From NCBI GenBank assembly GCA_964012805.1, contig CAXGUD010000004.1:1-64000 (forward strand): 64,000 nucleotides of DNA. The letters are read 5' to 3'. Each line of letters starts with the position of its first letter. Within the stretch, counting starts at the first letter, position 1. Shown here one piece after another: positions 1 to 64,000 of this stretch. The position numbers and the translations under genes are program-made. The stretch is from an uncultured Bacteriovoracaceae bacterium (GTDB lineage Bacteria > Bdellovibrionota > Bacteriovoracia > Bacteriovoracales > Bacteriovoracaceae). The notes beneath the pieces are model-generated. The model was not told where the DNA came from, did not search any database, and worked only from the letters and a program-made list of their open reading frames with translations.

Positions 1-1203
1 ACCTTTTTTGAGTTTAACCTATCAGATAAAGAGGGTTTGAAGGCCTATAAGCGATTTTTGAGAGGTGATGTGACACATGCTCAAAAATTGGCCCTAAAAG
101 TCAAAGCTGCTAAAGGTTTCACCTCAGTTTTTTCAAAAAAGAGTAACCTTCGTAGAGGTTTAATGAAAACGCCCGTAAGGCCTTTGATGACATATGAGTC
201 AAAAATTTCTGGGAATGAAGCAAAAGGAAAATTGGACATCCCCGTATTGATTGGACTGAAAGCAAAAAGAGGGGAGAATATCGTTATAACAAAAACTAAA
301 GTAGCAGACTCAGGACTCACCGTTAAAACTCATTTAGGAGTTTGGAAGGATGAAAGAGAAACGTTTGGTCTTTTGAAAAGAAATAACTATAGACTTGCCA
401 TGTTTGCGGGGAACTTTCAAAGAATATTTAAGCACACTCCAACAGGCGAGGTCCTCGTTCAAAATAGGTATGGAGGAAACTACAAGTATCAATACCACTC
501 TGAGAAGTTGATGGAAGGGGAGCTTGAGGAAGAAATTATTAATCTTGCTTCAAGGGTTGGGTTTAAAGAAAAGTTGAGCCAGTTAAAAATAAACCAAGCT
601 GCCGTCAATATTAGACAGTATTTAGAATGGAAGGGGAAAGAAGTCAGCTTAAAAGGAAAAAAGATTGCTTTAGGTCCAAAGAGTAAGAAAAAAACTTTGG
701 GGAGTACCAAAATATCAGCAGATCTCATGATTGGTATGACTGCTGTTAAGCAACTTATTTATAAGGCGATTAGCAACGGAAGAAACTGGGAAAGGCAAGC
801 TGAGACCAGGGCCAAAAAGTGGTTTTCTAATGATAAAAACAAAAGGTGGGAGCTTTGTACCGTTTTATTAAAAAACTGGAGTACCAAGCTAGGAAGAAAG
901 TTTTGCGAAGTCAAAGTTTTAAAAAATTCCAGAGATGGAATGAACTTGGCTTATAAATCGTTAGTTCGTATGCAAAAAAATATTGCTGATCATGACTATA
1001 AAGGATTCTCTAAAAACTTTTCTAAATTTGGAAAGGGAATGACTACGAACCAATTTACATTCAACACAATACTTAGCCAGGCCACTGAAGGAGATGTTCA
1101 TTTTATTATTCAATGGGAAGGAGAGCGTATTCCAAAGGGAGAATTAGTTTTAATTAATTCAAAAAAGTTCAAGTATAATGGGCTAAGAAGGGTTAGAAAG
1201 TAA
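1..1203 (+). CDS. Basic hypothetical protein, 5'-truncated by the window edge; paralogue of the next gene
   Basis: Frame is open from base 1 (TFFEFNLSDKEGLKAYKRFLRG), matching IFYEFNLADTQGREAFKWFLMG of 1230..3260. Shared blocks RYxGNxKY, KNKRWExCT, GKGxxTNQFT and GERIPKGELVLI. Confidence 0.85.
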   Translation, partial: TFFEFNLSDKEGLKAYKRFLRGDVTHAQKLALKVKAAKGFTSVFSKKSNLRRGLMKTPVRPLMTYESKISGNEAKGKLDIPVLIGLKAKRGENIVITKTKVADSGLTVKTHLGVWKDERETFGLLKRNNYRLAMFAGNFQRIFKHTPTGEVLVQNRYGGNYKYQYHSEKLMEGELEEEIINLASRVGFKEKLSQLKINQAAVNIRQYLEWKGKEVSLKGKKIALGPKSKKKTLGSTKISADLMIGMTAVKQLIYKAISNGRNWERQAETRAKKWFSNDKNKRWELCTVLLKNWSTKLGRKFCEVKVLKNSRDGMNLAYKSLVRMQKNIADHDYKGFSKNFSKFGKGMTTNQFTFNTILSQATEGDVHFIIQWEGERIPKGELVLINSKKFKYNGLRRVRK

Positions 1204-1229
1204 ACGTTTTAAATTTTAGGTTTTAGAAA

Positions 1230-3260
1230 ATGAGAAGCTTCTTACTTTTTTTCTCAATAAATTTATTCTTGTTAAAGGGTCTGATGGGACAAACTGTCGG
1301 ACCCTCGATAAGAAATGCGAAAGACTGGATGCCTAATGGGGTTTTGGTTGATAAGTTAGGAAATGTTTCCTACAACATTGGCCGTTTTGATCAATCCCGG
1401 ACTCCTGATAATATGGCCAAAAACTTTACCTTTCATGGAGAAGTCAGGCGTAAAACTCAGATTGTGAATTTGAGTAAGAAAGAAGTCTTTATATTAGACC
1501 CTAACCAAGCCGAAAATGCTCCTCCTCCAAACGATGGCTCTGGCTTTTTAGTTTCAAAAGAATTTAGGTTAGGGGATTGGGGTTTTGGTCTTTCAGAAGA
1601 TATAAAAATTTGGGGAGATGTAGAGAAACAATTTTTTAAGATTGATTACGGGACGGGGCCTTTTGCAGGTATGTCATTTGAAATAGGTGCAGGCCTTATG
1701 GGAACCCTCTTTGTTAAAAAATACAGTGACATTAAAAAGCTTCCCAAAATAATTACCTTACCAACCTCCATCAAGGCCTTAAATAAGTTTAAAGTAGGAG
1801 ATCGGATTTCCTATTATATAAATGGAGGGATAGGGGTCGCTGCAGGCTTTGGAGTGGGGGTCAGTATCCTTCCTTTAATTGGAGCCTCTTTTGGGCCCGA
1901 TGCAAGGCTTATTCTTTCTGGTACCTGGTATTGCGAAATACAAAAAACAGGCTTGACGACAGTTTCTGTCCGCTACACGAAAAGAAAATTGAAAAAAGTA
2001 ATCGCTCAAATAGGACTTTCAGTTATTCAGGAAATCAATGCATTGAAATTTAAAAAAATGAGTGGTCTTGATAAAGGTATCTTTTATGAGTTTAACCTCG
2101 CAGACACTCAAGGTCGGGAGGCCTTCAAATGGTTTTTGATGGGAAACACAGCTAAAGCTTCTAAACTTGCTCATAAGCTTAAAGCAGCGAAGGCCTTTGC
2201 TCTTTCAGGTGTTACAACAAGAAAAATGGCCGGAAGGATTATGAAGAGCGCTGTGAGGCCACTAGATTTTTCCAAAATGAAAGTTAAGTTAAAGGAAAAA
2301 TCAGTTCTTTTTTCTATACCAGGCATCGCATCTATGAAGATGAAAAAGATTAAAAGCCGGGTGGCAAGTGATTATAGGCCAATAAATGATGATTCAACTC
2401 TTCAAACGACTCTAGGTATCTATGGTTTTGAACGGGAAATCTATGGTTGGAGGGATGGAAATAGAAATCAGTTAAGTCTTTTTATAGGGAGCCTTCAAAA
2501 TATAAAGAAAGTGAACCTCGATGGTACTATAACTTTGACAAGAAGGTATGCCGGTAACTTTAAGTATGAGCATCACGCTTATAAGTTAAAGGAAGGAGAT
2601 CTTGAAAGAGAATTAATGTATGTGATGAATGAAATTGGCCAGAAAGAAAAAATTCTTAATTTAAAAATTCCTCAGGTCCCTGTTAACCTAAGAAAATATC
2701 TAAAAATTGGAAATAAAAAAGTTCCTTTAGGTTTAAAGCCTAAGAGGAAAACTCTAGGTTATGCCGCCTTATCAGTTGACTTGATAATGAGTATGAGCGC
2801 TATCGATAATCTTAAATCCCAGGCTTTATTTGGAAAAGCCAATGGATGGAAGAAGATAGGAGATAAGCTCGTAAATAACTGGTTTTCAAATAAGAAAAAT
2901 AAAAGATGGGAAATTTGCACAACGCTATTTAAAGGTAAAAAAAGCGTTATGGGAAGAAAAATATGCATTGGGCATATTTTAAGAAAAACTAAGAGGGGCT
3001 TAAAGTTAGCAAAGGAATCTCTTATAAGAATGCAAAAGGCCTTGGCGGATATGAATGACTCAGAGTTTGCAAAGCAATTTTCTTTTTTTGGAAAAGGACT
3101 TATGACTAACCAATTCACTCTCACAACTCTACTTAAGTCTTTAACTTATGGTGATGTCCACCTTGTTTTAAGCTATAAGGGTGAAAGGATTCCAAAGGGA
3201 GAGCTTGTCTTGATTCAATCAAAGAAGAGGAAGTTTAAAGGAATCAGGGTTATCGATTAA
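1230..3260 (+). CDS. Secreted Lys-rich hypothetical protein (676 aa)
   Basis: Long ORF with a signal-peptide-like N-terminus and a Gly-rich hydrophobic segment GGIGVAAGFGVGVSILPLIGASFG; tandem paralogue upstream. Confidence 0.85.
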   Translation: MRSFLLFFSINLFLLKGLMGQTVGPSIRNAKDWMPNGVLVDKLGNVSYNIGRFDQSRTPDNMAKNFTFHGEVRRKTQIVNLSKKEVFILDPNQAENAPPPNDGSGFLVSKEFRLGDWGFGLSEDIKIWGDVEKQFFKIDYGTGPFAGMSFEIGAGLMGTLFVKKYSDIKKLPKIITLPTSIKALNKFKVGDRISYYINGGIGVAAGFGVGVSILPLIGASFGPDARLILSGTWYCEIQKTGLTTVSVRYTKRKLKKVIAQIGLSVIQEINALKFKKMSGLDKGIFYEFNLADTQGREAFKWFLMGNTAKASKLAHKLKAAKAFALSGVTTRKMAGRIMKSAVRPLDFSKMKVKLKEKSVLFSIPGIASMKMKKIKSRVASDYRPINDDSTLQTTLGIYGFEREIYGWRDGNRNQLSLFIGSLQNIKKVNLDGTITLTRRYAGNFKYEHHAYKLKEGDLERELMYVMNEIGQKEKILNLKIPQVPVNLRKYLKIGNKKVPLGLKPKRKTLGYAALSVDLIMSMSAIDNLKSQALFGKANGWKKIGDKLVNNWFSNKKNKRWEICTTLFKGKKSVMGRKICIGHILRKTKRGLKLAKESLIRMQKALADMNDSEFAKQFSFFGKGLMTNQFTLTTLLKSLTYGDVHLVLSYKGERIPKGELVLIQSKKRKFKGIRVID

Positions 3261-3278
3261 CTACTTGTCTAATTTTAC

Positions 3279-4628
3279 TCAAAATAAATATTTGACCTCA
3301 AGACTTACTTGATCCATCCCGCTTAGCTGAGAAAGCATCGGGTTTGAATCATTAGATTTTTGAATATCTATAAGCGTGCAACCAAGAGTTGTTTCTAAAG
3401 AGTCACTTATCCTATAAGAACTGCTTGCATTAAATGAAGGGTTTTTTAAGCTGTCATAAAAAGTTATTCCTGCGTTCAGCTTTAAGTCTTCATTTAAAAA
3501 GCTTTTACTCCAATTTATCAAGAGAAGATGAGACCATGTTTCAGTTTTAGAACCTGAAAACTCCAAAATCCAATTCCCCCAAAGGTTGTGGTTATAGTCA
3601 GCTCCACCCATTAATGAAATGACATCTTTTTTCATAGAGGTAGGAATTTGTTGTCCAAAAAACTGAGCATAGGTTTGGGTAAGCTTTTCTTTTTCGTAGG
3701 CAGCTTCCGTTTTTAAAAGCATTTTCTTTAGAGCAATATCCATGGTGAATCCTAAGAAGAAATAGCGTTCATGCTTCTCTTCAAAAGAGAGATCAAAAGC
3801 ATTGATAGTGTCAAGAACTGCTTCTCTATTATGAATTGAGGCAAAAAGAAGAGCCGTAGAACCCCAATCTGACTCATAATTAATCCTTAAAGCCGCCTCT
3901 GAATTTTGCTCTTTTTTTGAGAATTCATCTTTGTTTTTAACATTGTAGTTTTTAGGAATACCATAGGGGTGACCCTGCTCTGGATAGATATTATAAAGCG
4001 GGAAAGGGATGGCGTACAAACTAAACTCAATATTTTTTAAGTAAAAGTCCCACTCTAAAAGGAGTTGGCCGGTCCTCGACTTTTCGATATCGGTGAGTAA
4101 AAGAAGAGAATTATCTTTTGGTGTTAAAACATCTGTTACGACTAAGGCATCAGCTTTTCCCCAGACAACGATTTTTTTTCCAACATAAACTGTGTTTTTT
4201 CCGAACGACTTTTGTAAATAAAGTTCTCTGAGCCGACTTTTAGGAAGGTGTTTTTTTGAAAAGGTTTCACCATCTTTTTCAATTTTAAAGGCAAAGTTAA
4301 ATTCACTATCGCCATCAAACTTAAGAAGAACAAGTGGGGCGTTAAGGCTTCCTTTAAGCTTTATGGAAGGCCCTAAGTAATTCCAACGGTTGGGAGATCC
4401 TATTTGCCTAGAAGATTTTAGCGTAATATTTCCATTAATATCAATTTTAAAAGAAGGTCTTTTATTTAAGCTTGGTGTTTTCTCCTCGCTTTCTTCATTT
4501 CCCTCAACTCCAAAATCAAACTCATCTTCGGAGGCAAAAGAGGTTGATGAATGAGAAAGAAAGACCATAACAAATGCTAGGAGTGAATATATGCTTATTG
4601 TCTTTATGAAAGATGCTTGATTCTTCAT
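3279..4628 (-). CDS. Outer-membrane beta-barrel protein, DUF1302-like
   Basis: Signal peptide, LRELYL..VGKKIVVWGKAD...DVLTP motif, C-terminal beta-signal VSLEVKYLF; third gene of the MMPL operon. Confidence 0.7.
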   Translation of the reverse strand: MKNQASFIKTISIYSLLAFVMVFLSHSSTSFASEDEFDFGVEGNEESEEKTPSLNKRPSFKIDINGNITLKSSRQIGSPNRWNYLGPSIKLKGSLNAPLVLLKFDGDSEFNFAFKIEKDGETFSKKHLPKSRLRELYLQKSFGKNTVYVGKKIVVWGKADALVVTDVLTPKDNSLLLLTDIEKSRTGQLLLEWDFYLKNIEFSLYAIPFPLYNIYPEQGHPYGIPKNYNVKNKDEFSKKEQNSEAALRINYESDWGSTALLFASIHNREAVLDTINAFDLSFEEKHERYFFLGFTMDIALKKMLLKTEAAYEKEKLTQTYAQFFGQQIPTSMKKDVISLMGGADYNHNLWGNWILEFSGSKTETWSHLLLINWSKSFLNEDLKLNAGITFYDSLKNPSFNASSSYRISDSLETTLGCTLIDIQKSNDSNPMLSQLSGMDQVSLEVKYLF

Positions 4629-5572
4629 TATCTTTGCCCATAAATCTTTTGAAGCTCAGATTCCAGGAATGTTTCATCTTTAAGGGCCCTTAAACTTATT
4701 AAATCTTCGCTGAATTTAGGGTTAATTAGAACAGATTTAAGTTTAAGCATGCTCATTCTGCTTTTTTGATGATTGATAACGATCATTCTTTTCGCAATCC
4801 ATACACCATTTATTTTTTCAACCTTACTTTGTTTAAATGTCTTAAGGAGAAAGCCTCTTTTATCGTAATTTTCCGTTTTTAAAACAATATAAGAGTTTTT
4901 GGAAATCCAGGAAATGCTCTTACCATAAGACCTGGTTTTGGCCTTTTTTGCATTAGGGGTCATCTCAATAACCCAAGTAGGTGTGTTTTTGACTTTATCC
5001 TCTTTAACGAGTTTATAATTAAAGTCATTTTCGTGGTGTTTTTCTATATCTTCATAAGATATTTCAGAACCAAAAAAGCTTCCCGTTTTTGGACCATCTT
5101 CATCTCCAACAACACGCTTTGTTTTTTTAAGAGCAGGAAGAAACATCCACTGATCGCTGGACTTACCCTCTTCTATATAATCTACCTGCATAAAGCCTAA
5201 ACCTTTTTCGCTGGCCGGTTTTTTAATGAGGCTTAGGCTTTTGGCATCAATTTTATCTTTTTTAATTTCTATCGCTATTGATTTGAATTCCTTAATCCTT
5301 GGAGGAGAAGAGCACTTTTTTTTAGACTTGTTTTTTTGCTTAACGACTTCAAATTGGCAACTTAAGAGAATATTGGAGACATAGCTACTCTTTCCTTCAT
5401 TTCTATTGAAAACCTTTTTCATAATCTCTTTAGGTGTGGGTGATTCAGCTTTCAATTCTTCTCCCTTCGAGAGAGAAGAATTGAATAAGTTAAAGAAGGT
5501 AAAGAGGGAAAAGCAGATAAAAAGTAAGCGATGAAAGTTAAACTTTTTAATAGTGCTGATAATAGAAATCAT
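4628..5572 (-). CDS. Outer-membrane lipoprotein-sorting (LolA-like) periplasmic protein
   Basis: DQWMFLPALKKTKRV...GSFFGSEISYED motif typical of this family; overlaps both neighbours. Confidence 0.85.
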   Translation of the reverse strand: MISIISTIKKFNFHRLLFICFSLFTFFNLFNSSLSKGEELKAESPTPKEIMKKVFNRNEGKSSYVSNILLSCQFEVVKQKNKSKKKCSSPPRIKEFKSIAIEIKKDKIDAKSLSLIKKPASEKGLGFMQVDYIEEGKSSDQWMFLPALKKTKRVVGDEDGPKTGSFFGSEISYEDIEKHHENDFNYKLVKEDKVKNTPTWVIEMTPNAKKAKTRSYGKSISWISKNSYIVLKTENYDKRGFLLKTFKQSKVEKINGVWIAKRMIVINHQKSRMSMLKLKSVLINPKFSEDLISLRALKDETFLESELQKIYGQR

Positions 5573-8172
5573 GATAATTCTCCTTGGGCCAAAGGTCGTT
5601 TTTTCTTTTCAAGCCAGAAGATAATTGTTGGTAGTAAAAAGAGGTCTGCCAATAAGGCCGTGAAAATGGAGAGTGAAGACAAGATTCCAAAATAAGTAAA
5701 GGGCTTTGAAGCAGAAAGTGTAAAAGCTAAAAACCCTAAGGAAAGGACAAAGGAAGTGTAGATAAGAGCATGACCAACTTCTCTACAGGACTTGTCTAGG
5801 GCTGTTCCTACATCAGCTCCTTCATCCCTCAAGGTTTGATAATGCATGAGAAAGTGTATGGTATCATCAACAGCAAGGCCTATAGCAATGGGAACAACCA
5901 AAAGTGTATCTGAGTCAAGGGGAATGCCAAAATGACCTGTTAACCCTAAAATAACGAGAATTGGGAAAAGGTTTGGAATCAAGGCAAGGAGACCGAGGGT
6001 AAGTGATTTAAAGAGGAAGAAGAAGAGGATACTTATAACTCCGACAATAATTCCAAAAGACTGGATTTGGGAGATAGAGATATTTTCTGTCATTTTGTAC
6101 ATTAAAGGCACCATGCCCGTGAGATGAATTTTTAAATTAGGGTTTCTTTTTTTATACTCCTTAAAAATTTTTAGGGCTGTTAATTTAACTTGATCATTAA
6201 AGGGATTATATTCTTTTGATCCTTTTGTAACGAGGCTGACAGTTAGCCTTGCCATTTGCCAATCGTCATCAACAACAAGCTTACGAGTATTTGGGTCTGC
6301 CGTTTCAAAACTAAAAAGGGTTTGGTCCAGGATATTTTTTTTATTCGGAATGATATAATTTTTGTCGTTTTCTGTTAACGTCTCGTAAGATTTTTTCGTT
6401 AATTTTGAAAGCGAGTAAACTCTGGAGACAAGATCAGGCCATTCATCTTTTATAGTTTGGCTTAATTTGTCCAGACTTTTTAAAAACTGAGGGTCTTTAA
6501 CTCCGTCAATTTTTCCTGTATCTAAAAGGATCTCAATGGAAGCTGTTCCTCCAAAGTACTTATCTATAGTCTTGTAGGATTCTATAAAACCATAGCCTGG
6601 TTTAACCATATTGATCATATTTGTATCGATAAAAACTTTAGGTATACCAAAAGAAAGGGCAACCGCTATAAGTAAAAAAGGTATAATAACCGTTTTTCTT
6701 TTGGTTTTAGACCAAAGGTTCATCTTAGTAATAATAGGGTCTAAGTGCGATTTTTTCTTTTCGTGTTCTTTAACTTTTAAAGGGAAATAGGTTAAGAATA
6801 TGGGTAATAAGATGATGGTCATAAAAAAGGCGAAGAAGATGCCAAGTGCTGTAAAAAGAGCAAAAACTTTTATTGGTACGACTGGTGAAAAAGTCAAGGA
6901 TCCTAAACCGGCCATTGTCGTTATCGTCGTTAGTGCAATGCTGGAAGCACACTTCTTATATGATAGTAATAAAGCCTCTTCGTGGGAGTAATTTTGTCGT
7001 AAGTAATATCGAACTCCGGAGAGGAGGTGGATGGAGTCAGCGACTCCTACTGCAAGGACCATAAAAGCCAGAATATTAATCATCATTGTTTGAGTTATGC
7101 CACTCATACCTATGAAACCCATAGTCCAAATCAGGCTTGTGATAACAACGACGGAAGGCCAAATCATGCCACTAAAAGAGCGGAAGGCATAAAAAAGGCT
7201 TCCCAAAATGAGGACCATTGAGAGAGCAAAAATAAGACCAAATTCTTTCAAAATGATTTTTGCAAAAAAGCCCATGAGCCATGGGTTTCCTGCCATATGA
7301 TAAGAAACCATGTCTTGTAGGTTATTTTTGGAATTCTCTTTAATGGAATCTTTATCGACGGAGTGATAGAAACTATTTTCTTCCAGCACCTTTTTCAATT
7401 CGTCAATAAAGACGACGTAATCTTCCATTTGAGGAGACTCGAGTTCGGGTACTTTATCAAGGTCTATAATTTTTCCCCTGACTTTATCTTGATCTGTATT
7501 GGGAGGATTTTCAAAGGAGAAGTCTTCATCTGCCTCATCGGTCTCAGTTGCTACTTCCTTTGACACGTCTTTTTTAGGCGCTGTTGAACTCTCTTTAGTA
7601 GAAGTGGGTTTGACTCGGGCACCATAATCCGTTTCAATGAGAAGCGCACCATATTGAAAGTCATCTGAAAAGAATGTTCCTTTGATGTCCTCTTCTTCAA
7701 GCGCCTTTTTCTTTAATTTTGTCCATTCCTCTTTTGATGAAGGGATTTTTTTTACGAATGGTCTATTTATTAAGGAGTCATTTTTTGATTCCAGGTAATC
7801 AGCTGATAAAAGAGATCTAACTCTTTTTATCCTTTTTAGCGGGGATTTTTGGTCCATTCTTTTTTCATTGAGAAACTTTTCTAGCTTTTGAACTTTTTGA
7901 AAGGTGTCTTCATCGAAAATATTACCTTTTTGGTTTTTAAACATTAAGATGAGTGATTCATCAGAGCCATAAAGATATCGGAAAAGCCTAAAGACTCGGA
8001 TAGTCTGGTCCCCTGACTCCAGCCACGAGTCCATGGATTGATCAACTTTGATCTTAGGAATTGAGAAACCAAGGAAAACCGTCGCTACAAACATAAGCAG
8101 AAGGGTTTTTAATCGGTTTTGTGTCGTGGTGCGAAAGATGGTAAGGAGAATTTGAGTTAATTTTTGGACCAT
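5569..8172 (-). CDS. MMPL-family RND transporter
   Basis: Two-fold repeated TM architecture with GVADSIH and GLAVDDTIHF motifs and two large periplasmic loops. Confidence 0.9.
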   Translation of the reverse strand: MVQKLTQILLTIFRTTTQNRLKTLLLMFVATVFLGFSIPKIKVDQSMDSWLESGDQTIRVFRLFRYLYGSDESLILMFKNQKGNIFDEDTFQKVQKLEKFLNEKRMDQKSPLKRIKRVRSLLSADYLESKNDSLINRPFVKKIPSSKEEWTKLKKKALEEEDIKGTFFSDDFQYGALLIETDYGARVKPTSTKESSTAPKKDVSKEVATETDEADEDFSFENPPNTDQDKVRGKIIDLDKVPELESPQMEDYVVFIDELKKVLEENSFYHSVDKDSIKENSKNNLQDMVSYHMAGNPWLMGFFAKIILKEFGLIFALSMVLILGSLFYAFRSFSGMIWPSVVVITSLIWTMGFIGMSGITQTMMINILAFMVLAVGVADSIHLLSGVRYYLRQNYSHEEALLLSYKKCASSIALTTITTMAGLGSLTFSPVVPIKVFALFTALGIFFAFFMTIILLPIFLTYFPLKVKEHEKKKSHLDPIITKMNLWSKTKRKTVIIPFLLIAVALSFGIPKVFIDTNMINMVKPGYGFIESYKTIDKYFGGTASIEILLDTGKIDGVKDPQFLKSLDKLSQTIKDEWPDLVSRVYSLSKLTKKSYETLTENDKNYIIPNKKNILDQTLFSFETADPNTRKLVVDDDWQMARLTVSLVTKGSKEYNPFNDQVKLTALKIFKEYKKRNPNLKIHLTGMVPLMYKMTENISISQIQSFGIIVGVISILFFFLFKSLTLGLLALIPNLFPILVILGLTGHFGIPLDSDTLLVVPIAIGLAVDDTIHFLMHYQTLRDEGADVGTALDKSCREVGHALIYTSFVLSLGFLAFTLSASKPFTYFGILSSLSIFTALLADLFLLPTIIFWLEKKKRPLAQGELS

Positions 8173-8370
8173 TGAGAAAACCTTAATGAATTAGTCAACT
8201 GAACGTATAGCTGGATATTAATGTTTTTCCTTCAGAATGGAAATCATCTTTCATTAAAACAACTAAAATATTTTGGTCATGAGGTTCTTTCTTCGATTGG
8301 AAGAAATTGGAAAATAAAATAGAATAATAATGACGGAAAGGTGAATATCAAAGTTTTCTGGGGATAAATA

Positions 8371-8748
8371 TTGAAAGTAATGGTCATAGATGATTCAGAA
8401 ACCGTTCGAATAAAAATTACTCAAATTATTAAAGATAAGGGTCATGAAGTTATTGAAGCGGAGAATGGCCAAATAGCCCTTGATATAATTACTAAGACGC
8501 TAGATATAGATTTTTGTATCTGCGATATAAATATGCCAGAGATGGATGGCCTGACTCTTGTAGAAGAGGTAAGGAGAAGAGATTGGGATAAGAAAAACCT
8601 TGTTTTCGTAATGTGTACAACTGAAACAAGTGCTGGGCACAAAATGAAGGCCAAAGAGCTGGGAGTTAGAGGATGGCTGCATAAACCTTTTAAAAATGCT
8701 CAGATAGAGCAATTACTCGAATTTATGGCAAAAGAATCTAATAGCTAA
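8371..8748 (+). CDS. Single-domain CheY-like response regulator
   Basis: VIDDS, CDINMPEMDG, MCTTE and KPF receiver motifs. Confidence 0.92.
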   Translation: MKVMVIDDSETVRIKITQIIKDKGHEVIEAENGQIALDIITKTLDIDFCICDINMPEMDGLTLVEEVRRRDWDKKNLVFVMCTTETSAGHKMKAKELGVRGWLHKPFKNAQIEQLLEFMAKESNS

Positions 8749-8770
8749 GGTTTATAATAAAAAATTTTTC

Positions 8771-9091
8771 TCAATCAGAAACTTGCTGTTTTATCCAATT
8801 TAAAAAACTTTCGTGTCCTCCCTCAATGGGAATATGTAAAACAGCGGGGCACTCATAGGGGTGTAATTCTAAAATTTTCTTTTCTAAGGATTTTACCTTC
8901 TCTTTTGTTGTTTTCATAATGAGAGAGACTTCACTTTCTTCACAGATTTCGCCTTTCCATTCATAAATTGAAGTCATATTTTCCAGGATATTTGAGCAAG
9001 CAATTAGCTTTTCTTTGACAAGGGTCTTTGAAATTTCTACTGCTTCTGCTTTTTTGGATAGGGTGGTATAAACCCATAGGAAATTTGTCAT
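8771..9091 (-). CDS. cutA: Divalent-cation tolerance protein CutA
   Basis: LIACSNI, SIYEWKG..EE.E, HPYECP motifs; 106 aa. Confidence 0.95.
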   Translation of the reverse strand: MTNFLWVYTTLSKKAEAVEISKTLVKEKLIACSNILENMTSIYEWKGEICEESEVSLIMKTTKEKVKSLEKKILELHPYECPAVLHIPIEGGHESFLNWIKQQVSD

Positions 9092-9354
9092 AAAAATGAT
9101 CTCTTAAATAGTAGGGAGCTTTTGGGCCCACGTTTGCTTCTAAGCATTGTGACTTCTCACTTTTCCATCTAATCAGTAATTTCTTATCCAAGCAACCAGT
9201 TTTAATTTCTCTTAAATCAGTTTTATCCTTTATGTTTACCAAAGTTAGTTGTGAAGGATAGATTATCTTAATATTCAATATCATCACAGTTCACCCAATT
9301 TTGTTTAAATTAAAAGAAAAGTAGGGGTAAAAGTAATTCAAGTTACTATAACTT

Positions 9355-9381
9355 TAAAACTTTTAAAAATTGGCCCGATAG
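9355..9381 (+). promoter_or_regulatory. FliA (sigma28)-like promoter
   Basis: TAAA-N15-CCCGATAG versus consensus TAAA-N15-GCCGATAA. Confidence 0.5.
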
Positions 9382-9756
9382 AATATGAGGCACTTTGTAC
9401 AAAGTCAGACAGCGTATCTTTACATAATTTAGACAATTGATTTATTTAAGCATTACGAAAGTATTTTTTGCAAATTAAAAATATTTAAACTTAATTATTT
9501 AAAAAGTTTAGAGACTATTTTGAGTGATTTTTTCAACAAAACTAAGGTTATAAATTAGGGTTGTTTATAAATGACTTGCCTTTTATACCACCAATTTTCC
9601 CCTAAAACTTTCCAATTAGGAGTAAAATTACATTAGTAGGGCGATTTCTTTAGGAAACTTTTTTTAAACCGATATAACATTTGTACATCTTTTTCAAAGA
9701 AAGTTTCCAACTTACAAGTGGTAAGAGGAGCAAAAGATCTAAGAGGGTTTAGCAGC

Positions 9757-10125
9757 ATGAAGGTTCTTATCATAGAAGATTCAGAAGATTTTAGAAGCAA
9801 GATGAGGTCTCTTCTCGAGATCCTTGATTATGAGGTTTTAGAGGCTTCGGATGGTCTTGAAGGAATTGATCTGATTAAGAGCGAACGGGATATTGGGTTA
9901 ATTATCTCGGACCTTCATATGCCCAATTTAGACGGCCTTTCTATGTGTAAGAAGATCAGAAGCGAAAATATAGAAACTGAAGCACCAATATTAATGGTTA
10001 CTACAGAAGCCAGCCCAAAACTAAAAAAAGAAGGTACTGACGCTGGTGTCTATAAGTGGATTTTAAAGCCAGTTTCTGATAAAAAGTTCCTTACAATGGT
10101 GGAAAAAATAGTATCCAGACCTTAA
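9757..10125 (+). CDS. Single-domain CheY-like response regulator
   Basis: MKVLIIEDS, SDLHMPNLDG, MVTTE, KPV. ATG 9757 preferred over GTG 9718 because it matches the receiver N-terminus. Confidence 0.9.
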   Translation: MKVLIIEDSEDFRSKMRSLLEILDYEVLEASDGLEGIDLIKSERDIGLIISDLHMPNLDGLSMCKKIRSENIETEAPILMVTTEASPKLKKEGTDAGVYKWILKPVSDKKFLTMVEKIVSRP

Positions 10126-10191
10126 TCCCAAAAAACTAAATCTCAAAATTGTTATATTTAGTTATCAAAAAATTATTTGATTTCCCCTGTG

Positions 10192-10231
10192 ATTTTTAAT
10201 CAAAGCATGGACTTATGCTTTGATTAAAAAT
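10192..10231. repeat. Perfect 17-bp inverted repeat (terminator or operator)
   Basis: ATTTTTAATCAAAGCAT-ggactt-ATGCTTTGATTAAAAAT. Confidence 0.75.
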
Positions 10232-10343
10232 ATTCCCAAACAATTAAAAAGACTTTAAAAATTAAAAAAATTGCTGAGAATTATCTTAATGTACTTGTTG
10301 AAATACACCGATAAAAGGAGCTGGAAAGAGGTAGTAAATAAAA

Positions 10344-13300
10344 ATGAAGTTTAGAAACGTTTCTGTTGCTAGAAAAATTATCGTATACTTTATACTGAGT
10401 AGTTTTGCTATTGCAATGATTGGTACGACTGTTTCTTTGATAAGGGATTTTAACCTCTACAAAATAGCAATTAAAGAACGTTTCAATGAAATAGAAAGTA
10501 GTCATATCCCTTCCCTTGCTACTTCTCTATATGTAGAGGATCTACCACAAATAAAAAATAATCTTGACGGGATTTTAAGTGTTCAGGATATGAGTTATCT
10601 CGAGGTAACGTTGGATGATGACCCTGAAGATGAAATTGCTTTTAAAAGAGGGGAAAAGAACAAGGGGAATGTTTTAAATCACAAGATTCGAGTGGTTTAC
10701 ATTAATCCAAATCAGCCAGATGATCCTCCGGAGCCTTTAGGCTACATATTAATCCAGGCAAACCTCTCGGGTGTTACTAATAAAATAAAAAATCAAATTA
10801 TTATATTTGTTATTATCCAATTATTTCAGTTTATCCTCGTTTCCTTCATTATGTATTCTATTTTTAAAAACCTAATTTCTAAACACTTAGAAAGAATGAG
10901 TAATTATGCGGAGTCTATTGATCTCGTGGACCTTTCCGGACCTGAATTGAAACTGGAAAGGGCAAGTGTTATGGAAAAAGATGAGTTAGACAATGTTGTT
11001 CTTTCGTTAAATAAAATGAAGGAAAAGCTAAAATCATCTCATGAACAGCTTAAGGATTACTCTTTGAATCTTGAGAATAAGGTTAGAGAAGCAACTGAGG
11101 AAATTGAGTCAGAAAAAAATAAAGTCGATGACCTTTTAAATAATATGAAACAGGCAATATTTGTTGTTAATGAGGATCTTGTTGTTATACCCCCAGTTTC
11201 TCATTTCGCAACAAATGTTTTTGATGAAAATATCGTAGGTAAGAGCATATTTGACTCCTTATTTAAGGATTTTGATAAAAATTCGGAAACAATCGCTAAT
11301 TTAGAAAGTGCACTAACCTTGGTTTATGGTGATGATTATATTCAATTTGAATTGGTAGAGGAGCACCTACTTAGAAAAATAAATTATTATTCAAAAATTG
11401 CAGGTGTTAAGACATTGTCTATTTCATATACACCGCTTTTTAATGAAGAAGAGCTACTAGAACACCTCATGTTTGTTGTTGATGATATTACTGAAAAGGA
11501 AAAACTAGAAGCAGAAGTACTTTCTGAAAAAGAAACAAATCAAAAGAATATTTCAATAATTACAGAAATGGCTAAAGTGGATATAGAGGACCTTGAAATA
11601 TTTTTAGATAATGCAAAAGGAATCTTGCAAAAATCGATGATTTTAGCGAAATCAAAGCCAAACAAAGAAGAGGTAATACATGAACTATTCAGATTCCTCC
11701 ATACTTTGAAGGGTAGTGCAAGGGCATTTAATTTTGACTCAATTTCAAGCATAACCCATCTCGTGGAAAGCTCCGTAAGCGAAAAACTTGAGGTTATAAA
11801 AAGCGGAGGAACTTTAAGGAATAAGCATTTCGAGCCAATAATTGATAATCTTTATCTTTTAAGCCAAGAAGTTCTGGAGTACGGGAATTTGGCCAAAAAA
11901 GTTTTCAAAATAGAAAATGAGTTTGGAAAGAAAATTATAAATGATATTCAGAATTATATAGTGGATATAGAAAATTTTGTAAAAAAAGAAGTTACCACTC
12001 AGGAGCATTTCTTAGGCAAAACAGGGGCTTTTAAGAAGAGAATGCTGATTTATAAAAAGATACAAAATAGAAACATGGACTCGAACGTCCTGGAAAACTT
12101 AAGGCGTTCGACCCACTCTTTGAAGAGTTCCTTGAGGGCCAATTCTGGATTAATGCATTTAGGAGAAAGTGTACATACATTTGAGAAATCATTTGATTTA
12201 TTTAATCGAATGGAAAACACTACCTTGGATGATTTTACCGATAGCTTTGTGGAAAGCTATTTCTTCTTAAAAGACTCCTTACGGAGTAATTTTATACAAT
12301 CTCATTTGGGTTCATTTTACACGACTTATAAAGAAGACTGGGCCCAGGTATTTCTTAATTTTTTTAAATTTACAATGGCCTTTGATAAGAATGAAATGAC
12401 TGTTACAAGTAAAGGAAATTTTATTCTTGATGTGATTATAGGTCGTTGTGAAAAGTTAGGTCTCAATTTAATATTAAAGGAAGCAAGAGATTTAAAACTG
12501 CTTTTATTGAAAGATGAAAAAGATGAATCAGAAAAAGAGCTTATTACATCTATTATGAGCGATTTGTGGAATTATTTATTGCTTGTTTGCAAGATGGATT
12601 TTTACCAGTTGGAAAAGGGCAGTGAGCAAGAGATTCAGAATAAAACTTTGGAAAAAATTAGTTCTAGAGGAAGAGAAAGTGATCATGACTTTTGTAGGGG
12701 TTTACTCCAAGAATTTGAAATAAAGACTATTATATTATTGACACTAAAAAATGTTTTAGATGATGGTTATCTGGTAAATGACTTTTTTGAAGCATTTGGT
12801 GATTGGACCGGACATAAAAAATTAGACAGTTATGTAGATATCCTAGGAGTCTCTTCAGAAGACTCTAACCCCGACTTGAAGGGAATCCGGTCTTTATTGA
12901 AGACGAGTCATGTGAACAGACTTATTGTAGAAAAAATCTCAAATGATGTTAATGATCATGACCCTGTTGCCTCAATTTTGAAAAAGTTTTTTGAAGAGGA
13001 CTCTTACTACACGTATCTAAAATTTATAGATTTCCACCAACTTCTTTCGAGCTACCTGGCTACTGGCAGAGAAGAGGTACGTTTAAGGAAAGTTGAGATG
13101 TGCAGTGTAGTCATGAGGAATATTACTAAGCTGGAAGGACTAACTGAAAGAAGTGGTAGTCTTGATGAAATTAAAAAGGCAGTGAGGCGCCTAAAGGACA
13201 CATCAGTCATTCCTCTTTTAGGAAAGTTTAAAACGATGGTCCTGGATTTGGGAGAGAAGCTTAATAAAAGTGTTCTCTATGAAGTTAAGGGCAGCGAAAT

Positions 13301-13772
13301 ATCCATGAACAAGGATTCATTTCATATTCTTCAAGATGCTTTTGTCCATGTATTAAGAAACTCTATAGATCATGGAATCGAAACTCCTGAAGAAAGAGTC
13401 AAAAGTGGTAAATCCTCTAAAGGTAGGATTGAAGTTATCTGTTTTGATGAAAGTGATGATGACCTTAAAATTATAATTAAAGACGACGGAAGAGGAATTG
13501 ATCTGGAGAAAATTGCCAAAAAAGCTGCTGATTTAGGTCTTGTGAAGACTTCACAATTAGAGCAGATGTCACGAGAAGAAATATTCAATATTATTTTTAT
13601 GCCTACCTTCAGTCAAAGGGAAAGCGTTGATGAGTTGTCTGGAAGGGGTGTTGGTATGGATATTGTGAAAAAGAACTTAAATAGGCTTGGTGGTGATGTG
13701 AGTGTGAAGTCAGAAAAAGGGAGAGGGACCGAAATAACTTTAACCTTTAAACCAGGTGCGCCAGGAGCATAA
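10344..13772 (+). CDS. Membrane-anchored CheA-type histidine kinase (2TM sensor-HAMP-PAS-like-Hpt-Hpt-like-HATPase), no CheW domain
   Basis: Two TM helices, DELDNV HAMP motif, FRFLHTLKG and THSLKSS Hpt motifs, HVLRNSIDHGIE, DDGRGID, SGRGVGMDIV. Confidence 0.9.
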   Translation: MKFRNVSVARKIIVYFILSSFAIAMIGTTVSLIRDFNLYKIAIKERFNEIESSHIPSLATSLYVEDLPQIKNNLDGILSVQDMSYLEVTLDDDPEDEIAFKRGEKNKGNVLNHKIRVVYINPNQPDDPPEPLGYILIQANLSGVTNKIKNQIIIFVIIQLFQFILVSFIMYSIFKNLISKHLERMSNYAESIDLVDLSGPELKLERASVMEKDELDNVVLSLNKMKEKLKSSHEQLKDYSLNLENKVREATEEIESEKNKVDDLLNNMKQAIFVVNEDLVVIPPVSHFATNVFDENIVGKSIFDSLFKDFDKNSETIANLESALTLVYGDDYIQFELVEEHLLRKINYYSKIAGVKTLSISYTPLFNEEELLEHLMFVVDDITEKEKLEAEVLSEKETNQKNISIITEMAKVDIEDLEIFLDNAKGILQKSMILAKSKPNKEEVIHELFRFLHTLKGSARAFNFDSISSITHLVESSVSEKLEVIKSGGTLRNKHFEPIIDNLYLLSQEVLEYGNLAKKVFKIENEFGKKIINDIQNYIVDIENFVKKEVTTQEHFLGKTGAFKKRMLIYKKIQNRNMDSNVLENLRRSTHSLKSSLRANSGLMHLGESVHTFEKSFDLFNRMENTTLDDFTDSFVESYFFLKDSLRSNFIQSHLGSFYTTYKEDWAQVFLNFFKFTMAFDKNEMTVTSKGNFILDVIIGRCEKLGLNLILKEARDLKLLLLKDEKDESEKELITSIMSDLWNYLLLVCKMDFYQLEKGSEQEIQNKTLEKISSRGRESDHDFCRGLLQEFEIKTIILLTLKNVLDDGYLVNDFFEAFGDWTGHKKLDSYVDILGVSSEDSNPDLKGIRSLLKTSHVNRLIVEKISNDVNDHDPVASILKKFFEEDSYYTYLKFIDFHQLLSSYLATGREEVRLRKVEMCSVVMRNITKLEGLTERSGSLDEIKKAVRRLKDTSVIPLLGKFKTMVLDLGEKLNKSVLYEVKGSEISMNKDSFHILQDAFVHVLRNSIDHGIETPEERVKSGKSSKGRIEVICFDESDDDLKIIIKDDGRGIDLEKIAKKAADLGLVKTSQLEQMSREEIFNIIFMPTFSQRESVDELSGRGVGMDIVKKNLNRLGGDVSVKSEKGRGTEITLTFKPGAPGA

Positions 13773-13777
13773 CTTTC

Positions 13778-14905
13778 GTGAAGATGAATTATTTGCATCT
13801 AATATATGAAAAGGGAAAGAGAAGGAATAACTCTCTTCGAAAATTCCTATTAGATGAAATAAATCACACGATTCAATCAAACAGTAAAAGCAATAAGCTT
13901 ATAGATGCTATTCCTAGTAAGTTATCGAATGATTTCTTTTCTAGTGTCATTGTCTATTTAGATTTGGATGAGTTTGGTTTTAAATCCCTTCATAACCTTA
14001 TTTTAAAAATAGTAAATAATAAAAATATTAGAGGAATTATTTGTTTTGGCTCAAAAAAGTCCGGGGTGCTATTTGATAAACTGAATGAAAAATTAAAGAA
14101 AAACCTTATTTATCTTGCGGACCCTTTAAACTCTTCAACTTATAGAAGTGTCCTTTTTAATCTTTTAGAAAAAAAAGACTCTGGATCACCTCAATCTGTT
14201 AGATCCAAGGGTGGGGAAACCAAAGAGAGCATTTTTTTTAACAAACTACCTTCTATTAATATTGGAGTAAAATCAATTCTTTATGATGTAAGAAACACAA
14301 TTAATGGTATTAAAGTACTAGGTGATCAGGTCTCAGGCAGTACGGCAAAAGAGTCATTTATGCAAAAAGGTATCTATTGCTACTGCGATGATTTCCTGGC
14401 GCTATTGTCAGATATAATAGGGACGCCAGATAGTTTATTTAGTCAAAGAGAGTATAATTTCTCTGTAAAAAGTATCTTCGAATATATTTTGGAAAAATAT
14501 GAAAAGATATTTGGTGTTTTAGACGTTGTGATCACTTGTGAAGAGAACATTGATAAAGAAGTTTATTTAGATAATTATTGGTTGAAGAGGATTTTGAGCT
14601 ATCTCGTGACAAGCTGTCAGAGGGAGTTAGTTTCCAAGGAAGTTAGTAATCCAAGTATGCATTTAAGCTTTGAAGAGAAAGAGGGTCTTTATATTTTTGT
14701 CCTTAAAACAAATTATACATCGACCTCTAATAAGGAAATTGAAGAATTATTCAGCATGTTCGATTTTGATGAGGGTAAAGACCGGTCTGGCCTAGGGTTT
14801 CTTATGCTCAAAGAATTTCTTAATTCCTATCAAAGTAAAATTGACGTCTTAAAGGGGTCTTCAGGATTGCTCTTTAGAGTTGAGATACCGAATAAATCCA
14901 AATAG
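13778..14905 (+). CDS. Degenerate receiver plus histidine-kinase-like protein (probable pseudokinase)
   Basis: ILYDVRNTINGI resembles an H-box with His replaced by Tyr; N-box Asn residues absent; SGLGFLMLKEFL G2-like box. Confidence 0.55.
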   Translation: MKMNYLHLIYEKGKRRNNSLRKFLLDEINHTIQSNSKSNKLIDAIPSKLSNDFFSSVIVYLDLDEFGFKSLHNLILKIVNNKNIRGIICFGSKKSGVLFDKLNEKLKKNLIYLADPLNSSTYRSVLFNLLEKKDSGSPQSVRSKGGETKESIFFNKLPSINIGVKSILYDVRNTINGIKVLGDQVSGSTAKESFMQKGIYCYCDDFLALLSDIIGTPDSLFSQREYNFSVKSIFEYILEKYEKIFGVLDVVITCEENIDKEVYLDNYWLKRILSYLVTSCQRELVSKEVSNPSMHLSFEEKEGLYIFVLKTNYTSTSNKEIEELFSMFDFDEGKDRSGLGFLMLKEFLNSYQSKIDVLKGSSGLLFRVEIPNKSK

Positions 14906-15184
14906 TGATTTTGCTATGCATTTTCTTCATTCATTTAATTTTGTTTAAACTTGGGACGAAAGAACTCCTTTTAAGACAGGGCTTTTGTTTAAAAAATTAA
15001 TTAAGTTAAAAAAATGTTAAATAAAATTAATAGGTTGTAAAAGGAGTTTTTGTTTCTTAGAATGACCTTGAAGGTAAAGACTTAAAAACCGGTTTTACTG
15101 TGTACGCAGAAGGACATCAGGGAAAGATTTTCTGCAGGTTTTGAACTGCTCTCCTACTGCCCAAAACGATAAGCGAGGTTTTTC

Positions 15185-15895
15185 ATGAAACGTTTGATGA
15201 CCCTCTTTTTTATCTTGATGGTGACCTCTCCAGTATACAGTTACACATTTCAGAGCGCGAAGCAGTGGGCCTTTAGTATATATTATAATCATAGAAAAAC
15301 ATTCTACTGTGATTGTCATTACTCCACTACGGGTAAGGTCAAGGCCGGCCAATGCGGTTTCTCGTCGAATAAAAATTCAGAAAGAGCGAATTGGATAGAG
15401 TGGGAGCATGTCGTTCCTGTTTCTCACTTCGGTAAATCCTTCAAGGAATGGAGGGGTGGTCATGAAGATTGCCAGGGCGGAAATGGAAAAACTTATAGAG
15501 GTCGGCGTTGCTTAAGAAAGGTATCGCAAAAGTTTAAAGAAATTGAGGGAGACCTTTATAACCTTGTTCCTGTCATCGGTGAGTTGAATAATGCAAGGTC
15601 TAATACGAAGATGGGCACGGTTCACGGTGAAAAAAGGCTTTTTGGAAAATGTGACTTTGAAGTTTCAAGAGGTTTCATTGAGCCTAGGGATGAAATTAAG
15701 GGCGATATAGCCCGAACCTATTTTTATATGGATTACCGTTATCCTGGTTTTAAAATTATCGGGCCTAGAGAAAGAAAGATGTTTGAGAAGTGGGATGAAC
15801 AAGATCCGATTGATTCATGGGAAAGAGAAAGGGCATGGGAGATATATGAAATTCAAGGCAACCCAAACCCCTTCATTTTGGGCTTTGATAATTAA
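15185..15895 (+). CDS. endA: Secreted endonuclease I (EndA/Dns family)
   Basis: TFYCDC, IEWEHVVP, DLYNLVPVIGELNNARSN, KGDIARTYFYM, QGNPNPFI; signal peptide. Confidence 0.95.
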   Translation: MKRLMTLFFILMVTSPVYSYTFQSAKQWAFSIYYNHRKTFYCDCHYSTTGKVKAGQCGFSSNKNSERANWIEWEHVVPVSHFGKSFKEWRGGHEDCQGGNGKTYRGRRCLRKVSQKFKEIEGDLYNLVPVIGELNNARSNTKMGTVHGEKRLFGKCDFEVSRGFIEPRDEIKGDIARTYFYMDYRYPGFKIIGPRERKMFEKWDEQDPIDSWERERAWEIYEIQGNPNPFILGFDN

Positions 15896-16101
15896 AGTCC
15901 ACCTCAAGTGTCGCCTAGTGTTGCAGATAAGATCCAATTAAAATGAAAGAATAAGTCTTTCTCTGTCTATTTAAGTCAAAAATTTTTAAGCGTTTCAGCT
16001 TCTTTTTCAGTCAAGTTAAGAATTCTCATCAAAGTTCGATAAGCAAAATAAGTTTTTGGCCTTAAACTTTATCTCTTGAAAGCTTTTTTGAGAATACGAT
16101 T

Positions 16102-16542
16102 ATGAAGGAAAGTAAGGAAAATGACCCTCCTCTACCGACGAGCTTGAGCTTAACGGTTGAAATGGGGGAGTTTGTAAAAGATCTATTCAAGTTATTAACT
16201 TTTGTTTTTATTTATATTCTAAGATATTTATTCTTTAAAAAATCTTCAGAAGAAGTCCGGTCATTTCTTCATCTTTTTGGTGAGGACTTATGTTTCTCCT
16301 TTGGAAAAAGCCTCGTTATAGTCCTCGGTATTACCTCTTTTTTTGTCAGCGGAATAGGGGCCGGTAACTTTTTTTTTTCCTCATTTGGAAGCTTTGTCCT
16401 GATAAATCTTTACCTCATATTTTTTAGATTTAATGTTTACCTGAGGTGGCTGGCCTTTGTTGTTTTTTTTATCTTTTTCTTTTTGGAGGCATTCAATTTA
16501 AATTTCAATAGAGACAGGGAGGCAAGGCTTGAACCAGAATAG
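16102..16542 (+). CDS. Hypothetical membrane protein
   Basis: About 4 hydrophobic Phe-rich segments; overlaps the next gene. Confidence 0.6.
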   Translation: MKESKENDPPLPTSLSLTVEMGEFVKDLFKLLTFVFIYILRYLFFKKSSEEVRSFLHLFGEDLCFSFGKSLVIVLGITSFFVSGIGAGNFFFSSFGSFVLINLYLIFFRFNVYLRWLAFVVFFIFFFLEAFNLNFNRDREARLEPE

Positions 16543-16786
16543 TAAAAAAATTTTAAAAAAGACCGCCTCAATTTTTGGTCTTGTTATAGGTGTTATTTAT
16601 ATTTTGAACCCAACCTTTGGAATCTTTGAACTTATACCCGATAATTTGCCCTATATAGGTAATTTGGATGAAGCCTCAGCTGTTCTTCTCATTTTGGCAT
16701 GTATAAAAGAATTAAAAAAGAAGGAGGAAGGTGAGTCAGAGGAGCAAAGTAAAGAAGTGGGCAAAGGGTCAAAAATAGACGAATAG
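16529..16786 (+). CDS. DUF1232/YkvA family small membrane protein
   Basis: YILNP...LIPDNLPYIGNLDEA motif; GGAGG RBS before a TTG start. Confidence 0.85.
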   Translation: MNQNSKKILKKTASIFGLVIGVIYILNPTFGIFELIPDNLPYIGNLDEASAVLLILACIKELKKKEEGESEEQSKEVGKGSKIDE

Positions 16787-16824
16787 AGAGAAAATTAAAA
16801 AAAAATTTTAAAGAGGATACTTCT

Positions 16825-17235
16825 TTAATGAAGGTGTTGGACCTTAACTACGAGTCCCTCAGTGCCATTATTCGAAAAGGGAAGGATAAGAGGTAAGTGA
16901 CCGAAGTGTTCGAAGTCCAAAGGTCCAATAGTCATTTTTTTCTTTTCCGTTAAGCTCGAACCTTCTATTTTCTGATTCCAAACGATAAAAGTCGTTTCTT
17001 CTTTTACAAAAACAAAACCCTCAACCTCATTTTCAGAAGTGATTTTTTGAAGAAGAGCAATAAGGTCCTTTAATTCCATTGTGGCCAACTTTTTTAAATT
17101 TGAGCCCCATCTTTATCTAGTGAATCTCTTTAGCAAGCTCTTTATCGCATTAAGCAAAGTAGGAGTACCTTTTCCACTTTTCCAGGATATCTTACAGTCA
17201 GCTACAATAATTTTGTTTTACAAAGAAACATTCAT
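16825..17235 (-). pseudogene. Hypothetical gene, possibly interrupted by two in-frame TAA codons (intact part 16825..17088)
   Basis: ATG at 17235 is in frame with the 87-aa ORF; the read MNVSL*NKIIVADCKISW...RFTR*RWGSNLKKLATMELK looks protein-like. Confidence 0.35.
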
Positions 17236-17457
17236 TACGTTTGTTTTTCTAGGTGCTTAATGGTTCACGCTTAAGAAGTAAATGGTAAAAATTAAAGTGA
17301 AAAGTGGCCTTTTTTGGTGATTTGGCATCTATTTGGGGCAAAAAACGAGTGGTTTTAACAAAAAAATTGAACTTCTTGACTGCCTAACTTTTTTTTGTTT
17401 AATAGGGTGAAAATAAAATTTATTTCCGAATCTACCTTATCTAAGGAGTACTGAGCT

Positions 17458-19230
17458 ATGAGCAAATTGCTGTCAGTTCTGTGTGCACTTATAGGGGTTT
17501 TGCATGCCCTGACTGGACAGGCTAAGCTTGTCCAAATTCTTCATACCAATGATCTTCACAGTTACCTAGAAAGCACTATCAAGGACCCTAAAAAGGGGGG
17601 GTACGCGACTCTTAAGGGCCTGATTGATAGAGAGCGCATGAGAGCATTAAAAAGCGGCATTCCAACGCTTGTATTAGATGCTGGAGACTTTCTTGAAGGG
17701 AATCTTTTTTTCCTTTCCGACGGTGGAAAGCAAGTTATGAAGGTTATGAACCAAATGGGTTATGATGCCGTAGTTTTGGGGAATCATGACTGGTTAATGG
17801 GCACACGCCAAATGGATAACTACCTTAAAGAAGTTTCTCCAAACTTTCCACTATTAGCAGCAAATTTTAGTGCTAAAGATAATTTCACTGTTATTCAAAA
17901 GACATTGAAGCCACAAAAAACATTCAATATTGATGGGATGAAAATCTCTATTTTAGGTCTTACAACGTCTGAGCTTTTTTATCGTTGGGCCAATGACCAA
18001 GGGAAGATTTCTTCTCCCATTAGGGCAGGGAAAAAGTGGGCCAAACGCCTTAAAAAAGATGGGAGTGATTTTGTTATTGCCCTGACTCACTTAGGTCTCA
18101 ATATCGATAAGGAGCTAGCAGAAAAGGCTGATTTGGACTTAGTTGTAGGGGGGCATTCTCATACAGCACTTTATGAGCCTGTGTTTGTAGATAAAAAAGA
18201 ACGTAGATCAAGAAGTAATGATAAAGATAATGACAAAGATGAAGACAAAGAAAAGGGTAATCGAAAACTTGTCCCAATTGTTCAAGCAGGGTCCCACGGT
18301 CAATATCTGGGGAGGTTAATTGTCGATTTAAAAAAGGGTCGTGATAAGGAACCAAATACTCTTAAAGTTTTGAGTTATAAATTACTTCCTGTCCTTAAAG
18401 AAAAGACAAGACCCAATTTAAAAGTTGATACTGAGGTTAAAAGAAGTCGAAAAAAGTTGGAGCGAGAATTTGGAAAGGAATGGCTTTTTGGAGAAATTGG
18501 TTATTCTGATACATCTTTAGAAATTTCATCAAGCCATCTTACCCCTCTTGGAGCTTACCTTGTTGGCGTTATGAGAGAAAGAGTTGGAGCTGATGTAGGT
18601 TTAGATAGCCCAGCTTTTTTTGGAACTTTTTTACCTGAGGGTCCATTAAGCCGTGCTAGCCTTTTTAATATTTACCCACGAATTTTCGGCCTGCAGGACC
18701 GTTTTGGATGGCATATTTGGAAGGCAAAAGTTAAGGGCTCTGTTTTAAAAAACTTCATTAAGTTTACAATGAGTTCGAAGATGCCAATTCTTTTTTCAGG
18801 TGTTCAATTTGATATTGTGGATAAAGATGGTGTTACTTTAACTCCAAAAGAGCTCATTAAAAAATTAGATGAAATTAATTGGGGAAAAACAAAGTACCCA
18901 AAAACGAAAGACTTTCTGATGTTTGGATTTGATAAAAAGTTCAAACTTAAAAACTTTAAAATAAATGGCGAGAAGCTTGAGAGAGGCAAGTATTATAAAG
19001 TAGCTCTAAGTGAAGGCTTTGCTGCAGGTTCTCTGGGGACAACTTCTGTTATTAAACTATTCTTAAAAGATATGGAGCCAACTCCTTTTACAATGTGGGA
19101 TACACTTTCTAAAGGAATCGAAAGACTTGGCTTTTTAACTCCTACTATTTTGAAAGATTATGCCTACGGATTATCATCAGATCATAAGGGTCCTTTCCTT
19201 TTCTTACCTGGAGCTGGAGAGGCTGAGTAA
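17458..19230 (+). CDS. Bifunctional metallophosphatase/5'-nucleotidase
   Basis: ILHTNDLH, LDAGD, LGNHD, LTHLG, VGGHSH, VQAG motifs; signal peptide; AAGGAG RBS. Confidence 0.93.
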   Translation: MSKLLSVLCALIGVLHALTGQAKLVQILHTNDLHSYLESTIKDPKKGGYATLKGLIDRERMRALKSGIPTLVLDAGDFLEGNLFFLSDGGKQVMKVMNQMGYDAVVLGNHDWLMGTRQMDNYLKEVSPNFPLLAANFSAKDNFTVIQKTLKPQKTFNIDGMKISILGLTTSELFYRWANDQGKISSPIRAGKKWAKRLKKDGSDFVIALTHLGLNIDKELAEKADLDLVVGGHSHTALYEPVFVDKKERRSRSNDKDNDKDEDKEKGNRKLVPIVQAGSHGQYLGRLIVDLKKGRDKEPNTLKVLSYKLLPVLKEKTRPNLKVDTEVKRSRKKLEREFGKEWLFGEIGYSDTSLEISSSHLTPLGAYLVGVMRERVGADVGLDSPAFFGTFLPEGPLSRASLFNIYPRIFGLQDRFGWHIWKAKVKGSVLKNFIKFTMSSKMPILFSGVQFDIVDKDGVTLTPKELIKKLDEINWGKTKYPKTKDFLMFGFDKKFKLKNFKINGEKLERGKYYKVALSEGFAAGSLGTTSVIKLFLKDMEPTPFTMWDTLSKGIERLGFLTPTILKDYAYGLSSDHKGPFLFLPGAGEAE

Positions 19231-19269
19231 GTTTTAGGCAGTTATAAAGCTTCTTGGTGTCTTTGGTCC

Positions 19270-19791
19270 TTAATAGCTCAAATTGAGTTGAATGCCGGGG
19301 GCACCACCTACACGTATAGGCTTAAGTTCCATTTTCCTATAATAAAATTCATCGATCCCAATTGAAAGAAGTGCACCACAGACAACATCAAATAAGGTAT
19401 GGTATTTTCCTTTTATTCGACTGTGCCCGACACTTGAGGCTATAAGTAATGCTGGTAGTGCATAAGTAGGTCCGTAATGCTTATAAAGAAAATTAACACC
19501 TGTAAAGGCAGATGCGGTATGCCCTGATGGAAACGAGTGATTACCTCCATTAGGTCTTTTAGCGTTAATAATTTTTTTTGTAAAATGAGTGATACCTTGA
19601 GTGGTTATGTAACTCTTTGCCAGAAGTTCGAGGCTTTTGTAATCCTTCTTGTACCAGGAAAACCCAAGTGACAAAAGTGGAACTGTGAATTGGTTATAGT
19701 CTCCCCACTTAGTATAGTCACTTTTGGCCAAAAGGTGTGAGGGCCAAAAAATAAAAATGATCACAATAACATTGATGCTCAAAATTTTCAT
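19270..19791 (-). CDS. PAP2 family phosphatase
   Basis: K..INAKRP, SFPSGH, SRI...YH...DV motifs. Confidence 0.92.
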   Translation of the reverse strand: MKILSINVIVIIFIFWPSHLLAKSDYTKWGDYNQFTVPLLSLGFSWYKKDYKSLELLAKSYITTQGITHFTKKIINAKRPNGGNHSFPSGHTASAFTGVNFLYKHYGPTYALPALLIASSVGHSRIKGKYHTLFDVVCGALLSIGIDEFYYRKMELKPIRVGGAPGIQLNLSY

Positions 19792-19802
19792 GGGCCCATT
19801 TT

Positions 19803-20840
19803 TTAAAAGGTTTTATTTAAGTAAAGTCCCATTGTTCCCCCTTTGGAGAAAATGGGCTTGACTTCAATATTGTCCCAAAAACCTTGATTTTTTCCACGGG
19901 TTTTTATGACCTTTTTTCCGTAATTGGCCGAGATTTTACCTATGAGATAGCCCATACCAAGCGCAAGGGGATAGTCACTGGCCCAATGGACTCCATTATT
20001 CATCATTTGATAACTAAGGAGTGTCAAAAGACCTGTTCCTACAGGGAGGAGCCAATAGCGGTGCTCGGGGTAGTTCTCTAACAATACAGTAAGAGTAACT
20101 GTAGATGTTGCAAGGTGCCCTGATGGGAAGGCATCGTATTTGGAAATATCTTTATTGTATTTATTTTGGTTAGGAAAAAACCTCCACTTTCCTCTTTTGT
20201 TAGATGCTCTATAAGGGCTTTCTCTTCCAGTCGTTCTCTTAAGAAATTGATTTAATAGTGTCGAGAAAAAGATACCGTGTAGTAAGTTACTACCTGTACT
20301 CATTGCCCTATAGTTATTTTTAAAAGATCCATAAAGAATATAAGAGAAGGTGATCGCCATATGAGTCCATCCATCTCCTATAAAGTACATAGAGGAGCCT
20401 ATATCAGTTGGCCCTCTAAAAATATTTAGTTTTCCAACTTTGATCATACTTCTTGTATGATCATCATTGCCAAGACCTGCTTTCCTACCGATTAGTTGGG
20501 CCCCATTTAAAAGCTCTCTATCATAATAATAGGTAAGAGCAGTCCAAGCTGTAATCCAAGCAAGCCCTTTAAGTCCTTCCGGTGAGACAGATTCTTTATA
20601 GAAGGTTTTAAAAGTGGTGGGAGTTAAAGTAATAAAGTCCCAGAATTTAGGTTTTTCAAATGAAAATGAATAATCATCATTAATTTTATGGAGCTGAAAA
20701 TCTTTTGAATCTTGTTTTTTTTGATTTAGTTTTTCTTTGCATAGAAGGTTGGATTGTGAGCATAAAATAGCACTTAAAATTATGAGATGAATGGTCTTTT
20801 TAAATAATTTTGGCGTTAAGCTGTTTCTGCCTTTAACCAT
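19803..20840 (-). CDS. PAP2 family phosphatase (divergent)
   Basis: KRTTGRESP, AFPSGH, HWASD motifs. Confidence 0.88.
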   Translation of the reverse strand: MVKGRNSLTPKLFKKTIHLIILSAILCSQSNLLCKEKLNQKKQDSKDFQLHKINDDYSFSFEKPKFWDFITLTPTTFKTFYKESVSPEGLKGLAWITAWTALTYYYDRELLNGAQLIGRKAGLGNDDHTRSMIKVGKLNIFRGPTDIGSSMYFIGDGWTHMAITFSYILYGSFKNNYRAMSTGSNLLHGIFFSTLLNQFLKRTTGRESPYRASNKRGKWRFFPNQNKYNKDISKYDAFPSGHLATSTVTLTVLLENYPEHRYWLLPVGTGLLTLLSYQMMNNGVHWASDYPLALGMGYLIGKISANYGKKVIKTRGKNQGFWDNIEVKPIFSKGGTMGLYLNKTF

Positions 20841-21024
20841 CTGTAAATATCCTCAGGCTACTATGGTTATCAATAGAAATTATTTTCTATGGTTCTTATA
20901 AAATGATCAAGTAAATTAAGGAGTTTACAATTATTAACGAAATTCTGAATTAAACCAATAATGGAAATATACAAAAATTAGGTACAAAAATAGAAAAAAA
21001 CCGATAGATTTTGTAAAATAAAAT

Positions 21025-21051
21025 TAAACGTTTTAAAGAAAGTTCCGATAA
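21025..21051 (+). promoter_or_regulatory. FliA (sigma28)-like promoter
   Basis: TAAA-N15-TCCGATAA, 24 nt upstream of the ATG at 21076. Confidence 0.6.
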
Positions 21052-21075
21052 AGAAACTCAAGTTTTGTTGATTAT

Positions 21076-21600
21076 ATGGGGTCATTTTATATGGTTAAAT
21101 TGCTTAAAGAACTCGACTTGAAAAATAAAATTGAGGAAGAGCTCTACTCGGAAATGGCCAAGAGGGGCTATTGGAAAGACAAAGAGCCTTTTATGGATTG
21201 GGGTTACTACGATGATAAAGATATAGTTGAGATTGATTTAAATGAATTTTACTTTAAAAATAGAAATGAGTATGAAGGGCATCTAAAAAGTTTAGACGAA
21301 ACGGCTTGTTCAAAGCTTGAATATAAGGCTCATGATTGTACGAGAAATCAGTTTGATCTCAATTTTGAGTCTAAAAATGGAGTTTCTGGGTTTCTGAGAA
21401 TTATTTTTTCAGAGTTGGCGTATTCATATCATAAAAAAGAAAAGGAAGGGCCCTACTATCAGTGTAGCAGCTTTTCTTTTATTAACTTCACACATGAACT
21501 CATTGTGAAGCTGAAAAATGAACCTAAACTTCTCGCCGATACCATTAAAGATATCGAGGATGCTATTTGGAAGGCCTATAACGATCAACCTATGCATTAA
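21076..21600 (+). CDS. Hypothetical cytoplasmic protein
   Basis: 174-aa ORF with normal composition; no motif recognised. Confidence 0.75.
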   Translation: MGSFYMVKLLKELDLKNKIEEELYSEMAKRGYWKDKEPFMDWGYYDDKDIVEIDLNEFYFKNRNEYEGHLKSLDETACSKLEYKAHDCTRNQFDLNFESKNGVSGFLRIIFSELAYSYHKKEKEGPYYQCSSFSFINFTHELIVKLKNEPKLLADTIKDIEDAIWKAYNDQPMH

Positions 21601-21620
21601 GAAGGGGACTCCCTCAAGGA

Positions 21621-22310
21621 GTGCTCCCCGTGGTAACTCTTTTTTATCAACGTTTTTGTAAATACACTGTTAGACTTCTCCTTTTTATATTTAGAAAGTT
21701 AGGGATCTTTCAGAATAAGACGGAGCTCTATTTTGCTTATGGCGCCAACCTAGGCCCTGATCGGTACGAGGAAAATGATATACCTTACCTAGACGAAGGT
21801 AATGCTCAAAAAGCTGGTCATGAAATTAACTTTACCTTACCTTGTCACTACGTCGGTAAAGGCTATGCTAATATTCAAAAAGTTGAATGGGAGAGGAGCC
21901 CTAAATATGCTTATGGTAGGCTTTACAGGATCTCTAGGTTAGGACTTCTCTATCTTGATATTATTGAGAGAGTTCCCAATAACTACTACCGAAGAGATAA
22001 TATTAAATTTGAAGGGCAAAGGTTGGGTCAAGTTGTTGAGGCTTGGTGCTATGTCGCCTGTCATCCCAAGGAAAACCTTGTTCCACCAACCAGCTACCTT
22101 GATTATATGAGAGAAAAATCTAAAGATTATAATTTTCCAGAGGTCTACCAGGATTATCTTTCAAAGATTAAAGCGAAAGAGCATTTTGAGATTGATCATA
22201 ATTTTTGTTTTTCTAATCCTGCTAAGAAGAGGCCCTTTGTTGAAAAATGGCCTCAATTTTATAGAGCTCATGATCTGGTAAGAGAGTTTTTTATTAAAAT
22301 TCTTCCCTAG
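21621..22310 (+). CDS. Gamma-glutamylcyclotransferase (AIG2-like) family protein
   Basis: YFAYGANL, LD..E...YYR and PPTSYL motifs. Confidence 0.85.
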   Translation: MLPVVTLFYQRFCKYTVRLLLFIFRKLGIFQNKTELYFAYGANLGPDRYEENDIPYLDEGNAQKAGHEINFTLPCHYVGKGYANIQKVEWERSPKYAYGRLYRISRLGLLYLDIIERVPNNYYRRDNIKFEGQRLGQVVEAWCYVACHPKENLVPPTSYLDYMREKSKDYNFPEVYQDYLSKIKAKEHFEIDHNFCFSNPAKKRPFVEKWPQFYRAHDLVREFFIKILP

Positions 22311-22659
22311 AAAGAGTCCTTATAATGGTCGTTTCTGTTCTATTGTGGTGAATAATTGAAAGTTCTGTTCCCAGTTTTTTTTGCTCTTTCTTCAGATACT
22401 TCAACAATGTACTCACTCAACTCCTCTTTGGACAAATTCTTGAAAGTTTTTCAAAACCTTCACTTGGGTTTAAAGGAGTATTTTTTTTCAAGTCTTGCTG
22501 CATTTTATTCCCTTTGTGGATAAGGAACTTCGGTTGATTGAAAGGGAGCAAGTCTAATGCCAAAATACTTTGTTAAGCTTAGGGTTATTTCCAAAATATG
22601 GTAGCAAAAGAGGACTGCGTGACTGATCGCGTCTACAGAGAGTTGTCATGAGATGGTGT

Positions 22660-24132
22660 TTAATTACTATCCTTGAAGATAATTGTTTGATTCTTCCCTG
22701 AGGATTTTGCCTTATAAAGAGCTTGATCTGATTCACTAATGAGGGCTTTTTCGGTTTTGTTTTCACTATGAATAAAGGAAGAAATACCTAGACTGATAGT
22801 AACATTGAAAGGTCTATTTTCTTTATCGTGGAAAGTTTCTTTTTCTACATGCTCTCTAATTCTTTCAGACACTAAAACACCTTGGTCTATAGGAGTATCG
22901 GGCAAGATAACGGCAAACTCTTCACCTCCATACCTGGCCGGTTCATCACCTTTTCTTGTATCATCTTTCAAAATTTTACCAAGTATTTTTAAAACATCAT
23001 CACCTATTTGGTGTCCATATGTATCATTTATCTTTTTAAAATTATCAATGTCGATAAGTATGAGAGAGACTTCCGACTTTCCTTTTTTAGCTTTTTCCAT
23101 TTTTTCTGTAAGAATTCTTTGAAACGATTGATGGTTGTGGAGCCCTGTAAGTCCATCTTGGTGGGCCATTTTTTTCGTTTTAAGATGGAAAAAAGCATTA
23201 TCCAGGGCTTGAGAGCTCATTTTTGAGATAAGATGAAAATACTGAGAATTACTGGCAGAGAGTTCATGAAAAGACTCTAAAGAAAAGAAAACAACACCAT
23301 AGACCTGTCCCCTTAGCATAATGGGAATTGAAATGGTAAAATCAAACTTTACTTCCATTAAAGAAGAGTCAATGGAGAGAAGGTGGTTCCTACCAGGAAT
23401 CACCGTGGGATAAATAAACCTTTCTTTTTCGAAGTGTGGCTGCTCTTTCCAAATCTCTGATGCTTTTTCTATAACTTTTTTGGATTCATCCTCTGGGATA
23501 TCGGCATCAAGCCCATATGTATAAAGGGCCAGGGTACTTTCATTCTTTATAATGAGGTAGGAATCATTGACTTCAGCTTTTTCACAAACTTCTTTAAGAA
23601 GGAGAAAGATAATTTCTTCATGGTCTATAGTGGTTGAAATATTGAGAAGGTAGTCCTGCATATGTTTGAGAAGGCGAGCGTATTCACGTAGCTCTTTGTG
23701 CTCTTCTGGAATAACATCAATAATTTGCATAGACCTTTGGGCGATTTTTCTTGAGGAAGAGGCCCTAATGACTTGTCCAAAAAACTCTTGTGTTGAAAAA
23801 GGTTTGAGGAGGTATGAACTAATGCCAAGTTTCATTGCCTCTGTTACTGTCTCTAAGGTTCCATATCCTGTAATGATGATAACTTCTGTATCCTTGGACT
23901 TTTGTTTTGCTCGTGAAAGGATATCGAGACCTGAACCACCCGGCATACGGAGGTCTGTTATAACAATATCAAATTCTTGCTGTTCAATTTTTTCTAACCC
24001 TGCCGGAACATCTGGGACTGAGGTGATCTCAAAATCTTCTTCCAGGAGGTCAATAAGAAATTCCATGATATCATTTTCATCTTCGGCAATTAGGATGTGG
24101 TGTTTTTCCAACTGAACCTCAATATATTTCAA
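22660..24132 (-). CDS. Diguanylate cyclase REC-GAF-like-GGDEF
   Basis: AEDE/TDLRMPG receiver, DGLTGLHN, DIDNFK.INDTYGH, RKGD I-site, RYGGEEF. Confidence 0.95.
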   Translation of the reverse strand: MKYIEVQLEKHHILIAEDENDIMEFLIDLLEEDFEITSVPDVPAGLEKIEQQEFDIVITDLRMPGGSGLDILSRAKQKSKDTEVIIITGYGTLETVTEAMKLGISSYLLKPFSTQEFFGQVIRASSSRKIAQRSMQIIDVIPEEHKELREYARLLKHMQDYLLNISTTIDHEEIIFLLLKEVCEKAEVNDSYLIIKNESTLALYTYGLDADIPEDESKKVIEKASEIWKEQPHFEKERFIYPTVIPGRNHLLSIDSSLMEVKFDFTISIPIMLRGQVYGVVFFSLESFHELSASNSQYFHLISKMSSQALDNAFFHLKTKKMAHQDGLTGLHNHQSFQRILTEKMEKAKKGKSEVSLILIDIDNFKKINDTYGHQIGDDVLKILGKILKDDTRKGDEPARYGGEEFAVILPDTPIDQGVLVSERIREHVEKETFHDKENRPFNVTISLGISSFIHSENKTEKALISESDQALYKAKSSGKNQTIIFKDSN

Positions 24133-24327
24133 ATGTTGATCAAAGAAATTATAACCTCTCCTTTGATAAGAGTCCTTTTTTTTTTTATTTATTGATTGTT
24201 TTAATATTGTTTGATGATGTTTAAAGAAGTTTTTCAGACTGAATCGATCACTTAATTTAACCTTTTTTTGAATAAAATTTTGAAATAATGTGAGGACAAT
24301 TCCTATTACATCTTTGATAATTAAGGC

Positions 24328-25383
24328 ATGAGCCTGGTTAAATATTGGTCACTGGCCTTTTTCAATTTTAGCTTTTTCTTTTTCTCTTCTCCTGTTCTTG
24401 GTGAAGAAATTAAGCCTAAGGAAGTTAAGGAAGTTAAGGAAGTTAAAGAAGTTAAAGAAGTTGAAAAGGAAGGTCCCATTAAGTTACCCATCTCAATAGA
24501 AAAACCAACTTATTATTTGGAAAAAATTAAAAAAGGAGTTGGAGGCAGAGTTGTTGAGTTTTCCAATGATATAGATTCTCTTTTTGGGGATAAATCTAAA
24601 GGGGATGCGATTAATGGAAGTCAGTTGAAGCTCTCTTGGTTAGCAGTGAAAGTTGAAGGAGAAGAGGTTACCCACTCACCCGAAATTGACTTGAGGCTGG
24701 TCCTGCCAAGAACGGAAAAAAAGCTGCAAGTTGTTGTTGAAAGAAGAAGAAAGCAAGTAAGTGATGTTTTTCAGGACAAGGAGAGTGGAGGTAAATCAAA
24801 AACTTCTGAAACTTTAGTTGGTGATGAGGATAGTGTTTTGACTGCTGGAGTTCGTTACCTAATTAAACAGGGAAGTAATTGGAACCTATATACGGAGGGA
24901 GGAATTAAGGTTAAAATTCCTTTGCAGCCTTTTGCAAGTTTAAATGGTGGAAGAAAATTTCTTTTAAGTGATAATTGGTCTATGAATTTCCGGGCAAACC
25001 TAATGTGGTTTTTGGATCAAGGACTGAGTGAGACCACTACACTGGATTTTGACCATCCCTTTAAAAAGCGTTTCCTTTTCAGAATAGGGAATAGTTTAAC
25101 TTGGGTTGATGAAACGGGGCAGCTTAACGCTAGTAATGGTCCAAGACTTTACCATAAATTAGATGATAGACGAGGCTTAAGATACTTCTTTAGTGCTCTG
25201 AGTAGAAAAAATCCTAAAATGCATGTCTATAGCTATGAAGGTGGATTTTACTACAGAGAGCTTATTTATAGTGATTGGATCACCTACGAAACTGGTGTCA
25301 AAGGTGAGTTTAATATTGAAAAAAACTGGGAATTTGTCCCCTCAGTTTCTTTTAAGCTTGAAATGTTACTCGGTGGGACCTAA
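24328..25383 (+). CDS. Probable outer-membrane beta-barrel protein
   Basis: Signal peptide, IDSLFGD motif, alternating beta-strand pattern, N-terminal (KEV)5 repeat. Confidence 0.65.
   Translation: MSLVKYWSLAFFNFSFFFFSSPVLGEEIKPKEVKEVKEVKEVKEVEKEGPIKLPISIEKPTYYLEKIKKGVGGRVVEFSNDIDSLFGDKSKGDAINGSQLKLSWLAVKVEGEEVTHSPEIDLRLVLPRTEKKLQVVVERRRKQVSDVFQDKESGGKSKTSETLVGDEDSVLTAGVRYLIKQGSNWNLYTEGGIKVKIPLQPFASLNGGRKFLLSDNWSMNFRANLMWFLDQGLSETTTLDFDHPFKKRFLFRIGNSLTWVDETGQLNASNGPRLYHKLDDRRGLRYFFSALSRKNPKMHVYSYEGGFYYRELIYSDWITYETGVKGEFNIEKNWEFVPSVSFKLEMLLGGT
24418..24462 (+). repeat. 9-bp coding tandem repeat (KEV)x5
   Basis: AAGGAAGTT/AAAGAAGTT units. Confidence 0.85.
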
Positions 25384-25410
25384 TTTAGTGTCAAAGAGCG
25401 CCCATTTTTA

Positions 25411-25426
25411 TGGCATATTTTTTGCT
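25411..25426 (+). promoter_or_regulatory. Sigma54 (RpoN) -24/-12 promoter
   Basis: TGGCATATTTTTTGCT, exact GG-N10-GC spacing. Confidence 0.65.
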
Positions 25427-25454
25427 TGTTGTATGGGTTAAAAGGAGGCCTGTG

Positions 25455-25586
25455 ATGAAAAAGCTAGTTAAAGCACTTTTTATCCTCTTGGTACTGCTTA
25501 GAGTCGGGCAAGGGTTTTCTAAGCCTCCTATCCCAGATTCTGTGGAACTCCCAGAGGATAAAGAAAGAAACGCTTCCACTATTTAG
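25455..25586 (+). CDS. Small secreted peptide, 43 aa, not in the ORF track
   Basis: AAGGAGG RBS; MKKLVKALFILLVLLRVGQGFSKPPIPDSVELPEDKERNASTI*; sigma54 site upstream and terminator downstream. Confidence 0.7.
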   Translation: MKKLVKALFILLVLLRVGQGFSKPPIPDSVELPEDKERNASTI

Positions 25587-25610
25587 TGACTCAAAGAAGC
25601 ATTTCTTTCG

Positions 25611-25643
25611 GGGGATGGGGCTTTGCCTCATCCCCAATTTTTT
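25611..25643 (+). terminator. Intrinsic terminator of the small peptide gene
   Basis: GGGGATGGGGC-TTT-GCCTCATCCCC followed by AATTTTTT. Confidence 0.7.
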
Positions 25644-25701
25644 CGCTTTTACTGTCTTATTGTCTTCTAATTTAACTGTTTCATATTAGAGTGCTATTAT
25701 T

Positions 25702-25736
25702 TTGAAAAGGGAAGGCATGACACCTTCCCTTTTCAA
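25702..25736 (-). terminator. Flagellin terminator hairpin
   Basis: Perfect 14-bp stem TTGAAAAGGGAAGG/CCTTCCCTTTTCAA, 10 nt after the fliC stop. Confidence 0.75.
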
Positions 25737-25746
25737 GAGGGAACTA

Positions 25747-26748
25747 TTAACCAAGTAGCCTCAAAGCTCCTTGTCCATTGGCATTTGCCTGTGCCAGGAC
25801 TGCGGAGCTTGCCTGGTTTAATATATTTAATTTCATATTTTCAGCTGACTCTGAAGCATATTCAGTGTCTCTGATTCGGGAGTTTGTGGCGTTTAAATTT
25901 TCGTTAGAAACTTGTAAGTTTGCAATTACTGAGCTCAATCTATTTTGTACCGATCCTAGTTCCGCTCTTTGTCTGGAGACTGTTTGAATCGCATTGTCGA
26001 GAGATCGAAGACTTAACTGAGCAAGCTCTTTTGTATCAACTGAAAGCTCGCTGACTGGGTTTTGGCCTGTAATGAGGTTTTCTACATATTCTTTTTGTAA
26101 AACTTTTCTAGCTGCGACGCGATCTTTATCGTGGGCATAATCAGTATTATCAATTTCATTAAGTTTATTTCTCATTTCTTTTTGTTGTTTAACCATCTCC
26201 TCTCCACCAAAGAGCTTGGCCAAAGTTGAATCAATCATACCTGCTTTGTAGATGAGTCGGTCTTCAAACTGTCTATTATAAACACCGACTTGGATATCAT
26301 AAGATCCACCTTTACCGTCTAGGCCTTCGCCATTTAAAAGTTTAGCGCCGTTATATTCAGTCACTTGAGAAATTCTTTCAATTTCCTTCTTTAAGTTCTG
26401 ATATTCAAGGTTTGCAAATTGCCTTTCACTGTTTCCAACTGTATCTGAAGAAGATTGCACGGCAAGTTCTCTTAACCTTATGAGAATTCTTGAAACTTCA
26501 TTTAATCCACCTTCTGCAGTTTGAAGCATAGAAATACCATCATTAGCATTTCTTTCCGCTTGCCTTGTCCCGGTTATTCTTGCCCTCAATTTTTCACTCA
26601 TAGCGAGTCCTGCAGCATCATCTGAGGCCTTGTTTATCCGACTACCGGAGGATAGTTTACCTAATACATTTGTCTGTTTTACGGCGTTTCGGGCAAGGGA
26701 CCTTTGTGCAGATAGTGAGGCGATGTTTGTAGCAATTCTTAAACCCAT
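25747..26748 (-). CDS. fliC: Flagellin (orphan)
   Basis: MGLRIATN..., LSSGSRINKASDDAAGL, QTAEGGL, RAELGSVQNRL, SRIRDTEYA, LAQAN. Confidence 0.97.
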   Translation of the reverse strand: MGLRIATNIASLSAQRSLARNAVKQTNVLGKLSSGSRINKASDDAAGLAMSEKLRARITGTRQAERNANDGISMLQTAEGGLNEVSRILIRLRELAVQSSSDTVGNSERQFANLEYQNLKKEIERISQVTEYNGAKLLNGEGLDGKGGSYDIQVGVYNRQFEDRLIYKAGMIDSTLAKLFGGEEMVKQQKEMRNKLNEIDNTDYAHDKDRVAARKVLQKEYVENLITGQNPVSELSVDTKELAQLSLRSLDNAIQTVSRQRAELGSVQNRLSSVIANLQVSNENLNATNSRIRDTEYASESAENMKLNILNQASSAVLAQANANGQGALRLLG

Positions 26749-26752
26749 TTTC

Positions 26753-26789
26753 GTTCTCCTTGGTTTTTAGATTTCCCCTCCATGGAAAT
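26753..26789 (-). promoter_or_regulatory. Putative CsrA sites in the flagellin 5'UTR
   Basis: Minus-strand hairpin ATTTCC-ATGGAGG-GGAAAT with GGA in the loop, plus AAGGA overlapping the SD sequence. Confidence 0.55.
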
Positions 26790-26863
26790 TTTTTCCTCAT
26801 TGGCAAGATGAGAAAGTAGCTTAATGCTTTCCAAATTGTGTTCCCTCAATTTGTATGAGGTGA

Positions 26864-26890
26864 GAATCGGTGCGAATAATTTTCCCTGAA
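26864..26890 (-). promoter_or_regulatory. Possible FliA promoter of fliC
   Basis: Minus strand TCAG-N14-ACCGATTC; imperfect match. Confidence 0.4.
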
Positions 26891-27208
26891 GGATAAATTT
26901 TCTTGGGGAAAAAAATACCCCTTTTCAAAGTCTATTTAAAAAGTTTCGAGTTAGAGGGCAAGTAACAGCTTATTAATTTTTTTCAACTTAAAAGGTTGGA
27001 AAAAGGTAGGAACGAAATTGATTATATTTTTCCCTTTTTTAAATTATGGAGGCTTTTTCCTTGTTCGTTGAAATTTTGAGGGGATCATTTTTCCTAACTG
27101 TATAGGAAGAATGATTCTCTTTTAGAGTGAAAGAAGTTTTTTTCCGGAAAATTAATCCAATTTATCTAAAAAGGAACAAAAAACCTGACTCTAACTAAGT
27201 TTTTCTTT

Positions 27209-30200
27209 TTAGTTGTGAAGTCCTATGTGGTCCCAAAAGTGCTCATTTTTGTTAGGAGGAGGTTCCTCCAGGTTATTTTTTAAACTGTGGTCGCCATCAT
27301 TTGAAACAAGAGGAGCTTCCTCTTCTTGAAGGGGCTTACCTCCACTGATTTCCATATCCTCCTTTTCAAAAACATCCAACTGCTTAAGCTTCTCCGTATG
27401 GTCCTGCCAGTCTTTAGGAGGAAGGATGTCTAATTGTGATAGTTTAGAGAAGAGGTCTTCAATAAGATGTTCAGGAAAAAGTGTGTAGGTACTTTCCCTT
27501 AAAATAGTTAAGTGCGGAATAAATTGTGTCGGAATAGGTGGTAAGCTTATTTCATTATTGGTTTTACTAAAGCAGTTGATACCTAAATTATTTTTATAAC
27601 CAATGACTGTTAGGTCTATGACTCCTTCTAAAAAGCTAAGTTTTGGAACAACATGATAGCCTCTTTCCTTTAAGATAATAAAAATAGTTACTTCGAACCA
27701 ACTTTCAAATGGTCTTGGAGGAGTATACCATATCTTCTTTTTGTCTTGATTCATTTTCTTAAGATCATCTAACGGTAAAGAAGGATTTTGATCTTGCTCT
27801 TCTCTATCTTTTGATGAGAAGAGCTCTAAAATCTTTGTTTTTTGACAAAAGGGATTAAGGTCATTTTTGTCTATTGAGTGGAAAAGGATGATCTTTTCTT
27901 TTGCCCGGCTTAAGGCAATATATAGATTATGATAGTTATCTTCACCTTGATCGTGAGAGTCATTGATATCTTTTGTTAAAGAAGATGTAACGAGGGTTAA
28001 AAGGATAATATCTCTTTCTAGGCCTTGAAATGAAGAAGGGGTCACGCAGAGGACTTTTTTTGCTTCTAATTCTTTTTCAGAAAACTCATTAGAAAGAAGC
28101 ATTTGAATTTGGTGACTCTGATTCTCCCCACCCAAAGAAATGATACCAATCGTGAGCCCGTTATATTTTGGATTTTCAAAAATGGATTTAACTTGCTTGA
28201 TAATTTTTAAAGCCTCTCCGTGGTTGATATCACCAAATTTAAAAATTTTACCAGTATCATTTGAATCGATGATCTTACCTTCTCTGCAATAAACCGCTTC
28301 CAGGTTTTTTTCTATTTGGATGGGTGTAAATTGTTTTATATTAAAATAGGGTTCAGAATCTTCAGTGAAGAGAAGAAAGGACTTAAGTATTTCTGGTCTT
28401 GAACGGTAATGACCTTTAAGTTTAATTTTATTGGATATAACAATGTCACAGAGGTCATAGAAACTGTCTTCTAAGGTAATATGCTGATTATATTTAATAT
28501 CTTTGATCCCTTCTTGGACGACTTTGACTGAATCTTGAATGGCCCTCGATCGACTTTTAGTAAGCCATTTCCTATTTCCTACGATAATAACTTTTTTCGA
28601 TAAGTAAAAAAGCATTAGGGCATATGGTCCTGACAGGTCAGATTCGTCAATAATGGCCACATCAAACTGATGAGGTTTTGGAGCAACGTGATCAGGTATT
28701 TTTTCAAATGAAATAAAGTGACCTGGGAGGCTTGCTTTTAGTTTGTTTAGGCCCTCCTCATGAGGACCGTAAGATTCCTTTGATTTAAGCAGGTTCTTTG
28801 CTAGTGCACTGAAGTTTTCTTTTTGCTCGCCATCTAATTTTATAAGATAATGATGCCAGCTTTTTAGTTGATTGAGTTCTCTAATAATGGAGAGTTCATT
28901 TTTTTTGAGATTTTGAAGCCAGTCAATAAATGAATAGGGTTCAAACTTCCCAATGGTTTCCTGAATCCATTTAAAGGTCTTTTTCCAGGTAAACGCCTTT
29001 TTAAAATTGAATAAATTCTCCCTTTTTGCGAAAGAGAAGGTTCTTGTTTTCATATCGTTATAAAGAAGGGGGCAATGTAATTTAATCTCTTGGGCCAATT
29101 CTTTAATTTTATAAAAATACTTTTTTTCTTTTTGTAGTTGAAAGATGAGCTCAAGGTGCGATTGATAAGCTTTGGCATCCCTCTCTTCCAGAAATCGAAC
29201 GAGGTCTTCAACTAAGGGGTGGGTGTTTGAATTAATTTTGTCCTTAATTTCTTCACAATGCTTCTGCAGCTTACTCTGGATGAGTTCGAGCATTTTTTCA
29301 AAAATAACTAATTCTGTATTATGGATGGACCTTTGGAGGATTTGACTTCGAGACCAGTTTTCATTTTTAAAAATAGGAATATTTTTTTCAAGCTCTTTGA
29401 ATTTATTCTTAATAGAGAAGCATTTATCCAAAATCTTGATATAAAACTCAAGAATATTTAAAAGTTGAAGTGGTGGTAGAGTGATGTCAATACCGATTCC
29501 TTTCCAGACAGAGACAGTTTCTTCTATTGATTGCTTTATTTTAAGGGCCTGAACCGCTTTTTGAATTTGATGCTTGGTATGGCATTTTTCGCCCGATATT
29601 GTGATCTTTTTGAATAAACGGTGACTCTTAATGGGATTTTTCTTTTTAAAAGGCCAAAATTTTTGATGATGAGGCTCTTCTTCGCGATTTAAAAGTTTTT
29701 CCGCTTCCTCTAGTAAAATGCTGATAGAATTATTATTAAGGCCTTTAAGGTCAAGAGAAAGTTCCTTAATATCAAATGATTTGAGATAAGTAAGTGAATT
29801 TCGGGTGACTTCTAAGATACTGGTCCATTGGCTTTCATTTTGTCCTAGAATATCTTCAAGCGCGAGAGTCATCCAACTATCTTTTTCTTCCTGGATTTCA
29901 GAAATGAGCTTCTCTAGCTCTTTAAACTGCCTCGTTGTCTGCTTAAGTGTTCCGGAATTGAATTCCAAAAGTTGAAAGTAGAGGTCCCCTTTTTTATGGG
30001 GAAGTATTTTTTGGTACTTTTCATTAATATTCTTTTCTTTTTCTATATAATCTGAAAACTCACTTGCACTTAAAAAGGGAAGTTTAGGGACTTCTCTTTC
30101 CAATTTCTTTTCATCCTCTAGGGAGTAATGAATATAAAAGTCCCAGATCTTGAGGAGGTTCTCCTGGTCAACAAATGGAAGTGGAGTCAGAGGACCTGGC

Positions 30201-31525
30201 TCATCTTCAAACCATTCAAATTTAGGTCTTTCTTCCAAAAGCTGTCTTGCAATTTGTGAGAGTGTTCCCTTGTATACGCCAAATTTGTTGTGGTGGATGG
30301 TGTTTTCACTTTCTCGTGAGTAGACCAGGTTAGACCATGTTTTTTTTATTTGTTCTCTGCATTTCTTCAGAGAGACTGTTAGAGACTGAATCCGTTCTTC
30401 TAATGAATCAATTGATGTGTTTTGGTTTTTTTTAAGAATCGAAAACAGAGAGCTTTCCAGGTCCTCATAGGGATGACTTTTATCTGAATCTATTGGAGAA
30501 ATATCTTGAAAGAGGAGGGGGTCCAGCTCTTTTGGCATTTTATCTAAGAACGAAGATAGGCCAGTTTTACTTTCGCTTGTAACGAGGACCTTTTCTCCAT
30601 GAGATAGAAAATGGCAGGCCAGGTTAACTGCGGTTTGAGTTTTTCCCGTTCCTGGCAGACCAGTTATAATGAGCGCGTCTTGGTCGTGAAGAAGTTTCAG
30701 AGCTTCTTGTTGCTCCTCATTTGATGGGAGAGGAAATAGAGGGAGGAGGTAGTCCTCCAAAGTATTAGGATTTTCAGATTCCTCAAGTGGGTTACTGCAA
30801 ATATCCTTATTCTTTAAGAACTTAAGGAACTCTCTTGGAATACTTGTTGTTTTTTGAACTTCATGGCAAATACCTGAGATGAACTTTGTAAACTTATGAT
30901 GACTCTTTTTCCTTGTAAAAAGGAGAGGAGAGAAACTTAAATTTTGGGTATCAAGATCAGTTGCGAACTCTGAAAAGGATGACAAGATGATGTCTTTTGA
31001 CTCTTCATAAGTTCCCAAAAAAGATTGAACAATATTGTCTAAGCTTGCTTTAGAAGGCCATTCAAGGGGAGAAAGAAGCTCCTGTTCAAAAGAAAAGCTC
31101 TGGTTCTCTAACGAAAGAACAACTGAGTCCTCTTTAACAAAAGAGAGGTTGGGCCGGACTTTTACGGAGAGGAGGGGGTGGTGGATAGGTGCTCTTTTAT
31201 AGTGTCCTTTGAAAAGAAAAAGTCCTAAATAAAGATCAAAGTTTTGCGACAGACGTTTGAGTGGTAAATCAAATAATGTTTTCAGTTCCGTAGTGCTTTT
31301 TTCAGCAATAGGGAGGGTTACCCTTTCAGGAAAAGAGAGGTCATTTAGGGAAGAGCTCTCATTAAAACTGTCTAGAAAACTTATGGGGAAGCCTTCTAGC
31401 TCTAAAGGAAAGGGAAAAACATGGTGATAGGATTTAATATCCTTTACTCTAGGCGTTTTCAAGTAGTGAAGAAGACCAAGGGCCTTAAAGAGCCTTGTTG
31501 CCTTTTCGGCATGTTTTTCTTTCAT
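27209..31525 (-). CDS. SF1 (UPF1/DNA2-like) helicase with a C-terminal Vsr/DUF559-like domain, degenerate motifs
   Basis: GLPGTGKT, FDVAIIDES, HYRS.PEI, FQGLERDII, ALSRAK; C-terminal PFESWFE...RGYHV...IDL. Confidence 0.8.
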   Translation of the reverse strand: MKEKHAEKATRLFKALGLLHYLKTPRVKDIKSYHHVFPFPLELEGFPISFLDSFNESSSLNDLSFPERVTLPIAEKSTTELKTLFDLPLKRLSQNFDLYLGLFLFKGHYKRAPIHHPLLSVKVRPNLSFVKEDSVVLSLENQSFSFEQELLSPLEWPSKASLDNIVQSFLGTYEESKDIILSSFSEFATDLDTQNLSFSPLLFTRKKSHHKFTKFISGICHEVQKTTSIPREFLKFLKNKDICSNPLEESENPNTLEDYLLPLFPLPSNEEQQEALKLLHDQDALIITGLPGTGKTQTAVNLACHFLSHGEKVLVTSESKTGLSSFLDKMPKELDPLLFQDISPIDSDKSHPYEDLESSLFSILKKNQNTSIDSLEERIQSLTVSLKKCREQIKKTWSNLVYSRESENTIHHNKFGVYKGTLSQIARQLLEERPKFEWFEDEPGPLTPLPFVDQENLLKIWDFYIHYSLEDEKKLEREVPKLPFLSASEFSDYIEKEKNINEKYQKILPHKKGDLYFQLLEFNSGTLKQTTRQFKELEKLISEIQEEKDSWMTLALEDILGQNESQWTSILEVTRNSLTYLKSFDIKELSLDLKGLNNNSISILLEEAEKLLNREEEPHHQKFWPFKKKNPIKSHRLFKKITISGEKCHTKHQIQKAVQALKIKQSIEETVSVWKGIGIDITLPPLQLLNILEFYIKILDKCFSIKNKFKELEKNIPIFKNENWSRSQILQRSIHNTELVIFEKMLELIQSKLQKHCEEIKDKINSNTHPLVEDLVRFLEERDAKAYQSHLELIFQLQKEKKYFYKIKELAQEIKLHCPLLYNDMKTRTFSFAKRENLFNFKKAFTWKKTFKWIQETIGKFEPYSFIDWLQNLKKNELSIIRELNQLKSWHHYLIKLDGEQKENFSALAKNLLKSKESYGPHEEGLNKLKASLPGHFISFEKIPDHVAPKPHQFDVAIIDESDLSGPYALMLFYLSKKVIIVGNRKWLTKSRSRAIQDSVKVVQEGIKDIKYNQHITLEDSFYDLCDIVISNKIKLKGHYRSRPEILKSFLLFTEDSEPYFNIKQFTPIQIEKNLEAVYCREGKIIDSNDTGKIFKFGDINHGEALKIIKQVKSIFENPKYNGLTIGIISLGGENQSHQIQMLLSNEFSEKELEAKKVLCVTPSSFQGLERDIILLTLVTSSLTKDINDSHDQGEDNYHNLYIALSRAKEKIILFHSIDKNDLNPFCQKTKILELFSSKDREEQDQNPSLPLDDLKKMNQDKKKIWYTPPRPFESWFEVTIFIILKERGYHVVPKLSFLEGVIDLTVIGYKNNLGINCFSKTNNEISLPPIPTQFIPHLTILRESTYTLFPEHLIEDLFSKLSQLDILPPKDWQDHTEKLKQLDVFEKEDMEISGGKPLQEEEAPLVSNDGDHSLKNNLEEPPPNKNEHFWDHIGLHN

Positions 31526-31592
31526 GGATCCCCCCTAAAGTTCCTCTTAAAATACCTTTTTAAGAAGATCTTTAGAAGGGCAAAATGAATAT

Positions 31593-33194
31593 TTATTCTT
31601 TCTCGTTAGGGTCGAATTTGAGTGCCCTCAAAAAGTCGGTTCTAAAAACGAGGTTACACCACTTTCTTGAGATTTCGTGATGATCAATTGCAATATTTAA
31701 CTCTCTGGAATAGTACCAGCTTTGGGAGTCCATATTGGCCGAACCGACAACTGTGATTTGGTTATCAACAGACATATACTTTGTGTGCGAGGTCCATTTA
31801 CCAAGCTTTTCCTTGTCTTTTCCAGATTCGCGGCTGACTCTACCCTTTCTGTCGACAAACCAACGGATATTAAAAACGCCCACTTTTTTATTGGGGTGCT
31901 TCTTGGCGTATTTTCTGATTTGTTTTTTGATTTTTTTAACATTTTTAAGGTTTGTTCCACCGGCCATGGGCATTTTGGAGATAAAGTCTTGATAGTTTTT
32001 ACTAAGAAGTATGTTGATATCAACACCTCGTTTAAGGGCCTTAACCATGGCCTCCATCAAAACCGGAGCATTTAGATTTGGAGAAACAATATTGACATTG
32101 CTTTTGGCATTCTTAAAAAGCGAAAGAAAGGCCTGGTCTTGGGGGTTTTTTGAATTTCTGGTCCAGGGAACATTCACATCTTTTTTTGTAATAAGAGCAA
32201 TGGGGACACTTTTTTCAAGAATTCTATTTGTCACCCACTTTTTAACAACATTTGGCAACTTAAACCGCTTTGTGCGGCTCAAGTCATTATATCCAGAGCG
32301 AGGAACCATTTTGTCGGGGTCATTAGTGAAGTACTTTTTTCCTTTTTGCCAAGCAAAATAAAAGTCTTCTGCCAGTCCTTGCCCAACATTGCCCATAACT
32401 AAAAAGCCATGATCTGTCTCTGGAGAAATATTCCCCCACTTTTTAAATTTATCATGGTACCTCATAAGATTTGAGCCCATAACAATCCCTTTACTTCTAT
32501 CAATAATGATCGATTTAGAGTGGTTTGATCCAAGCATGGTGTGGTTAAAAAGCTGAACTTCAAGCCTCACATATTTTTTATCAATAGGCTTTTTAAAGCC
32601 TAGTCCATAAACGTCATGACCGATAGGGTTCTTTTTAAAGAGACCTTTAAAAAGCATTCCCGATTTATCAAGGACGGTACCTACAAGGCCTGATTGGTTA
32701 TCGACTAAAATTTTAACATTGACGGGGACAATCTTTTTACCCCTCTTTTCTTCAGCTTTAAGCCTTTTTTCTAAGGCCTCTACTCCTTCTCTAAGTTTAA
32801 TGACTCCTAAAGAGTTTTTTTCGTAGAGGTAGGTTTGAAGGAGGACTTCATGCTCGGCATTCTCAATAAGGTCTTTAGCAAGACCAAAAATTTCATCACC
32901 TGTCCGGTAAACCCTTCTGGATGCATAATTGCTTCCTGAAAAGGATCGAAATCGGTCAACCGTACCGTGCTTAAGGTAAGGATCTATATCCTTTAACAGT
33001 TTTTTCATAAGAGGACTTAGGTTTGGTGCTCTTAAATTATAATTTTTTTTGGAGCAAAAGGCCGAATCTTCGACACTCATGTGCTTTTGTGCAATAGATT
33101 TCCACTTGTTTTTACCAGATGAGGTTTGGGCCTTAATTGTTAAAGAAAAAATAATTAAAGGGAGAAAAAATGAAATTTTTAGTATTTGAAACAT
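31593..33194 (-). CDS. Secreted phospholipase D family protein
   Basis: Two HKD motifs (HSKSIIID...GSN and HTKYMSVD...GSANMD); signal peptide. Confidence 0.92.
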   Translation of the reverse strand: MFQILKISFFLPLIIFSLTIKAQTSSGKNKWKSIAQKHMSVEDSAFCSKKNYNLRAPNLSPLMKKLLKDIDPYLKHGTVDRFRSFSGSNYASRRVYRTGDEIFGLAKDLIENAEHEVLLQTYLYEKNSLGVIKLREGVEALEKRLKAEEKRGKKIVPVNVKILVDNQSGLVGTVLDKSGMLFKGLFKKNPIGHDVYGLGFKKPIDKKYVRLEVQLFNHTMLGSNHSKSIIIDRSKGIVMGSNLMRYHDKFKKWGNISPETDHGFLVMGNVGQGLAEDFYFAWQKGKKYFTNDPDKMVPRSGYNDLSRTKRFKLPNVVKKWVTNRILEKSVPIALITKKDVNVPWTRNSKNPQDQAFLSLFKNAKSNVNIVSPNLNAPVLMEAMVKALKRGVDINILLSKNYQDFISKMPMAGGTNLKNVKKIKKQIRKYAKKHPNKKVGVFNIRWFVDRKGRVSRESGKDKEKLGKWTSHTKYMSVDNQITVVGSANMDSQSWYYSRELNIAIDHHEISRKWCNLVFRTDFLRALKFDPNEKE

Positions 33195-33320
33195 TTGAAA
33201 GCACCCCTTTTTGTATTTAGTTTTTATTTAGCTTTAATCTATAAGCTCTAATTTTAATTAAAATAAATAACGCTAGCCATTATCCCATAAATTTTTATTT
33301 TATTAATCTTTTTATGAATT

Positions 33321-36041
33321 TTACTCATTAACAAAGGGGATTAAAATAGGAAGCTTAGCTATAAACATCGTTCCTTTATCAACTTGTGATTTTACCTTCA
33401 CAGTCCCACCCACTTTTTCAACTTCTTCCTTAACAGCATCCATTCCAACACCTCTTCCAGAGATATCGCTTGTTTCAGACTTGGATGAAATGCCGGGAAA
33501 GAAAATTAGTTGAATAATATCCTGATCACTAAGTTCTTTAAGGTTTGAGTCTCTCAATTTCGGGTGGTTTTTCGCTAAAGCTCTTATTTGTTTAGGGTCG
33601 ATTCCCCTCCCATCATCTTTTATATAAACATAAAAAAAGCCAATATCTGTCGTTTGAAAGGAAACCTCAATGGAGGCACGCTCGGGTTTTTTAAGCTCCG
33701 TCCTTTCTGCAATACTTTCGACTCCATGATCTATGATATTTCTAAAGATATGGAGAAAGCTTGAAAAAATCTTTTTGTACTTATCTCCTGCTATTACCAG
33801 ATCTGTGGGGTTGATTTTAAACTCTATTTGTTTATCCAGATTTCTTGCAAGTTCTTTAGTTGGTTCAACAAACTTTTTGAAATAAGAGTGAACTTCCTTA
33901 AATATAAATTTATTAGCGTACGTTTCAACCAAATCTTTAAAGAAGCTTTTCATAAAAATGATGTCCTCGTAGTCATCGCCATCTCCTATTGACTTGTTGG
34001 CCACTTCAATGAGTTTTCTATTTTCTTTAAGAAATACTTTCAAATCGTCATAGGCATTTAAAAGTCCAGCTCTTGTCACTTGAATCTCATCATGATTCCA
34101 TACTTGCGAGTTTTTTACATTTTGAAGAACTTCTTCAAGCGAGTGTATTTTTTTTACGACCTCTCTAATTTTGAAGGAGGCAAGGCGCGCCTTAAGCGTA
34201 TGTATATTTCTAAAAACCTGATCCGGCTTTTTAAGCTCAAGGTTTTGCAACGTCTCTTCGAACACATCCCTTGTGTCATCAATAACATCGATAAATTCAA
34301 TGGGTCTTTCAATAAGAGAAAATACCATTTGGCCTTTTTCCTTTTCAGCAAGCGCTTTTTCTTCTAGGTCCTTTCTTTGGGTAATATCAGTCGCAACACA
34401 AATAATTTTATCCAACTTATGACTTTCTTCCTTATAAATCGGCTTATATGTTAACTCTATAAGATCTCCATTTTTTCTTTTGTACTCCTTTGGCGCAAGC
34501 GACGTCAGGTCCCTAAAGGGGACAATGCCTTTAAAAGCATGAGTCAGCCACTTTTTTAAACTTTCTTTCGATTCCTCTCTAAGTTTTAGGATATCCTCAA
34601 ATTTTTGATCCCTAATATCATCTTCGAAAATAAACTTTGTGAGTTCTGTTGCATCTCCTTCAATTTTTCCCTCACTATTAAAAATGAGGAAACCTTGGTT
34701 CAAATTGGATAGGAGGAGAAGGAAGCTTTTATTTTGATCCTTTATTTGACCTGTTTTACGGTCAACCTCTTCGTTCAGTTGATTGGTCAATTTTTCAACT
34801 TTTTGAAAGTCTTCACCAAAGTTTGAAGCGACAATATGGCTTTGAATAAAAATAAAAATAAGACCGGTGAAAGGAGCAATCTCAGGAGGATTTAAAATAG
34901 TTAACCCAACAAGAATATCGTAAATAATCCCAAAGGTACCAAGAAGGATGGAATATAAAAATGTTAAAGCACTCGGTGTTTTTTTGATGACTCCCCTGAT
35001 AACAAAAAACATGAGGAGAAGAAGATAGCCAAAAACAACCATTTGAAAACTTATGAGGACATAGAAGTTTGTAAAATATAATGGTGAAAGGAGTAAAGGG
35101 ATTAGAGAAAGTGCTACAGAAATGTATAAAAAAACCTTTTTTATAACAAGAGAAGTCTTATCTTTAATTTTTAAAATCAAAAAGAGGTATTCAAATAAAC
35201 AGGGAAAGAAATAGATCATACTTAAATATTCAAACTTTTTTTCTAATATAAAAAAGAAAAGATTTGGTGTAGGGGAAAAAATAAAAGAATAGTGTCCAAA
35301 AGAAAAAAAGCGAGAAAGTGCGACAAGACAAAAAAGTCCAAGGAAGAGAGATGAGTAGTCCTTTCTTCTTTGAGTAAAAATCGCAAGGTGGTAAACGGCC
35401 ACGATAAAAAAAGCACCCATGACAAAAAAGACAACGGTCGTCTCTTGCCATAAGAGCGAAAAATGGCCCTCTTTGTGGTAAATTTTCGGCGCCCAGAAAA
35501 AGCCACCAGCTCTATAATGGAAGTTGGCAAGATGAATCACAATGGTAAGGTCTTTTCCCATCAAGGATATGTTCCGATCAAAGCGGAGTCCTTGAGGTGT
35601 GTTATCTTCCTTATTCTTAGCAATAATACCGGACTTTAGATGAATCGTTTTTTTCCCATCAGTGATGAATGTTTCGCTACTCGTTGCCAAGACGTGAAAA
35701 TAAATCCTTAATTTCTCCGTTTGCTTAAGGTTTTTTACTTTCATAATAAGGGTTCCATAGCTGGCCCCAGGGAGTTTTAAGCTCTTGTCCCAAAGAGAAC
35801 TGCCCTTTAGATAAAATGGTTTTTGATCGGGAAGTTTATTATTCAACACGTCTTTCAAAGGAATAAAGCGTTTCCAGTATAAGGCCCATGATCCGTCAAG
35901 TTCTAAAGGTCCATCTTTTTTAAAGTCCCATTCTTTGAGGTCTACTTCACCTTTTTCCATAGATGGGCGTGCTTTTTTGGAGTATTTTGACCCACAAGAC
36001 GAAAGGAGGAAGAAAAAGGTTAAAAAAATGAACAATTTCAT
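33321..36041 (-). CDS. 7TM-DISM sensor CheA-type histidine kinase (PAS-like, Hpt, HATPase), no CheW domain
   Basis: LDGSWALYW DISM-type ectodomain, 7 TM helices, FRNIHTLKA, HIFRNIIDHGVE, DDGRGID, SGRGVGMD. Start moved to ATG 36041 (MKLFIF...LLSSC) by comparison with the paralogue at 52394. Confidence 0.9.
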   Translation of the reverse strand: MKLFIFLTFFFLLSSCGSKYSKKARPSMEKGEVDLKEWDFKKDGPLELDGSWALYWKRFIPLKDVLNNKLPDQKPFYLKGSSLWDKSLKLPGASYGTLIMKVKNLKQTEKLRIYFHVLATSSETFITDGKKTIHLKSGIIAKNKEDNTPQGLRFDRNISLMGKDLTIVIHLANFHYRAGGFFWAPKIYHKEGHFSLLWQETTVVFFVMGAFFIVAVYHLAIFTQRRKDYSSLFLGLFCLVALSRFFSFGHYSFIFSPTPNLFFFILEKKFEYLSMIYFFPCLFEYLFLILKIKDKTSLVIKKVFLYISVALSLIPLLLSPLYFTNFYVLISFQMVVFGYLLLLMFFVIRGVIKKTPSALTFLYSILLGTFGIIYDILVGLTILNPPEIAPFTGLIFIFIQSHIVASNFGEDFQKVEKLTNQLNEEVDRKTGQIKDQNKSFLLLLSNLNQGFLIFNSEGKIEGDATELTKFIFEDDIRDQKFEDILKLREESKESLKKWLTHAFKGIVPFRDLTSLAPKEYKRKNGDLIELTYKPIYKEESHKLDKIICVATDITQRKDLEEKALAEKEKGQMVFSLIERPIEFIDVIDDTRDVFEETLQNLELKKPDQVFRNIHTLKARLASFKIREVVKKIHSLEEVLQNVKNSQVWNHDEIQVTRAGLLNAYDDLKVFLKENRKLIEVANKSIGDGDDYEDIIFMKSFFKDLVETYANKFIFKEVHSYFKKFVEPTKELARNLDKQIEFKINPTDLVIAGDKYKKIFSSFLHIFRNIIDHGVESIAERTELKKPERASIEVSFQTTDIGFFYVYIKDDGRGIDPKQIRALAKNHPKLRDSNLKELSDQDIIQLIFFPGISSKSETSDISGRGVGMDAVKEEVEKVGGTVKVKSQVDKGTMFIAKLPILIPFVNE

Positions 36042-36294
36042 AGTAATTCTGTCGGTAATTATTCCAGTTGGCCTAAGGAAGGTAAGAAGATTTATTGAGT
36101 TTTTAAATGTCCGTAAAAAGGACAATATTTGGTAAAAATAATGCGTGAAAAAAGGGCCATGAATGAGCTTCGGAAGCAATAAAATGACTTGACAAGGCAT
36201 GTTATAGAGGGGATGAACTCTTTATTCACTTTTTGTTTTTATAAAACGTTAATGGGGAAAAGAGATCGACCACAAATCAAGAGAATCATCCAAT

Positions 36295-37479
36295 TTGGTA
36301 TTAGAAAAGAAAGAATCCTTTGATTCCTTTGACTCTTTTGAATTTCACTACACGATAAGTGATGCCCTAAAAAAGTGTGGTTACAAAACTCCTAAAGCTA
36401 TTCAGGTTCAAGCGGTTCCCCTCCTTCAAAAGGGATACGATCTTGTAGCTGTTTCTAAGACAGGTTCTGGTAAAACAGCAGCCTATTCTCTTCCTCTTCT
36501 TGATTACCTAAAGAAAAATAAAGTAAAGGCCAAACCTGCCAGAATGAGAGGTCTTGTACTTGTCCCCACAAGAGAATTGGCCCTTCAAGTCTTTGAAAGT
36601 TTAAAAAAGTATGGAAAGGGGCTTGCCTTTAAAATGGGCTGTTTCTTTGGTGGTGTCGGGATGGCCGGCCAAATTAAACTTATGGGGAAAGGCCTTGATA
36701 TTATTGTTTCCACTCCCGGAAGATTAATTAATATAGAAAAAGAGGGGCATGTTCTCTTTGATCAATGTGAGTTCATTGTCGTTGATGAGTTTGATAAAAT
36801 GCTTAATCTTGGTTTTCAAAAAGAAATTGAAACCCTCTGGGATAAATTGCCAACAAAAAAACAAGCCGCTTTTTTCTCTGCTACCCACCTTAAAGAGCTT
36901 GAGCAATTGGTAGCAAAATACCTTAAAAATCCTTTACAAATAAATATTAAAGATGTGGAGCCTATTGAGGGCGAAAGCGAAGGTGAAAATCAAGGCCAAA
37001 AAGGACAAGGCTCTTTAGTGCCTCACCACGACGTTTACTTTGTTAACGACTCATCAAGAAAGGGTCTCCTAAAAAAGGTTTTGAGAAGGCGCTCTGTTAA
37101 AAAGGCCATTGTTTTTGTTAAAACAAGAAATGAAGCCGAAGAAGTTTTAAAAGACCTCAAAAAAGCTTTCATTCAAGCAGATTCACTTCATGGGGATAAA
37201 GATCAAGTTGAGCGGATGAAGGTTTTAGGTCAATTTAAGAGAAATAAATTTAAGGTTTTAGTCGCAACTGACCTCGCCTCGAGAGGTCTTCATATTGGAG
37301 GTTTAGACCTCATAGTGAACTACCATCTTCCTAAGGATCCAAGGGATTATAAACATAGGGTAGGGAGGCTTTGCCGTGAAGGACAAGCGGGCACTTCCAT
37401 AAATTTTTGTACGAATAGGGATAAAAAGCTTATTTCTCTTCTAGAGCAGGAGTTTAAAAGCCCCTTTACCTTAAATTAA
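36295..37479 (+). CDS. DEAD-box RNA helicase (RhlE-like), DEFD variant
   Basis: Q motif, TGSGKT, PTRELA, TPGRL, DEFD, SAT, SRGLHI, HRVGRLCR. Confidence 0.92.
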   Translation: MVLEKKESFDSFDSFEFHYTISDALKKCGYKTPKAIQVQAVPLLQKGYDLVAVSKTGSGKTAAYSLPLLDYLKKNKVKAKPARMRGLVLVPTRELALQVFESLKKYGKGLAFKMGCFFGGVGMAGQIKLMGKGLDIIVSTPGRLINIEKEGHVLFDQCEFIVVDEFDKMLNLGFQKEIETLWDKLPTKKQAAFFSATHLKELEQLVAKYLKNPLQINIKDVEPIEGESEGENQGQKGQGSLVPHHDVYFVNDSSRKGLLKKVLRRRSVKKAIVFVKTRNEAEEVLKDLKKAFIQADSLHGDKDQVERMKVLGQFKRNKFKVLVATDLASRGLHIGGLDLIVNYHLPKDPRDYKHRVGRLCREGQAGTSINFCTNRDKKLISLLEQEFKSPFTLN

Positions 37480-37673
37480 ACTTATTTAATTCAACATAAT
37501 CTAGTTTAACAAAGGTTTAGAACACCTTATTTTCTAAGTTTTGTCTATATTCTCAAAGTTCTTGAGTAATAATCTTAAGCTGATTTAAATCGTGATTACA
37601 TCTAGAATTAGAAAATTATGTATCTTTTGGTAATAAGCTTTTTAGCTTGTTTATTTGAGTTTGGAGGTCTCAG

Positions 37674-37877
37674 ATGAAGTTAGAAAATTTATTAAAATCG
37701 TCTATTTGTGAAATTAACTTTCACGGTTTGATTGTAAACTATGATCACCGTGCTGAAGTTTTTTGGTGGAAAGAGGGCAGTGATGTAATTCATAAGTTTT
37801 GGGCAAACATCGAGCTTAGTAAGCCTGTCATATTTTCCTGTAAGAAAGGAAAGCTTAATTTGAATCCAAAAACCTAA
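37674..37877 (+). CDS. Small hypothetical protein
   Basis: 67 aa with a GGAGG RBS. Confidence 0.65.
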   Translation: MKLENLLKSSICEINFHGLIVNYDHRAEVFWWKEGSDVIHKFWANIELSKPVIFSCKKGKLNLNPKT

Positions 37878-37906
37878 CGCAAGTTAAAATAGACTGGGAG
37901 TTTCTA

Positions 37907-38485
37907 TTAAAAAAGCTTTTTTAAAGCATCCTCCGCCTTGTTTTTCAATTGATCAACTTTTTTCTGGGCCTTCGCTTTTACCTTTGGAAGAGGTATCTGG
38001 ATAATTTTCTTTTCTTTGTGACTAAAAGAAAAAAGATCTCCTTCTGCCATATTATTGTAAACCGTAGGCTTTCCGTAAACATGGGCCCTAACCTCAACTG
38101 GAAGGCTCTTGTTTTCCTTCATAAGCCTTTCAACAACAGGTTTTATAGTTCCAAAAACCCCTTTGTAATTGACTTTAACAGGAATCTTAATCACGGTCTC
38201 TTTTTTGGGATCAAGTTTAAGAGGGATATCATTTCCTTTAAAAAGCCTGTTCCCTTCAGCAAATAATTCATAGCTGACAAATACATTTTTAAGGCCAATA
38301 TCATTTGGGTTATGAGCGGCCAAATCAACATTAACCTGAACTTCATCAGAAGTGACTTTCTCTATTTTGTGGCCTACATATTTAACTTTTGGGTTTTTAA
38401 TATCTGTTGTTGCCACCATTAAAAATCCACATGAACCTAGAAAAAGGCTTAAAAAGCTTAATTTTAATAAATTGGTTGTTTTCAA
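37907..38485 (-). CDS. LEA type 2/WHy domain lipoprotein
   Basis: Lipobox LGSC, HNPNDIGL...VSYEL motif. Confidence 0.85.
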   Translation of the reverse strand: MKTTNLLKLSFLSLFLGSCGFLMVATTDIKNPKVKYVGHKIEKVTSDEVQVNVDLAAHNPNDIGLKNVFVSYELFAEGNRLFKGNDIPLKLDPKKETVIKIPVKVNYKGVFGTIKPVVERLMKENKSLPVEVRAHVYGKPTVYNNMAEGDLFSFSHKEKKIIQIPLPKVKAKAQKKVDQLKNKAEDALKKLF

Positions 38486-38569
38486 GATTCACTCCTCTGT
38501 GGTTTTCACTTCTATAGATTTTTGAGGTATCAAAATAATTATTATCCAGAGGTGAAATCTATGCAAAAT

Positions 38570-39424
38570 TTAAAGAAGAGTGAAAGGTTTAACCATTTGA
38601 CAGGCTTCTTTTATGCCTTGACGGCAAGATTTTTTAAATTCAGCGATAAGTGAAGCCTTAACTTCACTTTTTTCCTGATCATTCCTCTCGAGTGAAGGAA
38701 GTCTTGTATTAAAAAACGGAGAGAAATCAAAGAGGTATTTGACGACTTTTCTTGTTTTGGCAAATTTAATCTTTTGTCCCACGAGCCTTCTCAATTTATT
38801 AAGCGTTCTATAGGGAAGTTCTTTGTTGGCAAGGTTTACAAGCCATATGGGAATAACTCCTCCGGGATTGGAAGTCACCTGGTAAGTGATTTTAGTTTTA
38901 TGTTTTCCTTTAACTTCTATGGCCTTTAAGTCCCAAAAACCCTCAAGCTTTGGGATCCTCACAATTCCTTTTCTCTTAGGCTTTAAAGCCGTATCATTAG
39001 AGGCTTTTTTGAAATGAACTTTAATTGTTTTCTGTTTTGGGAAGAATACGACCCTACTTTTTAAAACCACATCTCTGTCATCAATAAGGGGAATGTTATT
39101 GCTAATTCTTACGTATGAAGTGCTGGAGTTCGGTAGCCCTTTAAACTCCAAGACATCAAACTCAGTACAATTTTGAATGAATTCTTTCTTATGATAAGGA
39201 TCAAAGAGGACAGAAAAGACTTCATGGATTGATGAATGAATGACAACTTCACCTTTGAAAGAAAGGATACTTGAATTCTTTTCGCCTTTTTTCCAAACTT
39301 TAATCCCCCTTTGAAAAGCGACTTTTTCCCAGGAAGAGTTTTTTGAAAATGTGTTTTGAGAAAAGAGAACCGTCAGGGTTGCTGCAATAAGTAAATAAAA
39401 TCTTTTTGGCCTTAATATCATCAT
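38570..39424 (-). CDS. Periplasmic START-domain lipid-binding protein
   Basis: Signal peptide, GIKVW..FKGE, DRDVV, NPGGVIPIWLVN motifs. Confidence 0.9.
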   Translation of the reverse strand: MMILRPKRFYLLIAATLTVLFSQNTFSKNSSWEKVAFQRGIKVWKKGEKNSSILSFKGEVVIHSSIHEVFSVLFDPYHKKEFIQNCTEFDVLEFKGLPNSSTSYVRISNNIPLIDDRDVVLKSRVVFFPKQKTIKVHFKKASNDTALKPKRKGIVRIPKLEGFWDLKAIEVKGKHKTKITYQVTSNPGGVIPIWLVNLANKELPYRTLNKLRRLVGQKIKFAKTRKVVKYLFDFSPFFNTRLPSLERNDQEKSEVKASLIAEFKKSCRQGIKEACQMVKPFTLL

Positions 39425-42400
39425 GGGTAAGCTTCCTCTTTTTGAATAACTGATAATTTAAAGCTCTGACTCTTTTTTAGAGGAAAGTCAATATAAAGAG
39501 AAAAAAGGCAAGGGACCATATAAAGGGTAATAAGTGTAGCAAAGATAATTCCGCCGGCCACTGACAGGACAATAGGAACAATAAAAGTTTCAGTTCCTCC
39601 AAATCCATAGATTGTAGGTATCATCCCTAAAACAGTCGTGAGTGTTGTTAAAATTATGGGGCGGAAACGGCTTATAGAAGCTTTCACGAGATGGGGCAAC
39701 CTTTTGTCCGGCAGGTCATTAAGGAGGGATAAAAGAATAAGACCGTCGTTGACCATGATGCCAAGAAGGCCAATGCCACCAATGAGACCTAAAAAACTTA
39801 CGGGAAGGTTGTGGAAATAAAAGGCCCAAAGAATTCCAATGGCACCAAAAGGGAGGATCCCTAAAATAATAAGGGGAAGAACCATCGATTTAAGGCTCCA
39901 GATGAGAGAAAAGAAAATAAGAAGTAAAACAATACCAAAAATTGAGCCCAAGTTTTCCAGGGTCTCTTTGGTGGATTTATTTTCACCTTCAAAACTCATT
40001 TCAATGTCCGGGTATTTTTTAAGAAAACCTGGTATTAATTCTTGAAAAGATTCATTTAATTCCAGTGAAGTCATAACTGCTTGGTTGATATCAGCTTCAA
40101 TACTTGTTGAGCGTATGCCTCTGGTGTGCTGAATGGTTTCAGATGAAGAGCTTTCCTTCATAACGGCCAGCTTTTTAAGGGGGATGAGGACTCCTCTTTT
40201 ATTGGGAATAGGGATTTCTCTGATAAGTTTCTTTTCCTCTTTCGTATTTATGCCGAGCTTTAACTTTATAAACCTTTCTTCACCATCTTTTATGAAATAT
40301 CCAATTTCTTTTTCCTTGAAAGCAAGAGCAATCGTTTCTTCTAATGTTTTGGCCTCTACTTGCATGGAGGCAAGTCGGCTTGCTCCAGGAGAGAGGGAAA
40401 GTTGCTTTTTCCCAGCGCTTTCCGTTGTTGAGATATTAAAAACACCCTCCTTGGCTTTTAAAAAATGAACAATTTCCTGAGTCATTGCCATCCGAGATGC
40501 TTCATTACGCCCAATGAGTGAAATTTCAAAGGCCTTTCCAACTGGAGGGCCATCATTGTGAAATTCAATATCAAGTTTATCAAAACCTCTAATTTTCTTA
40601 AGCCTCTTATGAAGTTTTTCAACAATCTCTTCACTCGTTATATTCCTTTTTTCGGAAGGTTTTAAGATAACGCTTATCATTCCCCAATTTTCTTTTGTGG
40701 CAAAAAGAGGGCGGAAGACATTGGTTTGGTGGTGGCCTGCCTGAGTTGTGAAGTGGAGCATTTCACTTTTTGGTATTTTTTGTACTTCTTTTTCAACTTC
40801 CTTCATCTTTTCTATCGTCGATTCAAGAGTTGTTCCCGGCGGAAGTTCCGCTACGACGTGAAAGAAGTCCACATCATCTCTCGGGAAAAGAACAAACGAC
40901 CCATTTTTCTTAAAAAAAGATCCCGTTCCTACAAGACAGACAACAAAAAACAAAAGAGTAAGGACCCTGTTTTTTAATGAGTTCTCAATTGTCCATTTGT
41001 AGAGGGCCAAGGCCTTATCATAGATGATATTTTTTGGGGTTTTTCCTTTTCCATGAACTAGATGGAAAGGCAAAAGGACTGTTGCCTCAAAAAGAGAAAT
41101 GATAAGGGCAATACTCACGACTACAGGAATATGCCTTATAAACTGTCCATTGAGACCTTCCAAGAAATAAAGGGGAAGGAAAGCGAGTATTGTCGTAATA
41201 ATAGTGACGGTGACAGGCCAAAAAATTTCTTTGACACCTTCTGAGGCGGCCTCAATACCTTTTAGCCCAGCTTCCTTTTTTGCAGCGATATTTTCTGCGA
41301 TGACAATGGCATCATCAACTAAAAGTCCTAGAACCAAGACAAGGGATACCAGAGTTACGGTATTTATAGGAATTGAAAAAAATTTAAAGAGTATAAAGGA
41401 CCCCAGAAAGGAGAGAGGGATCCCCATACCCGTCCAAAAAGCAACGTAGGGGGGTAAGAAAAAAAGAAGCACAAGAAAGACAAAAAGGAAGCCTAATATG
41501 GTGTTTGTTGTTAAAATAGAGAGAAGGTCACTGGTGTAGAGGGAAAGGTCTTTGATGACCTCAATTTTAATATCTTTAGAAAGGTTTCTTTTAAACTGAT
41601 CAATTTCGGCCCTGATTTTTTTAGACAGTCTAATATTATCACTTGTCGCAGAGACGCTAATACTCAAATTATGGGAGTCAACACCATCAGTTCTTGTAAG
41701 AAACTTTGGGCGCTTGAACTTTTCTGAGATCGAAGCGACCTCTCTTAATCTGATCTTTTTTCCGCTGGCATTACTCCTTAAGATGAGCCTTTCTATATCC
41801 TTGATATCCTCAAACCTCGAATTTGTAATAATTTTTTTAATACCCGTATTTGTCTTAAGTTGAAAGCCGGAACTTGGAAGGTGGTGGGTTTTTAGTGCCC
41901 TCACGACTTCCTGAAGGGAAAGTTTTTTTTGATTTAACCTTCTTAAGTCTATTTCAATCATCACTTCTTTTTCTAAAATAGAAGACGACTTGACTCCGAG
42001 AATGCCTTCAAGGTTAAGAAGTTTATCTTTAAGCTTTTTTGCCATTTCATTTCTTATTTGAATGTCAGGCCCGGTGAGCGCAACTTCTAAGATTGTAGCG
42101 TCTGATGTTTTAATTTCTTCCACAATGGGAGCTGAAGGTAATTCGGAGGGGAGGTCATAAATAGAATCCAGTTTACTTCTTATTTCCCTTTTCACGGCTT
42201 CCTGATCAGGATTTTTTGTGTCCAGGTGAAGCATAACAAGGGAAAGGTTATCCATTGAGTGAGAGACAATTTTCTCGATGCCCGAAATTTCTAGCAGCCT
42301 CTTTTCAATTTTATTGGTGACTTTTATTTCGACATTTTTTGCGCTTGTGTTGGGGTAAGGTGTTTTGACTCGAAGAATGTCCCACTTGACGACGGGGTAG

Positions 42401-42504
42401 TTGGTTCGGCTCAGGTAATTGAGAGAAAAGAGACCGCCAAAAAGTAAAATGAGGGTCAATGCCCTGGAAAGGGCCTTATTGGATTCTAAATATTTTAAAA
42501 CCAT
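39421..42504 (-). CDS. AcrB/AcrD/AcrF-family RND permease
   Basis: GLLVDDAIVIAENI, GPPVG, RFRPIILTTLTT motifs; 1027 aa. Confidence 0.93.
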   Translation of the reverse strand: MVLKYLESNKALSRALTLILLFGGLFSLNYLSRTNYPVVKWDILRVKTPYPNTSAKNVEIKVTNKIEKRLLEISGIEKIVSHSMDNLSLVMLHLDTKNPDQEAVKREIRSKLDSIYDLPSELPSAPIVEEIKTSDATILEVALTGPDIQIRNEMAKKLKDKLLNLEGILGVKSSSILEKEVMIEIDLRRLNQKKLSLQEVVRALKTHHLPSSGFQLKTNTGIKKIITNSRFEDIKDIERLILRSNASGKKIRLREVASISEKFKRPKFLTRTDGVDSHNLSISVSATSDNIRLSKKIRAEIDQFKRNLSKDIKIEVIKDLSLYTSDLLSILTTNTILGFLFVFLVLLFFLPPYVAFWTGMGIPLSFLGSFILFKFFSIPINTVTLVSLVLVLGLLVDDAIVIAENIAAKKEAGLKGIEAASEGVKEIFWPVTVTIITTILAFLPLYFLEGLNGQFIRHIPVVVSIALIISLFEATVLLPFHLVHGKGKTPKNIIYDKALALYKWTIENSLKNRVLTLLFFVVCLVGTGSFFKKNGSFVLFPRDDVDFFHVVAELPPGTTLESTIEKMKEVEKEVQKIPKSEMLHFTTQAGHHQTNVFRPLFATKENWGMISVILKPSEKRNITSEEIVEKLHKRLKKIRGFDKLDIEFHNDGPPVGKAFEISLIGRNEASRMAMTQEIVHFLKAKEGVFNISTTESAGKKQLSLSPGASRLASMQVEAKTLEETIALAFKEKEIGYFIKDGEERFIKLKLGINTKEEKKLIREIPIPNKRGVLIPLKKLAVMKESSSSETIQHTRGIRSTSIEADINQAVMTSLELNESFQELIPGFLKKYPDIEMSFEGENKSTKETLENLGSIFGIVLLLIFFSLIWSLKSMVLPLIILGILPFGAIGILWAFYFHNLPVSFLGLIGGIGLLGIMVNDGLILLSLLNDLPDKRLPHLVKASISRFRPIILTTLTTVLGMIPTIYGFGGTETFIVPIVLSVAGGIIFATLITLYMVPCLFSLYIDFPLKKSQSFKLSVIQKEEAYP

Positions 42505-42515
42505 GGAGGAGACTC

Positions 42516-43748
42516 CTAAATCAATGCTAATTCCAGACCTAGGTGATGGTCAGTTAAAGGAATTTTGTGTTCTTTATCATGTTCGTGGATTTCGTGGATA
42601 ATTTGAAAAACCTTGCCATCTGAAACTTCCATGAGGTAGCCCATATCTTTTAAAATATCCAAGGTTTCGTAATGGGGAAGAGATGGAAGTGTGAGTATGT
42701 GGTAAGAATTCCTCAGTTTTAACTTTTCTATTTCATGAAAGAGGATGCGCGTAATTTGACTTTTTTCATTTTCCAAAAGATCAAAATCAATTTCAAGGTG
42801 AGTTAAGTAGAGTGTTTCTAGACTGGAATGGTCCTTGATGGGCAACTTACCAAAAAGTGGCATTAATGAGACCACCATTTTTAATTTTAATGATAAATTA
42901 GATAAAATAAACTTTTTGCATGTCTTAGGTGTCCATGGACAAACACAGCCTTTGATTTCTCCTTTTCTATTTTTAATGATTAGAAAATTAGAAAGGCTTA
43001 GACCAGGCCAATTTTTTAACCTAAAGCTGAAATCATCATCACCAACAGACTCTTCTTTTGAAATAAAGTCTCCGAAAAGTTTTTTTCTATTTTGCTTTTC
43101 CAAAAAAGACCACAAGCTATCTAAATCAGAAGGCAGTGCTTTTTGTATTGTAAAGTGGCCCTCATCTATTGAGTCTGTTTGAAAAAGTTTAGGCTTTTTA
43201 CCAAAAATATTGAGGGCCTGATAAGCCGCCAGTTCTTTAAAAATAAATTGGTTATTTTTTTCAGTGAAGGCCTTAAGGGCCCTTTTGTTATTGAGGATGA
43301 TAGCTCCATAACAGTAGCGTATCCCTTCGAACTCCTTAATAAACTCCATCTTACTCATGAATTCTGTATAGCTTGCTTTCCACTGTCTTTTCGTTTCTTT
43401 TTCAATATCAGGTGTTGTCCTCATGTCACAAACATAGAGGACTTTTTGCAATTGAGATTCAATGAAATGTTCTTTTATGATAAAGGTTGCAACTCCCTGA
43501 GTTTTTCCACTTTTTGATTTTAAAATAAAAACAAAGGGTTTCCCTCTTTGAAGTTTCAAAAGGTCAAAGTAGTTTGGGGACCGGTCGTAGAAAATATCAA
43601 AAAATGGCGTTTTCATAGGAACATTTTTAAAAACTTCCACAAGTTCAACACCATCTTCGTAGGTGGCTATTTTAATTCTGTCATATTTTTTTTTGATCTC
43701 CATAATAGAGATAAGCTTTTTAGAGTGACTGATTTCAGAAAGTTCCAT
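42516..43748 (-). CDS. GNAT-like acyltransferase (probably tandem GNAT)
   Basis: YDRSPNYF, YVCDMR and N.RA motifs resemble long GNAT proteins; fold inferred. Confidence 0.5.
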   Translation of the reverse strand: MELSEISHSKKLISIMEIKKKYDRIKIATYEDGVELVEVFKNVPMKTPFFDIFYDRSPNYFDLLKLQRGKPFVFILKSKSGKTQGVATFIIKEHFIESQLQKVLYVCDMRTTPDIEKETKRQWKASYTEFMSKMEFIKEFEGIRYCYGAIILNNKRALKAFTEKNNQFIFKELAAYQALNIFGKKPKLFQTDSIDEGHFTIQKALPSDLDSLWSFLEKQNRKKLFGDFISKEESVGDDDFSFRLKNWPGLSLSNFLIIKNRKGEIKGCVCPWTPKTCKKFILSNLSLKLKMVVSLMPLFGKLPIKDHSSLETLYLTHLEIDFDLLENEKSQITRILFHEIEKLKLRNSYHILTLPSLPHYETLDILKDMGYLMEVSDGKVFQIIHEIHEHDKEHKIPLTDHHLGLELALI

Positions 43749-43755
43749 TTTTTGA

Positions 43756-43805
43756 CCTTATTTTACTTAACCAGGCCTTACTTGGCCTGGCTTGACCTTG
43801 CTTAA
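43756..43805. repeat. Degenerate pentamer array containing a GC hairpin
   Basis: CCTTA TTTTA CTTAA CCAGG CCTTA CTTGG CCTGG CTTGA CCTTG CTTAA; stem CCAGGCC/GGCCTGG. Confidence 0.55.
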
Positions 43806-43829
43806 TCTTTTAGTACTAAAAGCTTTTTT

Positions 43830-44477
43830 TTAACTTTTTAAGAGGTTTAGGGATGTTCTGTTTATTTTTCTGATCCATTTACTAAGAAGCAATCTTTTAA
43901 GAAGAAAGCTGGGGCTTCTTATTGGGGCAAGATAAATATTGTTCATTGTCGCCATTTCTATCACATTCCAATCTTCATTAGTGTTTCCAGAAAGCTTTGG
44001 TGTTTTACCTTTGTAAATGACTTTAGGCTTTGCTACTGAGTATATACGCCCTAAGTGAGGACGATTGAGTTCGTAAGTGTAAATAAAGGCCTTCTTTCTT
44101 AAACTAATCATATCTCTATAGAGTCTTAGCCAGAATTGAAAAGAGTTTCCCTGACCAGACATTCTTGGGTCCAGCCATAAACAATTAATTTCAAAAATAT
44201 CGTTGAGGTCAAATTTTTTAAAATAGGACTCAGCATTGATAATTTGAGGGGCAAGGTATTCCATTGACCTAAAGGGTGCTTTATGAGCAAGAGCATAGCC
44301 TCCTCTAAATTTTCGATTCTCATCAACATACACGATAACTTTTGAGCGCTTTAAATAGTCTATTGGAAATTCTGTTTTATGAATTTTTCTTGCAACTGAT
44401 TGAAACTTTTTTAAATCTTGTAGACTTCTTAATTGTAGGAATTCCATGGAACCTCTCCTAGAAATTTTTATGTTCAT
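43830..44477 (-). CDS. Hypothetical protein, possibly GNAT-fold (LuxI/FeeM-like)
   Basis: RGGY, PFRS, FEINCLWLDP and RIY patterns; fold is inference only. Confidence 0.45.
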   Translation of the reverse strand: MNIKISRRGSMEFLQLRSLQDLKKFQSVARKIHKTEFPIDYLKRSKVIVYVDENRKFRGGYALAHKAPFRSMEYLAPQIINAESYFKKFDLNDIFEINCLWLDPRMSGQGNSFQFWLRLYRDMISLRKKAFIYTYELNRPHLGRIYSVAKPKVIYKGKTPKLSGNTNEDWNVIEMATMNNIYLAPIRSPSFLLKRLLLSKWIRKINRTSLNLLKS

Positions 44478-44606
44478 AGGATTGGAGAAAGCTTGAATAA
44501 CGTCAAGGAGGATGAGAAGAGTTTACAAAAACCTAACAGACCAGAGAGTTTTTAACACTCTCTTAAAAAAAAATAAAAAAAAGAAAAATAGTTAAGTTTG
44601 TTATTC

Positions 44607-44636
44607 ACTTAACTTAACTTAACTTAACTTAACTTA
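44607..44636. repeat. Simple sequence repeat (ACTTA)x6
   Basis: Six perfect pentamers overlapping the stop codon of 44629..44997. Confidence 0.9.
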
Positions 44637-44997
44637 GAATTGAAAAGGTAAAGTAGATAAAAATTCCAACGAGAATAAAGGAAAAATCTCTTCCATTTTG
44701 AATCAATTGCGTTCTTTGAAAAATTTCTTTATGCGAGGGAGTTCTTTTGAGTTCCTTTTGAAGTTGTTTGGGAACTTTGATTTTAAGTGATCTTTTAACA
44801 TCTTTTTCTCTAAAGAAAACGAGCTTTAAAAGGACTAGGAAGCCAAAGAGAAGAAGATGCAGGTCTGGGAATGATTTGGGAAAAAAGTTTAAAACAAGGC
44901 CAAGTGGAAGAACTGTCAGCGCTGATAAAAGAATAAGAACAAGGCCGTTAAATTTAAAGTATTCTGTTAATGTTTTCATAAGTATGAAACTAGTCAT
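44629..44997 (-). CDS. Hypothetical membrane protein (3 TM)
   Basis: Hydrophobic segments; 122 aa. Confidence 0.7.
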   Translation of the reverse strand: MTSFILMKTLTEYFKFNGLVLILLSALTVLPLGLVLNFFPKSFPDLHLLLFGFLVLLKLVFFREKDVKRSLKIKVPKQLQKELKRTPSHKEIFQRTQLIQNGRDFSFILVGIFIYFTFSILS

Positions 44998-45262
44998 TTT
45001 TCTTGGATAAGGGAAGCTTTTTTGCGAACCATAAATAATCTATAGGTTGACGAGGGGTCGTTTCTTTTAGGAGGCTTCTTTAACTCTTTATAAGAATTGA
45101 CAAAAAAGTGATGATATGCTTTTTGCGGTGCGTTTTTTGGAATTGATTATAGGCATTTATTTTTCAAGTCGACCATGAAATAAGGGCAATCATGCCTGCT
45201 TGTTCCTAGTAGAACACCTTTTATATAATTGAGGAAAAATTTATATTCAAGGAGTACTCGTT

Positions 45263-46966
45263 TTGGCCCTTTTTTACAGGTTAATGCTTTTGAGCTTTCT
45301 TCTTTTAGTAAGTACGTGCGCTCAAAAACAAAACCAAATGAACTCGAAAAATTCTTCCAAAGTTGTTTCTGCCTCAAGTTCAAACCTTAAGTCAGATGAT
45401 TTTAAAGGAAGAATCGTGGCCTCTGCCTGGGACCGCAAAAATATTCCTGAGAATATTTTAGTGACAGAGACGGCCAGAGACAGCAATTTAGAGAGGAACT
45501 TTAATTTACTTCCCTTAAAAGGCAAGCTAAAAACTCTTCCCTGGACCGGTGATTACTGGGCAAGTTATAGGGGGGGGATTAGTTATAGATGGAATAATAG
45601 AGAGCTTGATCCCGATGACTCAAGAAGATTTGAGTACGAAATAGGGGAGGTGCCTGGAGGAGATATAAACCGCTTATCTCCCGCAGAGAAATGGGACCTC
45701 TATACTGGAAGCACAAACTTTAGGTTGACAAGAAGTGAGAGGAGGCGTGTTGGATTAGGGGCCAGAAAGATTCCGAAATGGGAAGGTCTCTGCCATTCTT
45801 GGGCTCCTGCGACTGTTAATTATAAAAACCCAACGACCCCTGTTACAGTGAAATCACCTCAAGGTCAGTCCATTACCTTTTATTCTTCAGACATTAAAGC
45901 GCTTTTAACCTACTTTCTTCATTGGGATAATCCACGAAATGGTGGAAGCGGTCGCTCTTTTTCTTCCTTTTTGGGGTCACGCTGTGAGGCCACACTAAAG
46001 GAGTTGAGGGAAGCTTATAATAATCTTATGGGCTGGAGCCCAATGACTGCCTTAAGACCTTACACAAAATACCTTAAAGGTGCTTGTGGTGATTCCAATG
46101 CCGGCTCTTTCCATCTTGTCTTAACAAACCTTCTTGGAAAGAGGAAAAAAAGTTTTATGATGGATGTGACTCGAACGCAGGAGGTTTGGAACCAGGCCGT
46201 TTATAAATACGAGTCGGAAGTTCTTGAAACGAGAGATGGCGCCAGTTCCGGTGCCGCCGATGGTACTGTCAGAGAAAAGGATATCCTTTCAAAAGTATGG
46301 TATGTAGCGGAGCCTAGTTTTCCTTTTTCTAAAGATGGCATAAGGTCCATTGATGGAAAACGCATCTATACTGAAAATACGGCCACACAGGAAAAATGGT
46401 TTTTCTATAGAGTTGAACTCGACAAATCCAATAAAGTAATTGGTGGTGAGTGGCTTAAACCTAAAAATTACAAGCGCTACTTTAGTGGAGGCCTTTCGCC
46501 GAGTGATGAGAGGTTTTTTGAGGACCGACCTGATTTTTTATGGGATGAGACTTCTCCAGATTTTTACGGACGCTTTACCAAGCTCAAAGGCCTTTACGAA
46601 GCTTCTATTAAAAAGAAAACACGACCTAAATTTAATGAACCAAAAGGGGACTATCTCTATGGTTTAAATACCGGCATTTTAAATGTGACAAATTATTATA
46701 CGAAAGGAAATACAATTCACCTTGTGGGAACAAGCCGCTATGAACAAGGTGGAAAGCTCATTGTTTGGAGAAGAACAAACGTGATAAGAACACCGCGAGT
46801 TGTTCACCGAAAAAAACTCGAAGGAAAAAACTTTCACGTTAGCTTTTCTTTGGGCAGGTTCGGTCGCTTTAATACATCTATTATTGCTTTAGGACTCAAA
46901 GTTAATGGAAAAATTGTTGATTCTATTAGCTATAAGGGCCCTGATTTGGCAAGACTTTTTAGGTAG
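45263..46966 (+). CDS. Transglutaminase elicitor (GP42-like) family lipoprotein
   Basis: PWTGDYW...GISYRW, LSPAEKWD, IPKWEGLCHSWAPA, SDIKALL, NAGSFHL, EVWNQAV, IGGEW, RPDFLW. Confidence 0.85.
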   Translation: MALFYRLMLLSFLLLVSTCAQKQNQMNSKNSSKVVSASSSNLKSDDFKGRIVASAWDRKNIPENILVTETARDSNLERNFNLLPLKGKLKTLPWTGDYWASYRGGISYRWNNRELDPDDSRRFEYEIGEVPGGDINRLSPAEKWDLYTGSTNFRLTRSERRRVGLGARKIPKWEGLCHSWAPATVNYKNPTTPVTVKSPQGQSITFYSSDIKALLTYFLHWDNPRNGGSGRSFSSFLGSRCEATLKELREAYNNLMGWSPMTALRPYTKYLKGACGDSNAGSFHLVLTNLLGKRKKSFMMDVTRTQEVWNQAVYKYESEVLETRDGASSGAADGTVREKDILSKVWYVAEPSFPFSKDGIRSIDGKRIYTENTATQEKWFFYRVELDKSNKVIGGEWLKPKNYKRYFSGGLSPSDERFFEDRPDFLWDETSPDFYGRFTKLKGLYEASIKKKTRPKFNEPKGDYLYGLNTGILNVTNYYTKGNTIHLVGTSRYEQGGKLIVWRRTNVIRTPRVVHRKKLEGKNFHVSFSLGRFGRFNTSIIALGLKVNGKIVDSISYKGPDLARLFR

Positions 46967-46977
46967 GGTCAAAGAGT

Positions 46978-47024
46978 AGTGTTCTATGAAGAGAGGGGTT
47001 GCCTAAAGCTCTTCATAGGACACT
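46978..47024. terminator. Hairpin between convergent genes
   Basis: AGTGTTCTATGAAGAG ... CTCTTCATAGGACACT 16-bp near-perfect stem. Confidence 0.65.
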
Positions 47025-47082
47025 CATATTTCTTAAAATAAAAGAGTTAGCATCCTGCTTTTTCTATGACTTGATCACTTAA

Positions 47083-48900
47083 TCACTGAATCAAAACACC
47101 TTCTTTAACAACCTGAGTCCCATCATAGAAGGTAATAGTGACTTGCCCTGTCCTCCAACCTTCAGCATAAGTTTTGAAAACAGGAGTGGCGAAAGACCTC
47201 CTTCGGCTTCTTGAACGGTAAGTTGAATAGCGGCCAAAGGATGGGTGAATGTCATAGTGAACAAATCTAACGTCTTTAAGGTCTCCAGTAAGTTTTAGCT
47301 TAAAGGAAATTTCTTCATCTGTTTCAGAAACAATGACCTTTTCAACATTAATTGAAGGCCTTTTCTTTTCACCAATAGTTTCTTTACTTTTAAGGACAAT
47401 GTTTTTTTCTGCGATTTTCCGATCTTTAAGGTAAAACTTAAGAACAAGTGGAAGGTCACTTTTTCTTGAGTAGGTTTTAAAAGAGAAACTGCCTTTATAA
47501 CCATTGATCTGGTGTTCTCTGAAGCTACCTTTTTGAAAAATAGTCATAGCGTAGAGGAGCTTCATATTCTCTTTTCCAGGGACCACAGTCACAAGGTAAT
47601 AGTTTTTCCCATTTTCTTTATAGTTCTTATATTCGACTTTAATCGTCTTAAGGTTAAAAGTGGGTACCAGGGTTATTTCTGGCTCTGGCTTAGGCTCTGG
47701 CTTAGGTTCTGGCTTAGGCTCTGGCTCAGGTTCTGGCTTAGGCTCTGGCTTAGGTTCTGGCTTAGGCTCTGGCTTAGGTTCTGGCTTAGGCTCCGGCTTA
47801 ACTTTTATATCTGTTTTAACGGAAAAGCTTTTTTCTATTGAAGTGTTGTTTTTAAAGAAGACTTTAATTTTGACTTTAAAATGAGAAGCATCCGTATAAA
47901 GGGAAAGGGTATAGGGATCTTCTTTAAGTGTATCTATAAAGTCTAGATCTGGTATTATGTAGACAACTTTTTCAATTATTTCATCACCATGACGGTCTAA
48001 GGTTTTTAGGCCCGGCTCAAAATGAAAGAGAAAAGGATACTCTCTGTCACCTTCGTCTACTTTGTATGTAAATTTAAAGTTTTTGTAGGGAGGTTTTGGT
48101 TTACTTATAACGTTTGTTCCATCCTTATCTTCATCTTCCTTTTCACCGTCTTTACCATCTTCTTTTGGTACTGGATAAAGGTGGTTAATTCCTTGGATAT
48201 CAAGTTTTGTAAGACCGAGGTTCATTCTTCTTATGGGCCTATTATTATCAAGCCTTGTAATCGTTGGTTTATTATTGATTCCAAAGTCTCTGCCTCCGTA
48301 GTGCATGATACTCCTATAATCGTACGGAGTGTTGTCCATGACTGCGTAATGGTTCATTTTCTTAAAATTCGTTTCAGCGCCTTTTTGAATATTTTCCCAG
48401 TGAATTTTGACATAGTCATCCCTATCAGGCCTTGATTGCTCGTGATAAACACCTGCAGCATGAAGGATTTCATGGGTAATCGTGAGGTAGTGTTCGCAGC
48501 CGTAGGATAAGTTTAAGTCCTGTCTTCCTCTCTGGCGGCCAACAAAACTCCAACACCCTTTGGGCTGAAGAGGAGATTTGGAAGTAAAAAATATGTAATC
48601 TTCATCTTGATCTGTTTTTTCTCTAAAGCGGAGGTTTGATTTTTTGGTGAGGTATTCAATGGCCTTTAAAATATGGGGGACGAGGTGGTGGCTTTTGGGG
48701 TCTATTTTGTAAATAATCTCCTGGTTTTCCCAGGTGATATTGTAAGCAGTTGGGGCCAGTTTCTCGTAGGTTTTATACCTTGCAATATCACCCTCAATAA
48801 TAACCTCTCTTTTTTCGCTGTTGGTAGAAGGGGTAAGAGTGGCGTAAGCCTGTGTGACCAAACTGAGGGCCATAAAAAAAGTAATCAAAAGCTTTTTCAC
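47083..48900 (-). CDS. Secreted astacin (M12A) metalloprotease with Pro-rich linker and pYEATS-like C-terminal domain(s)
   Basis: IEGDI prodomain motif, GCWSFVG, HEILHAAGVYHEQSRPDRD, YDYRSIMHY; C-terminal V.YDIHPSF motif. Confidence 0.92.
   Translation of the reverse strand: MKKLLITFFMALSLVTQAYATLTPSTNSEKREVIIEGDIARYKTYEKLAPTAYNITWENQEIIYKIDPKSHHLVPHILKAIEYLTKKSNLRFREKTDQDEDYIFFTSKSPLQPKGCWSFVGRQRGRQDLNLSYGCEHYLTITHEILHAAGVYHEQSRPDRDDYVKIHWENIQKGAETNFKKMNHYAVMDNTPYDYRSIMHYGGRDFGINNKPTITRLDNNRPIRRMNLGLTKLDIQGINHLYPVPKEDGKDGEKEDEDKDGTNVISKPKPPYKNFKFTYKVDEGDREYPFLFHFEPGLKTLDRHGDEIIEKVVYIIPDLDFIDTLKEDPYTLSLYTDASHFKVKIKVFFKNNTSIEKSFSVKTDIKVKPEPKPEPKPEPKPEPKPEPKPEPEPEPKPEPKPEPKPEPEITLVPTFNLKTIKVEYKNYKENGKNYYLVTVVPGKENMKLLYAMTIFQKGSFREHQINGYKGSFSFKTYSRKSDLPLVLKFYLKDRKIAEKNIVLKSKETIGEKKRPSINVEKVIVSETDEEISFKLKLTGDLKDVRFVHYDIHPSFGRYSTYRSRSRRRSFATPVFKTYAEGWRTGQVTITFYDGTQVVKEGVLIQ
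47678..47799 (-). repeat. 12-bp coding repeat, about 10 units of (K/E)PEP
   Basis: GGCTTAGG(C/T)TCT units on the plus strand. Confidence 0.92.
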
Positions 48901-49395
48901 GGTTTGTCCTTTCGTTAGATTATGAAAAAAAGTTGAAACTTTGAGGCGCTTAAAGAACGCAAAAAGACCCGAGACTCTAAAAGCGCAGGGAGTCTTTCTA
49001 GGAGAAGAATGTAAGAAACATTTTTGCCCGTAAATTCAGTTCAACAATTTTTTTTGCATTACATTTCTTATATCCTCAGATTTTAAAATCAAGAAACAAA
49101 GCAGTAAAAAGAACTTTATAAGACCAAAGTTTACAAAAATTTTACAAACATATGCGTTACTTGGAAGGTTCTTATAAATTTAAAGGAAGCTTTCAAAACT
49201 TTTGCTTCTTAATGTTAATTTCAATCGATTTAAAAATGCTTTATAGTCCCTTTTTATAAATAAAGAAGAGTAATTATAAAGTTACCTATTTTCCAAGTCG
49301 GAATATTTTTTCTATAATTTCTAAAGAGAAAAAAATTTAAAAGAATAAAAAGAAATATTTCAAACGCAAATAAATAAGCATGGAGGCTTTCGTTT

Positions 49396-49884
49396 ATGAC
49401 CAATCGAACCTTGGTTTTACTTTATCTTCTCATCTTCATCCTCTCTAGTTGTGGACGCCCTAAAAATTATAAGGAACAGGCCATTTTAAGTTTTCAGGGG
49501 GCCCATGCTGCTCTGGCTAACAATAATTATGCTAATGGGGTTTTGATCTATGGAAAGTGGGACAAATACCCTAACATGGTCTACCGATTTTGGGTAAAAC
49601 CGGGCGTTGATGAAGTAAAAACTGTTAATATTTATGTACCTACTGGAAAAGTTACCTTTTATGGAATGGCCGCAGACTCAGATTGGAATTTTAAATGTGA
49701 TATTACAAATAAGAAAAAACTAAAGCCCGCTAAAAAAACAGGATTTACCATAAATTTTAGTAGCGGTAATGGCAATTGCAATTCAACAAACGACCTTCTC
49801 TATAATAAAAATACAGTGAAGAAAAAGCAATTTGAGGAGTGTATTAAAAAAGGAACCCTAAATTGTGGTAAGTATACTTTTTAA
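49396..49884 (+). CDS. Hypothetical lipoprotein
   Basis: Lipobox LSSC, GGAGG RBS, four further Cys residues. Confidence 0.8.
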   Translation: MTNRTLVLLYLLIFILSSCGRPKNYKEQAILSFQGAHAALANNNYANGVLIYGKWDKYPNMVYRFWVKPGVDEVKTVNIYVPTGKVTFYGMAADSDWNFKCDITNKKKLKPAKKTGFTINFSSGNGNCNSTNDLLYNKNTVKKKQFEECIKKGTLNCGKYTF

Positions 49885-49893
49885 TTTTATGAT

Positions 49894-52394
49894 CTATTTG
49901 CGTGATATTTTCTTATAGGGCCTAATAAGGTGATTGACCAGAGAGGCTTCATTTAGTTTATCCTTATTGGGCATTTGCTTAAAAGTTCCGAAAGCTCAAA
50001 GTAAAATGTTGAAAGGTCTTCCTTACCAGAAATCGTTAAAAGAAAAGCCAAAAGTCTTGAACGGTTTAAAAGTAAAGAAATGGTCTCATCAAAATGAGCA
50101 TAAAGTCGTGCCTTTTTAGGGGCATTGGCCATTTTATCTTTGTCCAGGTCATTTACCTTTCGCACTAAAAAAACATACTCCAAAAGGTTAACCATGATTC
50201 GATCTAAATCTTCCCTTTTATCCTGAATGGATTTATCAAAACCTCTAGGCAAAGAATAGGTGACTTTAGGTCCAAGATTATTTTTATGGAGTATATTGAG
50301 GGAGTCAAAATACCTCATAAGAAGTAAAAATAAATTTGATAGCTTTTCAACAGACCAGGCCAGGAGCTTATTTTTTTCATACTTTTGAACATTTCTTAAT
50401 TCTCTTATAGTCATTGTGATTTCTTCTTCTGGTAACTTTAATTGTGAGCATAGGCTTTTGTTAAAATTATGAAAGAGGGTAAAGAGGATTTGATCAATTT
50501 GTTCCACACTAAGGTCCGTAGCATTTGGACTCGTCATGATCTCAAGTGAAGAAACAGATTCCCCTATTATTTTTGACAGGTCTTTACTTAATTTTTCTTT
50601 TTCTTTGAATGGAAGAACTTCGAGGAGGGCTTCATAGTCAATACTTATTTCTTTATTTTTATTGCTTTCTTCCTCTACTTCTGTGATGTCATCCACGATA
50701 AATAAAACCTTTTCAAGGCTTTCATCATTCTTGCATAGGGGAATGTATTGTATACTCAATGTCCTTCCTTTTTTTTTCTTAGATCAGGATGAAGAACTTT
50801 TTGAGGAAGGAGTTCTTGGGAATTGAATAAAAACTCGGATTCAGTGCAGCCAAAAAGAATTTTCCATGAAGCGAGGAAAGATTTTTTTTCTTCGTCTTTA
50901 AAATTAAAAAATAACAGGTTGAAGCTGTTCAATCCAAGAATATCTTTTCCAAAAATTTCTTTTGAGTATTTTGATATAGGTTGGAAAATTTTCCCTTTTT
51001 GATCTACACAAAAAATGGCCTTATCAATAGAGGTAAGCATACCTCTTGATTCATTTAATGAGTTTCTTAGATCTTCTTTTGCCTCGTGAATAAGGTCTTC
51101 AAGGTTAGAGTTCACTTTTTCAAGTTCAAAGCTCAGTTGTTCAACTTTTTGAAAGTCTTTACCAAAGTTTGAAGCGACAATATGGCCCTGAATAAAAATA
51201 AAAATAAGACCGGTCAAGTGAGCAATCTCTGGAGGATTTAAAATAGTTAACCCAATGAGAATATCGTAAGTAATCCCAAAGGTACCAAGAAGGATGGAAT
51301 AAAAAAATGTTAAAGCATTAGGTGTTTTTTTTATAATGCCCCTTGTAACAAAAAATATGAGGAGGAGGAGGTAGCCAAAAAGGACCATCTGACAACTTAT
51401 GAGGAAATAAAATTTTGTAAAATATAATGGTAAAAGTAATAAAGGGATTAGAGAAAGTGTAACAGAAATGTATAAAAAAACCTTTTTTATAATAAGAGAA
51501 GTCTTATCTTTAATTTTTAAAATTTAAAAGAGGTATTCAAATAAACAGGGAAATAAATAAATCATGCTTAAATATTCAAACTTTTTTTCTAATATAAAAA
51601 AGAAAAGGTTTGGATTAGGGGAAAAAATAAAAGAGTAATGTCCAAAAGAAAAAAAGCGAGAAAGTGCCACAAGACAAAAAAGTCCTAGGAAGAGAGACGA
51701 GTAGTCCTTTCTTCTTCGTGAAAAGATGGCGAGGTGGTAAACGGCCAAAATGAAAAAAGCACCCATAACAAAAAAGACAACGGCCATCTCTTGAGACAAG
51801 AGTGAGAAATATCCCTCTTCGTGGTAAATCTTTGGAGCCCCGAGAAAGCCGCCAGCTCGAAAATGGAAGTTAGCAAGGTGGATGACAATGGTAAGATCTC
51901 TTCCCATCAAGGAGATGTCTCGGTCAAAGCGGATTCCTTGAGGTGTACTTTCTTCCTTATTCTTACCAATAATACCGGTCTTTAGTTGAATCGTTTTTTT
52001 ACTATCAGTTATGAATATTTCACTACTCGTTGCCAAGTATTGGAAATAAATTCTTAGTTTCCCCGTTTGCTTAAGGTTTTTTAATTTCATAATAAGGGTT
52101 CCATAGCTGGACCCAGGGAGATTCAAGTTTTTATCCCATAGAGAGCTACCCTTAAGATAAAGAGGATTTTGATTGGGAAGTTTTTTATTCAAAACGTCTT
52201 TGAGTGGAATGAAGTGTTTCCAGTATAAGACCCAGGACCCGTCTAATTCTAAAGGTTCATCTTTTTTAAAGTCCCATTCTTTAAGATCAGCTTCTCCTTT
52301 TTCCATTGATGGGCTTATTTTCTTGGAGTACTTTGGTCCACAAGACACTAAAACGAAAAAAAAAATATATAAAAACTAAAAATCTTATATTCAT
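49894..52394 (-). pseudogene. Disrupted 7TM-DISM/PAS sensor (joins ORFs 51524..52348, 50756..51388, 49953..50759)
   Basis: About 1.2 kb closely similar to 34795..36000. Lesions: 10-nt homopolymer frameshift 52356-52365, in-frame TAA 51524-51526, 9-nt homopolymer frameshift 50769-50777, probable frameshift near 49980. Confidence 0.85.
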
Positions 52395-52436
52395 TCAACA
52401 GTAGAAGTTGATTTTTATCCTTTTAATACCTGACTT

Positions 52437-52463
52437 TTATCGGCAGTCTCTGATAGTAATATA
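52437..52463 (-). promoter_or_regulatory. FliA (sigma28)-like promoter of the sensor pseudogene
   Basis: Minus strand TATA-N15-GCCGATAA (perfect -10). Confidence 0.6.
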
Positions 52464-52524
52464 AGTGGATAGAATTTGTTTAAATGCCTTGAATAGTTCA
52501 AAATAAAAGGGCAAAGGATGAAAA

Positions 52525-53007
52525 TTGTTTAAATATTTAACTCTTTCCTACTTTTTGTTGATTCAGTTCTTTTTGATAGGACAAGTAAGGGCCGAAAGTG
52601 ATCCCAAACCTAATTGTACCCATGATGAAAGTACTTTTCGTTGTGTGGAGTACGTTCGGAATTATGACGCTGATACAATTACAGTAAATATCCCAGGAAC
52701 TCATCCAATTCTTGGAAAAAAAGCTCAGGTTAGAGTTTTTGGTGTTGATGCACCAGAAATTAGGACAAAAGATAAGTGTGAAAAAAAATTAGCGAGAGAG
52801 GGAAAACAAGTCGTTAGAAAAATGTTGAAAAATGCCAAGGTCATTCATCTTATCAACGTAAAAAAGGGAAAATACTTTAGAATTTTGGCAGATGTTTTAA
52901 TTGATGGAGTTTCCCTTTCGAAATACCTTTTGAAAAATAATTATGGATATAAATACTTGGGGAAGAAAAGAAAAAAAATCGATTGGTGTAGGTTTAAAGC
53001 CGAATGA
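52525..53007 (+). CDS. Thermonuclease (SNase-like) family secreted nuclease
   Basis: YDADTI, VRVFGVDAPE, KYFRILA motifs; signal peptide. Confidence 0.92.
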   Translation: MFKYLTLSYFLLIQFFLIGQVRAESDPKPNCTHDESTFRCVEYVRNYDADTITVNIPGTHPILGKKAQVRVFGVDAPEIRTKDKCEKKLAREGKQVVRKMLKNAKVIHLINVKKGKYFRILADVLIDGVSLSKYLLKNNYGYKYLGKKRKKIDWCRFKAE

Positions 53008-53038
53008 ATGGGAAAACTTTAAAGTTTTTGTTGGCTCT

Positions 53039-54484
53039 CTAAAAAATTCCGTTCCCCTTATTGCCTCTAAACTGCCCCCAATAAACTTTTGGACCCGTCC
53101 TTTTAGGGAGCTCAAAGCGAAGGAGCTTACCTGCGACAGGAACGATCAGGTCAAGCTTTCCATTACGGTCGATATCTTTTGCAATAGGGGTCGCCGCTGA
53201 AAGTCCATTTAGGTTTTTTTCAAAAAGAACTTCTCTCGTTTTCCCGTCATAAATCCTTAGGGCGCTTTTCATCGATCCTGCGATTTCAAAATTTTCAGGG
53301 TACTTGGCCTCTAAATTTATAAGGACAAGAACCTCATCAAATCCATCGTTATTCAAATCAAAAATAAGAGGTGAGGGGTAACCGTTTAGGCCAAAAACTT
53401 TTGAGTCAATAATTTTACCGGTCTTTCCATTCATCCAAATAATGCGGTTTTCTTCTATATGCCTAGGCCAGACCCCTTTAGCGGTTGTAATAACCATATC
53501 TAGTCCAGATTTATTATCAAAATTACCTAATGCGGGCGAAGAATAGGTTTCAAACCCCTCAACTTTTTGTTTCCAGAGGATGTTTCCTTTAAAATCAAGT
53601 TTATAAAATCCTGAATCAACGCTTGTTGCAAAGATGAACTTTTCTTTAGAGTGAACCAGAGGGGACGAAATCCACCCTTTTTTCTTTTCTGGCAGCGACC
53701 AGAGGGTTTTGCCTTTTAAGAGGTCGTAAAGGTAAAGGCTCCCTTTCACAACTTCACCACCCGTCCCAAAAAGGGCGTGCCAAACATTATTGTGTTTAAA
53801 GAGGGTGGGGATGCTATAAACTTCTCCATTATCCTCTGCTTTAAATTCTTTTAAAATTTTTCCCGTTTTAGGATGGGCAATAAAGAGCCGGGCGGGAGGT
53901 CTTGGTTCAAATCCACCGCCTGATTGTCCGAATAAAATGCGGTCGCCAAATTTACTGATTGTATTAAAGCCAGGAACATCGCCTTTCCAAAACCCTTCAT
54001 TGACTTTCCGAAGGTCCCAAAGAAGTTCACCATTTTTTCCATTTAAGGCCCAAAGACCTGGGCAAGTTTTAGAGGAACCTTTATGGCAGTGGTCTGTTCC
54101 AATTAAGACGTCTTTGACTTTGTCTTCGTTAATATCCATTAAAAAGGGGGTGGCAAAAACTCTTGATTGAGCATTATAAGACCAAAGAAGCGTACCCTTT
54201 TTCCCATCGATGGCCATTATAGGTCTTGCATGTCCGCCATGTTCAAAAATTCCTGAGCCAATAATAATATCTTCCACTCCATCAAGGTTTAGGTCAGCAA
54301 GATTTGGTGAACTAAAGCCAATGGACTTTTGGGAGAATTGCCAGACATTTTTAAATTGAAAACCTTCTTGATGAGAAGGAATCTCTTGTCCCGTCTCTTG
54401 AGGTGTATACTTGGCCATGACGAAAAAGCCACCTAAAAGGATAAAAAGAGAGGCAAAGAAAAGACCTTTGTTGTTTACTTTCAT
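53039..54484 (-). CDS. Exported FG-GAP/PQQ-like beta-propeller protein
   Basis: DLNLDGVEDII, DINEDKVKDVL, DLNNDGFDEVL, DIDRNGKLDLI; G..LW repeats; C-terminal WGQFRGN. Confidence 0.85.
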   Translation of the reverse strand: MKVNNKGLFFASLFILLGGFFVMAKYTPQETGQEIPSHQEGFQFKNVWQFSQKSIGFSSPNLADLNLDGVEDIIIGSGIFEHGGHARPIMAIDGKKGTLLWSYNAQSRVFATPFLMDINEDKVKDVLIGTDHCHKGSSKTCPGLWALNGKNGELLWDLRKVNEGFWKGDVPGFNTISKFGDRILFGQSGGGFEPRPPARLFIAHPKTGKILKEFKAEDNGEVYSIPTLFKHNNVWHALFGTGGEVVKGSLYLYDLLKGKTLWSLPEKKKGWISSPLVHSKEKFIFATSVDSGFYKLDFKGNILWKQKVEGFETYSSPALGNFDNKSGLDMVITTAKGVWPRHIEENRIIWMNGKTGKIIDSKVFGLNGYPSPLIFDLNNDGFDEVLVLINLEAKYPENFEIAGSMKSALRIYDGKTREVLFEKNLNGLSAATPIAKDIDRNGKLDLIVPVAGKLLRFELPKRTGPKVYWGQFRGNKGNGIF

Positions 54485-54489
54485 TTTTT

Positions 54490-57400
54490 TTAGTCCTTTA
54501 TAATTTTATAAATATGACCGGCCTTAAAAGGGTATTTAATTTCTAGAGGTTTTTTAAAAGGCAGCATAAGCCTAATTTTTTTAAGCTCTTTAACACCCCC
54601 CAGGCCAAAGTGAAGTTTAAGTGAATTAAAGGAAGCAAAGCCACCACCAATTTTTGTTTCTTTAAGTTGAATGGATCCATCAGGCCTTGTTATTTCAATC
54701 TTAACGTTGGGAAGGTTTTTTTTCCCTTTAACGATAACGTCAAAAGTAATGGAGTTTCCTCCCTGAGGATTTTCATAAAAGATCCCCTTTTGGTTAGGCC
54801 CACTTGTGACGACATCGATATCTCCATCATTATCCATATCCGCTTTTGCCCAGGAAAAAGTGTGAGAGGTTTCACCCATATTCCATTTTTTTTCGGAAAA
54901 CTTAAAGCCCTTTCCCTTTTGATTGATAAGGAGTCGGTTAGGTGTATAGCGTTTAATATTACCTGAACCATTTGTGACAAAGATATCTTCATACCCATCA
55001 TTATTAATATCTAAAAATTGAGAATTCCAGGACCAATCAGTTCTTGCCACATTAAGAGAATCTGTTTGGTCTATAAAGGTGCCTCCCTTTTGAAGAAGGA
55101 GGATGTTGCTCCACTTTTGCTTTGGGATGTCTTTAAGCTTTGATCTTTTGGGATTAAAAAAACTACTTCTCTCTTTATTACTTTTTATTGTTTCCTCACA
55201 AGAAGCTTTTTTTGAGGGTGAGCTTATTTTTTCACAAAGAGAAACATCCCAAAGGTCTACCGCCATATTTTGAACAATGGTATCGAGGCATATATTTTTC
55301 CCCATTTCTGCAAGAATCTTATTCGCCCCCTCTGACTTTTGGAAACAGCCTTCAAGATCATTTTGTTGAACCGAGACCCTGACCCTTTTAACAATATTAC
55401 AGGCCAATTGATCCTCACCACTTAAATTTTTACATTCTTCCCCTTTTTTAAAGGTTGCTTCTCTAGGCATCATATCTGTGGAAAAAAGATCAAGTTCTCC
55501 GTTGTTGTCAATATCAGCTGTCATAAAGCTCATCGTATTAACGGGTGCAGAGGGAATTTGTTTTGAAAAATTTTTAATGATAGAAGGTTTACCATTTTTA
55601 AAAGAATAGTAAATATCGGGCTCAGAAAAATCATTTCCAACAAAAAGGTAGGGAGTATGAGGTCCTTTAATAAAAGAGATCAAAGAGGAGAGGGTCGCTC
55701 CATTGGTTTTGTAATCTTTATCCAAATCGATGGATTTATAACGAAAAGGTTCTTTTGATTTTTGAGAGAGGTACGCCCTGTTGGTTGACGTTTTGTCAGT
55801 GGGACCTAAAATTTCGTTAAAAAAATTAAAGCCACCAATAACGATGTCCATAAGGTCATCATCGTTTAGATAACCAAAGCTTGAGCTGATGGTCATGGTG
55901 TAGTGAAGGTCTGAAAGATCCCTTTTTTTAAATTTTAGATTTTGATTTTCGTAAAGAACAAACTTTTTTTCATTATTTGTTAAAAAATCTGTGTCTCCAT
56001 CATTATCTAGGTCCACGGGAAAAATGGTGTCTTCTGGAGCAGCAATCTTTCCAAGCTTTATTTCGCCAACCTTTTTAAGTTCAGTTTTATGATAGGTATA
56101 AAACAAAGCTTTTCTAGGACCAATAACCATCATTTCAGGAAAGTCGTCATTATTTAAATGAACTGCCGCCGTTGTTGTGACAAAGCCTCTTTCGTTAACA
56201 AAGTCTGTTTGAAATATGTTTTTTTTGTAAAGGACCTGGGCCAAATTCTTTTTTCCACTTTTTTGTTCCTTTTTAAGGTATGCTGCTTTTTTTATTTGAA
56301 GCCCTTCTCTTTTTAGGTCAGTCACATCTTCCCAGGAAAGCTCTCTTTTTTTAAGTCCTTCCTTATCAATATGAAATGAAAGGTCAATGCCTTTTATTTC
56401 TTCTGTATTTTCTGTGTTTTCTTTGTTTCGATTAGAAAGCTTAATAGGTTTTTCCTTTTTCTCTTCAACCTTAAGCTTTTTAAAATCTTCTAAAAACTTT
56501 TGTTTCATATAGGGGTTATAGTATTTGATAAAAACTCCCCCTAAAAAACCCATAATTAAGACGCTAAAAAAGAGGACATTAGAGGCCCTCCACCTTAGTG
56601 ATCTACCAAGAATTAAATAAGGGTAAACGCTAAAAGTTCCCAAACAAAATAGAAGCACCATGCCAAATTCTGGAGCAAGGCCTGCCTGAAGAAGGACTGA
56701 GACTAAGATTATATCGAAGGCGATGGGAATGGGGACAAAAGTTGCTACGAAAGCGGTTAAAAAGAGGGAGAGAATATTGACTTCTAAACCCTTTAAAAAG
56801 TTAAGGGGGACAAACTCAATCATGGCCGCTCCAAAAAATCCTGCCAAAATCATAAAAGGAACGGTGGTTTTACATATTTCAAAAGTGTTTTTAACAAAAC
56901 CTAAAAGCACTTCTTTTAAAGAGGGAAAGAAGGGGTCTTGTTTGGCAAATGTGGGGGCGCAAATAGTTTCAGTTAAAGAGGTAAAGGCCGTCTCTTTTTG
57001 GCCTTGGCTTGTTTCCTCTTTTGTGAAAAAGGGAATCACCCAAAGAATAAAGAGAAGAGTTAACACAATTTTTAAAACGGCGAAATGGAAAGGAAGAAGG
57101 GTAAAAAGCATGGAAAAGACAATAATGTTTAATGTAGGAGAACTAATAAGAGTTGCTAAGGCGGTTTCCACCCGAATGCCCGCCTTTATCATTCCTTGGG
57201 TTATGGGAGTGGCGCAGTTGACACAAACTCCAAGGGGGACTCCAATCATCATGCCTTTTAAAATGTTTTTGACGGGGTCACCAGACCGTTTTTTCTCGAA
57301 ATAACTTAAAAAAGTCAAAAGGGCACCTGCCAAAAGAAGGCCAAAGATCATTCCCCTTTTATTGGTGTTTGACCAGTTTACAAAGTGAAAAAATAGGCGC

Positions 57401-57615
57401 TGGGGTAGAGTGTCTTCTTCTAAAATGGGAAAAACAACGTCTTCAGAAAACGCCAGCCCTTCAATGAAGGCCCTTCCACCCATAGCACTTTTGTCATCCA
57501 GTTGGGGGTAGCGGCTCATGGACCAAAAACTAAACGCAATTAATAGAACGAGGCCTAAGGCGAGGGGTTTTCTCTTATCTTTAAGGAAGTCTTTGACAAT
57601 AATTTTTAAGGACAT
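54490..57615 (-). CDS. ArsP/YraQ (DUF318)-type permease fused to an FG-GAP/ASPIC-UnbV (CRTAC1-like) domain
   Basis: About 9 TM with PLGVCVNCATPI, SSPTLN, PIPIAFD; DLDNDGDTD, DIDNNGELD, DMDNDGDID; GGGFASFNS..LHFGLG. Confidence 0.8.
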   Translation of the reverse strand: MSLKIIVKDFLKDKRKPLALGLVLLIAFSFWSMSRYPQLDDKSAMGGRAFIEGLAFSEDVVFPILEEDTLPQRLFFHFVNWSNTNKRGMIFGLLLAGALLTFLSYFEKKRSGDPVKNILKGMMIGVPLGVCVNCATPITQGMIKAGIRVETALATLISSPTLNIIVFSMLFTLLPFHFAVLKIVLTLLFILWVIPFFTKEETSQGQKETAFTSLTETICAPTFAKQDPFFPSLKEVLLGFVKNTFEICKTTVPFMILAGFFGAAMIEFVPLNFLKGLEVNILSLFLTAFVATFVPIPIAFDIILVSVLLQAGLAPEFGMVLLFCLGTFSVYPYLILGRSLRWRASNVLFFSVLIMGFLGGVFIKYYNPYMKQKFLEDFKKLKVEEKKEKPIKLSNRNKENTENTEEIKGIDLSFHIDKEGLKKRELSWEDVTDLKREGLQIKKAAYLKKEQKSGKKNLAQVLYKKNIFQTDFVNERGFVTTTAAVHLNNDDFPEMMVIGPRKALFYTYHKTELKKVGEIKLGKIAAPEDTIFPVDLDNDGDTDFLTNNEKKFVLYENQNLKFKKRDLSDLHYTMTISSSFGYLNDDDLMDIVIGGFNFFNEILGPTDKTSTNRAYLSQKSKEPFRYKSIDLDKDYKTNGATLSSLISFIKGPHTPYLFVGNDFSEPDIYYSFKNGKPSIIKNFSKQIPSAPVNTMSFMTADIDNNGELDLFSTDMMPREATFKKGEECKNLSGEDQLACNIVKRVRVSVQQNDLEGCFQKSEGANKILAEMGKNICLDTIVQNMAVDLWDVSLCEKISSPSKKASCEETIKSNKERSSFFNPKRSKLKDIPKQKWSNILLLQKGGTFIDQTDSLNVARTDWSWNSQFLDINNDGYEDIFVTNGSGNIKRYTPNRLLINQKGKGFKFSEKKWNMGETSHTFSWAKADMDNDGDIDVVTSGPNQKGIFYENPQGGNSITFDVIVKGKKNLPNVKIEITRPDGSIQLKETKIGGGFASFNSLKLHFGLGGVKELKKIRLMLPFKKPLEIKYPFKAGHIYKIIKD

Positions 57616-57687
57616 AAATAAATTTTAATCGAGTCTTTCTTTTTAATCAGGGTGTTAAATAATACCTCAAAAGACCGACAAGTTTTC

Positions 57688-60600
57688 ATGGGTTTTAAGC
57701 ATAAAAGACCTCTTTTTTTAGGGGTCCTCCTCATTATTTTTACGCTGATTTTCTGGACGCAAAGCCGTTACCCCCAGCTTAATGAAAAAGAGCAAATGAG
57801 TGGTAGGCTCAAAATTAATGAGGCCTTAAGCTTTGATGTGGTTTACCCCATCCATGATAAAGACCCGCTTTTTAAAAAAATCGCTTACTCCTTTATTAAT
57901 TGGTGTGCAACCAATAAAAACGGCATGATCTTTGGCGTTTTATTTGCCACTTTGTTTTTAACCCTTCTTCAAAATGTGCCCAAAAGACCCAAAACTAAAA
58001 ACCGTTTCATCCACTCTCTGGTGGGGATGCTCTTAGGGGCACCTTTAGGAGTGTGCGCGAATTGCGTTGCCCCCATAGGCCAGGGGATGTATAAAACTGG
58101 AGAAAAACCAGAAACTATTTTAGCGACCATCCACTCGTCACCAAGCCTAAATATTATTGTGTTAACAATGCTTTTTAGTCTTTTTCCGCTTGATTTCGCT
58201 ATCATTAAAGTCCTCTTTAGCGTTTTTTTTATTTTGGTTGTGACGCCCATTTTAACAAAGGCCTTTTCAAACGATATCAAGGTTCCTGAGGAGTTCTGCC
58301 CAATAGAAATTGTTCCCAAAGAAAACTGGGCGACGGCCATCAAAGAATCCTTTAAAGGCTTTTTTAAAAACCTCCTCTACATTCTTTGGGAAACGGTCCC
58401 CATTATGTTTTTAGCGGGGATTTTGGGCCTGGCGGTTGTTGAAATTTTTGACCTTAGCTTTCTTCAAAGCCCTAAAGATAGTTTTCCCCTTTATTTTTTA
58501 ATTGCTCTTATTGGAACCTTTCTTCCCGTTCCCATTGCTTTTGATTTGGTTTTCTCCTTTGTTCTATTGAAGTCAGGTCTTGGCATTGGGCCTGCTCTTA
58601 CTTTTAATTTTTGTCTGGGCATTTTTAGTATTTATCCGTTCTTTATCATTTATCAAACTCTTTCTAAAAAGCTCGCCTTTGGAGTTTTTGTTTCTACCAT
58701 GGTGGTTGGAATTCTAGCGGGCTACACGGTCTCTTTAAAACACCTTTATACAGAACGAAGAGACCTCGCTATTTTAAATAAAAATATAAAAGAACTTGAA
58801 AAAAACGCCCAAAAAAAAGGATCTCTTAAAGGAGATCAGTTTTATGGTTTGGTTTTAAAGACCTGTTCCCTTTATGATGGCCAGACTCAAAAAGATGAGT
58901 GTATTGAAAATAATATTTTCAATGAGGCCAAAGCTAAGATGAATTACTTTTACTGCCTTGTGGGAAAAGTTAGGACTCAAGATAAAAAGAATCAATGCCT
59001 CAAAAGATTACTTCCCCATTTTATATTGGCAGGAAAGTTTGAACCAGGCTTTTGCTATAGTAATGAACCCAAAGAAAAAAAGAGTTGCCTTAAAAAGTTA
59101 ACAATTTATAGGGAAGTTTCTCTCAAAAAGGACCCCTCCTTTTGTAAAAAACTAAAAAAAGAAAAACTCATAAAAGAGTGCCAATCAATAATGGTCGACC
59201 ACCTCCTCTCTAAGGGAGGAGACATTGAGTTATGTTTACAAAAAGAAGATGTTAGAAAATGCCTCGATAATAATCAAAGAATACAGGACCTTTCAATAAA
59301 AGGTAACTTTGGCTTTAAAAGATGCCTTCTCTACAAAAGTAAAGAAGGGCAAGACTTGTGTATTGATGAACTCTTTTTCTTTTCCGCTTACCCCCGGGTT
59401 TCTTTAGGCTGTGAAAGGGTTAAAGACAATAAACTTAAAATGAGGTGTTTGAAAGTAAAAGAATTTTCTGAGGTTGCTAAAAAGGGAGGGCCTTTTTCTT
59501 TTTGTGAAGAAAATTTTAAAAAGAAGCATATATTGGATTTTTGTGAAACGACGTTATTGAGGAACCTTTTTATTGAGGGCGGAGACCCTGTTAAAAAGTG
59601 TAAAAGATTTAAAAAGCCCTCAAAATGTCTTAAAGCGGTTTCTGTTCATTTATATGAAAGGAAAGGGATAGAATCAAAAGAGGACCTCTGCTCTTTAGTT
59701 CCTGACGCAAAAATAAAAAGCTATTGTCAGGAAGAGATCGCTTATCGGGAAAATTTTACTTTTGAAATGTTAAATAATTGTAGTAGCAATGAAGCTAAAG
59801 GATTTGTTCCCGAAAGGCAGTGCGAACTAAATGCAATTAATAATTTTAAAAAGAATAAAATTAAAGAAGAGGTTTGCTCTTTTATAAAATACCCTAAAGA
59901 AAGAAAGAATTGCTTTAAAAATACAATGTTTATGCATGCTGCCTTAGGTAATCTAGAAAAATGTTCATTATTAAAAGGGGATGATAATAAAGAATGTCAC
60001 AAAGTCTATAAAGACTTTAAAATTAAGATGGGTTTAAGAGGTGGGCTTTCCACTCTTTTTGTGGACACCCATTTAAAAAAGCTTGAGAAAAAGGAAAAGA
60101 GGTCTTCTTTTAAAGGTGAAAAACTTAAAAAAGCAAAATCTTTAAAGTTAAGTCCTTTTTATAAGTCTAAAAATCTCACAATTCAATCATTTCCCTATTT
60201 TGAAAGATCAAAAGGAAATGCCTTTTCAACCCTATTTCAAAAAATTGAAGGCCCGGAAATTGGGCTTAGTTATTCCTATGGTTTTTCCATTTTAGAAAAT
60301 TTTGAACCTTTTAAATACGGAAAGGGGATATCATCTGGCGATTTTAACAATGACCTTTGGCCTGATATTGCCGTTGCAACAGAAACAGGAGTTCAGCTTT
60401 ATCAGAATTTAGGAAACGGGCGGTTTCAAAGAGTTCCTTTTAACCCAAAAACTAAAGGGATTCCCTTTTTGACCACTTTAGTTGATATCAATAATGATGG
60501 TTGGAAAGACCTTTATATAAGCTCTTATGGAGGGCTGAACCACTTTTATTTAAACCAAAAGGGGATTTTTGAAGAAGAGGGGCTTGATCTGTCTGACCCA

Positions 60601-62013
60601 GACAATGTGATTCTTACCATGAGTGGCGCTTTCTCAGACATCGATAGAGATGGAGATATTGATTTTGTTCAAGGTAACTGGTCCTACGGTGCCTATAATT
60701 TTAGACGACTTAAAGTTGAAACTAGTGTGAACAGAATTTTTTTGAATACTGGAACTAAAGGAAAAATTTTTAAAAGAAGTCATTTTAAGGATAATCTTAA
60801 GGGAGAGACTCTTAGTACCCTTTTAACTGATATAAACCAGGATGGAAAAGTTGACCTTTTTACAGGCAATGACTTTTCTATTCCGGATGGCCTCTATTTA
60901 GGAAAGGATAAAGGAAAGTTTCAAAAAATTAAAAAGTCAGATAAAATAATTCCCCTTATTTCAAAGTTCACCATGAGTTTTGATAGTGCTGATATCAATA
61001 ATGATCTTCACCTTGACCTCTTTTCAGCCGAGATGGCCTTTGTTGGAAATAAAAAGGATGATAATTATTGTGATTCTATAAAAAATAAATTTGCTAAATC
61101 AAAATGCCAAAATCATTTTTCCATAAGAAGGGTTTCAAGAAAAAGGGATATTGAAAAATGCTCTCAATACAAAGGAGAGACCAATAAAAACTGCCTTTTT
61201 AGTATGATGATTGGAATAATGACTGAATCTCAAGATACAAAAAATTGTGATAAGATACCGACCTCTTTAAAAGAGGCAAGAATTTTTTGCCAGCGCCTTT
61301 TTGATCTTAAAAAAATTCAAGACCAAACAGTAACAGACAGAAACTTTGATAAGGAAGACCTACCTCAAAAGGGGATGAGTAACCTCCTTTTAATGAACAA
61401 TGGGTTGGGGGCCTTTGTTGATCAAACGAAAAAGTTTGGCGTGATAAATAGCTTTTGGAGCTGGAATTCAAAGTTTGCCGATCTCGATAATGATGAATGG
61501 CAGGACCTTTATGTAGGAAATGGCTTTCTTTACAACGATGAAATGAGCACCAATGTCTTTTTTCATAACCAAAATGGAAAAACTTTTCTTCAAAAGGAAA
61601 AGGAATTTGGGCTAGAAGACTTTATCCACACCCATTCCTATACCTATATTGATTACGATCTCGATGGTGACTTAGATATCCTCTCAACGGGAAGCTACGC
61701 TCCCTTAAGACTTTTTAAAAACAACCTTAAAAAGGGCAACTCGATCTCTTTTTCCTTTATTGACCACAAGGGGAACCGTGATGGAATTGGAAATAGGGTC
61801 ATTATCCATTATGGGAAAGATGGTGAAAAACGGCAAATTAGGGAAGTAAAAATGGGAGGAGGGTTCCTTTCCTTTGACAGACCTTGGGCCTATTTTGGTC
61901 TTGGGACCAATAATAAGGTCAAGAAGGTTGAGGTCATTTGGTCTACAGGGGAAAATGAAATCATTAACCAAGATTTTGAAGAAGGAAGGCATTACCAAAT
62001 AGAAAGAGAATAA
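57688..62013 (+). CDS. Paralogous permease with Cys-pair repeat stalk and FG-GAP/ASPIC-UnbV domain
   Basis: PLGVCANCVAPI, SSPSLN, PVPIAFD; 13+3 C-x(8-13)-C repeats; GDFNNDLWPD, DINNDGWKD, DIDRDGDID; NRDGIG, GGGFLSFD..AYFGLG. ATG 57688 aligns with the paralogue start. Confidence 0.85.
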   Translation: MGFKHKRPLFLGVLLIIFTLIFWTQSRYPQLNEKEQMSGRLKINEALSFDVVYPIHDKDPLFKKIAYSFINWCATNKNGMIFGVLFATLFLTLLQNVPKRPKTKNRFIHSLVGMLLGAPLGVCANCVAPIGQGMYKTGEKPETILATIHSSPSLNIIVLTMLFSLFPLDFAIIKVLFSVFFILVVTPILTKAFSNDIKVPEEFCPIEIVPKENWATAIKESFKGFFKNLLYILWETVPIMFLAGILGLAVVEIFDLSFLQSPKDSFPLYFLIALIGTFLPVPIAFDLVFSFVLLKSGLGIGPALTFNFCLGIFSIYPFFIIYQTLSKKLAFGVFVSTMVVGILAGYTVSLKHLYTERRDLAILNKNIKELEKNAQKKGSLKGDQFYGLVLKTCSLYDGQTQKDECIENNIFNEAKAKMNYFYCLVGKVRTQDKKNQCLKRLLPHFILAGKFEPGFCYSNEPKEKKSCLKKLTIYREVSLKKDPSFCKKLKKEKLIKECQSIMVDHLLSKGGDIELCLQKEDVRKCLDNNQRIQDLSIKGNFGFKRCLLYKSKEGQDLCIDELFFFSAYPRVSLGCERVKDNKLKMRCLKVKEFSEVAKKGGPFSFCEENFKKKHILDFCETTLLRNLFIEGGDPVKKCKRFKKPSKCLKAVSVHLYERKGIESKEDLCSLVPDAKIKSYCQEEIAYRENFTFEMLNNCSSNEAKGFVPERQCELNAINNFKKNKIKEEVCSFIKYPKERKNCFKNTMFMHAALGNLEKCSLLKGDDNKECHKVYKDFKIKMGLRGGLSTLFVDTHLKKLEKKEKRSSFKGEKLKKAKSLKLSPFYKSKNLTIQSFPYFERSKGNAFSTLFQKIEGPEIGLSYSYGFSILENFEPFKYGKGISSGDFNNDLWPDIAVATETGVQLYQNLGNGRFQRVPFNPKTKGIPFLTTLVDINNDGWKDLYISSYGGLNHFYLNQKGIFEEEGLDLSDPDNVILTMSGAFSDIDRDGDIDFVQGNWSYGAYNFRRLKVETSVNRIFLNTGTKGKIFKRSHFKDNLKGETLSTLLTDINQDGKVDLFTGNDFSIPDGLYLGKDKGKFQKIKKSDKIIPLISKFTMSFDSADINNDLHLDLFSAEMAFVGNKKDDNYCDSIKNKFAKSKCQNHFSIRRVSRKRDIEKCSQYKGETNKNCLFSMMIGIMTESQDTKNCDKIPTSLKEARIFCQRLFDLKKIQDQTVTDRNFDKEDLPQKGMSNLLLMNNGLGAFVDQTKKFGVINSFWSWNSKFADLDNDEWQDLYVGNGFLYNDEMSTNVFFHNQNGKTFLQKEKEFGLEDFIHTHSYTYIDYDLDGDLDILSTGSYAPLRLFKNNLKKGNSISFSFIDHKGNRDGIGNRVIIHYGKDGEKRQIREVKMGGGFLSFDRPWAYFGLGTNNKVKKVEVIWSTGENEIINQDFEEGRHYQIERE

Positions 62014-62042
62014 GGAGAGCTTTAAAGATTAAAAAGCTCCCC
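62014..62042. terminator. Hairpin between convergent genes
   Basis: GGAGAGCTTT...AAAGCTCCCC directly after the stop codon. Confidence 0.5.
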
Positions 62043-62065
62043 TTCAAATATTCCAATGATTTTTT

Positions 62066-62731
62066 TTATTTTTTACTTAGGTCAACAGAGTCTGGATGGA
62101 TGAGCACACCATTTCTTTTTGTATTAAAAAAGAGCATCATTTCGCCATTGGCCCCATTGACAAAAGCATTGTAGCTCATTTTTGCACCATCTGGTGCTGT
62201 AAATTTAATATCGGCCGTCTCAACGGGAAAGCCCGTTTTACCGTTAACAATAATGAACTTTTTATCAAGTTTAGTAATAGAGATATCTCCTCTAGAAAAA
62301 GCTGGAGCTGTTTTTAAAATGTTAAGGAGTTTTTGATCCCAATCAGCAACAGGCTTACCACCTATAATACGAGTTCCTGCGGGAATGTCTTTTAAAGGGT
62401 TTCCTTTGGCATCAATAAAGAATCTATCATCTTTTTTAAGGCCAAAAGGTCTATCTAAAGTAAAGTTAGCTAAATAACCCTTATCACCAGTGGGAACTTC
62501 GTCTTGTGGTTTTCCCGTTTCAAAGACGGTTTCTTCCTGAACCGGTTCTGAAGCTGCTCCTTCTTCCTCGAGAGGGCTTGAAGCTGTTTCAGATGATTTT
62601 TTTTCCGTCGTTTCCTCAGGTGCCTCTACACTGGCCTCTTGATTGTTTGTTCCGCCGTCATCTTTTTTTGTTAGGTTAATACCACCTAAAACAACAAGGA
62701 CGCCCACTAAAACACCTAAAACAATTTTCAT
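62066..62731 (-). CDS. Hypothetical membrane-anchored exported protein
   Basis: N-terminal TM helix, acidic linker, globular C-terminus; AGGAG RBS. Confidence 0.8.
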   Translation of the reverse strand: MKIVLGVLVGVLVVLGGINLTKKDDGGTNNQEASVEAPEETTEKKSSETASSPLEEEGAASEPVQEETVFETGKPQDEVPTGDKGYLANFTLDRPFGLKKDDRFFIDAKGNPLKDIPAGTRIIGGKPVADWDQKLLNILKTAPAFSRGDISITKLDKKFIIVNGKTGFPVETADIKFTAPDGAKMSYNAFVNGANGEMMLFFNTKRNGVLIHPDSVDLSKK

Positions 62732-62916
62732 TGGAAACTCCTGTTATGTTTTCAAAATTTATTCTACATGAAAAACATACTTTGTTAAAAAATAAATTAG
62801 TTAAATCCTTGTCGGTTTTTTATTTCATTTTTATTGAACAAAATGGAGGTTTTTTAGAGTTCATAAAATTCATTCACTACTAGATTAAATTTTTAAATAA
62901 ATTTATGGTTAAAGAA

Positions 62917-63498
62917 TTAATCTTTCTCAGTTAATTTTTTTGAAAGTGATGCTTCTTTTTTCATAAAAATTTTGAACGTTAAGGTAAGCCAAAACAATGT
63001 GACTACTAAAGAGATGTAAAAGATGATTTTTAAAATAAATTGACTTCCTTCCCCCGCCTCTTTCATTTTTTCTAGATCAAAATAGACCTTTTCCTTTGTC
63101 CGAAGACCACCTAATTGTAAAACCTTTTTATTGACCTGATTTTTTTGAATCGTTATATAAAGGACATCACCAGGGACCACTTCCCGCTTGAAAGAATTTA
63201 TATCAAAATGTTTAAAATAAAAATCACTGAGACCCACGAGTTTTCCTCCCTTCATTTTTAAAAGAAAGGTTGAGCTTTTCTGTGGTCCGTAACCACCCCT
63301 TGCTGAGGCCCTTGAAACCACTTTAGAGTCTTCATAAGTGGCTTTTATTTCCATCCATAATTTCTCTTGTATGTTAATTCCTCGAAAACTTATTTTATAG
63401 AGGATAAAGCTGATGAGTATAAAAAAGAGAGAAAATCCTCCAAATAAAATTTTTCCTGTGTTTAAGCTTCCCTTTTTTTGCATAGTTAGATCCTCCAC
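62917..63498 (-). CDS. Hypothetical 2-TM membrane protein (start may be ATG 63483)
   Basis: TM helices at both ends; GGAGG upstream of ATG 63483. Confidence 0.75.
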   Translation of the reverse strand: MEDLTMQKKGSLNTGKILFGGFSLFFILISFILYKISFRGINIQEKLWMEIKATYEDSKVVSRASARGGYGPQKSSTFLLKMKGGKLVGLSDFYFKHFDINSFKREVVPGDVLYITIQKNQVNKKVLQLGGLRTKEKVYFDLEKMKEAGEGSQFILKIIFYISLVVTLFWLTLTFKIFMKKEASLSKKLTEKD

Positions 63499-63669
63499 TC
63501 AATGGCTTTTCGATAACTTAACGATAAAGTTTAATGTCATAGAAACTATTGATATTTTTAAAATTATTTTAAAATGTGAAAAACTCTTAATGTTAAGCTT
63601 GAGTCAAATATTATTCAAACGTAAAATAAGTGAAAAGAACTCATTATTCTACTTTTTGGGAGTTTGAAT

Positions 63670-64000
63670 ATGCTTAATTTAAGAGTCGTGGCGCTTTCCC
63701 TTGTCGTTGTCTTTATTGGTCTTTTCACCTTTAGGGCCTTAAAAGATGAGCCTAGTAGAAAAATCGCTAGTAGTGATATAGGCCGGGAACAGGCAAGAGA
63801 TATAAGGCCTGAAAAAAAGAAGGCCATTGTTCAAGTTGTAAAAGAAGGGGAGTTGATTCCTGACTATAAGGGAAATGAAATGCTTCTTCAGGATAAAACC
63901 TTAAGTGAAAAGACCTTGGACCTTTCAAAAAAGGCCACAGGTAAATATGAGAAATACCCTATTTACCAAGGAAGAATAGTCGTTGAAGTTCATGGAGGGT
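63670..64000 (+). CDS. Exported hypothetical protein, 3'-truncated by the window edge
   Basis: GGGAG RBS, MLNLRVVALSLVVVFIGLFTFRALKDEPSRKIAS..., open to the end of the window; not in the ORF track. Confidence 0.75.
   Translation, partial: MLNLRVVALSLVVVFIGLFTFRALKDEPSRKIASSDIGREQARDIRPEKKKAIVQVVKEGELIPDYKGNEMLLQDKTLSEKTLDLSKKATGKYEKYPIYQGRIVVEVHGG

Follow-up and report, generated by a model that had tools for sequence, protein, structure and literature searches.

A widespread family of predicted membrane permeases carries a CRTAC1-like β-propeller on the same polypeptide, and two divergently transcribed members of this family, genes A and B, stand head to head in the window analyzed here, a 64,000-nucleotide stretch from an uncultured Bacteriovoracaceae bacterium (Table 1). 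The fusion family comprises 374 clusters at E ≤ 1e-30, and its permease is marked by an invariant CxNC motif and an invariant aspartate on a second hairpin. Our tentative preference, held at somewhat less than even confidence, is that the A- and B-type fusions are secondary exporters that deliver a thiophilic metal or metalloid to a periplasmic acceptor, the propeller.

Table 1. Features of the three-gene region, in window coordinates
Feature	Position	Strand	Description
Gene C	53039-54484	-	481 aa; N-terminal hydrophobic helix and FAM234/PQQ-like FG-GAP propeller
Gene A	54490-57615	-	1041 aa; signal-anchor helix, ArsP_1/DUF318 permease (residues 15-366), short linker, FG-GAP propeller with 6-Cys insert, ASPIC/UnbV
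A 6-Cys insert within propeller	55198-55434	-	3 repeat units
A PIPIAFD (P295-D301)	56713-56733	-	tip of hairpin 2 / start of helix 300-310 in model
A CVNC (C131-C134)	57214-57225	-	tip of hairpin 1 / start of helix 132-144 in model
Divergent A-B gap	57616-57687	no strand	72 bp from the ATG of B (36 bp from GTG); AT-rich
Gene B	57688-62013	+	1441 aa from ATG; permease as in A, 13-repeat Cys-pair stalk, intact FG-GAP propeller with 6-Cys insert, ASPIC/UnbV
B CANC (C123-C126)	58054-58065	+	
B PVPIAFD (P280-D286)	58525-58545	+	
B Cys-pair repeat stalk	58864-59997	+	13 units C-x(8-13)-C
B 6-Cys insert within propeller	61069-61290	+	3 repeat units
Hairpin, candidate terminator	62012-62044	no strand	between B and the convergent next gene; -11.9 kcal/mol, z -2.9, 3/200 shuffles as good

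Open reading frames and pairwise alignment bear out what had been read from the sequence alone: two large paralogues diverge from a 72-bp gap, a third propeller gene (C) follows 5 bp beyond the minus-strand copy, and six motifs quoted for the membrane module all occur in both A and B. The paralogues share 39% identity across the permease (385 columns, E 4e-76) and 32% across the propeller (527 columns). Gene B would encode 1453 aa if begun at an upstream GTG (57652); its orthologue in a same-genus genome (G002) starts at the ATG position. A promoter scan of the region gave 33 sites against 22.9 expected, with no sigma-70 consensus site within the 72-bp gap, and the hairpin beyond B is not among the entries of a terminator scan. 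The 5-bp spacing makes co-transcription of A and C probable. Contigs from marine runs not marked as source span both the A/B junction (X3 record 4, X4 record 12, X7 record 30) and the C/A junction (X3 record 3, X4 record 10, X7 record 26), with no single marine piece covering the whole stretch; because both junctions are bridged in independent marine assemblies, the gene arrangement is not an assembly artefact.

Pfam analysis places all three domain calls of the sequence-only reading over their cut-offs in both proteins, including the DUF318/ArsP assignment of the N-terminus: ArsP_1 (PF03773) scores 50.6 bits in A and 55.8 in B (gathering cut-off 32.3), UnbV_ASPIC 25.7 and 43.4 bits (cut-off 23.4), and each protein contains four FG-GAP_3 stretches. 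Atlas feature likeness of the permease to PF03773 clusters is 0.96. The membrane core is homologous over both halves to 16 stand-alone relatives (HHalign 98.7%, 289 columns), and the fusion permease has in common with the SO_0444 Cu/Zn efflux (NF033936), SaoE (NF040736) and ArsP (PF03773) proteins full-length membrane-core homology, an ArsP_1 match over cut-off and, in register, the first cysteine and a proline six residues on. They part at the cysteine motif and at a position in the second repeat: SO_0444, SaoE and ArsP have CSC and a repeat-2 cysteine (CSC in 16/16 stand-alone relatives), whereas the fusion permease has CxNC, kept in 335/335 and 81/81 sequences in two counts, and an aspartate invariant across the family. 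To judge from these alignments, CxNC and Asp replace the SO_0444-type CSC and third cysteine in the fusion subfamily, a change that we describe here. The Cys-Ser-Cys signature of SO_0444 and SaoE is accordingly not in A (CVNC) or B (CANC), and NF033936/NF040736 scores (46.1/45.3 bits for A, 29.6/37.9 for B) lie far under the 300/325 cut-offs; as a control, the stand-alone proteins L083 and L098 pass NF033936 at 361 and 353 bits. The fusion permease further differs in an added N-terminal helix, a periplasmic SRYPxLxxK loop and the propeller itself. DUF318 permeases had been described as usually stand-alone, which holds for the family as a whole but not for the CxNC subfamily, whose nearest members are for the most part fusions (at least 900 aa in 117 of the top 150 representatives).

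A structural model of A predicts two hairpin and discontinuous-helix units in inverted repeat (helices 114-128/132-144 with 149-161/164-173, and 281-293/300-310 with 315-327/330-339), an IT/CNT-like fold whose arrangement is the hallmark of the IT superfamily (PMC13381914). The top-ranked structural matches listed for the model are IT-superfamily proteins (VcINDY/DASS, ArsB, AbgT/YdaH, TRAP DctQM) and CNT, with which its predicted cytoplasmic linker and periplasmic C-terminus also agree; SiaQM/IseQM of the TRAP type are among the fold matches listed, and CcdA/DsbD and SWEET/TOG-type folds are not. No sequence match connects the fusion permease to IT/CNT proteins, and its scaffold is shorter (375 versus 430-600 residues). 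A search of solved structures with the permease profile gave no sequence match apart from one designed helical protein, and profile alignment of the two permease halves gave no internal-repeat signal (probability 0.05). Charge bias is compatible with inversion of the two units and with an extracytoplasmic propeller. At the hairpin tips, where DASS proteins (VcINDY, INDY) carry SNT/V motifs, the fusion permease has CVNC and PIAFD; the predicted pocket of A is formed by C131, N133, C134 and D301, which makes point mutants obvious.

Two features of the periplasmic parts had gone unnoticed in the sequence-only reading. B carries a stalk of 26 cysteines in 13 pairs (spacing 9-14, residues 393-770), whose units are likely disulfide-stapled helical hairpins, and the 6-Cys inserts of both propellers are of the same repeat type. 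The stalk matches no Pfam or PHROG family, and its Atlas feature matches are unnamed archaeal clusters at 0.79-0.84, under 0.9 and a lead only. Across the family the stalk ranges from none to 13 repeats and the repeat cysteines from 0 to 32, with an even cysteine count in 164/187. These even counts, the charge bias and a signal peptide on a split-off propeller agree with the earlier proposal of a thiol-bearing transporter joined to an extracytoplasmic propeller; the propeller would thus be periplasmic and its repeat cysteines held in disulfides. The 13-repeat Cys-pair stalk in B is new, as is propeller decay in A. By conservation, the propeller of A, which retains 69% of 74 family-conserved columns (family median 96%) and 16/25 conserved aspartates, appears partly decayed, unlike its permease, and the propeller of B appears intact (99% of columns, 25/25 aspartates). 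Judged by these aspartates, putative Ca-binding Asp motifs are intact in B and partly lost in A. Human CRTAC1 (PDB 9etn) has the same order of FG-GAP repeats followed by UnbV_ASPIC (PMC10477339) and is matched by the family profile at E 7e-28 and by the B propeller alone at 8.7e-10. CRTAC1 has a cleaved signal peptide, whereas the fusion propeller is tethered via the permease, with a Cys-pair insert and stalk and no EGF-like domain detected by Pfam in A or B. Literature searches found no function for bacterial CRTAC1/UnbV propellers, and PMC3174227 lists ASPIC/UnbV paralogues.

The CxNC subfamily also occurs in split and unfused forms, a further new finding. At locus L115 a separate propeller with a signal peptide is encoded 3 bp after the permease, unfused permeases, among them P0412 of Porticoccus sp. 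W117, retain CxNC with no adjoining propeller, and the L165 permease has a different C-terminal partner. Many hosts of the fusion are marine, and no RNA data set is among its listed holders. Some of the cultured roseobacters with the gene have it on a plasmid; Ruegeria marina, Mameliella alba and Phaeobacter sp. G2 are examples of cultured carriers with a single copy. In addition, 76 pattern matches in viral contigs included none that was confirmed. Neighboring genes occasionally encode AhpC/TSA, cytochrome c or di-haem proteins. Within the phylum sample, 6/401 genomes carry the fusion, with two copies only in the window's genome and one in each of the other five, and paralogue pairs elsewhere are sporadic (L141 divergent, L153 convergent). 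At this site G002, a same-genus genome that is 68% complete, carries only an orthologue of B, with which B shares 53% identity. In the tree, the G002 orthologue and P0130 are nearest to B and A forms a long branch of unsure place; a recent A/B tandem duplication finds no support in these positions, although a clade of A, B and G002 was not rejected (AU p 0.142). Consistent with the earlier statement that no characterized system has this architecture, literature searches of article text returned no description or study of the fusion; a phenotype for a family member may be recorded in supplementary fitness tables. In enediyne cassettes, an UnbV (E4) propeller is paired with the membrane protein UnbU (E5), a likeness to the fusion that differs in having separate genes, another membrane family and a polyketide context; a literature search for this pairing found nothing.

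Gene C matches FG-GAP_3, PQQ_2 and the FAM234 propeller, all over Pfam cut-offs, and was rejected as BamB (TIGR03300 21.8 bits against a cut-off of 285.2). Its relatives, most of the named ones from Bacteroidota, form a family of their own. C matched no fusion-adjoining ORF in loci L001-L176 or L183-L187; its one weak match among all L001-L176 ORFs (E 2e-4) lies in L155, a locus without the permease. Neither was C found in five related genomes, of which two are no more than 68-72% complete. C is a local neighbor and not a conserved partner of A and B, and the three-gene arrangement, whose conservation the sequence-only reading had proposed to check, was not refound in the other genomes and loci examined, so that a conserved system is not supported.

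We propose that A and B are each a predicted elevator-type inner-membrane transporter whose likely ligand at a Cys-Cys-Asn-Asp site is a thiophilic metal (Zn, Cu or Cd) or an organo-metalloid. The permease likely lifts the ion to the periplasm, where the tethered propeller would accept it or hand it on to envelope proteins. B would be the canonical copy on a long stalk; with the transport core preserved but the propeller drifting in A, the two are probably separate, partly specialized units. A more ambitious version, unlikely but with an appreciable chance of being right, is a tripartite-style transporter in which an ArsP-family elevator works with a CRTAC1-like propeller, either fused via an adjustable, disulfide-stapled stalk or encoded by an adjacent gene. 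It would load thiophilic metal onto clients that are secreted or belong to the envelope, one example being the C-x4-C fibre in the type II cassette of roseobacters, or else capture the metal for import. If true, this would give bacterial CRTAC1/UnbV proteins a first concrete job and make the ArsP family part of the IT/CNT elevator class.

Uptake in the manner of TRAP transporters is rather improbable. The periplasmic propeller would here take the role of the TRAP Venus-flytrap binding protein, capturing a scarce solute (a trace metal or thiol-reactive small molecule) and passing it to the elevator, in line with the SiaQM/IseQM fold matches, the separately secreted propeller of L115 and the many marine hosts. 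Nor is metal-resistance context, the setting of SO_0444 and ArsP operons, seen around the fusion: none of the 13 window proteins scanned (43830-63498) is a metal regulator or ars product, and no metal-resistance genes occur among annotated fusion neighbors elsewhere, where small ORFs are under-sampled. Yet the characterized sequence relatives are exporters, a stalk of such variable length is hard to reconcile with docking in one fixed geometry, unfused forms have no propeller next to them, and the propeller of A has decayed while its permease has not. TRAP systems moreover use a DctP-type binding protein rather than a β-propeller, and Pfam matched neither DctP/TAXI nor DctQ/DctM in A, B or the scanned window neighbors. 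Less probable again is a redox elevator, in which the CxNC pair would take electrons from thioredoxin in the cytoplasm and deliver them to clients in the periplasm, namely its own Cys-pair repeats and secreted fibres, like CcdA/DsbD on another scaffold. The turning of CxC into an invariant CxxC at a helix start with loss of the third cysteine, the abundant periplasmic cysteine pairs, a linked alphaproteobacterial fibre with C-x4-C in 45/45 sequences and the occasional redox-type neighbors would all suit it. However, CxNC persists in unfused members without a Cys-rich partner, a repeat-cysteine count of 0 to 32 is as expected for structural disulfides, and the invariant hairpin-2 Asp fits a ligand site. 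CcdA/DsbD have two catalytic cysteines, one per repeat, whereas here both invariant cysteines sit in one first-repeat CxNC and none in the second repeat.

Equally doubtful is a loose coupling of modules, with the permease alone exporting a toxic metal and the propeller and stalk, anchored in the membrane by it, scaffolding or chaperoning envelope proteins and secreted ones like the roseobacter type II-linked fibre. Unfused permeases, the different partner in L165 and the company of 80 alphaproteobacterial loci (Sel1 genes at 71, a small secreted gene at 69, the fibre at 65, any T2SS gene at 65) argue for it, as does the presence of fusion and fibre in the same 9/201 genomes of one family. The fibre is nevertheless absent from the window's genome and from 4/4 fusion-bearing genomes of its family, lies near only 2/41 metagenome loci and occurs without the fusion in 3/5 fibre-bearing Pseudomonadota, and the split form still keeps permease and propeller adjacent. 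The fibre/T2SS cassette was rejected as an explanation of the window, the fibre, small secreted gene and Sel1 profiles and PF13884 all being without a match in its genome, whose type II and type IV genes are found on different contigs. The sequence-only reading had proposed one co-regulated, possibly heteromeric complex; with A, B and C as its members, C might stand in for the decayed propeller of A. We regard such a complex as very unlikely. The 72-bp and 5-bp gaps, the position of C directly after A with its decayed propeller, the paralogue pairs L141 and L153 and the dimeric state of DASS relatives (PMC13381914) speak for it, together with an unverified hint from a close relative, in which the longest contig listed is 122,846 bases for fragment P0446 (83% to A) as well as for fragment P0262 (69% to C). 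Against this, C adjoins no other fusion in the loci and genomes examined, a single fusion copy is the rule, G002 has B alone, and the subunits of IT-family dimers are believed to act independently (PMC13381914).

The A/B pair is of interest more as a natural experiment than as a system, with one transport core joined to an intact propeller on a 13-repeat stalk in B and to a decayed, stalkless one in A. Hundreds of clusters that keep permease and propeller together, fused or adjacent, give a handle on both, and because cultured roseobacters carry the gene, substrate, direction and the fibre-secretion link are directly testable. Pfam S74 has no match in the tested fibre representative or in the window's genome; the fusion-linked alphaproteobacterial protein of about 390 aa matches PHROG tail fibres and, at E 1.4e-5, the Bdellovibrio MAT fibre Bd2133 (PDB 8ond), a non-S74 trimeric fibre (PMC10769870).

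The fusion of an ArsP_1/DUF318 permease with an FG-GAP propeller and an ASPIC/UnbV tail, encoded in the window by the divergent paralogs A and B, is real and widespread; within a known transporter family it is a variant that has apparently gone unstudied. Re-reading of the sequence reproduced the three ORFs, gaps and motifs described in the sequence-only reading, and a Pfam search confirmed the three domains proposed for both proteins. Identity between A and B is 39% for the permease and 32% for the propeller, and the genome (4.47 Mb, 35% GC, 100% complete) contains no further ArsP_1 match. Contigs from marine sequencing runs span both the A/B junction and the junction of A with the propeller gene C. 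Overlooked earlier was a stalk of 13 Cys pairs in B; the propellers of both A and B carry an insert with three pairs of that repeat type. The fusion belongs to PF03773 and to the CRTAC1/UnbV domain class, and the claim that it had not been characterized held in the literature covered, mostly open-access main texts without supplements, where we found no description of it.

Coordinates of the window genes A–C and of a split permease–propeller pair
Feature	Location	Strand	Description
Gene A	54490-57615	minus	1041 aa; above Pfam cut-offs for ArsP_1, FG-GAP_3, UnbV_ASPIC
Gene B	57688-62013	plus	1441 aa; above Pfam cut-offs for ArsP_1, FG-GAP_3, UnbV_ASPIC
Gene C	53039-54484	minus	481 aa; FG-GAP/PQQ/FAM234-like propeller (Pfam)
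L115 split pair	L115:104-3196		374-aa permease, then signal-peptide propeller ortholog 3 bp on

Searching with the A permease among proteins of 572–1822 aa, a length window biased towards fusions, returned 320 matches, with ArsP_1 and FG-GAP annotations in 118 of the 119 non-self matches listed. A length-unbiased search yielded 374 clusters at E ≤ 1e-30, the best 150 of which comprised 117 proteins of ≥900 aa, 15 of ≤400 aa and 18 of intermediate length, and a genome scan confirmed the fusion at at least 587 places. Its spread is patchy: counting the center genomes, it occurs in 6 of 401 genomes of the window's phylum, 9 of 201 sampled from one roseobacter family and 2 of 401 from Pseudomonadota. 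Eight plasmid records contain a match, every host being roseobacter-type. On roseobacter plasmids L175 and L176 (CP104103.1, NZ_CP033220.1) the fusion sits amid polysaccharide, rhamnose-pathway, sulfotransferase and Ig-like adhesin genes, its annotation in L176 being broken into three pieces. The window's genome also encodes, apart from this locus, a ~970-aa CRTAC1-like protein without a permease (G000:C44:20620-23541, minus strand).

The permease also occurs alone. Of 110 proteins examined among 112 matches in a shorter-protein search, 81 measure 340–400 aa (71 of the 110 fall within 360–385 aa), and all 81 retain the Cys motif CxNC. Some may be contig-end fragments; the tight clustering of lengths and the existence of complete loci show that unfused genes are real. 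In locus L115, which offers the best pair for complex prediction or reconstitution, the permease stops once its last helix is complete; next comes a separate gene for an orthologous propeller (654 aa) that bears a signal peptide. Complete permeases in L126 and L132 have no propeller gene within 5.2 and 2.9 kb downstream, respectively (the downstream view in L135 spans just 0.2 kb), and the L165 permease carries a different C-terminal domain. The split and unfused loci therefore indicate that the membrane core can exist on its own and that its recurrent partner, the propeller, is exported.

The family profile matches human CRTAC1 (9etn, E 7e-28). Counted after the permease, the cysteines come to an even number in 164 of the 187 members; the counts peak at 6, 8 and 22 and reach at most 32, the pattern expected for structural disulfides in an oxidizing compartment. 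The B propeller keeps 99% of 74 conserved columns and the A propeller 69%, the fifth lowest among 187, where two of the four members ranked below it are <1000 aa and probably cut off. Of 25 conserved Asp, the A propeller retains 16. Unlike its propeller, the A permease retains 92% of 65 conserved columns.

Neighborhoods were compared in the 80 best genome loci, ranked by likeness to an alphaproteobacterial first sequence and thus kin rather than a random sample. Near the fusion lie Sel1 genes (71 loci), a small secreted gene (69), a ~390-aa MAT-like fiber (65) and type II secretion genes (65), with sulfotransferases ≤3 kb away in 24. The conserved alphaproteobacterial cassette (L001–L080; for example L019:1-13016, L073:1-17399) comprises type II secretion genes, a prepilin peptidase, two Sel1 genes, a ~145-aa secreted gene, the fiber, a variable sulfotransferase/glycosyltransferase slot and, last, the fusion. 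The fiber resembles Bdellovibrio Bd2133 (E 1.4e-5), and its C-x4-C motif is present in 45 of 45. Among 201 genomes, fusion and fiber are present in the same nine, two of which were loci already collected; in four of the nine they are on separate contigs. In Pseudomonadota the fiber accompanies both fusion genomes and occurs in three further genomes without the fusion. Outside this group the link breaks down: the fiber lies near the fusion in 2 of 41 metagenome loci, and it is found in none of four fusion genomes of the window's family, nor in the window's own genome.

Elsewhere, the fusion sits within an NRPS cluster (L122:1306-20812), with an NRPS gene on one side and a sulfotransferase on the other, on the same strand with few-base gaps. 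Neighbors in other loci include YcaO and radical SAM (L139), downstream CrcB fluoride channel genes (L104, L105, L131), upstream glutaminyl-tRNA-synthetase-type genes (L103, L131), other CRTAC/TPR genes (L128, L130, L153) and housekeeping genes. By eye, three similar-looking genes with twin-arginine-like starts flank the fusion in L187:420-8046 (G236) and two similar-looking large secreted proteins do so in L183:2-7719 (G401); those of them that were tested had no NCBIfam match.

We tentatively favor secondary export of a thiophilic metal or metalloid by an elevator mechanism, because relatives export and because of the predicted pocket: the permease would move the substrate outward to the periplasm, where the propeller would take it up as acceptor. 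The absence of metal-resistance genes among neighbors, in data that under-sample small regulators, argues for envelope supply over detoxification. The predicted fold points to the IT/CNT elevator class rather than the TOG superfamily. The fusion is predicted from models to work as IT elevators do, and by their defining tests it is distinct from the DASS and TRAP classes and from the ArsP_1 relatives SO_0444 and SaoE; TRAP-like uptake appears unlikely. A redox elevator, or an exporter loosely coupled to a scaffold, is somewhat less probable again, each to a similar degree.

Least probable is a heteromeric A–B–C complex. The conserved three-gene system proposed from sequence was not supported: C is a member of another family (385 matches, names mostly Bacteroidota) and adjoins no other fusion in the loci and genomes examined, the same-genus genome G002 has at this site a B ortholog (53% identity) with neither A nor C, and a single fusion copy is the rule across genomes. 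Paralog pairs on high-GC contigs are divergent and head-to-head in L141:1-5181 (69% identical), and convergent and tail-to-tail in L153:2-11724 (59%), there around CRTAC1-like and TPR genes with an adjoining di-heme oxidoreductase. Trees place A and B in one broad group, not as sisters, and a topology test did not reject a clade uniting A and B with the G002 gene (p 0.142). The 5-bp gap makes co-transcription of A and C likely, and an unverified hint suggests that the two may be linked in a close relative too.

Directly after the G002 B ortholog lies a convergent FG-GAP propeller gene with an N-terminal CxxCH (L101:17731-19224, minus strand), at a position where the window has none, and then a gene (L101:19265-19903) similar by eye to that of a 221-aa membrane-anchored window protein (62066-62731, minus strand) without a Pfam, NCBIfam or PHROG family. 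Three consecutive window ORFs (49953-52348, minus strand; 274, 210 and 268 aa) appear to be fragments of a single 7TMR-DISM sensor gene, the middle one resembling, by eye, part of a longer G002 ORF (L101:1-1683). Farther away, 45263-48900 encodes a protein (567 aa) of the transglutaminase-elicitor family and, convergent with it, an astacin Zn-protease (605 aa) that contains a Pro-Glu/Lys repeat linker.
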